Of a DNA stretch of 64,000 nucleotides, positions 1 to 64,000 are shown one piece after another. Under the pieces are notes generated by a model. The model worked only from the letters and a program-made list of their open reading frames with translations, did no database searches and had not been told where the DNA came from. Location: assembly GCF_018350175.1 (NCBI RefSeq), contig NC_058380.1, forward strand, positions 45,694,001 through 45,758,000. Direction: 5' to 3'. The position numbers were made by a program, and so were the translations under genes. Source of the stretch: Felis catus. Lineage: Eukaryota. Each line of letters starts with the position of its first letter. Position 1 is the stretch's first letter.

Positions 1-1287
1 TGCATAAATGGCCAGATACACTTTTCTTTCTCTTCCTCATTTTCTGACTGTGCTGAACTCTCTTCTTTCTGATGCTGAGCCACTGGGATAAGCATCAAAG
101 AGCTTGCTCACTTTTAAAACAGAAATAGACTGAAAAATAAAAGTTTCTTTGAAATCCGTATTAGTGTTGAGGGTTTTCATCAATCTCGCGTGACTGGTGA
201 CAAGTGTAGCTTAGACAGATTCAATATGGCAAAAAGAACACTAGTTATACATTCAGAACTGGCTGTGAGTCCTATCTCTGCCACTCGCCACAGCCTGGAT
301 GAGTGTCCTTGAAGATATCACTTCGCACTTTGATCTGAAAATCATTCCTCATAGCAGCTCCAGTGAGATTCTGGGTGAGAGAAAACTTTGCAAAATGCTG
401 CCCAAGAATGAGTGGGTTTTACGATTAGGTAGTAGATATGGGATCCCAGGGGGCCGAGAAACTCACAAGGGAATGGTTTGCTGACATTTTCTGTGTGGCA
501 GCTGAACATACTTCCCCCAAAGGATCCTCATATGGTGAGAATGCCATACAGCCCTCCACCTAGATGGCCATCTTTGTCTGTCCTAAGCTAAGAATTTGTC
601 TTTCTGAGGCTGGAAGGAGCGGAGTATGATGAATGAGTAACTTGCCCTTTCAGATTCATTTAAAGATTTTATCAGACTTCTGTTTCAGAAGGGACTTGCA
701 TAAGGGGGATGCAGAGTGGGGACACAGTGATCCATCTAGCTTGGAAGATTGTGCAGTGGTGATGCTTTTGGCCCTCTTAGTGACATCAAGAGGAGAGGCA
801 TCATTAGGCTTTTATTTTGCCACACCTGGAGCATATTAATGACTGATGATAAACTGGAAGAACCAGGCACAGTAACACCCATGTCAAGGACAGTCAGTGG
901 TTCTAAACTTTGGATCATCCTTGTTGTGACTCCAAGGCTGCAGCTCACATTCAACAAGATGCCTGTGTTCAAACATGCTGTCTATGTCAGCTACAGTCTA
1001 GGAGATTGGCTTCTAACTGTGCTTTCTGTCTCAGAAAAATGGGCAAGATTATGCTAATTTTAAAGTCAGAAAGACCTGGATTCAATTTCAGGTAGTATTT
1101 TGAACCATTTGAACTGTAAGGAGAATTATTTAACCTAAGTCTGTATTTTCTCATCAGTAACAACTCCTACACGCAGTTGTAGTGAGGGTTTCTCCATGCC
1201 TGACACACGGTTGCCTCATAGACACTCTTGTTTATGGGCAAGACATGGGCAGGACAGACTGATGAATTTTAGAAACTAAAGAACACA

Positions 1288-1522
1288 GGGGTGCCCGGGT
1301 GACTCAGTGGGTTAAGCGTCGCACTTCAGCTCAGGTCATGATCTCACAGTTCATGGGTTCGAGCCCCGTGTTGGGCTCTGTGCTGACAGCTCGGAGCCTA
1401 GAGCCTGCTTCAGATTCTGTGTCTCCCTCTCTCTCTGCCCCTCCCCCACTTATACTCTGTCTCTCTCTCTCTCTCTCTCCCTCTCAAAAATAAATAGACA
1501 TTAAAAAAAATTTTTTTTAATG
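1288..1522 (+). mobile_element. CAN-SINE
   Basis: tRNA-derived head, CT tract, A tail; TSD AACTAAAGAACACA. Confidence 0.9.
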
Positions 1523-1913
1523 AACTAAAGAACACAATCACAGCCCTGAGGTTAAGAATGCTGGCAAAAATCACCATCAACCTTTTTCAGTCCCTAAAGC
1601 CCCTTGGGAGACTAAAGTGCCTAAATTTCCTTTGGAGGACCAGAGCAGGAATACTGGTGACACCAACAAAGGACACCTCAAAGGGTCCAAATTGTTATTC
1701 CCATTTTTCAACTGATTGTAAATTTGTCTGATCATAAAGTGTATAATATCAACTATTCTATAATAATGCAGATTTATCATTTTTTATTGTTCACACTTTT
1801 CAATGAGGACAATGAACTTTAGAAATATTAAATAATTTATCCAAGGCCACACAGTTACCAAGCAATGAAGATTCGAACCCAAGATAGTCTAACTGAAAAT
1901 TCCAACCACTCTA

Positions 1914-2127
1914 GAGGTGCCTGGGTGGCTCAGTTGGTTAGGCGTCTGACTTCGGCTCAGGTCATGATCTCACACTCCATGAGTTCGAGCCCCATGTCAG
2001 GCTCTGTGCTGACAGCTTGGAGCCTGGAGCCTGTTTTGGATTGTGTCTCCCTCTCTCTCTGACCCTCCCCCGTTCATGCTCTGTTTCTCTCTGTCTCAAA
2101 AATAAATAAACATTAAAAATTAAAAAA
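1914..2127 (+). mobile_element. CAN-SINE
   Basis: Typical body; TSD AAATTCCAACCACTCTA. Confidence 0.9.
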
Positions 2128-2515
2128 AAATTCCAACCACTCTAATTATGTTATGCTACATTATTGACAATGAACAGATTTTCTGGAAGATAAAGGAGAG
2201 GAGCAAGCATGCTACCATTCATTCCTTATAGAGTTACTCCTACTTGGCACAATTCTTGAGTTCTGAGTGTCATTGTCTGGGTTCACATAGTCCAGCTTTT
2301 CCCAGAACATTGCTGAATGTGCACCCAGATATCTGGGGATGTGGAGATGTCTGTAGTATGTGCTCCTCTAGCTGCCTAATGGGGATATTTTCAAGTTGAA
2401 GCACCATTGGCAGTGAGGGCGGCTAGTACATCCTGATCAACTCCTTCTACCCTATATACATTGCCCAGGGAGCAGAGGTGAATGGATAAGATCTCTCAGC
2501 CTAAAGCTTTCAAGT

Positions 2516-2753
2516 ACAGTAAAACTTTGCGAGCATAATTTATTCTGGAAACCTGCTTGTAATCCAAAGCACTCATATATCAAAGTGAATTTCATGAACC
2601 ATTGGCTCAGTTGCGATCACATGACATTCGGCGTCACATACTACTTGTATTGCAAGACAGTGCTTGTTTATCAAGTTAAAATTTATGAGAAATGTTTGCT
2701 CGTCTTATGGAACACTCCCAGAACAAGTTACTTGCAATCCCAAATTTTACAGT
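2516..2753. mobile_element. Tigger-like (TcMar) non-autonomous DNA transposon
   Basis: TA-CAGTAAAA...TTTTACAG-TA ends; its right end reverse-complemented matches the start of the 8826 element. Confidence 0.65.
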
Positions 2754-2857
2754 AGTTAACAACAGGCCAGAAGTAATCTGCCAGAGTCTTACAAGCCAGG
2801 AGAGAGTTTGAATGGGGACTGATTTGTAAGAGGGACCTCAAAAGAACTTCCAATCCA

Positions 2858-3055
2858 GGGTTGCCTGGGTGGCTCAGTCGGTTGAATGTCCGACTTCGGC
2901 TCAGGTCATGATCTCACGGTTCGTGGGTTCGAGCCCCACATCAGGCTCTGTGCTGACAGCTCGGAGCCTGAAGCCTGCTTCAGATTCTGTGTCTCCCTTT
3001 CTTTGCCCCTCCCCTGCTCACGCTCTGTCTCTCAAAAATAAATAAATGTAAAAAA
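2858..3055 (+). mobile_element. CAN-SINE
   Basis: Typical body; TSD AAAAGAACTTCCAATCCAG. Confidence 0.9.
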
Positions 3056-3329
3056 AAGAACTTCCAATCCAGAAGCTGTGTGTTTCAACTTTAACCTATG
3101 CCCTTGGAAATCCCTGCGAATCTCCCTTTTAAAGGGCCAATAATACAAACACCCATGCCTTCTTCTGTTAGGTCTCTTGCCTGGTTTTCATTTGTGGAAT
3201 CAGATCTGCACTCAGCATTTTTTGGATGCAAAAGCAAGAAAATTGGCCATTTCTTCTAAAGAACAGCATTAGTGCACATAGTTTAAAAATTAATAGTAAA
3301 TTTAGTAAATAGTAAATAGTAAATTAAAC

Positions 3330-3735
3330 TTGTACCTTTTCCCCACTGGTGACAAAATTACACTCCCTCTCCCAGTCTCTTTACAGTTACATGTGGCCAT
3401 GTGAATGAATCCTGGCCAACTGAATGTGGGTGGAAGTTACGTTTGCTCTGTGCAGATCTGGCCCTTGAAAATATGCCCATGTGATCAATGGTACTTTTTC
3501 TTTTTACAACTAAGTGGAAGAAGCCCAAACACCACAGCCATATTTAAAGTCACATATTGAAGGCACTAAATAGAAGGTAGCTGGATCCCTGAGTCACTGT
3601 TTGAGGGAGAACCTACCAGAAGAGTCATTTGTTCAGTAATACTTGCATTGAAGTGTTACATGAAGGGAAGATAAACATGTGTTATGTTCAAAATACTGAT
3701 ATTTTCATTTGTATCTGTTTGAACATCTAACATTA
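3330..3735 (+). mobile_element. MLT1-like (MaLR) LTR remnant
   Basis: CAGTTACATGTGGCCATGTGAATGAATCCTGGCCAACTGAATGTGGGTGGAAGT and GGATCCCTGAGTCACTGT are typical MLT1 phrases; a paralogous remnant lies at about 49810-50230. Confidence 0.55.
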
Positions 3736-3775
3736 TCTTCACAGAAGTCTGTAACAAAATAATGTAAAGAAGGTT

Positions 3776-3866
3776 TTCAGATTCTAGGGACATAAAATTT
3801 CAGATTCTAGGGACATAAAATACCCTCCATTATATTTCAGATTCTAGGGACATAAAATACCCTCCA
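3776..3866. repeat. Short local triplication
   Basis: TTCAGATTCTAGGGACATAAAA occurs three times. Confidence 0.8.
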
Positions 3867-3991
3867 AAAATTTGAAAAGATAAATGAAAAATGTATTATC
3901 ATAGGTTATTTTTTAAAGAAACAGATCATTTACTTTTCTGAACACTTTTTGGAGACTTTATACCTAAAATATAGTTTTGATCTCAGATCTC

Positions 3992-4206
3992 TTATTATTT
4001 TTTTAATGTTTATTTTTGGTAGAGACAGAGTGCAGGCAGGGGAGGGGCAGAGAGAGAGAGAGAGGGAGACACACAGAATCCGAAGCACGCTCCAGGCTCC
4101 GAGCTGTCAGCACAGAGCCCAATTTGGGACTGGAACTCACAAATGGCGAGGTCATGACCTGAGCCAAAGTCTGATGCTTAACCAACCGAGCCACCCAGGC
4201 GCCCCT
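3992..4206 (-). mobile_element. CAN-SINE
   Basis: Reverse-complement body ending CCACCCAGGCGCCCC. Confidence 0.88.
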
Positions 4207-4324
4207 GATTTCAGATCTTTTATAGCTGGTGCAGAAAACCAGTGCAGATTGCTTTCTTTCATTTGACAAACAAAAATACAGTGATTAGAGAGTCATGAAA
4301 ATAATTTTCTCATTTCCTGATTGT

Positions 4325-4850
4325 TTTGGAATGTATTGAAGAGGGAAAAGCACACTTCAGCCATCCCTCTAGAAACCTCCAAGGCTCAGCAGCTACTTTC
4401 CTTGCTCTTTAGACAGTTGCTGATTCCTTGAGAGTGCTTTTAGGTACCTTCAAGTAAGCACAAACCAGAAGAATTTCTACTTTCGTTTTCTGCTGTTGTT
4501 CCAGACGTCCTTGGGAGTAATGTAACCAGCAGACCCACTCCAAGCCGTGCTGTAGTTTTCTGTGTAAACAGGTTGAAGATCTGTATTGTAGTCTTTGTGG
4601 GACAGCTTGAGAATCTGATGGCAGAAACAGGTGGCTTGTGCCTTCTGGCTGTTGATATCTATTTTGTGGTGGGAAAAAAAAAAAAAAAAAAAAAAAAAAA
4701 ACCAAACCCAGGTCCTGTTATCCTGGCGTGACTGAGAAGCTATCATTTTCAGATATCTCAAAAGCATGATTTCCTGTTTTTCACAACCATCAGATTCAGG
4801 GGGGCTGGCACAAAGCATCACCAGCACCATTAGCCAATAGATTATGTCAC
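4325..4850 (-). pseudogene. Type I IFN pseudogene, IFN-delta-like
   Basis: Stitched frames read IYWLMVLVMLCASP...EKQEIMLLRYLKMIASQSRQDNRT...QKAQATCFCHQIL...QIFNLF...KSKESSC*ALEVSRGMAEVCFS; start codon is GTG; 28-nt A run at 4674-4701 and several frameshifts. Resembles porcine IFN-delta (MAQIYLVMAGVMLCS...) from memory. Confidence 0.7.
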
Positions 4851-6035
4851 TGCGTTCTGTGATTCCGCAGGCCGTAGTGAAACACGCGTGGACAGCAATC
4901 CGCAGCGCCTCCAGGGCCCCCTCGCTGCGCCCCAACCGCCAGAAGGGGGCGCCCAAACTCTTCATAACCGCCCGACCCACATTTTCCTCAAAGTCCCACC
5001 TTATTTCTGTCTCCACTTCACAAACAAGCTTCCCAAAATAATTTCCTATACACAGTGCCAGTAATTCCTCTTCTTGTGTTTCCTCTTCAACCTACACCCA
5101 TCTGGTTTCTGCCTCATTAATTGCACTAAACCAGATCATGCTAAGGTCCCCTATGGCGTCTGCTTTCAGACCCCCTGGGCAGTTCGTCTGCACCTACCCT
5201 GCGAGCACCACTCTGACCCCTCTTCCCTGTGGGGGTCTCTCCCCCCATGTGTTATCGTCCCCATGTGTCCTTCCAGCTGGACTGGCCACACCACCTCTGT
5301 GCCCCTGGCAGACTATCCTCTGCTTGACCTCCAAATGCTGAGGGTCTGCAGGACTACATTTAGGTCTCTTCTCATTGCCCACTCTACTTAGAAGTGACCA
5401 TATCCAGCTAATTTTTTCATGGCACTCGGGTTCAGGTGCACACTGAAACACTAAAGAGCGGAAGAGAGCCGACTTGTTAGAATGTGGTTCAGCTCAAAAG
5501 ACCTCACAGGTTGGAGGATGGGACAAGATCTATCCCTGCAAACTAGGCATTACGTGAGCATCCTCACCAAGCTGGAGGAATCCAGCTGCCTCCCAGGGTG
5601 AATACCGGTTGTCCTGATGGTGATACGTTCACCTAGCTTATGATGCCCACTGACGTACCCTGGGTCGAACTCCTGGAAAGAGTTAAGGATGGAGCAGTTT
5701 GTTCTTGTATGCTACCCAAAAGCCTCCAGAGTTAACAGGTATGGTTTACCCATAACCTGCTTATTTCCTTAGAGGCCCAGCACCTTGTCTGGAGCCCAAG
5801 AATGATTTGAGGGACCCTCAGCCATTTCTCTGCTCAGCTCCAGTCTGAAATCAGAGGTCTAAAGAGAGAATAAGGCATGTATGTAATGGGAATCCAGTTC
5901 TTCAAGAATATCAAAAGCGAATTTTCAAGTCATATTTTTGTACAACCTAGCTGTTGCAATTAACATACAATTGTTTCAGCCTTTCTAAATCAAAGTTTAA
6001 CCTTCAAAAAAAAAAAAAAAGAGTGACCATATCCA

Positions 6036-6190
6036 GGGGTGCTGGGTGGCTCAGTTGCTTGAGGATCCGACTCTTGATTTTGGCTTAGGTCATGATCCCA
6101 GGGTCATGGGAACAAGCCTCGCATCAGGCTCCACACTGAGCATGGAGCCCGCATAAGATTCTCTCTCTCTCTCTCTCTCAAAGACAAAAA
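6036..6190 (+). mobile_element. CAN-SINE (older subfamily)
   Basis: GGGGTGCTGGGTGGCTCAG...GGTCATGATCCCAGGGTCATGGGA...CT tract. Confidence 0.8.
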
Positions 6191-7069
6191 TTACCACATC
6201 CATTCCCATGTGCTCATTCCCAATTATGTAAGAATCTCAAATTAATACCACCCCCGCATAGCATTTGTTGTTCATTGCTGACCCCTATGCCCAACAGCCA
6301 GCAAGACTTCTGCAATTATGTATTTCCCAAGTGCTCTAGAAAGGGTATCCATGTTCCCCCGTCTCAAAATTATTGTATTTAAAGCTCCTATGTAAGAATA
6401 ACATTTTCCTTTACATCATTTTGTGTTTTTTAATATAATTAAAAATTTTAAAATATTTATCCTCTTTTAATGCCTCTTTCCCTGTGAGACTAAAACTTTT
6501 GACACAGAAGTTGCCATGTTCGATTTACTCGGCTGTGCTTTGTGAAGGTGATTCTGTATCTGCCGTCTTGATGTCCTGTTTACATATGACATGAACTGAA
6601 AGGATGAGTAAGTAGATGAATACCACCATCCATTCTTCCATTTGGTTTAGAAAAACCAAGATTTGGATTTAGGGTTTCAGAATAAAGAGACTCAAGAAAT
6701 TGTCTTTCATAAGAATTTAATAAGACAAAATACATATTTAATAAAATAGAAAGGTGAATATGATTTATCAATTTTAATACAGTATAAGGTAAATATCTTT
6801 CATATCAAAATATAAAAATAAATATGATAAGCTACAAGAATAAATAAATAACAATAAATAAATAACATCAGGGCAATCATCTCTTAAGGACTGATGATCC
6901 TGAAGCCGGATTTTTTTTTTTTTTTTTACATATTCTTGCTTAATACTACTCACAAACTATTTGTGGAATTAAAGTCAATAAATTTTGTGATGAAGGCTGC
7001 AGTGACAGTCTCTTGAGGTGAGCAGACATAGTGCAGGGTGATGTGGCACGTGAATCATTGAGAATCACT

Positions 7070-7660
7070 TCAAGGTGACCCCAGGTCTCCATCCTTGATG
7101 GCCAAGCTGTCTTGCAAGGTCGCCGAGGAGGACAAGGCTCTCATGATTTCCAGCCTGACAATTTCCCAGGCGCAGTCACTGTATCCCTCGTCCTCCAGGT
7201 AGACGCGGATGTCCTGGAAGTACCTCTTGATGGCCAGGACAGGGCCGTGCATCCCCGGGGCGCGCTCTCCCTCGCCCGTGGCCTGCAGCAAGCAGGCGTC
7301 CAGGGCTTCCAGCTGCCGGTGGAGGCCAGAGCGGAGTCCGTGCAGCGGCGCGGGGCTCCAGGCCGCCGAGGAGCGCTCCGTGTGCAACAGGTTGAAGGTC
7401 TGCTGGAGCAGCTCCCGCAGGACGGCGGCGGCGGCCTGGGCCTCCCGGAGCTGGCCGCCCTCCAGCATCTCCCGGGGGAAGCGGAAGTCTTTTCTGGCCC
7501 GCAGGCACAAGAAAGGGGACAGTCTCCGCATCTGGCCCAGGAGCACCAAGTTGTCCCTGCTAACCTGCGCGTGGCTCCCAGGCAGGGCACAGCCCAGAGA
7601 GCCTCCAGGGCGGCAGGTGAGCAGCGCCAGGGCGGTCAGCAGAGGGCGCAGGAGAGCCAT
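7070..7660 (-). CDS. IFNW: Interferon omega (felid type), 196 aa, intronless
   Basis: ATG at 7660 gives MALLRPLLTALALL...SLG|CALPGSH; type I IFN motifs CLRARKDFRFP, KRYFQDI, YSDCAWEIVRLEI and an omega-type C-terminal extension (KDGDLGSP). The ORF-track start at 7747 lies 6 bp from the TATA box and is not used. Confidence 0.95.
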   Translation of the reverse strand: MALLRPLLTALALLTCRPGGSLGCALPGSHAQVSRDNLVLLGQMRRLSPFLCLRARKDFRFPREMLEGGQLREAQAAAAVLRELLQQTFNLLHTERSSAAWSPAPLHGLRSGLHRQLEALDACLLQATGEGERAPGMHGPVLAIKRYFQDIRVYLEDEGYSDCAWEIVRLEIMRALSSSATLQDSLAIKDGDLGSP

Positions 7661-7749
7661 GGGGAAGCCGAGGGGGCTGCTGGCAGGGCTGAGCTGGGCG
7701 GCTGGGGGACCTCGGGCCGAGGTTCTCTGAGGACCAAGTCGAAGCATGG

Positions 7750-7835
7750 CTCTTAAATAGGGAACGCGGACAATTTCATTTTCTGAACATCCTCTCCACT
7801 TCTACTTCCTTTTTTTTTGTTTTCATTTATGCATT
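7750..7835 (-). promoter_or_regulatory. IFNW promoter: TATTTAA box and GAAA-rich virus-responsive element
   Basis: TATTTAA at 7753-7759; GAAAATGAAA at 7774-7783; further GAAGTAGAAGTGGA and AATGAAAA tracts (minus strand). Confidence 0.75.
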
Positions 7836-8825
7836 CTCCTTATTGTGTAAGAAGATGTCATCAATCTAAAATACTACGTTGGCAATGGAAGCTTTATTTC
7901 CCAATAAACTTCTGATATGTGCTTCCCAATGGACACTTATCAACCAAACGAGAAACGTCTTTGTCCTAAAGACTGGAGTGATGTAGGCATGTAGGTACTC
8001 ATACACACACCTGCTCGCATATATGTTTTCATATATGAACATTGCTCTTTGTATTAGAAAGAAACTTTGGCCTTGATCGTGGACTAGGTTTTTACCCTCT
8101 TTACTTCATACAGAGACAGGCTCCTTCACTCCTATGGGTTTTTGTATCTTGCTAGGTTCTGACCAGACCACGTATGGTAAATAAGCTCTTTAGAACCAAG
8201 ACTGGGTTTTAATTACTGTTGTATTCACATTAGAGGCTTGTGGTGATAAGTGAATGAGTTTCTTGGATGTTTCTCTTCATTCTAGAAATAATTGATGCAG
8301 GTCCATGCAGTTATGCTTCACTCGGGTCAAGACTAATACAGACACTATCCTTCTGCCATTTTGTAACCCGTCTACAGTGCTCCTCAGGCTGTGCCAGTGT
8401 CCCCAGCAGGAAGCCCGCTTCTGGTCTGGGACGTGTAGCTGTGAAGATTCTAATCCCAGATCATTTTATTTTCTCAGCAAATCCTCACTTGCAAGGTTGT
8501 TATCACCTCTACTAACGTTCCTCTGGAGTGACTGAGTGTCCTCAACCCAACCTCTCCTGGACTGGCACACCTTGTCCTGAGGACATTAGAATTCCTCTGC
8601 TGTGGAGAGGCTAGGTTCTTTGTTAGCAAAACAGGTAATGCCCCTAGATCCTTGCCCTTGTCCCTGGAGTGTTTGTGTGAGACACCCTAGTTTTCAGTGG
8701 TGACCCCTTCTTTTCCTGAGCAGGTATCAAAGTGTCAACAGCCCTCCGATGCTGAGGGTCACAGTTAGTTTCCTCTAAGTAGGGGAGTGACCCAACTGTA
8801 ATCATTTCACCTTTAGTAAGCAAAT

Positions 8826-9310
8826 ACAGTAAAACCTTGGATTGTGAGTAACTTGTTCTCTGAGTGTTCATCAAGAGGAGCAAACATTTCTAATAAATTT
8901 TAACTTGATAAAGGAGCGACGTCTTGCAGTAAGGGTAGTAGGTGATGCTGAGTGTCACATGATCACCACTGAGCCAATGGTTCTCTCTTTCTCTCTCTCT
9001 CTCTCACACTGCTGGATTGTGGGTGATCCTCTCCCATGCTCAGATGCTCGGTCTCAGGCCACGGTGTTTGGCAGAAATTTGGGATTTTTCAAAATGTTGG
9101 AAGGTGTCCACAACTGGCTCTCGTGTATTTTTTGTCATTTCTAAGCACCTGTGGACAGTCCTTTGTTTTTCCATACAAGAGGAAGCTTAGGAATTCTTTG
9201 CTTCATTCTAGGTCAGGCTGCCTGCAGATATAGACCCTTCTGCTGCTGCCTTACTGCCAGTTACATTATATACAGTAGGCGGCAAGAGTTTATTAATACT
9301 GTACTGTAGT
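8826..9310. mobile_element. Tigger-like DNA transposon fragment
   Basis: Starts TACAGTAAAACCTTGGATTGTGAGTAACTTGTT at a TA site; absent from the paralogous position about 31678. Confidence 0.65.
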
Positions 9311-9314
9311 CAAC

Positions 9315-10525
9315 AGCTTCCAGCACAGAAACTAGCGACTCTCCGTTGTCCATTCAGTCTGGGTATTTCTCTTTGGCTTCTTAGTCTGTTCATCTGTCTG
9401 AGGGTCAGAATGCAGGGGGTGAGGCCCCGGCTATTGTGTCAGGGAGAAACAGCCTTCTCGCCTTTACTTACTCGTGTTATTTCATTTTAAATTTAAAAAA
9501 CAACAACAAAAAGAATTTTGATGACTTGGTTTTTACGCAGTGGTTTACTGGACATTGTCTTGCTCTTCCTGCATCATGTTTTATATCATCCGCAGGTTAA
9601 TACAAAGGCAAGTAAAAGAATGAGGGGCTGCACCACTTTTCTCTATATTTCCAAGATATCAGGTTTTTGGTTTTTTGTTTCCCATTTCAACTCTCCTAGA
9701 AAGCAAAACACAACAATTGTGTTGGGCAAAAGAAAATATAGGTCTGAATGTCATGAAAACGAAAAAAGGGAAGTGACTTGTCTGCTGGCAAAAAAAGCAA
9801 AGGGCTGGTTAACACAATCGGTGCAGCAAACTGGGGGCCCGGAGCTCTGGCAGAGGGAAGAGTGAAGGCCACACTGAATTCCCCCAAATCAGGAAAATAG
9901 CTGCTTTGGCCTGAGGCTCAAAGGAGAGAGCTGGCGGATGGTGATCACTCCCTTCGCCCGCCCGGGCCTCCCACCCTGAGACTCGGTTCTCCAACACTTT
10001 CGAGTGTTTAACACTTAATACCTCTGGGATTGAAACCGAATATGGCTATAGAGAGTTTCAGGGCAATACTCAGTCCTTGTCATAGACAGCGTTAGAATCT
10101 GTTGTTGCCAGCTGGTAGCTTTTTGCAGCTTGAGGGGACATCCTCAAGAAGTGGCGGGATTTCTGCAGGGATCCCAAGCCAGCCCTCCAGTCTTGGTCGC
10201 TGCCCTTGCTGCACGTGGCCACCAGGGGGTGGTCTCCTCTGAGAGGAGCTTCGTTAGCCCACCCTTGAACCGGATCCTCCTTTCTGTCTTTTTCGCCACA
10301 AGTGCTATTACATCACATTTGACGGCAGTAAATAAAAAGGATTTCTTGAAGATGTTTCTGCAAAACTTAGGGATTTCATCTGAGTTTTAGTTTCTACTTG
10401 TGACATGCTGCTCTTCAGGGAAACGTTTAAGCTTAGACCACAACAGACCAGAAAGTTGCTGTGTGAAGAGGCTGGTAGTTGAAGGGAGTGAGTGACAGGG
10501 TGTGTGGGGACTTCCTTCTGGGACA
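9315..10525. repeat. Near-identical segmental paralog of about 31801-33015
   Basis: Few differences by eye; identical 63-aa spurious ORF in both copies. Confidence 0.88.
10216..10234 (+). promoter_or_regulatory. Candidate CTCF site
   Basis: TGGCCACCAGGGGGTGGTC vs consensus TGGCCACCAGGGGGCGCTA. Confidence 0.45.
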
Positions 10526-11150
10526 GGGAAGAAACGATTAGGACAGGGGAATGTATCCTGTAATGCTGGGGGTGGGGCAGGTGCCAGAATATTAATGAAA
10601 CATTATATTCTTCTGTACTCCCATCTAGATACTTATTCTTGAAACTCAGATATTAATACAAGCCACCTTTCCTCATTAAATATAAATAAGACACTTCTTT
10701 GAAATGAGGAATGAATCAGTCAGCCTTATCTAGAAATCATGACAGATTTCTGTTTATTTAGGCTGCCTCCTTTGAAGGTCAGTTACTGAAAGGTAGGACA
10801 CACAGTAAGAATTTTGCAGAAAGAGACAAACACTATTCTCATTTATAGCCACTGTATGAAGAAAAATAAGGACATACGAACCATGTTTTCAATTGTTACT
10901 CTATGGAAGATGTGATGCTTGGTGCCTTTCAAGTGCCTGAGTTCAGTTATTATTTAGAACATTCTGTTTAATTGTTAAATTTTTTTTTTCACTCCTGAAT
11001 TATACACAACTCACATTTTCTCTATGGATTTCTGTTATTCATGTTGTGTTTTCAGCTGATTTTAACCAGTTTTTTTCATTGCCTTAAATACTAAGAAACG
11101 CAATGCCTGACCCAGCTTCCCACTCTCATGTGAAGAAAGTCTGTTAGTCC

Positions 11151-11363
11151 TTTTTTTTCAAAGTTTATTTATTTAGTTTGAGAGAGAGAGAGAGCGCACA
11201 AACATGAGTTGGAGAGGGGTAGAGAGAGGGAGAGAGAAAATGTCAAGCAGGCTCCATGCTGTCAGCATAGAGCCCAACACCTGGCTCATCTCATAAACCT
11301 TGAGCTCATGACTTGAATTGAAAACTAGAGTTGGACGCTTAATCGAGCATCCCCAGGTGCCCC
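11151..11363 (-). mobile_element. CAN-SINE shared with paralog at 33893
   Basis: Same flanks (AAGTCTG...TC) in both duplicated cassettes. Confidence 0.82.
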
Positions 11364-13027
11364 AAAAGTCTGTCAGTCTTCGTGTCCATGATAATTGTGT
11401 TATTTTGGGATCTACCAAAGATTGTAATGTTCGTAAAACTGGGAGAAATTACCAGTGAGTACCGTTAAAGAATTCTTATCATATCAAATTCTCCTAGAAG
11501 GTGAAACGTGCTATAAAGTGGCTGTAGTAAACCACTGTCACAATACGAAAGGTAAGCAAATTAGTTAATAAAGCCAATAATTCCAGGAAATATTATTGTA
11601 TCAGTGGTAATAGATATTTTGATGAAGGATTACATTAATTATCTCTTCTTGCCTAGTGGATTCTTAAGGTTGATCACCTTGCTGATACACAAGGTAGTAA
11701 TAACCAAGAAAGGATAAACAATTTAAGTAATTCGGTAAGTCATGACTCAAAAGAAATATAATACTAAATGCATTAATACGATTTACTGGTACATTAAATC
11801 CATGAAATCACTCACGAAAAACATATGGCACAAAAGGGAAAACCCTGCACAGAAAAACTAACCCACATTATTTTCTGAGAACCCACACTATATTCTTCTC
11901 CACTTCAGAGGAACTAACTTCTCTTATTTATGTCACCACATTCTCCCGTGTGGTTTCTACTTATTAATTCCACCAAACCAGTTCTCCTGAAAGTCACGGG
12001 TGGTATCTATTTTTGTGACATAGCAGATAGTTAAATCCACATCTTCCTTGAATCCACTGATGCTTTCCTAAGCACATTTATTTCCTTAAACACACTCAAC
12101 ATCATCCTTTCTTGTTATCCTTCTACTGAATGGCCAGTATACCTGCCTATCCTTTGTGGCTCTTCTCTCCCCTGCTTTTTCTTAGAATCAACATAAGTCT
12201 TTTTGTCACACTACACTGTCTCACCCCATGACCACCTCTGTTTCTGGCTTCCCAGGACTAGAATGGACCTCTAGCCACGGCGTTTTTTGTAAAATACAAG
12301 CTCACCTATCCACTACAACGGGTATGGGCACTTCCAGGTCGACCAGTCAACTGTAGAGGAGACCAACAGCTTTCACTTTTATTCCTGACATTCCTCACTG
12401 TAGCATCAGTTGAATGAATTCACTTCTTTCCCTTCTTCAATGTAATATTAAGCATGATTATTGTTTTTGGATTTCTGTCCCTATGAAAATCGAAGATAAA
12501 GACAGCAGGAACTGTATTTACTGTGTCCCATGTCCTAAGGGCGACGAACAACTTGCCTTAGAGGAAGTCAGTTGTTACCTCTGATTTTAATAGAATCTGA
12601 TGGGTAAATGAATTTTGTTGCCCATTTTTCAATCAAGTCGCACCATTAGGCTTGGTGGTACTTTTTACAAACACTTCCTGCAGTAAAAGTGAAATAAAAA
12701 AAGATATGCTTACTAAATATTAAGGATTCATTTTATTATATTACTGCAACATAAAGGTACACATAGTATTACTTGAAATAACTTATACATTATACATAGT
12801 TAAGTAAATAAATATTTAAATAGACAAATAGACATCAGCATGGTCATCTGTAAGCAACTAGTGATTGTAGAGTAGGCATGATGTTACTTAATACTCCTTG
12901 AAAACATTTGACAAATTGACTACATTCTTGTCGCCATTATAGCAGAAATCAGAGTCTTTGACATGGCAGAACACGTGGGAAGTGTGTATTATTAGTCAGT
13001 GAGAATCATTTCCATGTTGAACAGGTC

Positions 13028-13594
13028 TCATTTCTCGCTCCTTAATCTTTTCTGCAAGGCTGTTGACGAATACAAGGATCTCATGATTTCTGCTCTGACG
13101 ATCTCCCAGGCACAAGGGCTGTATTTCTTCTCTTGCAGGTAGAGGGAGAGTCTTTGGAAGTAGTTCCTCAGGAGGGAGTCCTCGTTCGTGAGGGGAGCCT
13201 CTCCCTCCCCCACCTCCTGCACGACACAGGCTTCCAGGCGGGTCAGCTGCCGATCAAGTCCCGTGCAGAATTCCTCCAGGAGGGTGGTGTTCCAAGCAGC
13301 AGACGAGGACGCCTCTGTGCAGAAGAAGTGGAAGATCTTCTGGTTCGTCACGTGCACCACCGAGAGGGCTTGGGCCTTGTGGGACTGGTCTCCACCGAAC
13401 ACGTCCTGGGGGAAGGCGAAGTCATTCCTGTCCTTCTGACAGGAGCTGGCAGGGAGTCTCCTCATTTGTCCCAGGAGCGTCAAGGCCCTCCTGTTCAGCA
13501 GGCCGTGGGTCTGAGGCAGGTCACAGCCCAGAGAGCAGACGGAGTTGCAGCCCAGCGCCACCAGGGCCACCAAGAAGGAAGAGGGCAGCGCCAT
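13028..13594 (-). CDS. IFNA: Interferon alpha (felid), 188 aa
   Basis: [23 protein letters not shown]|CDLPQTH...[11 protein letters not shown]...WNTTLL...[16 protein letters not shown]; intact single-exon ORF. Confidence 0.96.
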
Positions 13595-13687
13595 TGGGGA
13601 TCTTGCAGATGCTGTTGGCCTGGCTGGGGTGGGCGACTCTGTGACCCGTGGCTCTAGGTTCTCTGAACATCTTCCCTTGTGCGTGTG

Positions 13688-13780
13688 GCTTAAGTAGGGA
13701 ACATAGTAGTTTTCAGTTTCTGAAGGTTGCCCTTACTTTCCACTTCTGTTTTTGATTTCCTTTATGTACTTTCTACATGG
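13688..13780 (-). promoter_or_regulatory. IFNA promoter / virus-responsive element
   Basis: TACTTAA box about 13690-13696; GAAACTGAAA at 13711-13720; AGAAGTGGAAAGT upstream. Confidence 0.75.
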
Positions 13781-14851
13781 GTTTAGAGCACTGTTTCCAA
13801 CCATATATATTATTTTCATTATTGGTCCATGTGTCCAGAGTCTTTTTTTTTTAATTGAACCATCCAAGATATTAATAGCGCAGATACCATATATATATAA
13901 TATATAATATATTATATATATTATACATAATATATATATAGTTTATACTCTATATAGTTTATACTCTATTTATATCTGAGTTTTGTATATACAAAAGAGA
14001 GTGTAAAGTTACTCTTTTTATTCTTTATAAGTACAGGGATAATAATGACTAAAAATTTTAAGCTACAGGCTAAATTTTAAATCCATTGATGCTTAAATGT
14101 ATAACTAAATGTGATGAGTAACTTATAATGTATTTACTTATATTAATTATAAAATGTAAACCAAATATGCAAATTATCAATTTCTAAAAAGAGATATTAA
14201 TGATTTCAATGTATTCAAATATTTAAAATAATTCCAAATTGCTAACAGCAATTGTAAAAATATCTTATTTACTTGACATTTGTTTTTAGTGTCCTGGATT
14301 TTAATGCTGTGTTGATGAGAATGTAAGTTTTAACTGCACCTGCCTCTAGATACTCTTGAAGGCACTGTCAAAATGTTTTTTTTCTGTTTAGTACTAGATA
14401 TAATTATTGAAGTTTTGGTGGGTTGTGTAGAATTAAATCATAAAATATGATCTACTTCTATTTAATTCCCAGAGCCTGTATAATATTGAGGCTCAGATAC
14501 AAGCAACATCCACAAGACAGCCAATGACAGCTCACAGGTAAGCAAAGGCCACCTCTCCCAAGATGACCTTGAGACCCAGAAATCAATGGAGATAGACTCC
14601 TCCAATCACAGAGCCCCATTATCCTGACGTTTGACACACTGAGCTTGAAGACATTTTGTGTCTCTTCCACGATATCAACGTCAATGCTTCTTGTGTGATA
14701 CTCATGAAAAACAATGAGAGAATAAATACTAAGGAATAAGGTTTTGTTGGACTGCTCCAAGGTTGAGCTTTGGAGTGCCACAGATCATTGAAATATTTAA
14801 GACATGTTCACAACCTTTAAGAGCTAACAGTTACACGGTTGGAAGCAATTA

Positions 14852-14882
14852 TTTTTTTTTAATTTGTTAAATGTTTATTTTT

Positions 14883-14932
<50 letters not shown>

Positions 14933-15109
14933 AACAGAGTATGAGTGGGGGAGGGGCAAAGAGAGAGGGAGACAGAATCTGAAGCAGGCTCCAGGCTCTG
15001 AGCTGTCAGCAGAGAGCCCGATGTGGGGCTCAAACTCACAGATCAGACCACAAGATCATGACCTGAGCCAAAGTCAGACACTCAACTGACTGAGCCACCC
15101 AGGTGCCCC
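14852..15109 (-). mobile_element. CAN-SINE
   Basis: Long GA tract; TSD GGTTGGAAGCAATT. Confidence 0.9.
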
Positions 15110-16899
15110 AAGGTTGGAAGCAATTGTAACCACTGTTCCATCTGGTGAGGGAATGTTGATGATAGGGGAGATTATGCAAATACAGAACTAGGGAGTATGT
15201 GAAAAATCTCCTTATCTTGTAGTCAATTTTGCTGTGAAGCTACCAACTCTCTAAGAAAAGTATTTTTTTTTCAAAAATATATAAAAACTACAGAAATTGA
15301 CCTATTATACTATTAGAGTCAGTTCTTTCCAGATAGGAGACTTTTTTGCTCTTGAGGAAAATCTCCTGCAGACTTGCACTTAGAACACAAGCCAGATCTC
15401 CAGACTTGGTCACTATCTTTGTCCTTCTTAGGCCTGTAGGTGGCACTCTTCCTTTGTAAATATCATGACAGGCCACAGAGTAAAATGATCCTTTCTCTTT
15501 CCTTTCCCCCTATTGCCACCATTACATCATTGTAGCAGGGACATCCCCTCATGTCCAAAAATAGCCACCAGGAGAAAAAGAAGAAAACAAGGCCTCTCCT
15601 AGGAGAGTCTGCAAAAAACCTAGAACTTTCACACAGCTATTGGTTTCAGTTGGTGGCTTTGTACTTGGAAGTAAAATTGCCAGACAGAAACCACAACGGA
15701 AGAGGAAGCAGCTCTATGAATGGACAGGACAGGTTAGTGAGGAGTGAATGTAGAGAGCAGAGCTCACTGCGGGGGGGGGGGGGGGGTGGGGGGGGCAGGC
15801 GGGGTGGTTCCTACTCTTGGGCTGAAGGAAATATTATGATATGGGAGTGAAAGAATAGGGTCCAGGGAAACAAAGTGGAAGAAGGAATGTGCTAGGTATC
15901 AGAATGTATAATGTGTACATTATATTATCATGTATACAACTACATACAAGTGAGATTCACATGTTCCCAATTCTGTGTGTTTAGACTATCAGCATTCTTT
16001 AGTGAGTAACAGAGACAAGGCTATCAATTCACTATCCTCTTGTAGATGCATATGAAAAAATAAGAAACTTGTCAGCACCTGTTAAGTCCTCACTCAGTGG
16101 AAGACATTCTGTTAAGTACTTTGAAATATTCTAGATTATTTAATACAATTCTAGGAACATTTCCAACCTACTTTATTATGGGGAAACTGAGATCCAGAGG
16201 GGTTAAGTGAATTATTCAAGCTCAAACATCTAAATTCCTGGGTAAAATCTACATGTAGTACATAATCCTTTATCACAGTCATAAATCTCGCTAACAATTC
16301 TTATTATGAAATTCTCATACATTTGAATCCCCAAATTATACCCTTTCTTGATTCTGGCTTTTACTGATGATGCTCTTGCTTTTTAAGTTTGCTCGTTAGA
16401 TATTGGAGAACAGAAATTTTCTGATTACCTTTCATGTTTTCATCTTATGACAGAAGCATCCCTGGCTATCATATCCATTGCAAATTCATTACTTAATGAT
16501 GTCTAAGAAGTTATGATTTTTCTGAAATCATTGCTCTCCCTAAACATCAAATCTTCATTTAATCAAAAATAAAGGAACAGTACAGAAGAAGTCCAGACAT
16601 AACATTGTCTATGAAAAAGTAAGAGGTATTCATAAGTACAGAAAATGCAATGTAACAAGGAAGAAAATTGGGGACGAGACTGGTAAAACACATGATATCC
16701 AAAATGGTTGTGTTATCAGTTTATCAGTTATCAGTTATCAGTTATCAGTTAAGTTTAGGATAAAGTATATATCTCATGTTCAACTGGTGGGATCAACTGT
16801 CCGGAAATGGTTCCACAATGATTACCTGCCAATCCAGGCAGAGATCAATGTCAACTCTCCTATTATATGAGAGAGGAAAATGAAATCATGATGGAATAC

Positions 16900-18400
16900 A
16901 TAATTGGTGTAAGATTCGATTTGAAAAAGGAACAGAGTGCGGTTTCAGTCACGATGTATCAAGAAGGTCTGAATATGTGCTCTTAGGAGAAACAACTGGA
17001 AAACTGTCTGTGATGTCGAGGCAAAGAACAACATCTCCTTGAGTTCAACAAGAAACATGCCTTTCTTCCTGAAGGCTTCCTAAAGGATAGAAATGAAGAC
17101 ATAAATAAAAACCCACATGCATAGAGAAGGATAAATGAGGTAGAGATGTAAAGATCAGGATCCTTAAATGCACAAGAGTAGAATGTGTCCAACAGGAGCA
17201 TGGAATGAAATGAGGGTCTCAGATTCTTCCAGGGCCATAAGAGTGAGAAAGGCCCACTAAACACTGGAAGAGATGATGGCAGGAAATTTTGTGAATTAGA
17301 TGAAAACACCAACCTTGGCTCCAAGAACCTCAATAAACTCTAAGCAGCGCATGCGCGCGCGCACACACACACGCACACACAGAGACACACACAAGCACAA
17401 CCAGCGCAAAGCACATCATCATAAAATTGCTGAGAAAAATTGGTAAAGCAAAAATATTAAAGCAGTTACATATCGGAAGAGATTACATTTGATGAAAGAA
17501 AAGAAAACTACCTTTGGATTTCTCAACAGAAATTATGCAAAGTCAGTATCAGTTAAATGGCATATATAAAGGCTGAGGGAATAAACCTTTTTAACTTGCA
17601 CTTTCCAATTTAGCCAAAAAAATCCTTCAAATTAAAGGTAAATAAAGACTTTTCCAGAAATATAGGAGCTGAGAGAATTCATGGTAAGACTTGTACTGTA
17701 AGAATGGTTAAAAGATACTCTTGAAGCAAAGGAGAAAACCATACTAGATGGAAATTTTGAGGTATACAGAATAGTAAGTATTGAATTGTCTAATACAAAA
17801 ATAAGAAAATTGTGTCCAGCCATTTAAAACACATATAGCGGGGGGCGCCTGGGTGGCGCAGTCGGTTAAGCGTCCGACTTCAGCCAGGTCACGATCTCGC
17901 GGTCGGTGAGTTCGAGCCCCGCGTTAGGCTCTGGGCTGATGGCTCAGAGCCTGGAGCCTGTTTCCGATTCTGTGTCTCCCTCTCTCTCTGCCCCTCCCCT
18001 GTTCATGCTCTGTCTCTCTCTGTCCCAAAAATAAATAAACGTTGAAAAAAAAATTTTTTTTAATAAAAAAAAAATAAAACACATATAGCAGTAAGAGGTA
18101 ATTCACAGGGGCCATACACACAGAGCCACAGGTGGGATGATGACAAATGAAGCATGCTAGTTTAAGGGTCTTACAACAATATAGGGAAAGCTACAGAAAC
18201 AGTCAAGTGTGCTAATTTGAAATAATATGTGGTAAAGAGTATAAAGGAAACTAAAATTAAAAAGAATAACTCAGAGTCCATTATGGAGATAAAATGGAAC
18301 CATTGAAAAACCGTTGATTCATCCAAGGAGGCAGGAAATTAAGAAAGAAAGGCACAGAGAGCCATAGGAACAAAGAAAATCATAGCAAGATGGGAAACAT
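16900..18400 (+). mobile_element. Old degraded L1 (ORF1-region) fragments
   Basis: A-rich L1M-like phrases such as CACATCATCATAAAATTGCTGA, AAATAAAGACTTTTCCAGA and AAGAATGGTTAAAAGA; interrupted by a SINE and a CA repeat. Confidence 0.45.
17840..18075 (+). mobile_element. CAN-SINE (young felid type)
   Basis: GGGGCGCCTGGGTGGCGCAGTCGG head; TSD TAAAACACATATAGC. Confidence 0.92.
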
Positions 18401-18426
18401 ACAGCTACACATGTAGGTGCACATGT

Positions 18427-19110
18427 AGCGATGGGGTGATGGGACTGTGGGACATGGGCAAAAAGACAGAGGGACCACGGCATGATGGCACGATTGGGCA
18501 ACGGGATGACAGGACAATGGAAGGGATGGACTGATGGGTCCATGGGCCACTGCAACTATGGGGTGCTGGTGGAGGGGTGAGATGAAGGAACGTTGGGAAG
18601 ATAGGGGACCTGGAGGACAGGATGAATGGAGGATGGGATGATAGGGCGATGGGATGATGGGCCACTGAAATGATGGGGCACTGGTGGGGGCGAGAGATGA
18701 CAGGACAGTGGGAGGATGGGGCGACTGGGGGATGGGATGATGGGAGGGTGATGAGGTGCTGGGACAACGGGAGGAAAGCACACGAGTAATGGGGGGGGTG
18801 GGACAATGTGAGATGGGGCCAAAGGGTGCTGGGGCAACGGAGAGGTGCATCCTTGGGGTGAAGGGGCGACAGGACGACAGGACTAGAGACCATAGGGCAA
18901 TGGGACAATGAAGCAATGGGAGGATAGGAGACAGTAGGGTGGGACGATTAGGCTACAGCGGAGGGTGGAAGGGATGACAGCATTCGCCTGGGACACAGTG
19001 AGGACCTGGTGGGCACAGCAAGTCTGGAGTCCATATCCTCTGGATCCTCTCTGTGAGGGAGTCTTGTGCCCACTAGCCCTCGGCTGACTACTAGCACCGT
19101 TTGCCCATGG
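18427..19110. repeat. Degenerate single-unit paralog of the 52-kb G-rich repeat
   Basis: GGGATGAT/GGGACAAT-type decayed 8-mers followed by CTCTGGATCCTCTCTGTGAGGGAGTC...CTGACTACTAGCA, homologous to the unit-end block. Confidence 0.75.
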
Positions 19111-21279
19111 GAAGGAGGGAGTATGATTGCACTTTGCAAAAGAGTAATAGCGAAACTCACTCAGCACTGTCATCTACTTGGTCACCATGAAATAGTTGAC
19201 AGTGCATAATACGTTAAAATGTCACACATAAATATCAAAACTTCTTCACAATAAAAATACTCAAACAATATTTTAGGGAACTTTTTCAATAGGATTGAAG
19301 CTATACTTTATTTACATTAAAACAACACTTGGACATAACCTTAGTTTGCTACCGCTGATGGACACAAACTCAATAATACAGTGAAGATTACTCTTTTACT
19401 TCTTCCAGTTGGCAGAACTGTATGTTTGATGATCTTTTGTGACCATGACAGTGTTAAATAATTTGAATTTAACGTTTGGTTAGTGAAGCGTCTTTCATAG
19501 GACCTCACTTTGACTCTATGGTTAAAGAGTTGTCTGCAAGCATTAAGGGCATTTAGCGGGTCAATTTTTTCATTTTCTTTGTAAGAACTTGAAAGACTGG
19601 ATGGAATTTGCCCAAATTTCCTATGCATCCTGCTTCTTCCTTTGAAGACTCTCAGGAACTTTCAAGTGCAGGCTGATTTCTTGCCTTTATTTAAATTTTT
19701 GGTGTTTGTACTTCATGAAGGTTTTGCATTAGTATACATGGTTTAACATTGATTTAGATATTATTTATATGGATTCTTTACATTTGGCACCTTCTTTAAT
19801 TCTGTGCTTGAGGGAAGTACTCACTTACTTTATCCTAATACTAACCCAAGAGATAGGTTTTGAATTAGGGTTGTGAGAGTCAATGGGTAAAAATCTTTGA
19901 GTGTCCTATTTCTCATCACCCTCTCCTTCATAATTTCTAAAACTGTTTTCCTGGTTTCTTTGAATTTTGTCTTCTCCACTGTGCCTCTAAAAATATCACA
20001 AAAGGGGGAGGAGTCAGGATGGCGGAACAGCATGGAAGTTTTTTGTGTGTCTTGTGTCCATGAGATACAGCCAGACCAACATCAAACCATCCTACACACC
20101 TAGAAAACTGATCTGAGGATTAACACAACAATCTGCACAACCTGAACCACAGAATTCAGCAGGTACGCGGCGCAGAGAGGTGAATTTGGGAAGCGAGAAG
20201 CTGCAAAGTGTAGGGAACCACTTTTGGGGGCAGAGAGAGGACCGAGACTGGGGAGGGGGGGGAGAATACGGGAAAAGCACCCCTCCCCAAAAGCAGCTGG
20301 AGAGAAAGTGGAAAGTTGGAAACAGCCGCAGGGTCCAAACTAAAAAGGGAGAAAGGAGACAGGAGAGGGTTTAAATTCCATTAAGACTCTATAAACAGGG
20401 GGAGTGCAGAGTCTGAAACTCTGCAGCTCCATACCTGGCAGTGCTCTGGTGAGAAGGGCGAATCCCCAGGAACAGAGTGGGGTCCGGGAGGTTCTCGGGC
20501 CACACGGAGAAAAGCGGTTCCACTGCTGGAAGGACATTTGGTAGAGACTGTTGAAGCCACTTGGTCCCAGCAGACCACAGAAAACGGCCACATTCGCTGG
20601 TACTAGAACAAGGTCGTTTAGGGTGAAGCCTGGTGCCCGATGTGTGTTGTGATTTTCCATAATCCCTGAAACGCTGCTGCTACACTATCTCGCAAACTTT
20701 TTCTGGGATAGGCTGGCACCTGGCCGTAGTCTCAGGGCACCGGCAGCAGCAGCGTCCAGCAAGTGATCCTGGGTGCAGCCGACATTCAGCCATTGGTCGA
20801 TGAGACCCTCCTGCAGAGGGGCGGAACAGGTCAAAGCCGCAGTCCTTCACAAGTAAGGGGCCAGGGAAAACAGCCTCATCTGAGACAAAACTTGGGAGAG
20901 AGGTACTGCCTGGGGCCTGGCCACGGAGAGTGAAAAAGCGGGGAGTGGATGAGAGCTGAAGACAGAGAACAGGTGCGAGATCGCTTATCCAGGAGGACAG
21001 ACTGGGTAGCTGGGTGGCTCCATTTTCGCCAGTCCCGCGCATGCGCATACGCACCTGTGAGCGTCTCAATAATCCACCCCAGTAGGCTAGCCGCGCCATC
21101 TAGTGGAGAGCGGAGCTATTACACTGAGCCCCGCCCAACTGGGCCAACTTTGCTCTTCAAGAACATAAGTCTCACCGCTGGCTTGCTTTATGGACTATAA
21201 AGTGCTACACGGACTGACTTCTAGGGGAAAACGAAGTAATTTCAGTCCTTCTTCAATCTGTTAGCAGGTTGATTTATTC

Positions 21280-21970
21280 AATTTTCTTTCTTTTTTTTTC
21301 TTTTTCTCTTTTACACTTCTTTTTCTTGAATATAGAAAGAGAAAAAATTCATTTTTGTTTTCAATTTTTATTAAAAATATTTTTCTTTGATTTTTATTAT
21401 TATATTTTTTACTTCTGTGTAAATTTTTTCATTCTATTTTACTTCCATCATTTTATTTTAGTCTTCTTCAGTGTATTCACCTTTTCAAATTTTCAATTTC
21501 CTTTTCTTCTTTCTTTTTCTTTTTTCTCTGTTTTGTTTCTTTTCTTTTTCTTGAGTGCAGAAAGAGAAAAACTTCATTTTTACTTTCAATTTCTATTAAA
21601 AATATTTTAATTTAATTTTTAATATATTTTTTGCTTTTATGTAAATTTATTCAAATTCTATTTTACTTCCATCATTTTATTTTAGTCTACTACAGTGTAT
21701 TCACTTTTTCAAATATTCAAATGATTTCCTTTTTTCTTTTTTCTTTTTTATCTTTTTTCTCTTTTTCATTTCTTTTCTTTTTTCTTGAATACATAAGAAG
21801 AAAAATCATGTAATATTTAATTTTTATTAAAAATATTTTTCTTTAATTTTTTCTACTGTATTCTTTAATTTTGTGTATATTTTTTCAAATTCTATTTTAC
21901 CCTCATCATCTCATTTTAGTCTACTTTAGTGTATTCATTTTTTCAAATTCTCAAATGATTTCCTTTTTTT
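21280..21970 (+). repeat. AT-rich tandem repeats (about 220-bp period) in L1 5'UTR
   Basis: TATTAAAAATATTTT...ATTCTATTTTAC...CATTTTATTTTAGTC recurs three times. Confidence 0.7.
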
Positions 21971-23056
21971 TTCTTCTTCTCCCCCCCCTTTTTTTCTCTA
22001 ATCTGTCAAACCACTTTCAACACCCAGACCAAAACACACCTAGGATCTAGTATCATCTATTCGATTTGTGTGTGTGTATGTTTTTAATTTTTAAATTTAC
22101 TATTTTTTTAATTTTAATTTTTTTAATTTCAATGTTTCTACCTCATTAATTTCTTTTCTCCCTTCAAAATGACACAATGAAGGAATTCACCCCAAAAGAA
22201 AGAGCACAAAGAAACGACAGCCAGGGATTTAACCAACACAGATACAAGCAAGATGTCTGAACCAGAATTTAGAATCACAATAATAAGCATACTAGCTGGA
22301 GTCGAAAATAGATTAGAATCCCTTCTATAAAAGAAGTAACAAAATAGCTGGAATGAAATTAAAAATGCTATAACTGAGCTGCAATCACGGATGGATGCCA
22401 CGGCAGCAAGGATGGATGAGGCAGAACAGAGAATCAGTGATATAGAGGACAAAGTTATAGAGAATACTGACACCGAAAAAACGAGGGAGATTAAGCAAAA
22501 GAGCACGATTTAAGAATTAGAGAAACCAGTGACTCATTAAAAAGGAACAACATCAAAATCATAGGGGTCCCAGAAGAGGAAGAGAGAGAAATAGGGGTAG
22601 AAGGATTATGTGAGCAAATCAGAGCAGAAAACTTTCCTAACCTGGGGAAACACATAGACATCAAAATCCAGGAAGCACAGAGGACTCAGATTAGATTCAA
22701 CAAAAACTGACCATCAAAAAGGCATATCATAGTCAAATTCACAAAATACTCAGGCAAGGAGAGAATCGTGAAACAGCAAGAGAGAAAAAGTCCCTAACAT
22801 ACAAGGAAGACAGATCAGGTTTGCAGCAGCCCTATCCACAGAAACTTGGCAGGCCAGAAAGGAGTGGCAAGATATATTCAGTGTGCTGAAACAGAAAAAT
22901 ATGCAGCCAAGAATTTTTTATCCAGCAAGGCTGTCATTCAAAATAGAAGGAGAGGGAAAAAGTTTCCCAGACAAACAAAAATTAAAGGAGTTTGTGACCA
23001 CTAAACCAGCCCTGCAAGAAATTTTAAGGGGGACTCACTGAGGGGGAAAAAAGATG

Positions 23057-23103
<47 letters not shown>

Positions 23104-24567
23104 AAAAGATATATATATATATATCAAAAGCAACAAAGATTAGAAAGGACCAGAGAACATCACCAGAAACTCCAACTCTACAAGCATCATAATGCCAATA
23201 AATTCATATCTTTCAGTACTCACTCTAAACATCAATGGACTCAATGCTCCAATCAAAGGACATAGGGTAACAGAATGGATAAGAAAACAAGATCCATCTA
23301 TATGTTGTTTACAAGAGACCCACTTAGACCTAAAGACACCTTCAGATTGAAAGTAAGGGGATGGAGAACCATCTATCATGCTAATGGTCAACAAAAGAAA
23401 GCCGGAGTAGCCATATTTACATCAGACAATCTAGACTTTAAAATGAAGACTATATCAAGAGATGAACAAGGGCATTATATCATAATCAAGGGGTCTATCC
23501 ATCAAGAAGACCTAACAATTTTAAACATTTATGCACCAAATGTGGCAGAACCCAAATATATAAGTCAATTAATCACAAATATAAAGAAACTCATTGATAG
23601 TAATACCATAATAGTAGGAGACTTCAACACCCCACTCACAGCAATGGACAGATCATCTAATCAAAAAATCAACAAGGAAACAATGGCTTTAAATGACACA
23701 CTGGACCAGATGGACTTAACAGATATATTCAGAACATTTCATCCTAAAGCAGCGGAATATACGTTCTTCTCCAGTGCACATGGAACATTCTTCAGAATAG
23801 ACCACATACTGGAACACAAATCAGCCCTCAACAAATACAAAACGATCGAGATCATACCATGCATATGAAACTTGAAATCAACCACAAGAAAAAATTTGGA
23901 AAGGTAACAAATACTTGGAGACTAAAGAACATACTGTTAAAAAATGAATGGGCTAAACAAGCAGTTAAAGAGGAAATTAAAAAGGATATGGAAGCCAAAG
24001 AAAATGATAACACCACAACCCAAAACCTCTGGGACGCAACAAAGGCAGTCATAAGAGGAAAGTGTATAGCAATCTAGGACTTCCTAAAGAAGGAAGAAAG
24101 ATCACAGATTCACAACCTAAACTTAACACCTTAAACAGCTGGAAAAAAAACAGCAAATAAAACCCCAAACCAGCAGAAGACAGGAAATAATAAAGATTAG
24201 AGCAGAAATCAATGCTATCAAAACCAAAAAACCAGTAGAACAGATCAAGGAAACCAGAGGCTGGTTCTTTGAAAGAATTAACAAAATTGACAAATCACTA
24301 GCCTGTTTGATCAAAAAGAAAAAGGAAAGGACCCAAACAAACAAAATCCAGAATGAAAGAGGAGAGATCACAACCAACACAGCAGAAATAAAAACAATAG
24401 TAAGAGAATATTATGAGCAATTATATGCCAATAAAATGGGTAATCTGGAAGAAATGGACAAATTCCTAGAAACATATACACTACCAAAACTGAAACAGGA
24501 AGAAATAGAAAATTTGAACAGACCCATAACCAGTAAAGAAATCAAATTAGTAATCAAAAATCTGACC

Positions 24568-24599
<32 letters not shown>

Positions 24600-25451
24600 T
24601 CCAGGGCCAGATGGCTTTCCAGGGGAATTCTACCAAACATTTAAAGAAGAGTTAACACCTATTCTCTTGAATCTGTTCCAAAAAATAGAAATGGAAGGAA
24701 AACTTCCAAACTCTTTCTATGAAGCCAGCATTACCTTAATTCCAAAACCAGACAGAGACCCACTAAAAAGGAGAGTTATATACCAATTTCCCTGATGAAC
24801 ATGGGTGCAAAAATCAACAAGATATTAGCCAACCGGCTCCAACAATACATTAAAAAAATTATTCACCATGACCAAGTGGGATTTATACCTGAGATGCAGA
24901 GCTGGTTCGATACCCGCAAAACAATCAACGTGATTCATCACTTCAATAAAAGAAAGGACAAGAACCATATGATCCTCTCAATAGATGCAGAGAAAGCATT
25001 TGACAAAATAAAGCATACTTTCTTGATAAAAACCCTCAAGAAAGTAGGGGTAGAAGGATCATACCTTGAGATCATAAAAGCCATATACAAAAGACCCAAT
25101 GCTAATATCATCCACAATGGGGAAAAACTTAGAACTTTCCCCCTGAGGTCAGGAACAGGACAGGGATGTCCACTCTTGCTACTGTTATTCAACACAGTAT
25201 TGGGAAGCTTTAGCCTCTGCAATCAGACAACACAAAGGCATCCGAATTGGCCTGGAGGAGGTCAAACTTTCACTCTTCGCAGATGACATGATACCCTATA
25301 TGGAAAACCCCAAAGATTCCACCAAAAAACTGCTAGAACTGATTCATGAATTCAGGAAAGTTGCAGGTAAAATCAATGCACAGAAATCAGTTGCATTCCT
25401 ATATACCAACAATGAAGTGACAGAAAGAGAAATCAAGGAATTGATCCCATT

Positions 25452-25694
25452 NNNNNNNNNNNNNNNNNNNNNNNNNNNNNNNNNNNNNNNNNNNNNNNNN
25501 NNNNNNNNNNNNNNNNNNNNNNNNNNNNNNNNNNNNNNNNNNNNNNNNNNNNNNNNNNNNNNNNNNNNNNNNNNNNNNNNNNNNNNNNNNNNNNNNNNNN
25601 NNNNNNNNNNNNNNNNNNNNNNNNNNNNNNNNNNNNNNNNNNNNNNNNNNNNNNNNNNNNNNNNNNNNNNNNNNNNNNNNNNNNNNNNNNNNNN
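25452..25694. other. Assembly gap (N run); others at 26783-26915, 37355-37525, 48990-49143
   Basis: Runs of N; three of four lie inside L1, typical of short-read scaffolds. Confidence 0.98.
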
Positions 25695-27758
25695 CAGAGC
25701 TAGAACAAATAATCCTAAAATGTGTATGGAACCAGAAAAGACCCCGAATAGCCAAAGCAATCTTGAAAAAGAAAACCAAAGCAGGAGGCATCACAATCCC
25801 AGACTTCAAGCTATACTACAAAGCTGTAATCATCCTGATAGTGTGGTTCTGGCACAAGAACAGACACTGGGATCAGTGGAACAGAAATGGACCCACAAAT
25901 GTATGGACAACTAATCTTTGACAAAGAAGGAAAGAATATCCAATGATATAAAGACAGTCTCTTAGCAAGTGGTGCTGGGAAAACTGGAGAGCAACATGCA
26001 GAAGAATGAACCTGGACCACTTTCTTACACCATACACAAAAATAAACTCAAAATGAATGAAAGACCTAAATGTAAGACAGGAAGCCATCAAAATCCTCGA
26101 GGAGAAAGCAGGCAAAAACCTCTGTAATCTTGGCAGCAGCAACTTCTTACTCAACACATCTCTGGAGGCAAGGGAAACAAAAGCAAAAATGAATTACTGG
26201 GACCTCATCAAAATAAAAGCTAGTGCACAGCGAAGGAAACAATCAGCAAAACTAAAAGGCAACTGACAGAATGGGAGAAGATACTTGCAAATGACATATC
26301 AGATAAAGGGTTAGTATCCAAAATCTATAAACAACTTATCAAACTCAATGCCCAAAAAACAAATAATCCAGTGAAGAAATGGGCAAAAGACTTGAATAGA
26401 CACTTCTCCAAGGAAGACATCCAGATGGCTAACCGACACATGAGAAAATGCTCAACATCACTCATCATCAGGGAAATACAAATCAAAACCACAATGAGAT
26501 ACCACCTCACACCCGTCAGAATGGCTAACATTAACAACTCAGGCAACAACAGATGTTGGCGAGGATGCAGAGAAAGAGGATCTCTTCTGCATTGTTGGTG
26601 GGAATGCAAGCTGGTGAAGCCACTCTGGAAAACAGCATGGAGGTTCGTCAAAAAACTAAAAATAGAACTACCCTACGACCCAGCAATTGCACGACTAGGG
26701 ATTTATGCAAGGGATACAGGTGTGCTGTTTCGAAGGGACACATGCACCCCCATGTTTATAGTAGCACTATCAACAGTAGCCANNNNNNNNNNNNNNNNNN
26801 NNNNNNNNNNNNNNNNNNNNNNNNNNNNNNNNNNNNNNNNNNNNNNNNNNNNNNNNNNNNNNNNNNNNNNNNNNNNNNNNNNNNNNNNNNNNNNNNNNNN
26901 NNNNNNNNNNNNNNNTGAAAAAGAATGAAATCTTGCCATTTGCAACTACGTGGATGGAACTGGAGGCTATTATGCTAAGTGAAATTAGTCAGAGAAAGAC
27001 AAAAATCGGGAGAGGACAAAACAGAAGAGATCCATAAATATGGGAACAAACTGAAGGTTACTGGGGGGGTTGTGGGAGGGGGGATGGGCGAAATGGGTAA
27101 GGGCACTAAGGAATCTACTCCTGAAATCATTGTTGCACTATATGCTTACTAATTTGGATGTAATTATTAAAAATTTAAATTTAAAAAATTTAAAAAAATA
27201 TCACCAGAAGATGTCTGAATATGAGTGAGCCTGAGGGAAGGAGCTCTGACCACTCTTATACTATTCATAGAACAGCCATTTCTGGCAGACAACTTTCAAG
27301 ATGCTGGTTCCCTGCAAAGACTTCCCTTGCGCTGTGAGATCTCTCTCCTTTGTGTTCCAGGTACTGACCCCAGAGGGGAAACTTGGGCTCTGCTCCTTCC
27401 CAGTCCTGCAGACACTGCCCTCTCCTGGAGTGTTCTCGGTGGGGGGAGGAGCTCCCCATGCACACCCCTGAGGGTGTTAAGGGAGCTGCACTGAAAGCTT
27501 GAGCTGCTTTGGCTGAGTGTGGACTCTACCCAGTATTGGATGTCCTACTAGCCCTGCAGGCAGCGACCATTTACTGCAGTCAGGTGGACTCTCATCTACT
27601 ATGATTCAGTCTAAAATTTGCAAACTTTATTTCATTTAATCCTTATAATTTCCTGTGTGACCACTACTAATATTGTCACCATTTTTTAAAGGAAGAAATG
27701 ACAATCTGGTGTCATTTATGTGCTGACGCCACAGATTTCTTTAAAAAATGGGGTTTTT

Positions 27759-27975
27759 GGGGCGCCTGGGTGGCGCAGTCGGTTAAGCGTCCGACTTCAG
27801 CCAGGTCACGATCTTGCGGTCCGTGAGTTCGAGTCCCGCGTCGGGCTCTGGGCTGACAGCTCAGAGCCTGGAGCCTGTTTCCGATTCTGTGTCTCCCTCT
27901 CTCTCTGCCCCTCCCCCGTTCATGCTCTGTCTCTCTCTGTCCCAAAAATAAATAAACGTTGGAAAAAAAAAACTA
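27759..27975 (+). mobile_element. CAN-SINE (young felid type)
   Basis: TSD AAAAATGGGGTTTT. Confidence 0.92.
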
Positions 27976-29394
27976 AAAAATGGGGTTTTCTACTGCCTTG
28001 TAGTCTCTCCTCTTCCCCCAACCTGAAGGGATAAGTAATTATGTAGGAGTCCTTTCTAGAACAACGAAGGAGATGCAGCAGACACTCTGACAGATTGGAA
28101 CAGCTGGAGCAGGTCCACTGGACTTAAAGTTTCTTGGAGAAATCATGTCTGATGATTGTTGATTCCATTTCAGCGATTGCATGAACTAGACACCAAAGTG
28201 AAAGATATTACAGAATCTTGGAATTTCACTTTCAACAACTAAGTGGTGAATACATCTTCTATCCGTGGGTGCTGCGGTGGGTGCCCGATACAATGAAATA
28301 GTAGACACACCGCCTGCTGTCACAGATCTTCCAGTCTGGTGGTTCTGGGTCATTGAGCTTTCAAGTAATGTCATTCTGTGGCCAGGACAGGGAAAGGACA
28401 GGACGCTGGGAGCACAAAGGAGCATGAAAGGGGCACAAACTCTACAAGCAGCATCTGCCAAGCTGGCATCCAAGGATCTGTAGGAGTTCGCCAAATAAAT
28501 GCATGATGGTCAATTCTGAACATGATCAGTGGAGATATTGTAGGAGCGCAGATAGAAATAAGAGTCTGGAGATGATGACTAATGCTGGTGATACGATTCT
28601 GGGCAAAGACACGCACCTGGAAGTCATATCTCAGAGATGACACTCGGAACTATTTGGGAGGTTGAGTCTGTATGTGCAGAGAGGAAGGAGTGTGGCACCC
28701 AGCATGGAATTTTGAGGAACACCCAGATGCCCCAAGATGAGAGAAAATAGTCAACAAAGGAAAGAGCGGAGCAGGAGCAGAAAGGCAGAAGACAGTAGAG
28801 ACACAGAAGCCACATGGAGGTCAGACTTGAAAGTGGAGGCGTGGCCAAAGGGCTCCGATGTTTGGAAATGGCAGCCAGGGCCGACTGACAGCAATCTCTG
28901 ACCTCAGTAAGATGCGGTTTAGTGTCAACCTGGGCCGAGCAGTTTCAGGAGAACAGGGAGGCTGAAGCCACGTTACAGTGAGGGCAGGACGACCTGACCG
29001 CGAAGTGGGAACAGACGCCGCAGAGAACTTCAAATAGTCTGGGTATGAACAGAATGACAGAAGCAAGATAATACCTACAGGTGGTTGTAGGGCTGGGATG
29101 AAGAAGATGAAAATGAGGCACAGCTGATGCTCACTTTTTTTACGTGGGAAGGAAAATACTGTCAGGAGAGAGGAGAGGTCACTGATAAAGTATAAACATC
29201 TTACTAGAGGCTTCTCTGCTGTGCGTCAAGGAAATCTGTCCAAAGCTAAGCCTTCTGGAACTGTCCCTCTGTTTGGGGTCACAGAGGTTTTGCACCCAGG
29301 GGAAGGGCACCATGGTGAGGCTTGGGATGAGGGAGAGCGAGGCTCTCTCATCAAGCGGGGGAAGGTGGAAAAGTGAGTAGGGCCTTTATCAGTA

Positions 29395-29482
29395 ACCCGA
29401 CTCTGGGCTCAAACTCATGAACTGTGAGATCACGACCCAAGTGAAAGTTGGGCACCCAACTGACTGAATCACCCGGGCACCC
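29395..29482 (-). mobile_element. CAN-SINE head fragment
   Basis: CTCAAACTCATGAACTGTGAGATCACGACC...CACCCGGGCACCC; near-identical copy at about 58585-58671. Confidence 0.7.
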
Positions 29483-29887
29483 TGGACTTAGGTTTTAAGA
29501 ATAAAGAGACTCAACAAGTTGTCTTTGATAAGAATTTATTAAGACAAAATGCATAGTTAATAAAATGAAAAGGTGAATACGTTTTATAAATTTTAACACA
29601 ATGTAAAGACAAAAACCTTTATAGGGAAATATAAATATAAATTAGTCACAAGAATGAATAAATAAATAAATAATAAACAATAAATAACATCAGGGCAATC
29701 ATCTCTTAAGGGCTGATGATCCTGAAGCCGGATTTTTTTCTTTTTAAATATTCTTGCTTAATACTACTCACAAAATATTTGTGGAATTAAAGTCAATAAA
29801 TTTTGTGATGAAGGCTGCAGTGACAGTCTCTTGAGGTGAGCAGACATAGTGCAGGGTGATGTGGCACGTCAGGCAGTGAGAATCACT

Positions 29888-30478
29888 TCAAGGTGACCCC
29901 AGGTCTCCATCCTTGATAGCCAAGCTGTCTTGCAAGGTCGCCGAGGAGGACAAGGCTCTCATGATTTCCAGCCTGACAATTTCCCAGGCGCAGTCACTGT
30001 ATCCCTCGTCCTCCAGGTAGACGCGGATGTCCTGGAAGTACCTCTTGATGGCCAGGGCAGGGCCGTGCATCCCCGGGGCGCGCTCTCCCTCGCCCGTGGC
30101 CTGCAGCCAGCAGGCGTCCAGGGCTTCCAGCTGCCGGTGGAGGCCAGAGCGGAGTCCGTGCAGCGGCGCGGGGCTCCAGGCCGCCGAGGAGCGCTCCGTG
30201 TGCAACAGGTTGAAGGTCTGCTGGAGCAGCTCCCGCAGGACGGCGGCGGCGGCCTGGGCCTCCCGGAGCTGGCCGCCCTCCAGCATCTCCCGGGGGAAGC
30301 GGAAGTCTTTTCTGGCCCGCAGGCACAAGAAAGGGGACAGTCTCCGCATCTGGCCCAGGAGCACCAAGTTGTCCCTGCTAACCTGCGCGTGGCTCCCAGG
30401 CAGGGCACAGCCCAGAGAGCCTCCAGGGCGGCAGGTGAGCAGCGCCAGGGCGGTCAGCAGAGGGCGCAGGAGAGCCAT
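29888..30478 (-). CDS. IFNW: Interferon omega (felid type), 196 aa
   Basis: Intact ORF; differs from the 7070 copy at DACWL vs DACLL and GPALA vs GPVLA. Confidence 0.95.
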   Translation of the reverse strand: MALLRPLLTALALLTCRPGGSLGCALPGSHAQVSRDNLVLLGQMRRLSPFLCLRARKDFRFPREMLEGGQLREAQAAAAVLRELLQQTFNLLHTERSSAAWSPAPLHGLRSGLHRQLEALDACWLQATGEGERAPGMHGPALAIKRYFQDIRVYLEDEGYSDCAWEIVRLEIMRALSSSATLQDSLAIKDGDLGSP

Positions 30479-30569
30479 GGGGAAGCCGAGGTGGCTGCTG
30501 GCTGGGCTGAGCTGGGCGGCTGGGGGACCTCAGGGCCGAGGTTCTCTGAGGGCCAACTCGAAGCATGGC

Positions 30570-30655
30570 TCTTAAATAGGGAACGCGGACAATTTCATTT
30601 TCTGAACATCCTCTCCACTTCTACTTCCTTTTTTTGTTTTCATTTATGCATTCTC
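30570..30655 (-). promoter_or_regulatory. IFNW promoter (TATA + IRF-type elements)
   Basis: TATTTAA at 30572-30578; essentially identical to 7750-7835. Confidence 0.75.
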
Positions 30656-32705
30656 CTTATTGTGTAAGAAGATGTCATCAATCTAAAATACTACGTTGGC
30701 AATGGAAGCTTTATTTCCCAATAAACTTCTGATATGTCCATCCCAATGGACACTTATCAACCAAACGAGAAACGTCTTTGTCCTAAAGACTGGAGTGATG
30801 TAGGCATGTAGGTACTCATACACACACCTGCTCACATATATGTTTCCATATATGAACATTGCTCTTTGTGTTAGAAAGAAACTTTGGCCTTGATCGTGGA
30901 CTAGGTTTTTACCCTCTTTACTTCATACAGAGACAGGCTCCTTCACTCCTATGGGTTTTTGTATCTTGCTAGGTTCTGACCAGACCACGTACGGTAAATA
31001 AGCTCTTTAGAACCAGGACTGGGTTTTAATCACTGTTGTACTCACATTAGAGGCTTGTGGTGATAAGTGAATGAGTTTCTTGGATGTTTCTCTTCATTCT
31101 AGAAATAACTGATGCAGGTCCATGCAGTTATGCTTCATGGAGCCTCAGGGTCAAGACTAATAATACAGACACTATCCTTCTGCCATTTTGTAACCCGTCT
31201 ACAGTGCTCCTCAGGCTGTGTCAGTGTCCCCAGCAGGAAGCCCGCTTCTGGTCTGGGACGTGTAGCTGTGAAGATGCTAATCCCAGGTCATTTTATTTTC
31301 TCAGCAACCCCTCACTCGCAAGGTTGTTATCACCTCTACTAACATGTTCCTCTGGAGTGACTGAGTGTCCTCAACCCAGTCTCTCCTGGACTCACTCCCT
31401 GAGGGCAGGCTCACCTTGTCCTGAGGACATTAGAATTCCTCTGCTGTGGAGGGGCTGGTTTCTTTGTTAGCAAAACAGCTATTACCCCTAGATCCTTGCC
31501 CTTGTCCCTGGAGTGTTTTTGTGAGGGACCCTAGCTCTCAGCGCTGACCTCCTCCTCCCCTGAGCAGGTATCAAAGTGTCAACAGCCCTCAGATGCTTAG
31601 GGCAAAATTTGTCTCAACTTTTGAGACAAAAGTAGGGGAATAGCCCAACTGTAATCATTTCACCTTCAGTGAGCAAATACTTGTCATTTTGCCACCACAG
31701 CTTTTACTGTTCAATCTTTTACTTCAACTATTGAGCACTAGTTAGACTCAACATTTCTGAGCTGGGCTCGGGGGACTCACTGATGATGCCTCTCAGTGGA
31801 AGCTTCCAGCACAGAAACTAGCAACTCTCCATTGTTCATTCAGTCTGGGTATTTCTCTTTGGCTTCTTAGTCTGTTCATCTGTCTGAGGGTCAGAATGCA
31901 GGGGGTGAGGCCCCGGCTATTGTGTCGGGGAGAAACAGCCTTCTCTCCTTTACTTACTCGTGTTATTTCATTTTAAATTTAAAAAACAACAACAAAAAGA
32001 ATTTTGATGACTTAGTTTTTACGCAGTGGTTTACTGGACATGGTCTGTCTTGCTCTTCCTGCATCATGTTTTATATCATCCGCAGGTTAATACAAAGGCA
32101 AGTAAAAGAATGAGGGGCTGCACCACTTTTCTCTGTATTTCCAAGATATCAGGTTTTTGGTTTTTTGTTTCCCATTTCAACTCTCCTAGAAAGCAAAACA
32201 CAACAATTGTGTTGGGCAAAAGAAAATATAGGTCTGAATGTCGTGAAAACGAAAAAAGGGAAGTGACTTGTCTGCTGGCAAAAAAAGCAAAGGGCTGGTT
32301 AACACAATCGGTGCAGCAAACTGGGGGCCCGGAGCTCTGGCAGAGGGAAGAGTGAAGGCCACACTGAATTCCCCCAAATCAGGAAAATAGCTGCTTTGGC
32401 CTGAGGCTCAAAGGAGAGAGCTGGCGGATGGTGATCACTCCCTTCGCCCACCCGTGCCTCCCACCCTGAGACTCGGTTCTCCAACACTTTCGAGTGTTTA
32501 ACACTTAATACCTCTGGGATTGAAACCGAATATGGCTATAGAGAGTTTCAGGGCAATACTCAGTCCTTGTCATAGACAGCGTTAGAATCTGTTGTTGCCA
32601 GCTGGTAGCTTTTTGCAGCTTGAGGGGACATCCTCAAGAAGTGGCGGGATTTCTGCAGGGATCCCAAGCCAGCCCTCCAGTCTTGGTCGCTGCCCTTGCT
32701 GCACG

Positions 32706-32724
32706 TGGCCACCAGGGGGTGGTC
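32706..32724 (+). promoter_or_regulatory. Candidate CTCF site (paralog of 10216)
   Basis: Identical TGGCCACCAGGGGGTGGTC. Confidence 0.45.
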
Positions 32725-33128
32725 TCCTCTGAGAGGAGCTTCGTTAGCCCACCCTTGAACCGGATCCTCCTTTCTGTCTTTTTCGCCACAAGTGCTATTA
32801 CATCACATTTGACGGTAGTAAATAAAAAGGCTTTCTTGAAGATGTTTCTGCAAAACTTAGGGATTTCATCTGAGTTTTAGTTTCTACTTGTGACATGCTG
32901 CTCTTCAGGGAAACGTTTAAGCTTAGACCACAACAGACCAGAAAGCTGCTGTGTGAAGAGGCTGACAGTTGAAGGGAGTGAGTGACAGGGTGTGTGGGGA
33001 CTTCCTTCTGGGACAGGGAGGAAACTAGAAACTATTAGGACAGGGGAATGTGTCCTGGACTGCTGAGGGGAGAGGTGCAGGTGCCACAATATTAAAGAAA
33101 CATCATGTTTTTCTGTACTTCCATCTAA

Positions 33129-33361
33129 GTTTTTTTAAAATTTTTTTTTTTAATTTCTGAGAGAGAGACAGAGCACGAGTAGGGAAGGGCCAGAGAGAGA
33201 GGGAGACACAGAATCTGAAACAAGCTCCAGAGAATCCGAAGCAGGCTCCAGGCTCCGAGCTGTCAGCACAGAGCTGGATGTGGGGCTCGAACTCACGAAC
33301 TGCGAGATCATGACCAGAGCCAAAGTCAGAGGCTCAATTGACTGAGCCACCCAGGTGCCCC
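33129..33361 (-). mobile_element. CAN-SINE
   Basis: Reverse body with a short internal duplication; TSD TACxTCCATCTA. Confidence 0.88.
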
Positions 33362-33892
33362 TGTACATCCATCTAGATACTTATTCTCAACTCTCAGATA
33401 TTAATACAAGCCACTATTTCCTAATTGAATATAAATAAGACACTTGTTTGAAATAAGGAGTGAATCAGTCAGCCTTCTCCAGAATTCACCACAAAATGCT
33501 GTTTTCTTATGCTGCCTCCTTTGAAGGTCAGTTAGTGAAAGGTAGGACACACAGTTGCTAAGAATTTTGTTGAAAGAGACAAACACTATTCTCACATATA
33601 GCCGTCTGAAGAAAAATAAGAAAATATGCACCATACTTTTGGTCGTTACTCTACGGAAGATGCGTTGCTTGGTGCCATTCAGGTGCATGACTTTAGTTAG
33701 TACTCACAATATTCTGTTATAATTCTTAGCTCTGTTTCTGTTCCTGAATTATACACAACTCACATTTGCTCTATGGATTTCCATTATTCATGTTGTGGTT
33801 ACAGCTGATTTTAAACAATTTTTTGTTGCCTTAAATATGAAGACGATGCCTAACCCAGCTTCGCACTCTCATGTGAAGGAAGTCTGCTCGTC

Positions 33893-34099
33893 TTTTTTTT
33901 TTTTTAAGTTTACTTATTTATTTTGAGAGAGAGAGAATATGAGCACGGGTGGGGGAGGGGCAGAGAGAAGAGAGAGAATCTCAGGCAGGCTCTCTGCGGT
34001 CAGCCTGGAGCCCGACACCTGGCCCATCTAAGGAGTCTTGAGTTCATGACTTCAGCTGAAAACAAAAGTTGGACACTTAATTGAGCACCCGGGTGCCCC
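33893..34099 (-). mobile_element. CAN-SINE shared with paralog at 11151
   Basis: Same insertion site as 11151-11363. Confidence 0.82.
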
Positions 34100-35755
34100 A
34101 AAAGACTGTCAGTCTTTATGTAATAATTGTGTTATTTGGGGACCCACCAAAGATGGTGATATTCAAAAAATTAGCAGAAATTACCAGTGAGTAACGTGAA
34201 AGAATTCCTATCGTGTCAAACTCCCCTAGAAACTGAAACGTACTATAAGGCTGCTGCAGCAAGCCAGTGTCATAACAATCAGTGAAGTAACTTAATTAAT
34301 AAAACCAGTAATTCTAGGGAGTATTATTTTCTCAGTGGTAATAGATATTTTGGTGAAGGATTGAATTAATTATCTATTCCCAGTCGGTTCTTAAAGATGA
34401 GCAGCTTGCTGATGTACAAAGTAATAATAATCAAGACAGGATAAAAATTGTAACGAATTAAATGAGCTGTGATTCAAAATAAATATAATACTAGACACAT
34501 TAGTATGATTTGCCAGCACATCAATTCCATGAAATCACTGAGAAATAGATATATGGCATAAAAGGCAGAACAATGCACAGAAAAACTGCCCCACGTTATT
34601 TTCCAGACCCCACGCTGTATTCTTTTTCACTTCGGAGACGCTAACTTCTCTTATTGAGGTTTTCAGCAATTCCAGTGTGGTTTCCTGCTTAGTAATTCCA
34701 TGAAACGAACTCTCATGAAGTTCACGATGGTATCCATTTTTCTGTCGTAGCAGGCAGTTAGACCCACATCTTCCATGAATCCACTGGCATTCTTCTAAGC
34801 ACGTGTATTTCCTGAAATACACTCAGCATCCTCTCTTGTTATCCTTCTACTGAATGGTCAGTATACCTGTGTATCCTTCGTGGTTCTTCTCTCCCCTGCT
34901 GTGCCTTAGCATCAAGTGTAACTCTTTCGGTCACACTACACTGTCGTGCCCCATGACCGCCTCTGTTTCTGGCTTCCTGTTGCCATGTATGGACCTGTTC
35001 TATGGCATTTTTTAAAAAATCTAAGCTCGCCTATCCACTGAAAATGGGCATTGGCACTTCCACGTGTATCAGTCAATGTAGAGGAGACTGACAGCTTTTA
35101 TTTTTATTTCCTGACATTCTTCATTCTGCCATCAGTTGAGAGAATTCACTTCTCTCCCTGCTTCACTGTAATATTAAGTATGACGATGGCTTTTAGGTTT
35201 CTATCCCTACAAAAATCAAAGGTAAAGACAGCAGGAACTGTATTTGTTATATCCTGTGTCGTAAGATCAATGAACCACTTGTCTTAGAGGAAGACAGTTG
35301 TTACCTCTGATTTTAATAGAATCTGATGGGTAAATGAATCCTCTCATCGGTTTTCCATCAAGTTGCACCATTAGACCTGATGTTACTCTTTATAAACACT
35401 TCCCACAGTAAAAGTGAAATAAAAAAAACAATACACTGCTTAAATATAAAGAATATATTTTATTATATTACCAAAACATAAGGGTACACATCATATTACT
35501 TGAAAAAATTTAAATCTCATAAATATTTAAATAAATAAATAAATACTTAAATAGATAAAAGGATATCAGCACGGTCATCGGTAAGTGGCTTGTGCTCGTA
35601 GAGGTGACATGATGTTGCTTATTACTCCTAAAACATTTGACAAGTTATTTCGTTTCATGTCACGACTACAGCAGAAATGAGTCCTTGACATGACAGAACA
35701 GGTGGAAAGTGTGGCGTGATGAGTCAGTGAGAATCATTTCCATGTTGAACAGGTC

Positions 35756-36340
35756 TCATTTCTCGCTCCTTAATCTTTTCTGCATGGCTATTGATGAATA
35801 ATACAAGGATCTCATGATTTCTGCTCTGACGATCTCCCAGGCACAAGGGCTGTATTTCTTCTCTTGCAGGTAGAGGGAGAGTCTTTGGAAGTAGTTCCTC
35901 AGGATGGAGTCCTCGGGATGAATGTCCTCGTTCGTCAGGGGAGCCTCTCCCTCCTCCACCTCCTGCAGGACACAGGCTTCCAGGCGGGTCAGCTGCCGAT
36001 CAAGTCCCGTGCAGAATTCCTCCAGGAGGGTGGTGTTCCAAGCAGCAGACGAGGACGCCTCTGTGCAGAAGAAGTGGAAGATCTTCTGGTTCGTCACGTG
36101 CACCACCGAGAGGGCTTGGGCCTTGTGGGACTGGTCTCCACCGAACACGTCCTGGGGGAAGGCGAAGTCATTTCTGTCCTTCTGACAGGAGCTGGCAGGG
36201 AGTCTCCTCATTTGTCCCAGGAGCGTCAAGGCCCTCCTGTTCAGCAGGCCGTGGGTCTGAGGCAGGTCACAGCCCAGAGAGCAGACGGAGTTGCAGCCCA
36301 GAGCCACCAGGGCCACCAAGAAGGAAGAGGGCAGCGCCAT
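35756..36340 (-). CDS. IFNA: Interferon alpha (felid), 194 aa, IHPED-insertion type
   Basis: Intact ORF with [11 protein letters not shown] insertion and YYSSIAMQ C-terminus; otherwise nearly identical to the 13028 copy. Confidence 0.96.
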
Positions 36341-36433
36341 TGGGGATCTTGCGGATGCTGTTGGCCTGGCTGGGGTGGGCGACTCTGTGACCCGTGGCTC
36401 CAGGTTCTCTGAACATCTTCCCTTGTGCGTGTG

Positions 36434-36525
36434 GCTTAAGTAGGGAACATAGCAGTTTTCACTTTCTGAACGTTGTCCTTACTTTCTACTTCTGTTTTTG
36501 CTTTCCTTTATGCACCTTCTACTTG
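36434..36525 (-). promoter_or_regulatory. IFNA promoter / virus-responsive element
   Basis: TACTTAA box; canonical GAAAGTGAAAA at 36456-36466; GGAAAGCAAAAACAGAAGTAGAAAGT upstream. Confidence 0.78.
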
Positions 36526-36810
36526 GGTTTAGAGCATGGGTTCCACAACCATTTTTTTTTTCATCATTACCTCTTGCCTCCAGAGTTTTTGTACATATTT
36601 ATCTAACTGAAACTTCTAAGAAAATTTAATAACACAGATACACATTATGTGTAATTATGTACTGTATATTTAACTGTACTTTATACATGAAAAATCATAA
36701 AAAAGGAAATATAAAGTTTACTCTATTTATCCAATGCAGGGTTAAGAATTACTAAAAATTTTTAAAAGTTAAAATTTAAAGCCATTGATGCTTAAGTATG
36801 GACCTAATTT

Positions 36811-38197
36811 TGATTTTTTTAATGTTTGCGTATTTAGTTATTTATATTTTTAATATGAAATTTATTGTCAAATTGGTTTCCATACAACACCCAGTGCTCA
36901 TCCCAATTGGTGCCCTCCTCGATACCCATCACCCACCCTTCCCTCCCTCCCACCCCCCATCAACCCACTGTTTATTCTCAGTTTTTAAGAGTCTCTTATG
37001 GTTTGCCTCTCTCCCTCTCTAACTTTTTTTTCCCCCTCCCCCTCCCCCATGGTCTTCTGTTAAGTTTCTCATGATCCACATAAGAGTGAAAACACATGAT
37101 ATCTGTCTTTCTCTGTATGACTTATTTCACTTAGCATAACACTCTCCAGTTCCATCCACGTTGCTACAAAAGGCTATATTTCATTCTTTCTCATTGCCAA
37201 GTAGTATTCCATTGTGTATATAAACCAAAACTTTATCCATTCATCAGTTGATGGACATTTAGGCTCTTTCCATAATCTGGCTATTGTTGAAAGTGCTGCT
37301 ATAAACATTGGGGTACAAGTGCCCCTACGCATCAGCACTCCTGTATCCCTTGGGNNNNNNNNNNNNNNNNNNNNNNNNNNNNNNNNNNNNNNNNNNNNNN
37401 NNNNNNNNNNNNNNNNNNNNNNNNNNNNNNNNNNNNNNNNNNNNNNNNNNNNNNNNNNNNNNNNNNNNNNNNNNNNNNNNNNNNNNNNNNNNNNNNNNNN
37501 NNNNNNNNNNNNNNNNNNNNNNNNNTTCATTTTAGCCACTCTGCTGGCGTGAGGTAATATCTCAGTGTGGTTTTGATTTGTATTTCCCTGATGAGGAGCG
37601 ACGCTGAGCATCTTTTCATGTGCCTGTTGGTCATCAGGATGTCTTCCTTAGAGAAGTGTCTATTCATGTTTCTGCCCATTTCTTCACTGGATTATTTGTT
37701 TTTTGGGTGTGGAGTTTGGTGAGTTCGTTATAGATTTTGGATACTAGCCCTTTGTCCGATATGTCATTTGCAAAAATCTTTTCCCATCCTTGGTTGCCTT
37801 TTAGTTTTGGTGATTGTTTCCTTTGCAGTGCTGAAGCTTTTTCTCTTCATGAGGTCCCAATAGTTCATTTTTTGCTTTTAATTCTCTTGCCTTTGGGGAT
37901 GTGTCAAGTAAGAAGTTGCTGTGGCTGAGGTCAGAGAGGTTTTTTCCCTGCTTTCTCCTCTAGGGTTTTGATAGTTTCCTGTCTCACATTCAGGTCCTTT
38001 ATCCATTTTGAGTTTATTTTTGTGAATGGTGTGAGAAAGTGGTCTAGTTTCAACCTTCTGCATGTTGCTGTCCAGTTCTCCCAGCACCATTTGTTAAAGA
38101 GACTGTCTTTTTTCCATCGGATATTCTTTCCTGCTTTGTCAAAGATTAGCTGGCCATACATTTGTGGGTCCAATTCTGGAGTCTCTATTCTATTCCA
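36811..38197 (-). mobile_element. 5'-truncated LINE-1 (ORF2 C-terminus + 3'UTR), antisense
   Basis: ORF2-like peptides [29 protein letters not shown] and CTPMFIAALSTIARLWKEPKCPS; approximate TSD GACCTAA(A)TTT at about 36801 and 38198; one N gap. Confidence 0.9.
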
Positions 38198-38429
38198 GAC
38201 CTAAATTTAATTTGTGACTTATAACTTATTTACTTATATAAATTTTATATAAAGTACATAAGTAAATTAAAATTTCTATAAAGACATAACTATTTCAATG
38301 TACTTAAATATTTAAAATCATTCCAAATTGCTAAAAGCAACAAAAAATTTTAATTATTCACTTAAATTATTCCCTGATTTATTTTCAGTGTACTGAATTT
38401 TAATGTTGCCTCATGACAAAATAATTTTT

Positions 38430-38620
38430 TTCAGTTTATTTATTTATTTGGGAGAGCACAAGCAGAAGAGGGGCAGAGAGAAGGAGAGACAGAATCCAAA
38501 GCAGGCTCCACACCATCAGCACAGAGCCCGACACGGGACTCAAACTCATAAACCGTGAGATCATTACCTAAGCCGAGATGAAGAGTCAGACGCTTAACGG
38601 ACTGAGCCACCCAGGCGCCC
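38430..38620 (-). mobile_element. CAN-SINE
   Basis: TSD TGACAAAATAATTTTT. Confidence 0.88.
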
Positions 38621-39275
38621 TGACAAAATAATTTTTAACTTAACCTGCTGCTAGATACTCTTGAAGGTATTGTCACAATATTTTTTCTGTTTCTCACTAG
38701 ATAATTGCTGATGTGTTGAATGAGTTTTGTAGAATTAAATCATAAAATATAATATATTTGTATTTAATTCCCAAAGCCCACATCACATCGAGGCTCAGAC
38801 AAAAGCAACATGCACAAGACAGCCAATAGCAGCTCACAAGTGAGCAAAAGCCACCTCTCCCAGAATGTCTTAGATCCAAGAAACAATGGAGAGAAACTCT
38901 TCCAATCACAGAGACGGGTTAGCCCCAGGTTTGTCACACTGATCTTGCAGATGTTTTGTGTATATTCCACAAATTCAATGTCCGTGCTTCTCGTATGATA
39001 CCCAAGAAAATCCAATGAGAGAAAATAAATATTAAGGAAGAATGTTTTGTTAGACTGGCCCAATGTTGAGCTTTGGAGTGCCACAGACCACTGCAATATT
39101 TCAGGCTGGTTCACAACCCTAGGAACTTACTGTTATACCCTTGGAAGCAATTGTAACAACTATTCCACCTGGTGTGGCAATGCTGATAATGGGGGAGACT
39201 ATTCACATACAGAACCGGGGAGTATGTGAAGCCTCGATATCTTGCACTCAATTTTGCTGTGAAGCTAACGGCTCT

Positions 39276-39460
39276 TGGGGGCTCAGTTGGTTGATCAACC
39301 GACTTTAGCTCAGGTCATGATCTCACGATTCATGAGTTCAAGCCCCACATCAGACTCTCTGCTGTCAGCACAGAGACTGCTTCAGATCCTCTGTCCCCAG
39401 TCTCTCTGCCCCTCCCTTATGTGCTCACTCTCTCTCTCTCAAAAAAAAAAAAAAAAAAAA
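39276..39460 (+). mobile_element. CAN-SINE
   Basis: GGCTCAGTTGG...GGTCATGATCTCACG...CT tract, A tail. Confidence 0.85.
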
Positions 39461-41159
39461 GAGAACACTTGTGTTTTTTCAAAACTATATCCAAGGTAAG
39501 GAAATTGGCTTGTTATGTTATTGGAGTCAGTTCTTTCCAGGAAAGAGTCATTTTTCTCTCTGTAGAAAAGACTCCTGCCTGGGAACAGACTTCTGTAGAC
39601 CACAAGCCAGGTCTCCAGATCCGGTCATTGTCTTTGTCCATCTTGGCCAGTAGGTGGCAATCTTCCTTTGTAAATATTTTAACAGACCCCTGACTAAAAT
39701 GATCCTGCTTTCTCTTTCCTTTTTCCCTACAGCTAGTTGCATCATTGTAGGAGGAACATTCCCTCATGGCCAAAAAAGGTCACGAGAAGAAAAAGAAGAG
39801 AACAAGAACTCTCCTATGAGAGTTTCCAAAAACCTAGAACTTTCACACCACTCTTGATTTCAGTTAGTGACTTTTGTACTTGGCCGGAAACCACAGCAGA
39901 AAAGGAAGCAGCTGTGTGAATGGGCAGGGCAGGTTCAGGAGGAGAGACTGAGGAGAGCAGAGCTCGCTGGGGGTTTCTACACTGGGGCAGAAGGAAACAC
40001 TGTGAGATGCACGTGAAGAATGAGATCTGGGGAAGCGGGAGGAAAGGGGAACGTGCTAGAGTCAGAATACATAGTGCACGTGTATATACACAGTATCTAT
40101 GTGTACATGGTATATTAGTATGTATATAATTACATTGATGAGCCACTTGTTCCCAATTCTGTTTTTTCAGACTCTCAGCATTTTGCAGTCAGTTACAGAG
40201 AGAGGGCTAGGAGAAGTTAATTATGCTCTTATAGACCTCTATGAATAAATAAGAACATGATGGTAAGCCTTCATTCAGTGGAAAATACTCCCTAAGCACT
40301 TCTAGATGTTCTAACGTGACCACCCCGCTAAGGGACACAGGAAAGTTAGAGGGGCTTGCAGTTTTGTCCTTCCTGTCCCCCGAGTGGAAGAGGAGAGAGG
40401 GCTGGACTTCCCTTCCCCCGGTGGGGGCGGGGGGAGGCTCTAGGAAAATCATTTCCCTGGAGAGCAGGCCTTTGCTGAGGGGAACAGAAGACTGAGAGGA
40501 TTCCCAGCCAGTGATTTCTCTTTCCTTTCCTCTTCTGGAAGCACCAGGAGTTTGTTTTCTCATCTTCACAGTGAGAACCTGGTGAAGGTTTCTCCCGAAG
40601 GTAACACTCACAAAAGCGTGTGGCCCCCAAAGACAGGATATCTTGCAGTTTTTCGATCTCAAGCTCGTCCATATGGACCTGCCAGTAATTCTTCCATTTC
40701 AGCTTCAGTGTTTCTACCAATACGAGCTTCAGCTGTGCTTTAAACTCTTGCATTTCTGCTCCCAGTCATCCAGGGTCTCTGTCTGCATCCCCCTCTTTCT
40801 GCAGAGCTAAGGGCGGCAGCTGGCACCTCGACCCCCAATTCATGATGGATCTAAGAAGAGTTGTTGCTTTTCAGTTTGTTTGGCACTTGTGTTATAGTTG
40901 ATGGAAGGTCAAGGCTGACGACCAGCTCAGCTGATTACATGTTGGGTGGGTACCAGAACGTCTGCCAATACATGAATACGTATGTCACATCGTTGGAGGT
41001 AAGTTTCTCCCAAGGAAAGAGGCCCGAGAGATAATCACTGAAGAAGAACATTGGAGCACACTTTTGAACAATTTAACTCGATACATTCTAAGACGAAAGC
41101 AGAAATAAAGTCAGTGAAATGACTAAATACCTGGGAATGTGACTTCATGTATTAAAGAT

Positions 41160-41710
41160 AATCATTTTGGGGTCTCTTTCCTTCCTCCTTACTAATTGTT
41201 ACGAATTTGAATATGCAGACAACGATCACGTGATTTGCACTCAGGCATCTTTCTAGAGGCACAATCACTCCATTGCTTCTCTTTAGACTGAGATGAAGTC
41301 TCCGGATGGAACTTTTGTCCTCTAGTGAAAGGTTCTTGCTGGAGTGTCCAGGTGTGTGCGTTTAAGGCAGGTGTCCTGGGTTCCGGCTGTCCCTGGAGCC
41401 CCATGCAGTTTGTCCAGCAGGATCGGGTTCCAGGCAGCAGATGGCAATTTGTGAGGAACTTTGAAGGTCTGCCGGAGCAGCTCCTGGGGACAGAGGTGGC
41501 CTGGGCCTCCTGCAACTGGCAGCCACCCACCCTCTCCCCGGGGGAGATGCCCCTCAGTCAAGAGAACTGAGACGTCCTCCTGATCTGTGTCAGAAGCAGT
41601 AGGTCTTCCTGCGAAGCCGCCCTTGGCCGGGAGGCAGGTCAGAGCCCAGAAAGGAGATGCGGCCACAGGGATCCAGCAGGAGGCCCGCCGAGGGGGTGCG
41701 CGCTGGGCAC
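41160..41710 (-). pseudogene. IFN-omega-like pseudogene
   Basis: Stitched frames: GLLLDPCGRISFLGSDLPPGQGRLRRKT/LLLTQIRRTSQFS*L...GGCQLQEAQATSV/QELLRQTFK...SAAWNPILLDKLH...KEKQWSDCA; ATG changed to GTG at 41708-41710; upstream TTTCATTTTCTGAA matches the omega promoters. Confidence 0.8.
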
Positions 41711-41795
41711 CTGAGGGGTCTGGTGGCCTGGGTGACGAGCGAGGGGGGCGTCTTGGGCCCTAGTTCCTCTCAAGTTCTTTCTCCGCATGTCTTTT

Positions 41796-42021
41796 TTTTT
41801 TTTTTTAATTTTTTTTTTCTCAACGTTTTTATTTATTTTTGGGAGAGAGACAGAGCATGAACGGGGGAGGGGCAGAGAGAGAGGGAGACACAGAATCGGA
41901 AACAGGCTCCAGGCTCCGAGCCATCAGCCCAGAGCCTGACGCGGGGCTCGAACTCATGGACCGCGAGATCGTGACCTGAGCTGAAGTCGGACGCTTAACC
42001 GACTGTGCCACCCAGGCGCCC
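41796..42021 (-). mobile_element. CAN-SINE inserted at the TATA box of the omega pseudogene
   Basis: TSD CTCCGCATGTCTTTT at 41781-41795 and 42022-42036. Confidence 0.92.
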
Positions 42022-44471
42022 CTCCGCATGTCTTTTAATACAAAACCGTTTTCATTTTCTGAATGTTCCTGTACACGTTTTATTCTTCTTAAGTTTTGTT
42101 CCTTTCTTTATGTAAGCCTTAGATTAGAGTAGATTAGATCGGAAAACATTAACCCTATGAATTACTCATTTCACTATTTCAGTGAAGTTTAATTTGCCGC
42201 AGTACTTCAAATGTTCCAGCGTAAAGGGATCCAAAGCTTTCAAACGACGGAAATCTTTTGTGTTACGATCAAAAGTAGGTAGCTGTTGTTCTCCTTGCTC
42301 AGGACATACTTTTACCTCCGAGCCTGAGCTCTGTTGTTGTGATTTTTATTTTTTGCGCATCAGTCAAGACGCCTGGTCCCTTTGGGTCAGCGTGCCCATA
42401 GCCCTGTGTGTGACACCTGGCTCCCCTCGCTCACTCTCTCTTTCTCTGTAACTGGCCGCCAGGAGTCAGCTCATCAAACTTCCAGCTTTGAGCAAAATTT
42501 TATTGGAGGGTGGCTGCTTTGTCCCCCAAATAATCAACTGTCCGCGACCCAGGCTTGTTTCTGTGACCAATTCCTTCTCTTTCTGTCAGGTGCTCAAGAG
42601 TCAGATTTTTCCACAGCTTCCAGAAGACACAAACGTTCTGCACTTCATGTGTGTAGGGGGCACTGGTGTGGGTAAAGTATCCTTTTTTTTTTTTTTTGTA
42701 ACCTTAAGTAGCAACAGGAATTTTATTTTGCTAAATGTTGATTTCTATGTGGAGTTCAGTTTATTAACCTGTGGAGTCCTTCTCATGCTCTCAGTTTCTG
42801 AGGCCGCAAGGGACTCAGTGTTGATTTTCCTGTTGCTGGAGGCTTGCACTGAAGTAACTGATAAGGCTTCCTGGGTTAGTGAGTCAGTTCTTTTCTCCTG
42901 AGCTATTTGGTTCATCGTGATCCATCTCACAGCCAAGATGTGGGGCAGGGAGGCCACATACTAGAGAAAACTAACCCCTTTCTTTACTAGCTTGGAGTTT
43001 TTTTAATTGTATATGTTCTTTTTAATTTAGTAATTTTATAGGCACGGGTGGACTTCTCTTCTGAATTCCTTTCTACTTCATCTTGAGGTCAGTACCAAAA
43101 GAGGGAAGCAAGAATGAAAACGGGAAGGGCCCCTACCATTATTTCCCATCAGTTTTGATATAGCATCTTTTTCTTTCTCCACTCAGCTTTCCTAGAAAGC
43201 TGTCACGGCATTGGGATGCACCGAGGCACCAGGAAATCAAAGGCAAATCTGACCGTGAAGGCCATGGAAACACTAGGGTGGCTCCCAGGTGAGGGGAAGC
43301 CAGCGGGAGCCCTTGGCTTCTGCTACCACCTTCCACCTGCTCACTGTGGTGCCTGCTTGCGAATTCCACCCAGCCCTCGCTAAGGTCAGTTCCATCTGCT
43401 TCCCCACATACTGGATGGTTTCCGTCCACAGAACAGCTTCCTGACCTTCCGCATAGTACGCATCAAAATGATAATAGATTATCATGGTAAGGAATGAAAG
43501 GTGCCATGCTTTAAAATAAACACAACATTAAGCATATGAACAGGATTTGCCAATACATCCAATCCATGTATCTATCCAGAGACACACATAGCGCAAAACG
43601 GAGAACTCTGCAGGAGAAAAAAAAAAAACTTCACGTAATTCCCAATTCCCATTCTATTCTCCTGTTGCATTTCAGCAGGCACATCTCTCACAACTATTTG
43701 CTCCTTATACCTGAACTTCTCTTCTCTTATTCACTCATTGCCTCCCACCCTCCAATATGGTTTCTGTGAGTTCTTCCAAACCAGCTCTCACCAAAGCTTC
43801 AATGCCCCCTTCATCCCAGTGCGGCGGGCACTTTACATCCACATTTTACAATGATGCAATTCTTTGAAGCCATTTCAGTCCTTGAAATCGACATTTACCG
43901 ATATTCTCTCTTACCCTACTACCTCGTGGCCATTCTGTCTCTGTTTCTGTTGTGGCTCTTTTCTCCCTTTACCATCTGAAGTTTCGAGGAATCGATCTGA
44001 AGTTCTTTGCTCATGCTCTCCTCTTCCCGTGTGACCGCTTCTGTTTTAAGGCTTCCAGTTAATGGAGTTGCTTGTAAATTGCAGACTCAAATATCCATTT
44101 TCCAAAGAATATTCGCACTTGGAAGTCCACCAGTCAATTATAGGAGATATCTACAGCTTTTGTTTCTGTTTCCTGGCATGCTTTCCTGCAGATTCTGCTG
44201 AGAGAACTCCATTTTTCCCCTTCTCCTCATTATACCGTTTAATATAACTGATATAAATTCAGTGTGATTATTGTCTTTAGGTTGCTTTCTCCACAAAACT
44301 CACTGGTGCAAAAGCAGAACTGGATTTGTTATGTCCACCCCTATCCTGTCAGCCGCATACAGACTGGCTTAGAGAAAGTCTATTTTTAATGTATAACGTG
44401 AATAACTAATGAGTAAGTGAATTGCACAATCTATTCTTTCATCAGAGTTGTTTCTTTTTTAATAATAAACA

Positions 44472-44690
44472 GGGGCGCCTGGGTGTCTCAGTCGGTTGAG
44501 GGGCCGACTTCGGCTCAGGTCACGATCTCGCGGTCCGTGAGTTCGAGCCCCGCGTCGGGCTCTGTGCTGACAGCTCAGAGCCTGGAGCCTGTTTCGGATT
44601 CTGTGTCTCCCTCTCTCTGACCCTCCCCCATTTCATGCTCTGTCTCTCTCTGCCTCAAAAATAAATAAACGTTAAAAAAAATAATAAAGA
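44472..44690 (+). mobile_element. CAN-SINE
   Basis: Typical body in the 3' flank of the third IFNA. Confidence 0.9.
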
Positions 44691-45058
44691 AGACAAGAAT
44701 TTTTCTATAGAAAATATTTAATAAAGAAAAGAATAAATTGAATAAATATAAAGAATATATTTTTTCTCTTAACCACAAAGTGAAAGTACACTTAATATTA
44801 TTCAAATGTAATTTAAATCTTATAAATAGTTAAGTAAATAAATTGTTAAATAGATACATAAATAGATCAGCAAGGTCATCGGAAAGTGACTAGTGCTTGT
44901 AGAGTTGACATGATGTACTTAATACTCCTGAAAATATTGACAGATTGATGCCATTCATGTCACAGCAGAATGGAGAAATGAGAGTCTTTGACATGGCAGG
45001 ACACGTGGATAGTGTGATACGATTAGTCAGCGAGAATCATTTCCATGTTGAACAGGTC

Positions 45059-45640
45059 TCATTTCTCGCTCCTTAATCTTTTCTGCAAGGCTGTTGACGA
45101 ATACAAGGATCTCATGATTTCTGCTCTGACAATCTCCCAGGCACAAGGGCTGTATTTCTTCTCTTGCAGGTAGAGGGAGAGTCTTTGGAAGTAGTTCCTC
45201 AGGATGGAGTCCTCGGGATGAATGTCCTCGTTCGTAAGGGGAGCCTCTCCCTCCCCCACCTCCTGCAGGACACAGGCTTCCAGGCGGGTCAGCTGCCGAT
45301 CAAGTCCCGTGCAGAATTCCTCCAGGAGGGTGGTGTTCCAAGCAGCAGACGAGGACGCCTCTGTGCAGAAGAAGTGGAAGATCTTCTGGTTCGTCACGTG
45401 CACCACCGAGAGGGCTTGGGCCTTGTGGGACTGGTCTCCACCGAACACGTCCTGGGGGAAGGCGAAGTCATTCCTGTCCTTCTGACAGGAGCTGGCAGGG
45501 AGTCTCCTCATTTGTCCCAGGAGCGTCAAGGCCCTCCTGTTCAGCAGGCCGTGGGTCTGAGGCAGGTCACAGCCCAGAGAGCAGACGGAGTTGCAGCCCA
45601 GCGCCACCAGGGCCACCAAGAAGGAAGAGGGCAGCGCCAT
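45059..45640 (-). CDS. IFNA: Interferon alpha (felid), 193 aa, IHPED-insertion type
   Basis: ATG at 45640 (MALPSSF...) matches the paralogous starts; the ORF-track start at 45751 is upstream of the TATA position. Confidence 0.95.
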
Positions 45641-45734
45641 TGGGGATCTTGCAGATGCTGTTGGCCTGGCTGGGGTGGGCGACTCTGTGACCCGTGGCTC
45701 CAGGTTCTCTGAACATCTTCCCTTGTGCGCACCT

Positions 45735-45825
45735 CCTAAATGGGAACACATTAGTTTCCATTTTCTGAATCTCCTCTTCTTCCTACTTTTGTTTTCTGGT
45801 TTTCATTTTGCATTCTCCAAATGGG
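45735..45825 (-). promoter_or_regulatory. IFNA promoter with degenerate TATA
   Basis: CATTTAG at the TATA position; GAAAATGGAAA at 45755-45765; AAAATGAAAACCAGAAAACAAAAGT upstream. Confidence 0.65.
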
Positions 45826-46870
45826 TTTAGAGCAGTGCTTCTCAACCGTTTTATTTAATTATTGCCCCCTTCCCCTGACCCCTGAGCCCTTTTAGATTGT
45901 TTTTGCTAATTGAACCCCTCATGAAATTTTAATGACACAGTTATACTCTATATCTATTTATGTACTCTCTCTCTATCTATCCTTTATACATAGAAAAAGA
46001 GAGTGCCAAACTTCTTTTTTTATCCAAGGCAGGATTAAAATTGATAAAAATTTTAAGCTAAAAGTAAATTTAAAGTTATTAACATTTTATTTATCTCTAT
46101 AGCTAAGTTTGCAGAGCAAATTTTAACATATTTACGTGTATAAATAGTAATGTATTAAGTTACATATTCAAATTAATAATTATACAAACAATAATAATAT
46201 ACATGTAATGATATACTTAAAACGATTTTAAGAACTTCTAAAAACAATTGAAAAATTACAGTATTGTCTTAACATGTATTTTTAGGTCTTAACTTTTAAT
46301 TTTGCTTCATATCAAAAAACAATTTTTAATTTCACTAGCAGCTAGATATTCATCAAGATATTCTCAACATCGATTTCTTTTCAGCAATTGATATAATTAT
46401 AAATGAGTTGAATAACTTTAGTAGAATTAAATGATCAAATAGAAACTACTCGCATTTAGTTTTAGAGCCCAGTTCACGCTAAGGCTCCAACGTAAGCACC
46501 GTGGCGTCTTCTAAGTAAGGGAAGCCCACCTCTCACAACACAGCTTTGAAATCTAGCAAATGATGGAGGGAGAGTCCTCTGGTGATCCATCTACTGGATG
46601 TAAGTTTTATTGCTCTTAACATGCATACATTTTGTATAACGTCCATGAACTCAACATCAATACTTCGCATAAGATACCCAAGAAACACCGAGAAGATACA
46701 AGGTGATGAGATCATAAATCCTAAGGAATAAGATTTGGTTGAATAGGGTTGATTTGAAGAGCAACGAACCATTGTAATACATAAGATTTGTTCACTCTCC
46801 AAGAGCTAATTTTTGCACCGTTGGTAATGATATGGCCTACGAAAATAGGCAAGTAAGAAAACGTATTCGC

Positions 46871-47075
46871 AGGCGCCTGGGTGGCTCAGTTGGTTAAGCG
46901 TCTGACTCTTGGTTTCAGCGCAGGTCATGATCTCACATTTTGTGAGTTTGAGCCCCTCATCGGGCTCTGCGCTGACAGTGCAGAGCCTGCTTGGGACTCT
47001 CTCTTTCTCCCTGTCTCTCTATTCCTCCCCGCTTGTGCTCCCTCTCTCTCTCAAAAGAGATAACCTTAAAAAACA
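46871..47075 (+). mobile_element. CAN-SINE
   Basis: GGCGCCTGGGTGGCTCAGTTGGTTAAGCG head. Confidence 0.85.
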
Positions 47076-47164
47076 TATATATTCAATTTGAATTTTCTTT
47101 TATATTTGCATTTAATTTCAAATTTCCCAGAGGACTTTCAGAAGTCCCAAACCAGATCTATTCA

Positions 47165-47200
<36 letters not shown>

Positions 47201-48199
47201 GTTGTTTGTCCTAAATTCAGAAGTGTGTAAATATTGATTATTACCATGTGAAGAACTTTCTCTGAGCTCCCATCCTTAACTCTTTGGATTCTGCATAGGA
47301 AGTTACCCGGCCTAAGCCCTCCATAGACCAACTCTTTAAATGGAAGCTGTGTACCCATCTTGGACACACCAGCTCTTAGTCACGGACTCTGTTACATTCA
47401 TTCTGTTGTTCTCAGCACCGGGCCCTGAATACTGGCTCAGTAAGTCACTTTTACTGCAGGCGTCTCACTGATTTTCTCCTCCTACCAGAAGGCATTCGTG
47501 AATGACCATGCTAGTTTGCTTCATCAGGGCCATAGGTGCTGAGCAAGACTGTAGAGACAATGGCTGAAATTTCTGCTCTAGTCTCCTGCTACCCACGTGG
47601 CCTACTGAGATTATTGCTGAAGCCACTGGGATTTTATTTGCTTTCCTGCACACAGGGCTCTGGGATTCAGGCTGCCAAAACAGCACTATTTTCAGCCTTT
47701 GCCCAGCACGAGGAAGAACCCCCAGGTGTGGCCTCATCTCAAATCGCCCTTCAACGTGGTCATCACAGAAAACTAACCAGCCTGGTGTCCCACACAGCAC
47801 AACACATCGAAACTCCAACTCTCCTGGATTCCCAGAGCTCAAAGCCACCAGACCGTTGATCCCCGGACTTGGTGGTGGGTCTTTACCGAAGCACCAACGA
47901 TCGAGCCTTCACCCTGAGCGTCTCTGGAGACAACTCAAAAAGAAAACATGAACCATTAGCTGCATGCTCCTATCTCCATCTATTTCTGTGGGAGAGTAGG
48001 CTCCGTTTCAGTTTGATATGTAGAATTCGGGATGGTGGGGGTGGTTAATAATCAGAGCTTCCCTTCCCGTCAGAAAACAAGGCTTTGGATTCCTAATTCT
48101 TGGCGCCCTGTCCTTGCCTGCCAACCTGCCTCCTCACTCTTGTCACTCGGCACGGCTGTGTTCTCTCTTCTAAATGGCGGGCATGGAGCCTTTAAGGAG

Positions 48200-48690
48200 C
48201 CGCTATGGTCAGACTGTTTGGATGTTATCTGTTGAAGTCCTAACTCCAAAGTGATGGTATTAGGTGGTGGGGCCTTTGGAAGGTAGTGCGAGAACAAGAG
48301 TATAGCCCTCATGATGGAATTGGGGCCTTTATAAGAGACCCTCTACTCTTGGATTTCCAGCCTGTAGAACTGTGACCAGTAAATTACTGCTTTTTAAAAA
48401 ATTTTTTTTAATATTTGTATTTTGAGAGAGAAAGAGACACAGACAGGGGTGAGTGGGAGAGAGACTGAGAGAGAGGGAGACACAGAATCTGAAGCAGGCT
48501 CCAGGCTCTGAGCTGTCAGCGCAGAGCCCGACGCGGGACTCGAACTCACAAACCACGAGATCATGACCTGAGCCAAAGTCGGACGCCCAACTGGCTCAGC
48601 CACCCAAGCGCCCCAATAAATTACTGCTTTTTACAAGCTACCCAGGGTATGCTCTTTTTTTAAGGCAGCCCAAACAGATTGAGCCCTGAC
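48200..48690 (+). mobile_element. MLT1-like LTR remnant interrupted by a SINE
   Basis: TGTTGAAGTCCTAACTCCAAAGTGATGGTATTAGGTGGTGGGGCCTTTGG...CTTGGATTTCCAGCCTGTAGAACTGTGA...AGCAGCCC-like end. Confidence 0.6.
48396..48615 (-). mobile_element. CAN-SINE
   Basis: TSD TAAATTACTGCTTTTT. Confidence 0.9.
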
Positions 48691-49569
48691 CTGCTCTGTT
48701 TTCTCCTTAGAATACCTCCCTCCAGGGGTCTGGAAAATACTTAAGGGGAGAGACATCATCTTAGCCGGCTGTTTTTCTAGGCACCCAGTCTGGCCCACAT
48801 CATTTCCAGAGCACAATCAATATTCATGAGGAAAACAAGCATGGTAATTAAAGGAGAAAGAATACTACCAACAGAGGCTACAGAGATATGAATCATGTGA
48901 TTTGCAAGGACAATAGATCTGAAGATCCTATATGAATTCCTCACGGTCCTACAGGGAACTTATAATGGAATAGCCTGTGAAGCATTTAANNNNNNNNNNN
49001 NNNNNNNNNNNNNNNNNNNNNNNNNNNNNNNNNNNNNNNNNNNNNNNNNNNNNNNNNNNNNNNNNNNNNNNNNNNNNNNNNNNNNNNNNNNNNNNNNNNN
49101 NNNNNNNNNNNNNNNNNNNNNNNNNNNNNNNNNNNNNNNNNNNGAAATTTCCTTCAAGTTTGTATTTTCAGTATTTAGAATATTAAGACGAGAATCATGG
49201 GCCTGGTCATCAATGGAAGACTCACTCTCCTCTTTTATTTCAGGGAGCCTCAAGTACCTGCAAGGAGCTACCTCATCATACCTTGCTCACCTCCCTCACA
49301 TAATGATAACTGAATGTTACAAAGTGTTCCAAGACCTCATCTCCACCCTTATGGCCACTTTCCAACATCGGCCTCTGGCAATCGATTGCAATGCTTCTTT
49401 CAGTGGATCAATGATGCTGTCAAGTCTAAAGAGTGACATCCATTGGACTGAATCTCCCCCCGCTTTAAACTGTGGAGTCAGACTTTGGGTCAGTCGTTTT
49501 GAGCTTTTCAAGAAAAGGTGTGCTGCCAACATATTGGCTATTGTTCCCCTTGAGAAAAGCATCAGTACA

Positions 49570-49778
49570 GGGGTGCCTTAGTGGCTCAGTCGGTTAAGCG
49601 GCTGACTTTGGCTCAGGGCATGATCTCGCAGTCCGTGAGTTCGAGCCCCGCATCAGGCTCTGTGCTGACAGCTCGGAGCCTGGAGCCTGTTTTAGATTCT
49701 GTGTCTCCTTGTCTCTGACCCTCCCCCATTCATGCTCTGTCTCTCTCTGTCTCAAAAATAAGTAAATGTAAAGAAAAA
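49570..49778 (+). mobile_element. CAN-SINE
   Basis: TSD AAAAGCATCAGTACA. Confidence 0.9.
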
Positions 49779-50422
49779 AAAAGCATCAGTACAAATAATG
49801 TAACAGTGAAAACTCACTTTCACTGAACTCCTCTCTTCCACAGTCACCAGAGTAGAGTCTGTTTCCCAGTGGACGCACTTGATATTGACACTTAGGCAGC
49901 CCGTGAGAATACATTCGGACCAGACAAATGGTGGTGTAAGTGATACTGTCCTGTGGGGTCTAGCCTTGACCCTTGAAAACCTCCCATGTGATCTTCCATA
50001 TTGTTTCCCTTTACAACTAACTGGAATAGACTCAAGCATCCCACACCCATTTGGAGTCCTGTGCTGAATATGGTCAAGTCACAGAATGGAAGGGCCTCGT
50101 GTCCTTGAGTCACTGTTTGAAGATGAGCCAACCAGAAGAGACATCTGAGCTGGAACTCCTGCACGGTTCTTTTCTAGTTTTCTATAGATCTGGTACAACA
50201 GCTGGCATTCACTTACTGACAAATGTCTTTCAGAAAATACTATCCCCAAACACCTCTCCACTTAAAATTTGGACTTTACATTTTGGAAATCACAAATACG
50301 CCCCAAACCTTGAACAGATTTTAAAATTACATCACAAGATCATTTACTTATGGAAATAGATCACGTTCTTCTCCTAAACATGTCTTCTATACTTTTTTTT
50401 TTTTTTTTAAGTTCATGATTTT

Positions 50423-50636
50423 GGAGACCCTAGGTGGCTCAGTGGATGAAGCCTCCCACTCTTGGTCTCAGCTCAGGTCATGGTATCAGACTTGACTTCC
50501 AGGTCCCCCTCTGGCTCCGTGTGGGCAGGGCAGAGCTTACCTGAGATTCTCTCTCTCTCCTATTCTCTATGCCCCTCCCCTGCTCCCGCTGTCTCTGTCT
50601 CTCTCAAAATAAATAAATAAACTTAATTTTTTTTTA
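50423..50636 (+). mobile_element. CAN-SINE (older), abutting the 3' end of the delta-like pseudogene
   Basis: Diverged head GGTGGCTCAGTGGATGAAGC; approximate TSD AAGTTCAyGrTTTTGG. Confidence 0.8.
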
Positions 50637-50650
50637 AGTTCACGGTTTTG

Positions 50651-51131
50651 GTTTCAGATATTTCTCACCTGCTACCCAGGTAGAGCGACTGTGTGTCTTT
50701 TCCTTCATATACAGATGGATGCTTTAGAAATACTTCTAGGCCACAATTCCCAAACACGGGCTGGATTGTCTTCTTCCGGGGGCTCCAGGTGTTCCAGGCT
50801 GCGATCCAGGTTAGACAGGAGGGTAAGGAGGTAGGCGTCGCCCCTAGCAGCGCGGCTGTTGTCTGTGCTGAAGAGGCTGAGATCTGCTGGAGCATCTGAT
50901 GGTGGAAACAGGTGGTTTGTGCCTCCTGCACTTGGGCGATATAGCCTCTTTCCCAAGGAAGTCTGAATCAGGAGGTTCTGTCATTCAGGCATGTGTGAGA
51001 GGGGCTCCTTTTCAACTGTCTCAAAAGTAGGAGGATGTCCCTGTTTCTTGGGCTCTGGAGCCAAGGCAGGTCTCCAGCAAGGGAGCAGGCAGGGATGCTG
51101 CAGAGCAAGGCCAACCACAGATCTGGGCCAT
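50651..51131 (-). pseudogene. IFN-delta-like pseudogene
   Basis: ATG at 51131: MAQI/(frameshift)LALLCSIPACSLAGDLPWLQSPRNRDILLLLRQLKRSPSHTCLNDRTS*FRLPWERGYIAQVQEAQTTCFHHQMLQQI/SLFST...LLSNLDRSLEHLE/PCLGIVA*KYF*SIHLYMKEKTHSRSTW. MAQI, FPW, CFxxQMLQQI and the shortened CD region are delta-type features. Confidence 0.82.
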
Positions 51132-51139
51132 TGACGATT

Positions 51140-51640
51140 TCGGTCGTTCTCCAGGCGTCCGGCAGGTGGCGCGCGGCCGTCCTTTTCGGAAGTGGCTTTA
51201 GGGCAAAGAAGCTGTGACTTTGAAACAGAAAGGGGAGCGTCGGGGCAGCTTCTGGGCAGCTTCGGGCGACTCCAGGCTGAGCCCTTCCAAGAGCGCCAGG
51301 GCAAAGCGAGGGCTGAGGCGCTCTGGGCGCCAACTGTGTGCTGCTTTTATAGTCCCCGCAAAGCCCTGCTTCTCCCCGCCCTTAGCGCCTGGCGGGCACC
51401 TCCTCTGTGCTTCCTCCGCCAGGAACATCCTCCACGGGGAGGGAGGCGTGGACCTTGAGTTTTCTGGGCTCCCTGTGTCCCGAACTCTCCTTTTGCGCCG
51501 AGAGTGCAGCCGGGCCATTTTTTCCAACAATCGTTTCCTAAACGAACTGGAGGCTCCGAACCCACGTGAGCGCGTTGAATCGCCCTGTCAGCCTAGGGTG
51601 GCATGTGAGCCTGAGGCCGCGGCCGAGACCGGCTGGGACA
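51140..51640 (-). promoter_or_regulatory. CpG-rich promoter-like region upstream of IFN-delta-like pseudogene
   Basis: TATAAAA (minus) at 51345-51351; GGGCGGGG GC box at 51374-51381; CGGAAGTG ETS-like at 51187-51194; many CpGs. Confidence 0.55.
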
Positions 51641-51711
51641 GGATTGGGGGGTAAGAGGGAACGGAGGACAGGGCCCGAAGGCAGGAAGATGGGAGGGTGG
51701 GAGGAGGGGGC

Positions 51712-53293
51712 AATGGAGCGATGGGATGAACGGACAGTGGGACGTTAGCGCGATGGGACGACGGGGTGATCAGGCGTCGGAATCAAGGGACGACGGGACT
51801 GTGGGACGATGGGACGATGGGACGATGGGGCGATGGGCGATGGGACGATGGGACGATGGAGCGATGGAGCGGTGGGACGATGAGGCGATGGGGCGATGGG
51901 ACGATGGGACGTTGGGGCGATGGGGCGTTGGGAGGATGGGACGATGGGACGATGGGGCTATGGGGCGATGGAGCGATGGAGCGGTGGGATGATGGGACGA
52001 TGGGGCAATGGGCGATGGGCGATGGGGCTTTGGACGATGGGACGATGGAGCGATGGGGCGATGCGACGATGGGACAATGGGCGATGGGGCGGCGGTACGG
52101 TGGGGCGATGCGACGATGGGGCGATGGGGCGTTGGGACGATGGGCGATGGGACGATGGGACGGGGGGACGGTGGGGCGATGGGGCGATGGGACCATGAGA
52201 TTATGGGACGATGGGGCAATGGAACGCTCCTGGACCAAAGCGCTGATACAGTACTGGGAGCCAGTCGCGTGCCGCCAGCATCTGGATGCTGTCTGTGAGG
52301 AAGTCGGGCGCCCAGTAGCGTTCTGCTGACTTGTAGCAACAGTGGCCAGCGTCGGAATCAAGGGACGACGGGACTGTGGGACGATGGGACGATGGGACGA
52401 TGGGGCAATGGGGCGTTGGGACGATGGGACGATGGGCCGAAGGGACGATGGGCGATGGGGCGATGGGGCGATCGGAAGATGGGACGATGGGACGATGGGG
52501 CGATGTGACGATGGGACAATGGGCAATGGGGCGGTGGGGCGGTGGGACGATGGGATGATGGGACGATGGGACGATGGGCGATGGGGCGATGGGACTGTGG
52601 GGCGATGGGACGATGGGGCGATGGGGCGATGGGGCGGTGGGACGATGGGGCGATGGGGCGATGGGACGATGGGCGATGGGGCGGTGGGAAGATGGGACGA
52701 TGGGTGATGGGGCGATGGGACTGTGGGGCGATGGGACGATGGGGCGATGGGACGATGGGCGATGGGGCGGTGGGAAGATGGGACGATGGGTGATGGGGCG
52801 ATGGGACTGTGGGGCGATGGGACGATGGGGTGATGGGGCGATGGGACGATGGGGCGATGGGGCGATGGGACGCGCCTGGACCAAAGCACGGATACAGTTG
52901 TGGGACCCAGTGGCGCGCCGTCAGCACCGGATGCTCTCTGTGAGGAAGTTGGGCGCCCAGTAGTGTTCTGCTGACTTCTAGCAACATTGGGCAGCGTAGG
53001 AATCAAGGGACGATGGGACTGTGGTAGGATGGGACGATGGGGCGATGGGGCGATGGGAGGATGGGCGATGGGGCGATGGGACGATGGGACTATGGGACTA
53101 TGGGGAGATGGGACTATGGGGCGATGGGGCGATGGGGCGATGGGACGATGGGACGATGGGGCGATGGGACACTCCTGGACCAAAGCGCTGATACAGTCCT
53201 GGGAGCCAGTCGCGTGCCGCCAGCATCTGGATGCTCTCTGTGAGGAAGTCGGGCGCCCAGTAGCGTTCTGCTGACTTCTAGCAACATTGGCCA
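51712..53293. repeat. Compound G-rich tandem repeat: (GGGACGAT/GGGGCGAT)n arrays within three higher-order units
   Basis: Units start GCGTCGGAATCAAGGGA (or variant) at 51774, 52349 and 52994; each ends in a roughly 120-bp non-repetitive block starting CCTGGACCAAAGC at 52229, 52875 and 53174. Confidence 0.92.
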
Positions 53294-55479
53294 CCTGAAA
53301 GTCGGTGCGCAGGCGTGAACAGATTGCACTTTACAAAGGAGGAATGAGAATCTCGCACAGCACTGTCGTCAACTGGGTCACCATGACGTATTTCATAGTA
53401 AATATTACATTAAAATATTAGACATAAGATATTAAACATTCTCATATTAAGATATTCAACCGCTATTTTTGTTAACTTTTTGCAGTGGGATTGAATGCAC
53501 ACAATTGAATATAACTTTACTCTTCCACCATTGATGGAAACAAACTCAATAATATAGTGGAGATTACTTCTTCTTTTCAGTTGGTAGAACTGTACGTTTG
53601 ACAATTTCTTGTGTCTCCCTGACAAACTTCATGTCATTTTTATTTAACTCCTGGTTAATGAAACATCTCTCCCCGTATTCCAACTTGACTCTATGGTTAA
53701 AGAGGAAGGGTGGTGTTGTGCACAAGCATTCAGCACATTTAGCAGGTGAGATCTTTGTATTTTCTTTGGCAAGAAATTCCTAGACTGAATGGAATTTGCC
53801 AAAATTTCATATGCACTGTGGCTCCTTTGAAGACTCAGGAACTTGAACGTGCAAGGTCAATTCTCCTCTGTACTTAACATGTTGATATTTTGTACCTCAT
53901 GGATGTTTTGCGTTAGCTTACATTTTAAAGTATTGCATTAAGGTATTTATCTTGATTACTTAGATTTGGTGCCTCTTTAAATTTAGTACTTGAAGGAAGT
54001 ACTCACCTGCTTTACCCAAATACTGACCCAAGAAATAGCTTTTGAATTAGGGCTGTGAATTTCAATGGCTGAAAATCTAGGAATGTCCCATTTCTCATCA
54101 CTCTCTCCTTCATAATTTTTAAAACTGGTTTCCTCGTTTCTACAAATTTTGTCTTCTCCACTGTGCCTTCAAAACTATCACCGGAAGTGGTCTGAAGGTG
54201 AGTGAGCCTGAGGGAAGGAGCTCTGACCACTTTATACTATTCACAGAGCAGCCATTTCTGTCAGACAACTTTCAAGAGGCTGGTTCCCCGCAAAGACCTT
54301 CTTTGCGCTGTGAGATCTCTCTCCTTTATGTTCCAGGTACTGACCCCAGAGGGGAAACTTGGGCTCTGCTCCTTCACGGTCCTGCAGACACTGCCCTCTC
54401 CAGGAGTGTCCAGGGTGGGGGGAGGGGCCCCATGCACACCCCTGAGGGTGTTAAGGGAGCTTCACTGAAAGCTTGAGCTGGTTTGGCTGAGTGTGGACTC
54501 TACCCAGCATTGGATGTCCTACTAGCCCTGCAGGCAGCGACCATTTACTGCGGTCAGGTGGACTCTCATCTGTGATCAGCCTAAAATTTGCAAACTTTAT
54601 CTCATTTAGTCTTTACACTTTCCTGTGTGACCACTACTAATGTTGTCTCCACTTCTTTTTGAGGAGGAGATCAAAATCCGGTGTCATTATCCTCCGGAGC
54701 CACAGGTGTCTTCAAAAGTGGGGCTTTCTGCCGCCCTCCAGTCCGTCCTCTTCCTCAGCTCTTAGTACGTGCCCTTAGCTGCACTGACTGTGCTGGTGCC
54801 TCATTAATCTGAACCATGTCTTTAATGTCTGCCTTCCTTGTTCCCTGGAGGGCAGTCACCATCCCTGTCTTGTCTTCTGTGAGTCCACATGGCCACACAC
54901 TGCCTTCCACGTGTTGTGCAGGCGGTACCTTCTGGGGGACAGGATGCAGAGAACTCTGTGAGTTAACCCTTGAAGTTCACCTTTATGCCTCTATTATCTT
55001 CAGACTGTGTCAGAATATATGAGCCATGTCTCCTGTAAAGAGATAGGGGAGAATTCAAACTTAATGGAGAGCCCCTTACAAGGGAAATGCAGAGGGTTGG
55101 GGCAAGTTGTCTTCGAGTGCATTGGGAGAAGTGGAAGAATGGTACCTGGATCAAACCACTGAGCGTTCTTTTTAGAATTGAAAAACAGACATGGACGGAG
55201 AGTCGGGTTTTTACTTCAACCTGGGGTCTCATTTAGGTGAACGTATCCTATTGGACTGAGATTTCTAGGATTTCCATGAGTGTGTTTGATCTGCAGCGTC
55301 ACAATACAAAGGAAGTGTTGAGGTCGTGACGTGGTCTGAAGCCCCGACAAAAAGTGGAAAGAAGATCGGGATAAGAACCGAGGCGGCAGTCCCGGCCTAA
55401 TGAAGAACCTCGTGTGCAAGGTGCTCAGAGCAGCTGGGTAAAGTCTCCCCCGGGTGGACTTGCGCGTCATCACGCCCGC

Positions 55480-56024
55480 CTGGGGCCTGCCAGCCTCTTC
55501 ATGATGACACTGGAGACGATGCTCTCCAGCTCTGTCAGCACCCTCCGCGGCGACCTGGCCCAGAACCGTGGCCTGCCCACGCTGGAGACCGTCACAGTTC
55601 TGCAGTATGTGGGGAGGATCGTCCTTGCTGTCGTGCCTGGAGGACCGAGAACATTTTCAGGTTTCCCCAGAAGCAGGTGCGTGGCAGCCGGTTCCAAAGA
55701 GCGCAGGCCACCTCTGTCTTCAGGAGATGATGATCCAACTTCACGACGATCCAGCACGAACCGCTGAAAGTGCTCACTGGACTCGATGAGAACGTGGACG
55801 ACCCGGTGACCAGTTCGGTGCAGGAGACGGGGAAGGAAAAGACCCTCCCGAGCAACGAGGACGCCAGCCTGCCTGTGGGGAGCTAGTTGCAAAGAATCAG
55901 TCTTCTCTGGCAAGAAAGTACATAGCTGCCCTGCCCGGGACGTTGTCAGACTGGAAATTCAGAAGCGGAAATCAAGAAGTGCTTTCTCTGTATTAAGAAG
56001 CTCATCAGAAAAGCCGGGAAGTTG
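55480..56024 (+). pseudogene. Inverted type I IFN pseudogene, IFN-alpha-omega/mu-like
   Basis: Plus-strand stitched frames: FMMTLETMLSSSVSTLRGDLAQNRGLPTLETVTVLQYVGRI/SLLSCLEDREH/FRFPQKQVRGSRFQRAQATSV/LQEMM...LTGLDENVDDPVTSSVQETGKEKTLPSNEDASLPVGS*LQRISL...DVVRLEI/EIKKCFLCIKKLIRK. Upstream 55351-55440 resembles IFN promoter/5'UTR (AAAGTGGAAAG; AAGGTGCTCAGAG). Confidence 0.75.
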
Positions 56025-56062
56025 GAGAGGAGACTCGGACTCAACCTTCCACAACTGAGCTT

Positions 56063-56460
56063 GGGAGTAAAGATGGCAGACGGTGACCTTAGCTTGTCTA
56101 CTCCCTCAAACACAGCTAGATAGTTATTACATCATTCTGAACACCAAAGAAATCAACCGGAGGTCTGAATGACAAAAACTGCAAGATTCCATATAGAAAA
56201 GGGACCACCTTTTGGAAGGCAGGAGGGGAGGAGGCTTTACTGGGAGAGCTATTGCCCTGGGCCTGGCCGGTGGGGAGGGAGCTGGCTTAAGGAGGCTTTC
56301 GCCAAGTAGTATAAGCAAAATCCGACCTTGTAGCAGTCCACTACCTTGGGGGAAGAACATGGCTTACAGGTACTCAAGCGGTGAATAGGGGCAGAATCCC
56401 AGGAGTGACAGCATGGTCTCAGGATCCCTTGCTTCGCAGAAAACGGGGTCTCGCCAAGCA
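56063..56460 (+). mobile_element. Carnivore L1 5'UTR fragment
   Basis: GGGAGTAAAGATGGCAG...CAAACACAGCTAGATAG...ATCATTCTGAACACCAAAGAAATCAACC resembles the 5' end of carnivore L1, as does the 20004 element. Confidence 0.55.
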
Positions 56461-57097
56461 TCCACAATTGAGTCTCATCAACGCCTAAGTGGCTTCCACT
56501 TGTGAATAGTCACCCAATTCAAAGATGTGTTTTCTTTCTTCAGCTGTAAACTGTGTTCAGTCATTTTTGACAGTTTCATTTTTTCAATAATACGGGGACT
56601 CTACTTTGGAATGGATAGACACTACATTTTTACATGTTTAAGAATTATAATTTATGCATTTATGCACAGCAAGTGTTGTATTTACAAAATGTACTTGTCA
56701 TATTATTGTATGACCGGTTTTGTCTTCTGTGTTCATTTGCTTCAGGGATATGAAATCTAGCTTCAACGTTCCGTCTTACTCATAATGAGATCCAAGTGTG
56801 CTTAAGTGCTTAAGGTGTCTTTAAATCCAAAGGGAACATAAACAGTTTGACTCATTTCATGGACTCATAAAGAAATATTTTGAAGTATCTCAGTAATTCA
56901 CTTGTGTTGGTGAATGTGTTGGGAAATAAAACAAAAATATTATTTTCTTTAGTGAAACACTGTGGCGGAGAAGGCTAACCATAAGGAGTAAGTAATTACG
57001 TAGGAATCCTTTCTACAATGATGAAGGAGGTGCAGTGGACACTCTGACAGATTATAGCAGCTGGAGCTGGTCCACTGGACTTAAAAGTTTCTTGGAG

Positions 57098-57315
57098 TGG
57101 GGCGCCTGGGTGGCGCAGTCGGTTAAGCGTCCGACTTCAGCCAGGTCACGATCTCGCGGTCCGGGAGTTCGAGCCCCGCGTCGGGCTCTGGGCTGATGGC
57201 TCAGAGCCTGGAGCCTGTTTCCGATTCTGTGTCTCCCTCTCTCTCTGCCCCTCCCCCGTTCATGCTCTGTCTCTCTCTGTCCCCAAAATAAATAAACGTT
57301 GAAAAAAAAATTTTT
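57098..57315 (+). mobile_element. CAN-SINE (young felid type)
   Basis: TSD AAGTTTCTTGGAG at 57085-57097 and 57316-57328; empty site at about 28127-28139. Confidence 0.92.
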
Positions 57316-58584
57316 AAGTTTCTTGGAGAAATTATGTCTAATGATTGTTGATTCCATTTCAGCGATTGCATGAACTAGACACCAAAGTGAAAGATATTAC
57401 AGAATCTTGGAATTTCACTTTCAACAACTAAGTAGTGAATACATCTTCTATCCGTAGGCGCTGCGGTGGGTGCCCGATACAACGAAATAGTAGACACACC
57501 GCCTGCTGTCACAGAGCTTCCAGTCTGGTGGTTCTGGGTCATTGAGCTTTCAAGTAATGTCATTCTGTGGCCAGGACAGGGAAAGGACAGGACGCTGGGA
57601 GCACAAAGGAGCATGAAAGGGGCACAAACTCTACAAGCAGCATCTGCCAAGCTGGCATCCAAGGATCTGTAGGAGTTCGCCAAATAAATGCATGATGGTC
57701 AATTCTGAACATGATCAGTGGAGATATTGTAGGAGCGCAGATAGAAATAAGAGTCTGGAGATGATGACTAATGCTGGTGATACGATTCTGGGCAAAGACA
57801 CGCACCTGGAAGTCATATCTCAGAGATGACACTCGGAACTATTTGGGAGGTTGAGTCTGTATGTGCAGAGAGGAAGGAGTGTGGTACCCAGCATGGAATT
57901 TTGAGGAACACCCAGATGCCCCAAGATGAGAGAAAATAGTCAACAAAGGAAAGAGCGGAGCAGGAGCAGAAAGGCAGAAGACAGTAGAGACACAGAAGCC
58001 ACATGGAGGTCAGACTTGAAAGTGGAGGCGTGGCCAAAGGGCTCCGATGTTTGGAAATGGCAGCCAGGGCCGACTGACAGCAATCTCTGACCTCAGTAAG
58101 ATGCGGTTTAGTGTCAACCTGGGCCGAGCAGTTTCAGGAGAACAGGGAGGCTGAAGCCACGTTACAGTGAGGGCAGGACGACCTGACCGCGAAGTGGGAA
58201 CAGACGCCGCAGAGAACTTCAAATAGTCTGGGTATGAACAGAATGACAGAAGCAAGATAATACCTACAGGTGGTTGTAGGGCTGGGATGAAGAAGATGAA
58301 AATGAGGCACGGCTGATGCTCACTTTTTTTACGTGGGAAGGAAAATACTGTCAGGAGAGAGGAGAGGTCACTGATAAAGTATAAGCATCTTACTAGAGCC
58401 TTCTCTGCTGTGCGTCAAGGAAATCTGTCCAAAGCTAAGCCTTCTGGAACTGTCCCTCTGTTTGGGGTCACAGAGGTTTTGCACCCAGGGGAAGGGCACC
58501 ATGGTGAGGCTTGGGATGAGGGAGAGCGAGGCTCTCTCATCAAGCGGGGGAAGGTGGAAAAGTGAGTAGGGCCTTTATCAGTAA

Positions 58585-58671
58585 CCCGACTCTGGGCTCA
58601 AACTCATGAACTGTGAGATCACGACCCAAGTGAAAGTTGGGCACCCAACTGACTGAATCACCCAGGCACCC
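58585..58671 (-). mobile_element. CAN-SINE head fragment
   Basis: Paralog of 29395-29482. Confidence 0.7.
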
Positions 58672-59076
58672 TGGACTTAGGTTTTAAGAATAAAGAGACT
58701 CAACAAGTTGTCTTTGATAAGAATTTATTAAGACAAAATGCATAGTTAATAAAATGAAAAGGTGAATACGTTTTATAAATTTTAACACAATGTAAAGACA
58801 AAAACCTTTATAGGGAAATATAAATATAAATTAGTCACAAGAATGAATAAATAAATAAATAATAAACAATAAATAACATCAGGGCAATCATCTCTTAAGG
58901 ACTGATGATCCTGAAGCCGGATTTTTTTTTTAAACATATTCTTGCTTAATACTACTCATAAAATATTTGTGGAATTAAAGCCAATAAATTCTGTAATGAA
59001 GGCTGCAGTGAGAGTCTCTTGAGGTGAGCAGACATAGTGCAGGGGTGATGTGGCACGTCAGGCAGTGAGAATCACT

Positions 59077-59667
59077 TCAAGGTGACCCCAGGTCTCCATC
59101 CTTGATGGCCAAGCTGTCTTGCAAGGTCGCCGAGGAGGACAAGGCTCTCATGATTTCCAGCCTGACAATTTCCCAGGCGCAGTCACTGTATCCCTCGTCC
59201 TCCAGGTAGACGCGGATGTCCTGGAAGTACCTCTTGATGGCCAGGGCAGGGCCGTGCATCCCCGGGGCGCGCTCTCCCTCGCCCGTGGCCTGCAGCAAGC
59301 AGGCGTCCAGGGCTTCCAGCTGCCGGTGGAGGCCAGAGCGGAGTCCGTGCAGCGGCGCGGGGCTCCAGGCCGCCGAGGAGCGCTCTGTGTGCAACAGGTT
59401 GAAGGTCTGCTGGAGCAGCTCCCGCAGGACAGCGGCGGCGGCCTGGGCCTCCCGGAGCTGGCCGCCCTCCAGCATCTCCCGGGGGAAGCGGAAGTCTTTT
59501 CTGGCCCGCAGGCACAAGAAAGGGGACAGTCTCCGCATCTGGCCCAGGAGCACCAAGTTGTCCCTGCTAACCTGCGCGTGGCTCCCAGGCAGGGCACAGC
59601 CCAGAGAGCCTCCAGGGCGACAGGTGAGCAGCGCCAGGGCGGTCAGCAGAGGGCGCAGGAGAGCCAT
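59077..59667 (-). CDS. IFNW: Interferon omega (felid type), 196 aa
   Basis: Intact ORF, one residue different from each of the other two omega copies. Confidence 0.95.
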   Translation of the reverse strand: MALLRPLLTALALLTCRPGGSLGCALPGSHAQVSRDNLVLLGQMRRLSPFLCLRARKDFRFPREMLEGGQLREAQAAAAVLRELLQQTFNLLHTERSSAAWSPAPLHGLRSGLHRQLEALDACLLQATGEGERAPGMHGPALAIKRYFQDIRVYLEDEGYSDCAWEIVRLEIMRALSSSATLQDSLAIKDGDLGSP

Positions 59668-59760
59668 GGGGAAGCCGAGGGGGCTGTGGCCGGGCTGAAC
59701 TGGGCGGCTGGCTGGGGGACCTCAGGGCCGAGGTTCTCTGAGGACCAACTCGAAGCATGG

Positions 59761-59845
59761 CTCTTAAATAGGGAACGCGGACAATTTCATTTTCTGAACA
59801 TCCTCTGCACTTTTACTTCCCTCTTTTGTTTTCATTTATGCATTC
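59761..59845 (-). promoter_or_regulatory. IFNW promoter (TATA + IRF-type elements)
   Basis: TATTTAA at 59764-59770 and GAAAATGAAA; distal half differs from the other two omega promoters. Confidence 0.72.
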
Positions 59846-60842
59846 TCCATGTTGTCTAAGAAGATGTCATCATTCTAAGTGAATAATTGTACAACGGAAG
59901 TTTATTTTCCCAGGAGACTTCCCATGTGTCCATCCCAATGGATTCTTATCAAATGAGAATCATCTTTGCCCTAAAGACTGAAGTGAGTAGGTATGTAAAC
60001 ACACAGAGACACACTCACTCACTTTTATTGTTTTAACTGTCTAGGAACAAAATTTTAGCTCCTTTTTATCTTCCTTACTCTCTACACAGGAAGGCTAGCT
60101 CCTTCAGTCCTTAGGGTTTCTATATTTGTTTAGGGATTCACCAGACCATCTTTGGCAATTAAGCTCCTTAGAACCAAGGACTACGTTTTATTTCCCATTT
60201 GGATCACAGCAGAGGTTGATGGTTATTAATGAATGAGCTTCTCGGATGTTTCTCTTCCTTCTGGAACCTCAGTCAGGGTTGAGGCTATGCTTCACTGGGA
60301 CCACAAAGTCAGGACTAACATATATATTTTCCTCCACAGTTTGTTTGTTTGTTTGTTTGTTTGTTTGTTTGTTTTACCAGGGGCCTATAGTTCTGAGGCT
60401 GTCCCAGTACCCCCAGCAGGAAGCCTGGTTCTTTTAAGGTGCTTGTGCTATGATGATTGTAATTCCAAGATGATCTTATTTTCCCAGCAACGCTTTACGG
60501 ACAAGGTAGTTATCACTTCTAGCAACAGTTTTCCTCTGGAGGGACTGAGTGACCTCAACCCAACCTGTCCTGGACTCACTCCCTGAGGGCAGGCTCACCT
60601 TGTCCCAAGGACATTAGAATTCCCCTGCTGTGGGGGCGCTGGTTTCTCTGTTAGCAAAAACAGTTAATGCCCCTAGATCCTTGTCCTTGTCCCTGGAGCA
60701 TTTTTGTGAGGGACCCAATTCTCAGGGGCGACCCCTTCCTTTCCTGACCAGGTATCAAAAGGGTCAACAGCCCTCTCAGAGGCTGAAGGCAAAAGTTTGT
60801 TTTGTCTAGGTAAGTAGGGGAGTGACCCAGTTGTAATCATTT

Positions 60843-61574
60843 TGTAACCCAACTAAGGTGAGTCCGCTCCTTGGTGAGTTCCAGCTAGATTACATCAGGT
60901 GGGGGTGTCACACACAGGAAACTGTATTTGCATCAAGTAAGGAGAAACACTTCCAAAGCCGTGACTCCCCAGCAGAGGTGAGCGGGTGCTTTCATTTTAG
61001 GTTTATGATGAATGTTTAGGGGAGCTTTGTCATCACGTGTAAAGGGGGGGGTGACTTAGAAAACCTACCTATGCAGGCATCCCGTGTTACATTAATGAAG
61101 CTCGTGCTCCTCCTGGGAAGGTGGGATGGGCACTTTAACATTATAATGAAGCAGAGGTGAAGGTCAGACTAGGGAAGGGACTACAGGCAAGCTCAGAGAA
61201 CCAGTATAAACTGGATGGGGTCTTGGACTCCTTATGGCGGACGAGAAAAACAGGGTCTTGCTTACTTTTGAGACCGCGCTAGGAGTTGTATCCCGGATTT
61301 AGGTCTTCTGATACGGTTATTTCCTTATTCCCACGCCGGGTAGAGACTATTTCGCACTTCCTTTGTTCCCTTAAAGTGGGTTAACTACTGAGGTTTTCCC
61401 ATTCCTTTGCCATTCTGACACCTCCCTGGAAGGGTGCTTGGGGAAGCAGAACCAGTGGGGCCGAGTTCACGGAAAATCGGAAAAATCGCTGGGGCCTGAA
61501 ACGATTTCTCTTGTGTCCTGAAAGCTGTATCTTGTCTTTCTTTATCTGGGGCTCCCTTACTCTTTCTGCCAACA
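60843..61574. mobile_element. Solo LTR (ERV1-like)
   Basis: TG...CA termini; 4-bp TSD ATTT at 60839-60842 and 61575-61578; the empty site TGTAATCATTTCACCTT is intact in paralogs at about 8797 and 31650. Confidence 0.8.
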
Positions 61575-63384
61575 ATTTCACCTTTTAGTAAGCACATGCT
61601 TTGGATGTTGCCACTGCAGCTTTTATGGTTCAGTCTCTTACTGAAATCACCAAAAACGTGTTGCGCTCCATGGTGACATCTCCTGGTAGAAGCTAATATT
61701 ACAGGAAATAGTGAACTTCCGTTGTTCGTTCAGTCTGCAGGATTCTATGGCGTTTCCTTTTTGGTCAACTCTCTCATGCTGAGAGTGCAGGGGGGCGGGT
61801 GAGGGATAGACTAGTAAGTCAGGGAGAAATAGCCTTCTTCTCCTTACCCATTTGTGATTTTTCATGTAAAAATGTTATACCTTTCTTTTCAGGCACTGGC
61901 CTATGGGCGAGGTTTGTCTTCCTGCTTCTCCAGTATGTATGTTCTACGTCACCCTGAGGTTAACACAAAGGGAAGTGAAAGCAAGGAAATGGGCTGCACG
62001 GTTTTTCTCTCTAATGTTCAAGACTCGAGAGGTTTTTGTTTCTCATTTCAACCTTCCTAGAAAGCAAAACTCGACAGTTGTGCGGGCATAAAGACAACAA
62101 ACATAGGTCTGAATGTCATGAAAATGAAAAGGGGAAGTGACCTTTGCGCTGACAGAAAAGCAAAGTGTAAGTCGGGAAAATTCGATGCAAGAGAACTGGG
62201 GGCTGGGGGCCATGGCAGAGGGAAGACTGCAGACCAGCACTCAAGGATACAAGGGCCTGAAGGTGGCTGCTTCTGCCAAAGGCTCAAACAAGAACCACTC
62301 GTATGCTGTTCTTCCGGGTGAAAGGACCGTACTCAGCTTAGCTAGACCAGCCTCCTGATTTTGCTTTCACTAATGGGCATGTGAGGAGCTCTAAGGAGAG
62401 AAGGGAGGAGTCGCGAACCTGCTCCCAAAAAAACTAGCATCCAGAACCCGCATTGTGCTAAGGAGCCCCCTCTGCAGGAACAGTGGTTATTGGCCTTGCT
62501 TGAGCATTCTACTTAGTTGATAACTCCACTCTTGGATTCTTTGGGTGTAGATGTGAGGGCAGGGTTCCCTGTATTTAGTGTGTTGCTCTGTGCGACCGGA
62601 TGCCTGAGGTCCTTGAGCAATGCAGGGCAGGAATCGGCTGGCAGGGAGGGTGGAGGTGTGGCCATGTTCACATTCTGGCTCCTGACGCTGGAAAATCTTG
62701 GCTACTTCCAGCTGCTGCTGCATGGTGATCTCTCACAGCCCATCCGTGAGCACCTGGGCGCCGAGCCCTGCCATCCCCAGTCCCCTCTCAGGTTGACCAG
62801 AAGCCCCTGTGGACGGAAAGTCTGCACCACTGGGGGACACATGTAATTAACTAACTTTCGCCTATGGACCTTGTACCTCTCATCTCCATTCATTCACCTC
62901 CAAGCCCAGGATAGTGAGCTCTATTCCATTACGGACTTCCAAAATTATGGTGTTTCATAATTATGTTGTTTAATAACTTCAGCATTGCACCCGGTCCACT
63001 CTTTTTGTCTGCTAATGTGCCCTGTCTACAGGCTAAGTAAGCATGGCTACCTCCCGGCTCCTAGCCGCCACTCATAGAAGCACCTTTGAAGATCTATCCC
63101 TTTCCTCTAGAATAGCTCCTCGGGAGTGTGCAAGGTAGCTGTGGGGCAAGAAAATACCTTATCAAGTCATGAGTCCTTGGCATCTAGCCCAGTGGCTACC
63201 ATTGGAGGATCTCAAAACAATATACGTTAAGAGAATAATCGTGCTGATCGTAAAAACAGAAAGAATAAAACCAACACATAATATATATCGTTGATTTGAG
63301 AGAATAATATAAAAATGACCAAAAGACACAATGTGAATTATGGTTCAAGGGAGGTTATAAAAGATTTTTGAAGAGTATTTTTTT

Positions 63385-63608
63385 TAATTTTTTTTCAACG
63401 TTTTTTATTTATTTTGGGGACAGAGAGAGACAGAGCATGAACAGGGGAGGGGCAGAGAGAGAGGGAGGCACAGAATCGGAAACAGCCTCCAGGCTCCAGG
63501 CTCCGAGCCATCAGCCCAGAGCCTGACGCGGGGCTCGAACTCACGGACCGCGAGATCGTGACCTAGCTGAAGTCGGACGCTTAACCGACTGCGCCACCCA
63601 GGCGCCCC
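63385..63608 (-). mobile_element. CAN-SINE (young felid type)
   Basis: TSD AAGAGTATTTTTTT. Confidence 0.92.
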
Positions 63609-64000
63609 AAGAGTATTTTTTTAAAAAGAACAACCACCACCATTTAATGGATTACAAAAATATTTTCTCTGTATTTGTAAGATGTAGAATATCAGATTGA
63701 GAAACAAATTTCTGGTTATTATTGGAGTACTCAGTCTCCATTTTTCTCTTTGCCTTTTCAGTAAGCACCTGGAAAGAACTGTCAACTGCTTTTTCCAGCC
63801 TGGCAAACAGTGACATAATTGATTAAAATCGGTTGAGTATAACATCGTGTCCTGATTGTTTCCTACAGGGATTATTAACTAAGGGAAGAGTGCACTTCAG
63901 TTTTCTTTCTGACAACTTCCTAGTCCTTCAGATGGGGAATGATGCCCTGGAAGAATCTCTGGACAGCAATATCCCCATAGGACAGGGCTGAAGGATTTCT

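What the first reader, a model, noticed from the sequence alone, without database searches (positions are those of the whole stretch)
55350..56024. Cryptic inverted IFN pseudogene of an alpha-omega/mu-like subtype
Seen: a frameshifted type I IFN reading on the plus strand, opposite to the nine other IFN genes and pseudogenes here, with its own IFN-like promoter/5'UTR remnant and a 14-bp tandem duplication (GGAAATTCAGAAGC/GGAAATCAAGAAGT) near the end. The motifs ETVTVL, ISLLSCL and the EIKKCFLCIKKLIRK ending match neither the alpha (EIMRSL) nor the omega (EIMRAL) copies here. Inference from memory: they resemble IFN-alpha-omega/IFN-mu of pig, horse and cattle. It is still CpG-rich, and annotation pipelines would easily miss it.
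Basis: partly seen in the sequence, partly recalled or inferred. Interest (0 to 1): 0.7.

Follow-up and report, generated by a model that had tools for sequence, protein, structure and literature searches.

The report
Dead interferon of an unnamed lineage
This is a broken cat-family interferon gene, present twice in mirror-image copies; it is probably not the alpha-omega type first proposed, and it likely descends from a little-studied interferon lineage whose genes are still intact in armadillos, pangolins, rhinos and bats.

Summary
Window 55480-56021 (+) is a heavily broken type I interferon remnant (Pfam E 1.9e-4), opposite to nine other IFN loci in the window, with a 14-bp duplication. The subtype call does not hold. 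The cat's intact alpha-omega/mu gene lies 17 kb upstream of the window. The remnant lacks the alpha-omega N-terminal deletion (27 residues vs 22-25 in 15 of 15) and sides with alpha-omega at 1 of 16 diagnostic sites. Its best protein matches are short-tailed 'omega-like' interferons annotated in eight mammalian orders (profile 123.7 vs 105.7 bits). Its 5' flank matches a second cat pseudogene of that class (z 11). Whether it is a member of that class or a separate extinct sister lineage is unresolved. It has a 98% twin across KLHL9 in an inverted repeat that is likely old and homogenised by gene conversion. No function is indicated; RNA was not testable. The scan had no note on this gene; one note concerns a repeat beside the twin. 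The interest lies in the apparently unnamed interferon lineage; three key papers could not be read.

The parts
55211..55379 (+). 5' flank homologous to the flank of the cat class pseudogene at G000:C31:45682663
   Evidence: 105/161 identical, score 163, z 11.4, best of 500 dinucleotide shuffles 104; alpha-omega flank z 0.6
55350..55453 (+). Degenerate promoter and 5'UTR words (IRF-like at 55350, TATA-like at 55396); motif labels recalled
   Evidence: positions; promoter profile hit 55399-55453 only E 0.072
55480..55548 (+). Signal-peptide remnant; start-codon position reads CTG
   Evidence: gap-free DNA alignment to four cat IFN genes
55549..55654 (+). Helix A / AB-loop remnant: Cys1 position reads Gly, Cys29 kept (55634), two +1 frameshifts (about 55621 and 55646-55655), no alpha-omega-type deletion
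55656..55763 (+). Helix B remnant followed by a rearranged stretch, net about 33 nt lost, in-frame TGA TGA at 55728
55764..55952 (+). Helix C-D remnant: Cys99 position reads Ser (55812), TAG at 55884, -2 shift near 55905-55920, Cys139 position reads Pro, conserved Trp reads Arg
55953..55980 (+). 14-bp tandem duplication (frameshift), copies 11/14 alike
55968..56021 (+). Short ancestral-type C-terminal tail; ancestral stop lost
   Evidence: 71% of 17 residues to giant pangolin class member, 41% cat alpha-omega, 12% cat alpha and omega; stop position
56055..56461 (.). Old interspersed-repeat insertion, about 400 bp, absent from the twin (L1 5'UTR-like, label recalled)
   Evidence: 39 other genome matches at 70-78%, only 40 of 570 candidates scored; flanking 6-mer repeat
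56462..56860 (+). 3' flank remnant, only 62% alike to the twin's 3' flank
37526..56059 (.). Core of the left arm of an inverted repeat centred on a KLHL9-like gene; right arm G000:C31:45788892-45808482 holds the twin
   Evidence: 94.7-98.2% in blocks of 0.5-7 kb; BTB-BACK-Kelch ORF, 617 aa, at C31:45774869-45776722

Best explanation
It is a non-coding, broken type I interferon gene copy that likely descends from a short-tailed 'omega-like' eutherian interferon lineage rather than from alpha-omega/mu, and it is likely kept 98% identical to a mirror-image twin by gene conversion between the arms of an old inverted repeat around KLHL9. Shown: the lesions, the twin, the arm structure and the ranking of matches. 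Inferred: (1) the ancestor was a normal secreted IFNAR ligand, by family membership; (2) it died long ago, probably before felids radiated; (3) it stopped exchanging its middle with omega genes, so it keeps older states there, whereas living class members have an omega-converted middle; (4) conversion copies all lesions between the two arms and may bias it towards GC and CpG.
For: Frameshift-aware scores: the top 7 of 133 proteins are class members (158-196) vs best alpha-omega 147, best alpha 149, cat alpha-omega 119; pangolin members score 161-189. Class profile 123.7 bits vs alpha-omega 105.7, omega 94.9, alpha 89.8, delta 40.7. Neutral-decay codon model: class ahead of alpha-omega by 20.3 log units; 0 of 225 simulated alpha-omega copies exceeded -19.8. 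The 5' flank matches only the cat class pseudogene among 16 loci (z 7.7; next 2.6). Class members are 87-96% alike to same-species omega in the middle but 38-58% at the N-terminus, in 5 of 5 pairs. Conversion: arms 95-98% in the core, 77-88% outside, 62% just past an old insertion found in one copy only. An independent DNA run shows both 3' ends. Palindromic IFN sets are known in cattle (PMC2680415 section 12) and conversion in human IFNA (PMC3244034 passages).
Against: At class-diagnostic sites it is 2 for, 2 against, 5 ties. A pooled four-class profile fits as well (+1.6, about the 95th percentile for simulated true members) and a class+alpha-omega mixture fits better (+4.0). Its class-minus-alpha-omega score (20.3) lies below the 5% quantile of simulated members (24.8). 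No tree places it inside the class; it is basal or unresolved in 4 of 4 trees. The middle is best fitted by alpha and whole-length DNA by cat alpha-omega. N-terminal DNA identity to the cat class pseudogene (61%) is no higher than to cat alpha (63%) or alpha-omega (64%). The class was defined after seeing the scores. The GC bias is only a trend (27/110 vs 17/115, p 0.09).
Confidence: 0.52

Rival explanations
1. It is the relic of a separate, extinct interferon subtype that branched near the root of the alpha/omega/alpha-omega/class radiation. It resembles the class only because both kept ancestral states. It may be the positional orthologue of human IFNA11P.
For: Basal in 4 of 4 trees. Few derived states of any group: alpha-omega 1/16, omega 0/10, alpha 3/15, class 2/9; the pooled profile fits equally. 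The middle keeps states seen in marsupial IFNs. Right-arm order twin, delta-psi, alpha, omega-psi, alpha, omega, epsilon matches the human order from IFNA11P to IFNE as I recall it; not tested.
Against: Specific 5' flank homology to the class pseudogene and best N-terminal and tail fits to the class. Long pseudogene branches are pulled to the base under protein models. Nesting with the pangolin/rhino class members is not rejected (p 0.13-0.44).
Confidence: 0.33
2. It is a decayed paralogue of IFN-alpha-omega/mu/chi.
For: Best whole-length cat DNA match is alpha-omega (65.5%); middle DNA best to alpha-omega; a sister position to all alpha-omega is not rejected.
Against: No alpha-omega deletion (27 residues vs 22-25 in 15 of 15); 1 of 16 diagnostic sites; nesting with carnivore alpha-omega rejected; 0 of 225 simulations reach its score; no 5' flank homology (z 0.6).
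Confidence: 0.08
3. The CpG-rich remnant is kept for a function: a regulatory CpG patch, a non-coding RNA, or the 88-codon ATG frame at 55501-55767.
For: CpG o/e 0.63-0.83 over 55100-56000; the 88-codon frame exists; contigs from RNA libraries cover it.
Against: The frame leaves IFN homology after about 40 codons. Converted multi-copy cat IFN genes are also CpG-rich (0.46-0.67) while single-copy alpha-omega is not (0.24). Contigs from RNA libraries cannot exclude DNA.
Confidence: 0.05
4. It is a recent, degraded copy of a felid IFNA or IFNW gene, or an assembly artefact.
For: Middle region fits alpha best; grouping with all alpha is not rejected on the full alignment (p 0.215).
Against: Grouping with cat alpha or omega rejected; tail 12% alike to both; independent runs carry the same indels and both copies.
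Confidence: 0.02

Closest known systems
Short-tailed 'interferon omega-1-like' proteins (armadillo XP_058157316.1, named Interferon 1BH1-8 in a third-party annotation; anteater, sloth, treeshrew, rhinos, pangolins, Pteropus, Rousettus, Rhinolophus, camelids, dugong low-quality model)
   Same: Signal-peptide and helix A pattern, 27-residue Cys1-Cys29 spacing, short ancestral tail; 48% to giant pangolin, mean 40.5% to 12 members; 5' flank shared with the cat pseudogene of this class.
   Different: Broken; middle not omega-converted; class-diagnostic sites split 2/2/5; not nested in trees.
IFN-alpha-omega / mu / chi (pig NP_001159792.1; bovine IFNX groups with it, PMC7662560 passage)
   Same: SxLSCLxDR motif, short tail, mean 36.6% to 15 members; best cat DNA match.
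   Different: Lacks the N-terminal deletion and nearly all derived residues; the cat's true orthologue is a separate intact gene (72% to pig).
IFN-omega and IFN-alpha
   Same: 27-residue spacing; some alpha-like states in the middle.
   Different: Lacks the derived EIMRS-type tail and omega/alpha N-terminal characters; AU tests reject omega.
Palindromic IFN gene sets and gene conversion (cattle, PMC2680415; human IFNA, PMC3244034; antiparallel duplicates near KLHL9 in Krause and Pestka 2015, recalled, not read)
   Same: Mirror-image IFN sets with near-identical members near KLHL9.
   Different: Here about 19 kb arms carry pseudogenes along and show a 98% to 62% step at an old insertion.

Membership tests
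Type I interferon (PF00143) descent | Sequence homology over signal peptide to helix E, intronless | tested here: met
Functional type I interferon | Open frame with start codon and the Cys1-99 and Cys29-139 pairs | tested here: not met
   start lost, at least four frameshifts, stops, 3 of 4 Cys positions changed
Functional type I interferon | Virus-inducible transcript | tested here: inconclusive
   0 reads in two raw runs read at about 1 in 100, which is no test
IFN-alpha-omega/mu/chi | Short Cys1-Cys29 spacing (22-25 in 15 of 15; feature derived from my alignment) | tested here: not met
   27 residues
IFN-alpha-omega/mu/chi | Group-diagnostic residues | tested here: not met
   1 own, 9 other, 6 ties
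IFN-alpha-omega/mu/chi | Nesting in the alpha-omega clade | tested here: not met
   outside the crown at 99/94 and 100/99 support on full alignments; cat+wolf nesting p 0.007/0.019; laurasiatherian nesting p 0.134/0.024; sister position not rejected
Short-tailed omega-like class | Best profile fit at the N-terminus and tail | tested here: met
Short-tailed omega-like class | 5' flank homology | tested here: met
   z 11.4 to the cat class pseudogene; one comparator only
Short-tailed omega-like class | Class-diagnostic residues and nesting in the clade | tested here: inconclusive
   2/2/5; neither recovered nor rejected
Short-tailed omega-like class | Middle converted by same-species omega | tested here: not met
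   28% to cat omega vs 87-96% in five class members
IFN-omega / felid IFN-alpha | Derived tail and tree grouping | tested here: not met
IFN-delta, nu, beta, epsilon, kappa | Best alignment score | tested here: not met
   max 65-68 vs 191; the delta set is unnamed and labelled by recalled motifs
Orthologue of human IFNA11P | Synteny and DNA orthology | not testable with these tools
   human order recalled only; search found 1 paper that merely lists the name

The most novel reading that the evidence does not exclude
Databases hide a distinct, pan-eutherian type I interferon subtype under 'omega-like' labels. It has its own signal peptide, helix A and short tail, and a middle repeatedly overwritten by omega. 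It is annotated as protein-coding in eight orders and dead in cats. The pseudogene here is either its second cat relic or the fossil of one more extinct subtype, possibly shared with human IFNA11P, carried for tens of millions of years in a KLHL9-centred palindrome.
Probability: 0.35. Interest if true: 0.62.

Novelty: new variant of a known kind. Interest (0 to 1): 0.42.

Why it matters
The pseudogene itself most likely does nothing. It matters as a fossil. It points to an interferon lineage that counts of 'IFN-omega' in bats, xenarthrans, pangolins and rhinos seem to lump with true omega, although its N-terminal helix and tail differ (38-58% and 18-53% alike to same-species omega). Its receptor affinity and induction could be tested directly. 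It also shows that gene conversion in the IFN palindrome can preserve and CpG-enrich dead genes, so high identity or CpG content is no sign of youth or function.

Tried and rejected
A homologue search with the read-through frame found nothing (7 candidates, none at E<=10). Pairwise promoter alignments to six cat IFN loci were within shuffles. One search used a wrong anchor for the class pseudogene; its rows for that locus are void and were redone. A strong far-flank match between alpha-omega and the pseudogene at C31:45830k (z 48) looked like a positive control but is a shared repeat (146 hits in 384 kb): rejected. 3' flank comparisons did not discriminate (AT-rich; z 0.3-5.4). I first guessed that the pseudogene at window 51 kb was of the class; it is delta-like (329 vs 168). 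RNA: no test; low-share runs added nothing on expression. No fold or complex prediction was run, since the gene is broken. Krause and Pestka 2015 and Detournay 2013 are not held; Premzl's interferon paper did not appear in search.

Full report
Setting. The window is G000:C31:45694001-45758000, part of a felid type I interferon cluster; a neighbouring gene is 96-98% identical to jaguarundi, jaguar and lynx proteins. I fetched 120 kb upstream and 200 kb downstream. In these 384 kb there are 13 intact IFN frames: nu, beta, one alpha-omega, five alpha, four omega, epsilon (the alpha-omega label rests, the others on my recognition of the sequences). About a dozen remnants lie among them.

The observation. 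Window 55480-56021 (+) aligns to type I IFN from the signal peptide to the tail. One read-through frame hits PF00143 at E 1.9e-4. The X-broken read-through scores 107.6 bits against a 66-sequence profile; the best of 200 shuffles scores 1.3. Lesions: start position CTG; Cys1 to Gly; two +1 shifts; about 33 nt lost with in-frame TGA TGA; Cys99 to Ser; TAG at 55884; a -2 shift; Cys139 to Pro; Trp to Arg; a 14-bp duplication (copies 11/14 alike); stop lost. None of the six laid runs that covered it showed an indel against the assembly. Nine other IFN loci in the window are on the minus strand, as stated. The promoter words are weak alone (E 0.07).

Not alpha-omega. The cat has an intact alpha-omega gene at C31:45677329-45677880, 72% to pig IFN-alphaomega; cat IFN-chi/alpha-omega frames are already reported (PMC7662560, passages). 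All 15 of 15 alpha-omega proteins have 22-25 residues between Cys1 and Cys29; the remnant has 27, like omega (15 of 15), alpha (9 of 10) and the class below (11 of 12). At 16 alpha-omega-diagnostic sites it is closer to alpha-omega at 1, to others at 9, tied at 6. Trees (44 and 29 of 68 aligned rows; near-duplicates, fragments and distant outgroups dropped) leave it outside the alpha-omega crown on the full alignments (99/94, 100/99). They reject nesting with cat+wolf alpha-omega (p 0.007, 0.019) but not a position as sister to the whole group (p 0.41, 0.29). The tail that suggested alpha-omega is ancestral: marsupial IFNs, nu and kappa have it too.

Closest relatives. I scored 424 proteins with a frameshift-aware aligner (133, 88 and 203). 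The top ranks go to a set labelled 'omega-1-like' or 'Interferon 1BH': anteater, sloth, armadillo, treeshrew, rhinos, pangolins, fruit bats, horseshoe bats, camelids and a low-quality dugong model, scores up to 198 vs 147 (best alpha-omega) and 149 (best alpha). The 10 members used form one side of a branch in the N-terminal tree (87/90). They are mosaics: 75-79% alike across orders at the N-terminus, but 87-96% alike to same-species omega in the middle in 5 of 5 pairs. The cat has a second, better preserved pseudogene of this class at C31:45682663 (+), 96% converted by cat omega in its middle; a tiger gene model shows the same reading at the frameshift (P0302). The remnant's 5' flank aligns to that pseudogene's flank and to none of 15 other loci (z 7.7, next 2.6; 11.4 in a 500-shuffle test). 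A neutral-decay codon model puts the class first overall (alpha-omega -20.3, omega -34.8, alpha -38.3) and at both ends, with alpha first in the middle by 1.8; leave-one-out simulations classed 180/180 class and 225/225 alpha-omega copies correctly.

What remains open. The fit is weaker than for a typical member: below the 5% quantile of simulated members, 2 for, 2 against and 5 ties at class-diagnostic sites, and matched by a pooled profile (+1.6). Four of four trees place it basal or unresolved. I defined the class after seeing the scores, and the break points were guided by the same alignments. So 'member whose middle escaped omega conversion' (0.52) and 'separate extinct sister lineage' (0.33) cannot be separated without orthologous DNA. 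From memory, the human order IFNA11P, IFNA12P (delta-related), IFNA8, IFNWP2, IFNA1, IFNWP19, IFNE mirrors the cat right arm, which would make the twin the counterpart of IFNA11P. This is recalled and untested; the one paper found only lists the name.

Orientation and CpG. A 98% twin lies at C31:45788892-45789750 on the minus strand; the 11 substitutions between the copies within the coding remnant repair none of the lesions. Both sit in the arms of an inverted repeat around a 617-aa BTB-Kelch gene, taken as KLHL9 from its position. Each copy is head-to-head with a delta-like pseudogene, so the orientation relative to neighbours predates or accompanies the repeat. Arm identity is 95-98% over about 19 kb, 77-88% further out, and 62% just beyond a 400-bp repeat insertion present only in the window copy, whose relatives are 70-78% alike. 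An old insertion beside a 98% tract is best read as gene conversion in an old palindrome; a recent duplication breaking exactly there is less likely but not excluded. One DNA run splits into both 3' ends (depths 32.5 and 24.7 from 53.7), so the twin is real. CpG o/e 0.70 resembles converted multi-copy genes (0.46-0.67), not single-copy alpha-omega (0.24). AT-to-GC changes exceed the reverse (27/110 vs 17/115, p 0.09), unlike a pseudogene outside the arms (6/78 vs 23/79): a trend that fits GC-biased conversion but does not show it.

Literature. Ten searches found no paper naming this class or this pseudogene. PMC6603160 (section 16, passages, one supplement search) says omega orthologues split into two subclusters, which may be this division; its table gives the cat 6 alpha, 1 beta, 1 epsilon, 1 kappa, 5 omega. 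PMC2680415 (passages, section 12) describes palindromic IFN sets in cattle. PMC13176653 (passages, section 9) excludes pseudogenes. I saw passages only of PMC4221479, PMC6631851, PMC13085271, PMC13441703, PMC3244034, PMC7662560 and PMC10223187. Krause and Pestka 2015 and Detournay 2013 are not held and Premzl's interferon paper was not found; any of them, or figures and supplements I did not see, may already name the class.

Verdict. Interest 0.42, carried by the apparently unnamed lineage it points to.

Noticed in passing
G000:C31:45682663-45683230 (+), 11 kb upstream of the window: Well preserved pseudogene of the short-tailed omega-like class, broken by small frameshifts, middle 96% converted by cat omega, head-to-head with alpha-omega.
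   Followed up: yes
G000:C31:45677329-45677880 (-): Intact cat alpha-omega/mu/chi gene; relatives are labelled 'alpha-2-like' and occur in carnivores, bats, xenarthrans, afrotherians, treeshrew and a rodent, wider than 'pigs, horses, ruminants' in PMC6631851.
   Followed up: partly
window 50650-51135 (-) and G000:C31:45794816-45795270 (+); window about 4300-4900 (-): Delta-like IFN pseudogenes (score 329 to a delta-type protein for the 51 kb copy); the cat is listed with no delta gene in the PMC6603160 table.
   Followed up: partly
G000:C31:45772770-45773110 (-): Old IFN remnant next to KLHL9, sister to alpha-omega in one tree (96/80) and 67-68% alike to the candidate's middle; possibly another old lineage.
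   Followed up: partly
G000:C31:45757900-45758370 (-), 45777750 (+), 45820150 (+), 45829650-45830215 (-): Four further faint IFN remnants; the one at 45777k scores best to the class (99), the one at 45830k to alpha-omega or class (161/156).
   Followed up: partly
window 51700-53300 and 18400-18900; G000:C31:45791800-45794200: GC-rich 8-base minisatellite upstream of the candidate and of its twin, giving long spurious open frames; an earlier scan note (e1-9117670) covers the twin-side array.
   Followed up: no
window 19039-31660 vs 53226-60842: Older direct duplicate of the flank-to-IFNW block (73-97%) that lacks the candidate gene and is interrupted by an L1.
   Followed up: no
G000:C17:121230600-121230767 (+) and C31:73132105-73132290 (-): Two Pfam Interferon hits outside the cluster with internal stops; fetched but not analysed.
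   Followed up: no
P0033 (wolverine) and P0284: Database proteins that look like alpha/alpha-omega and alpha/nu chimeras; they may be gene-model joins or real conversions.
   Followed up: no
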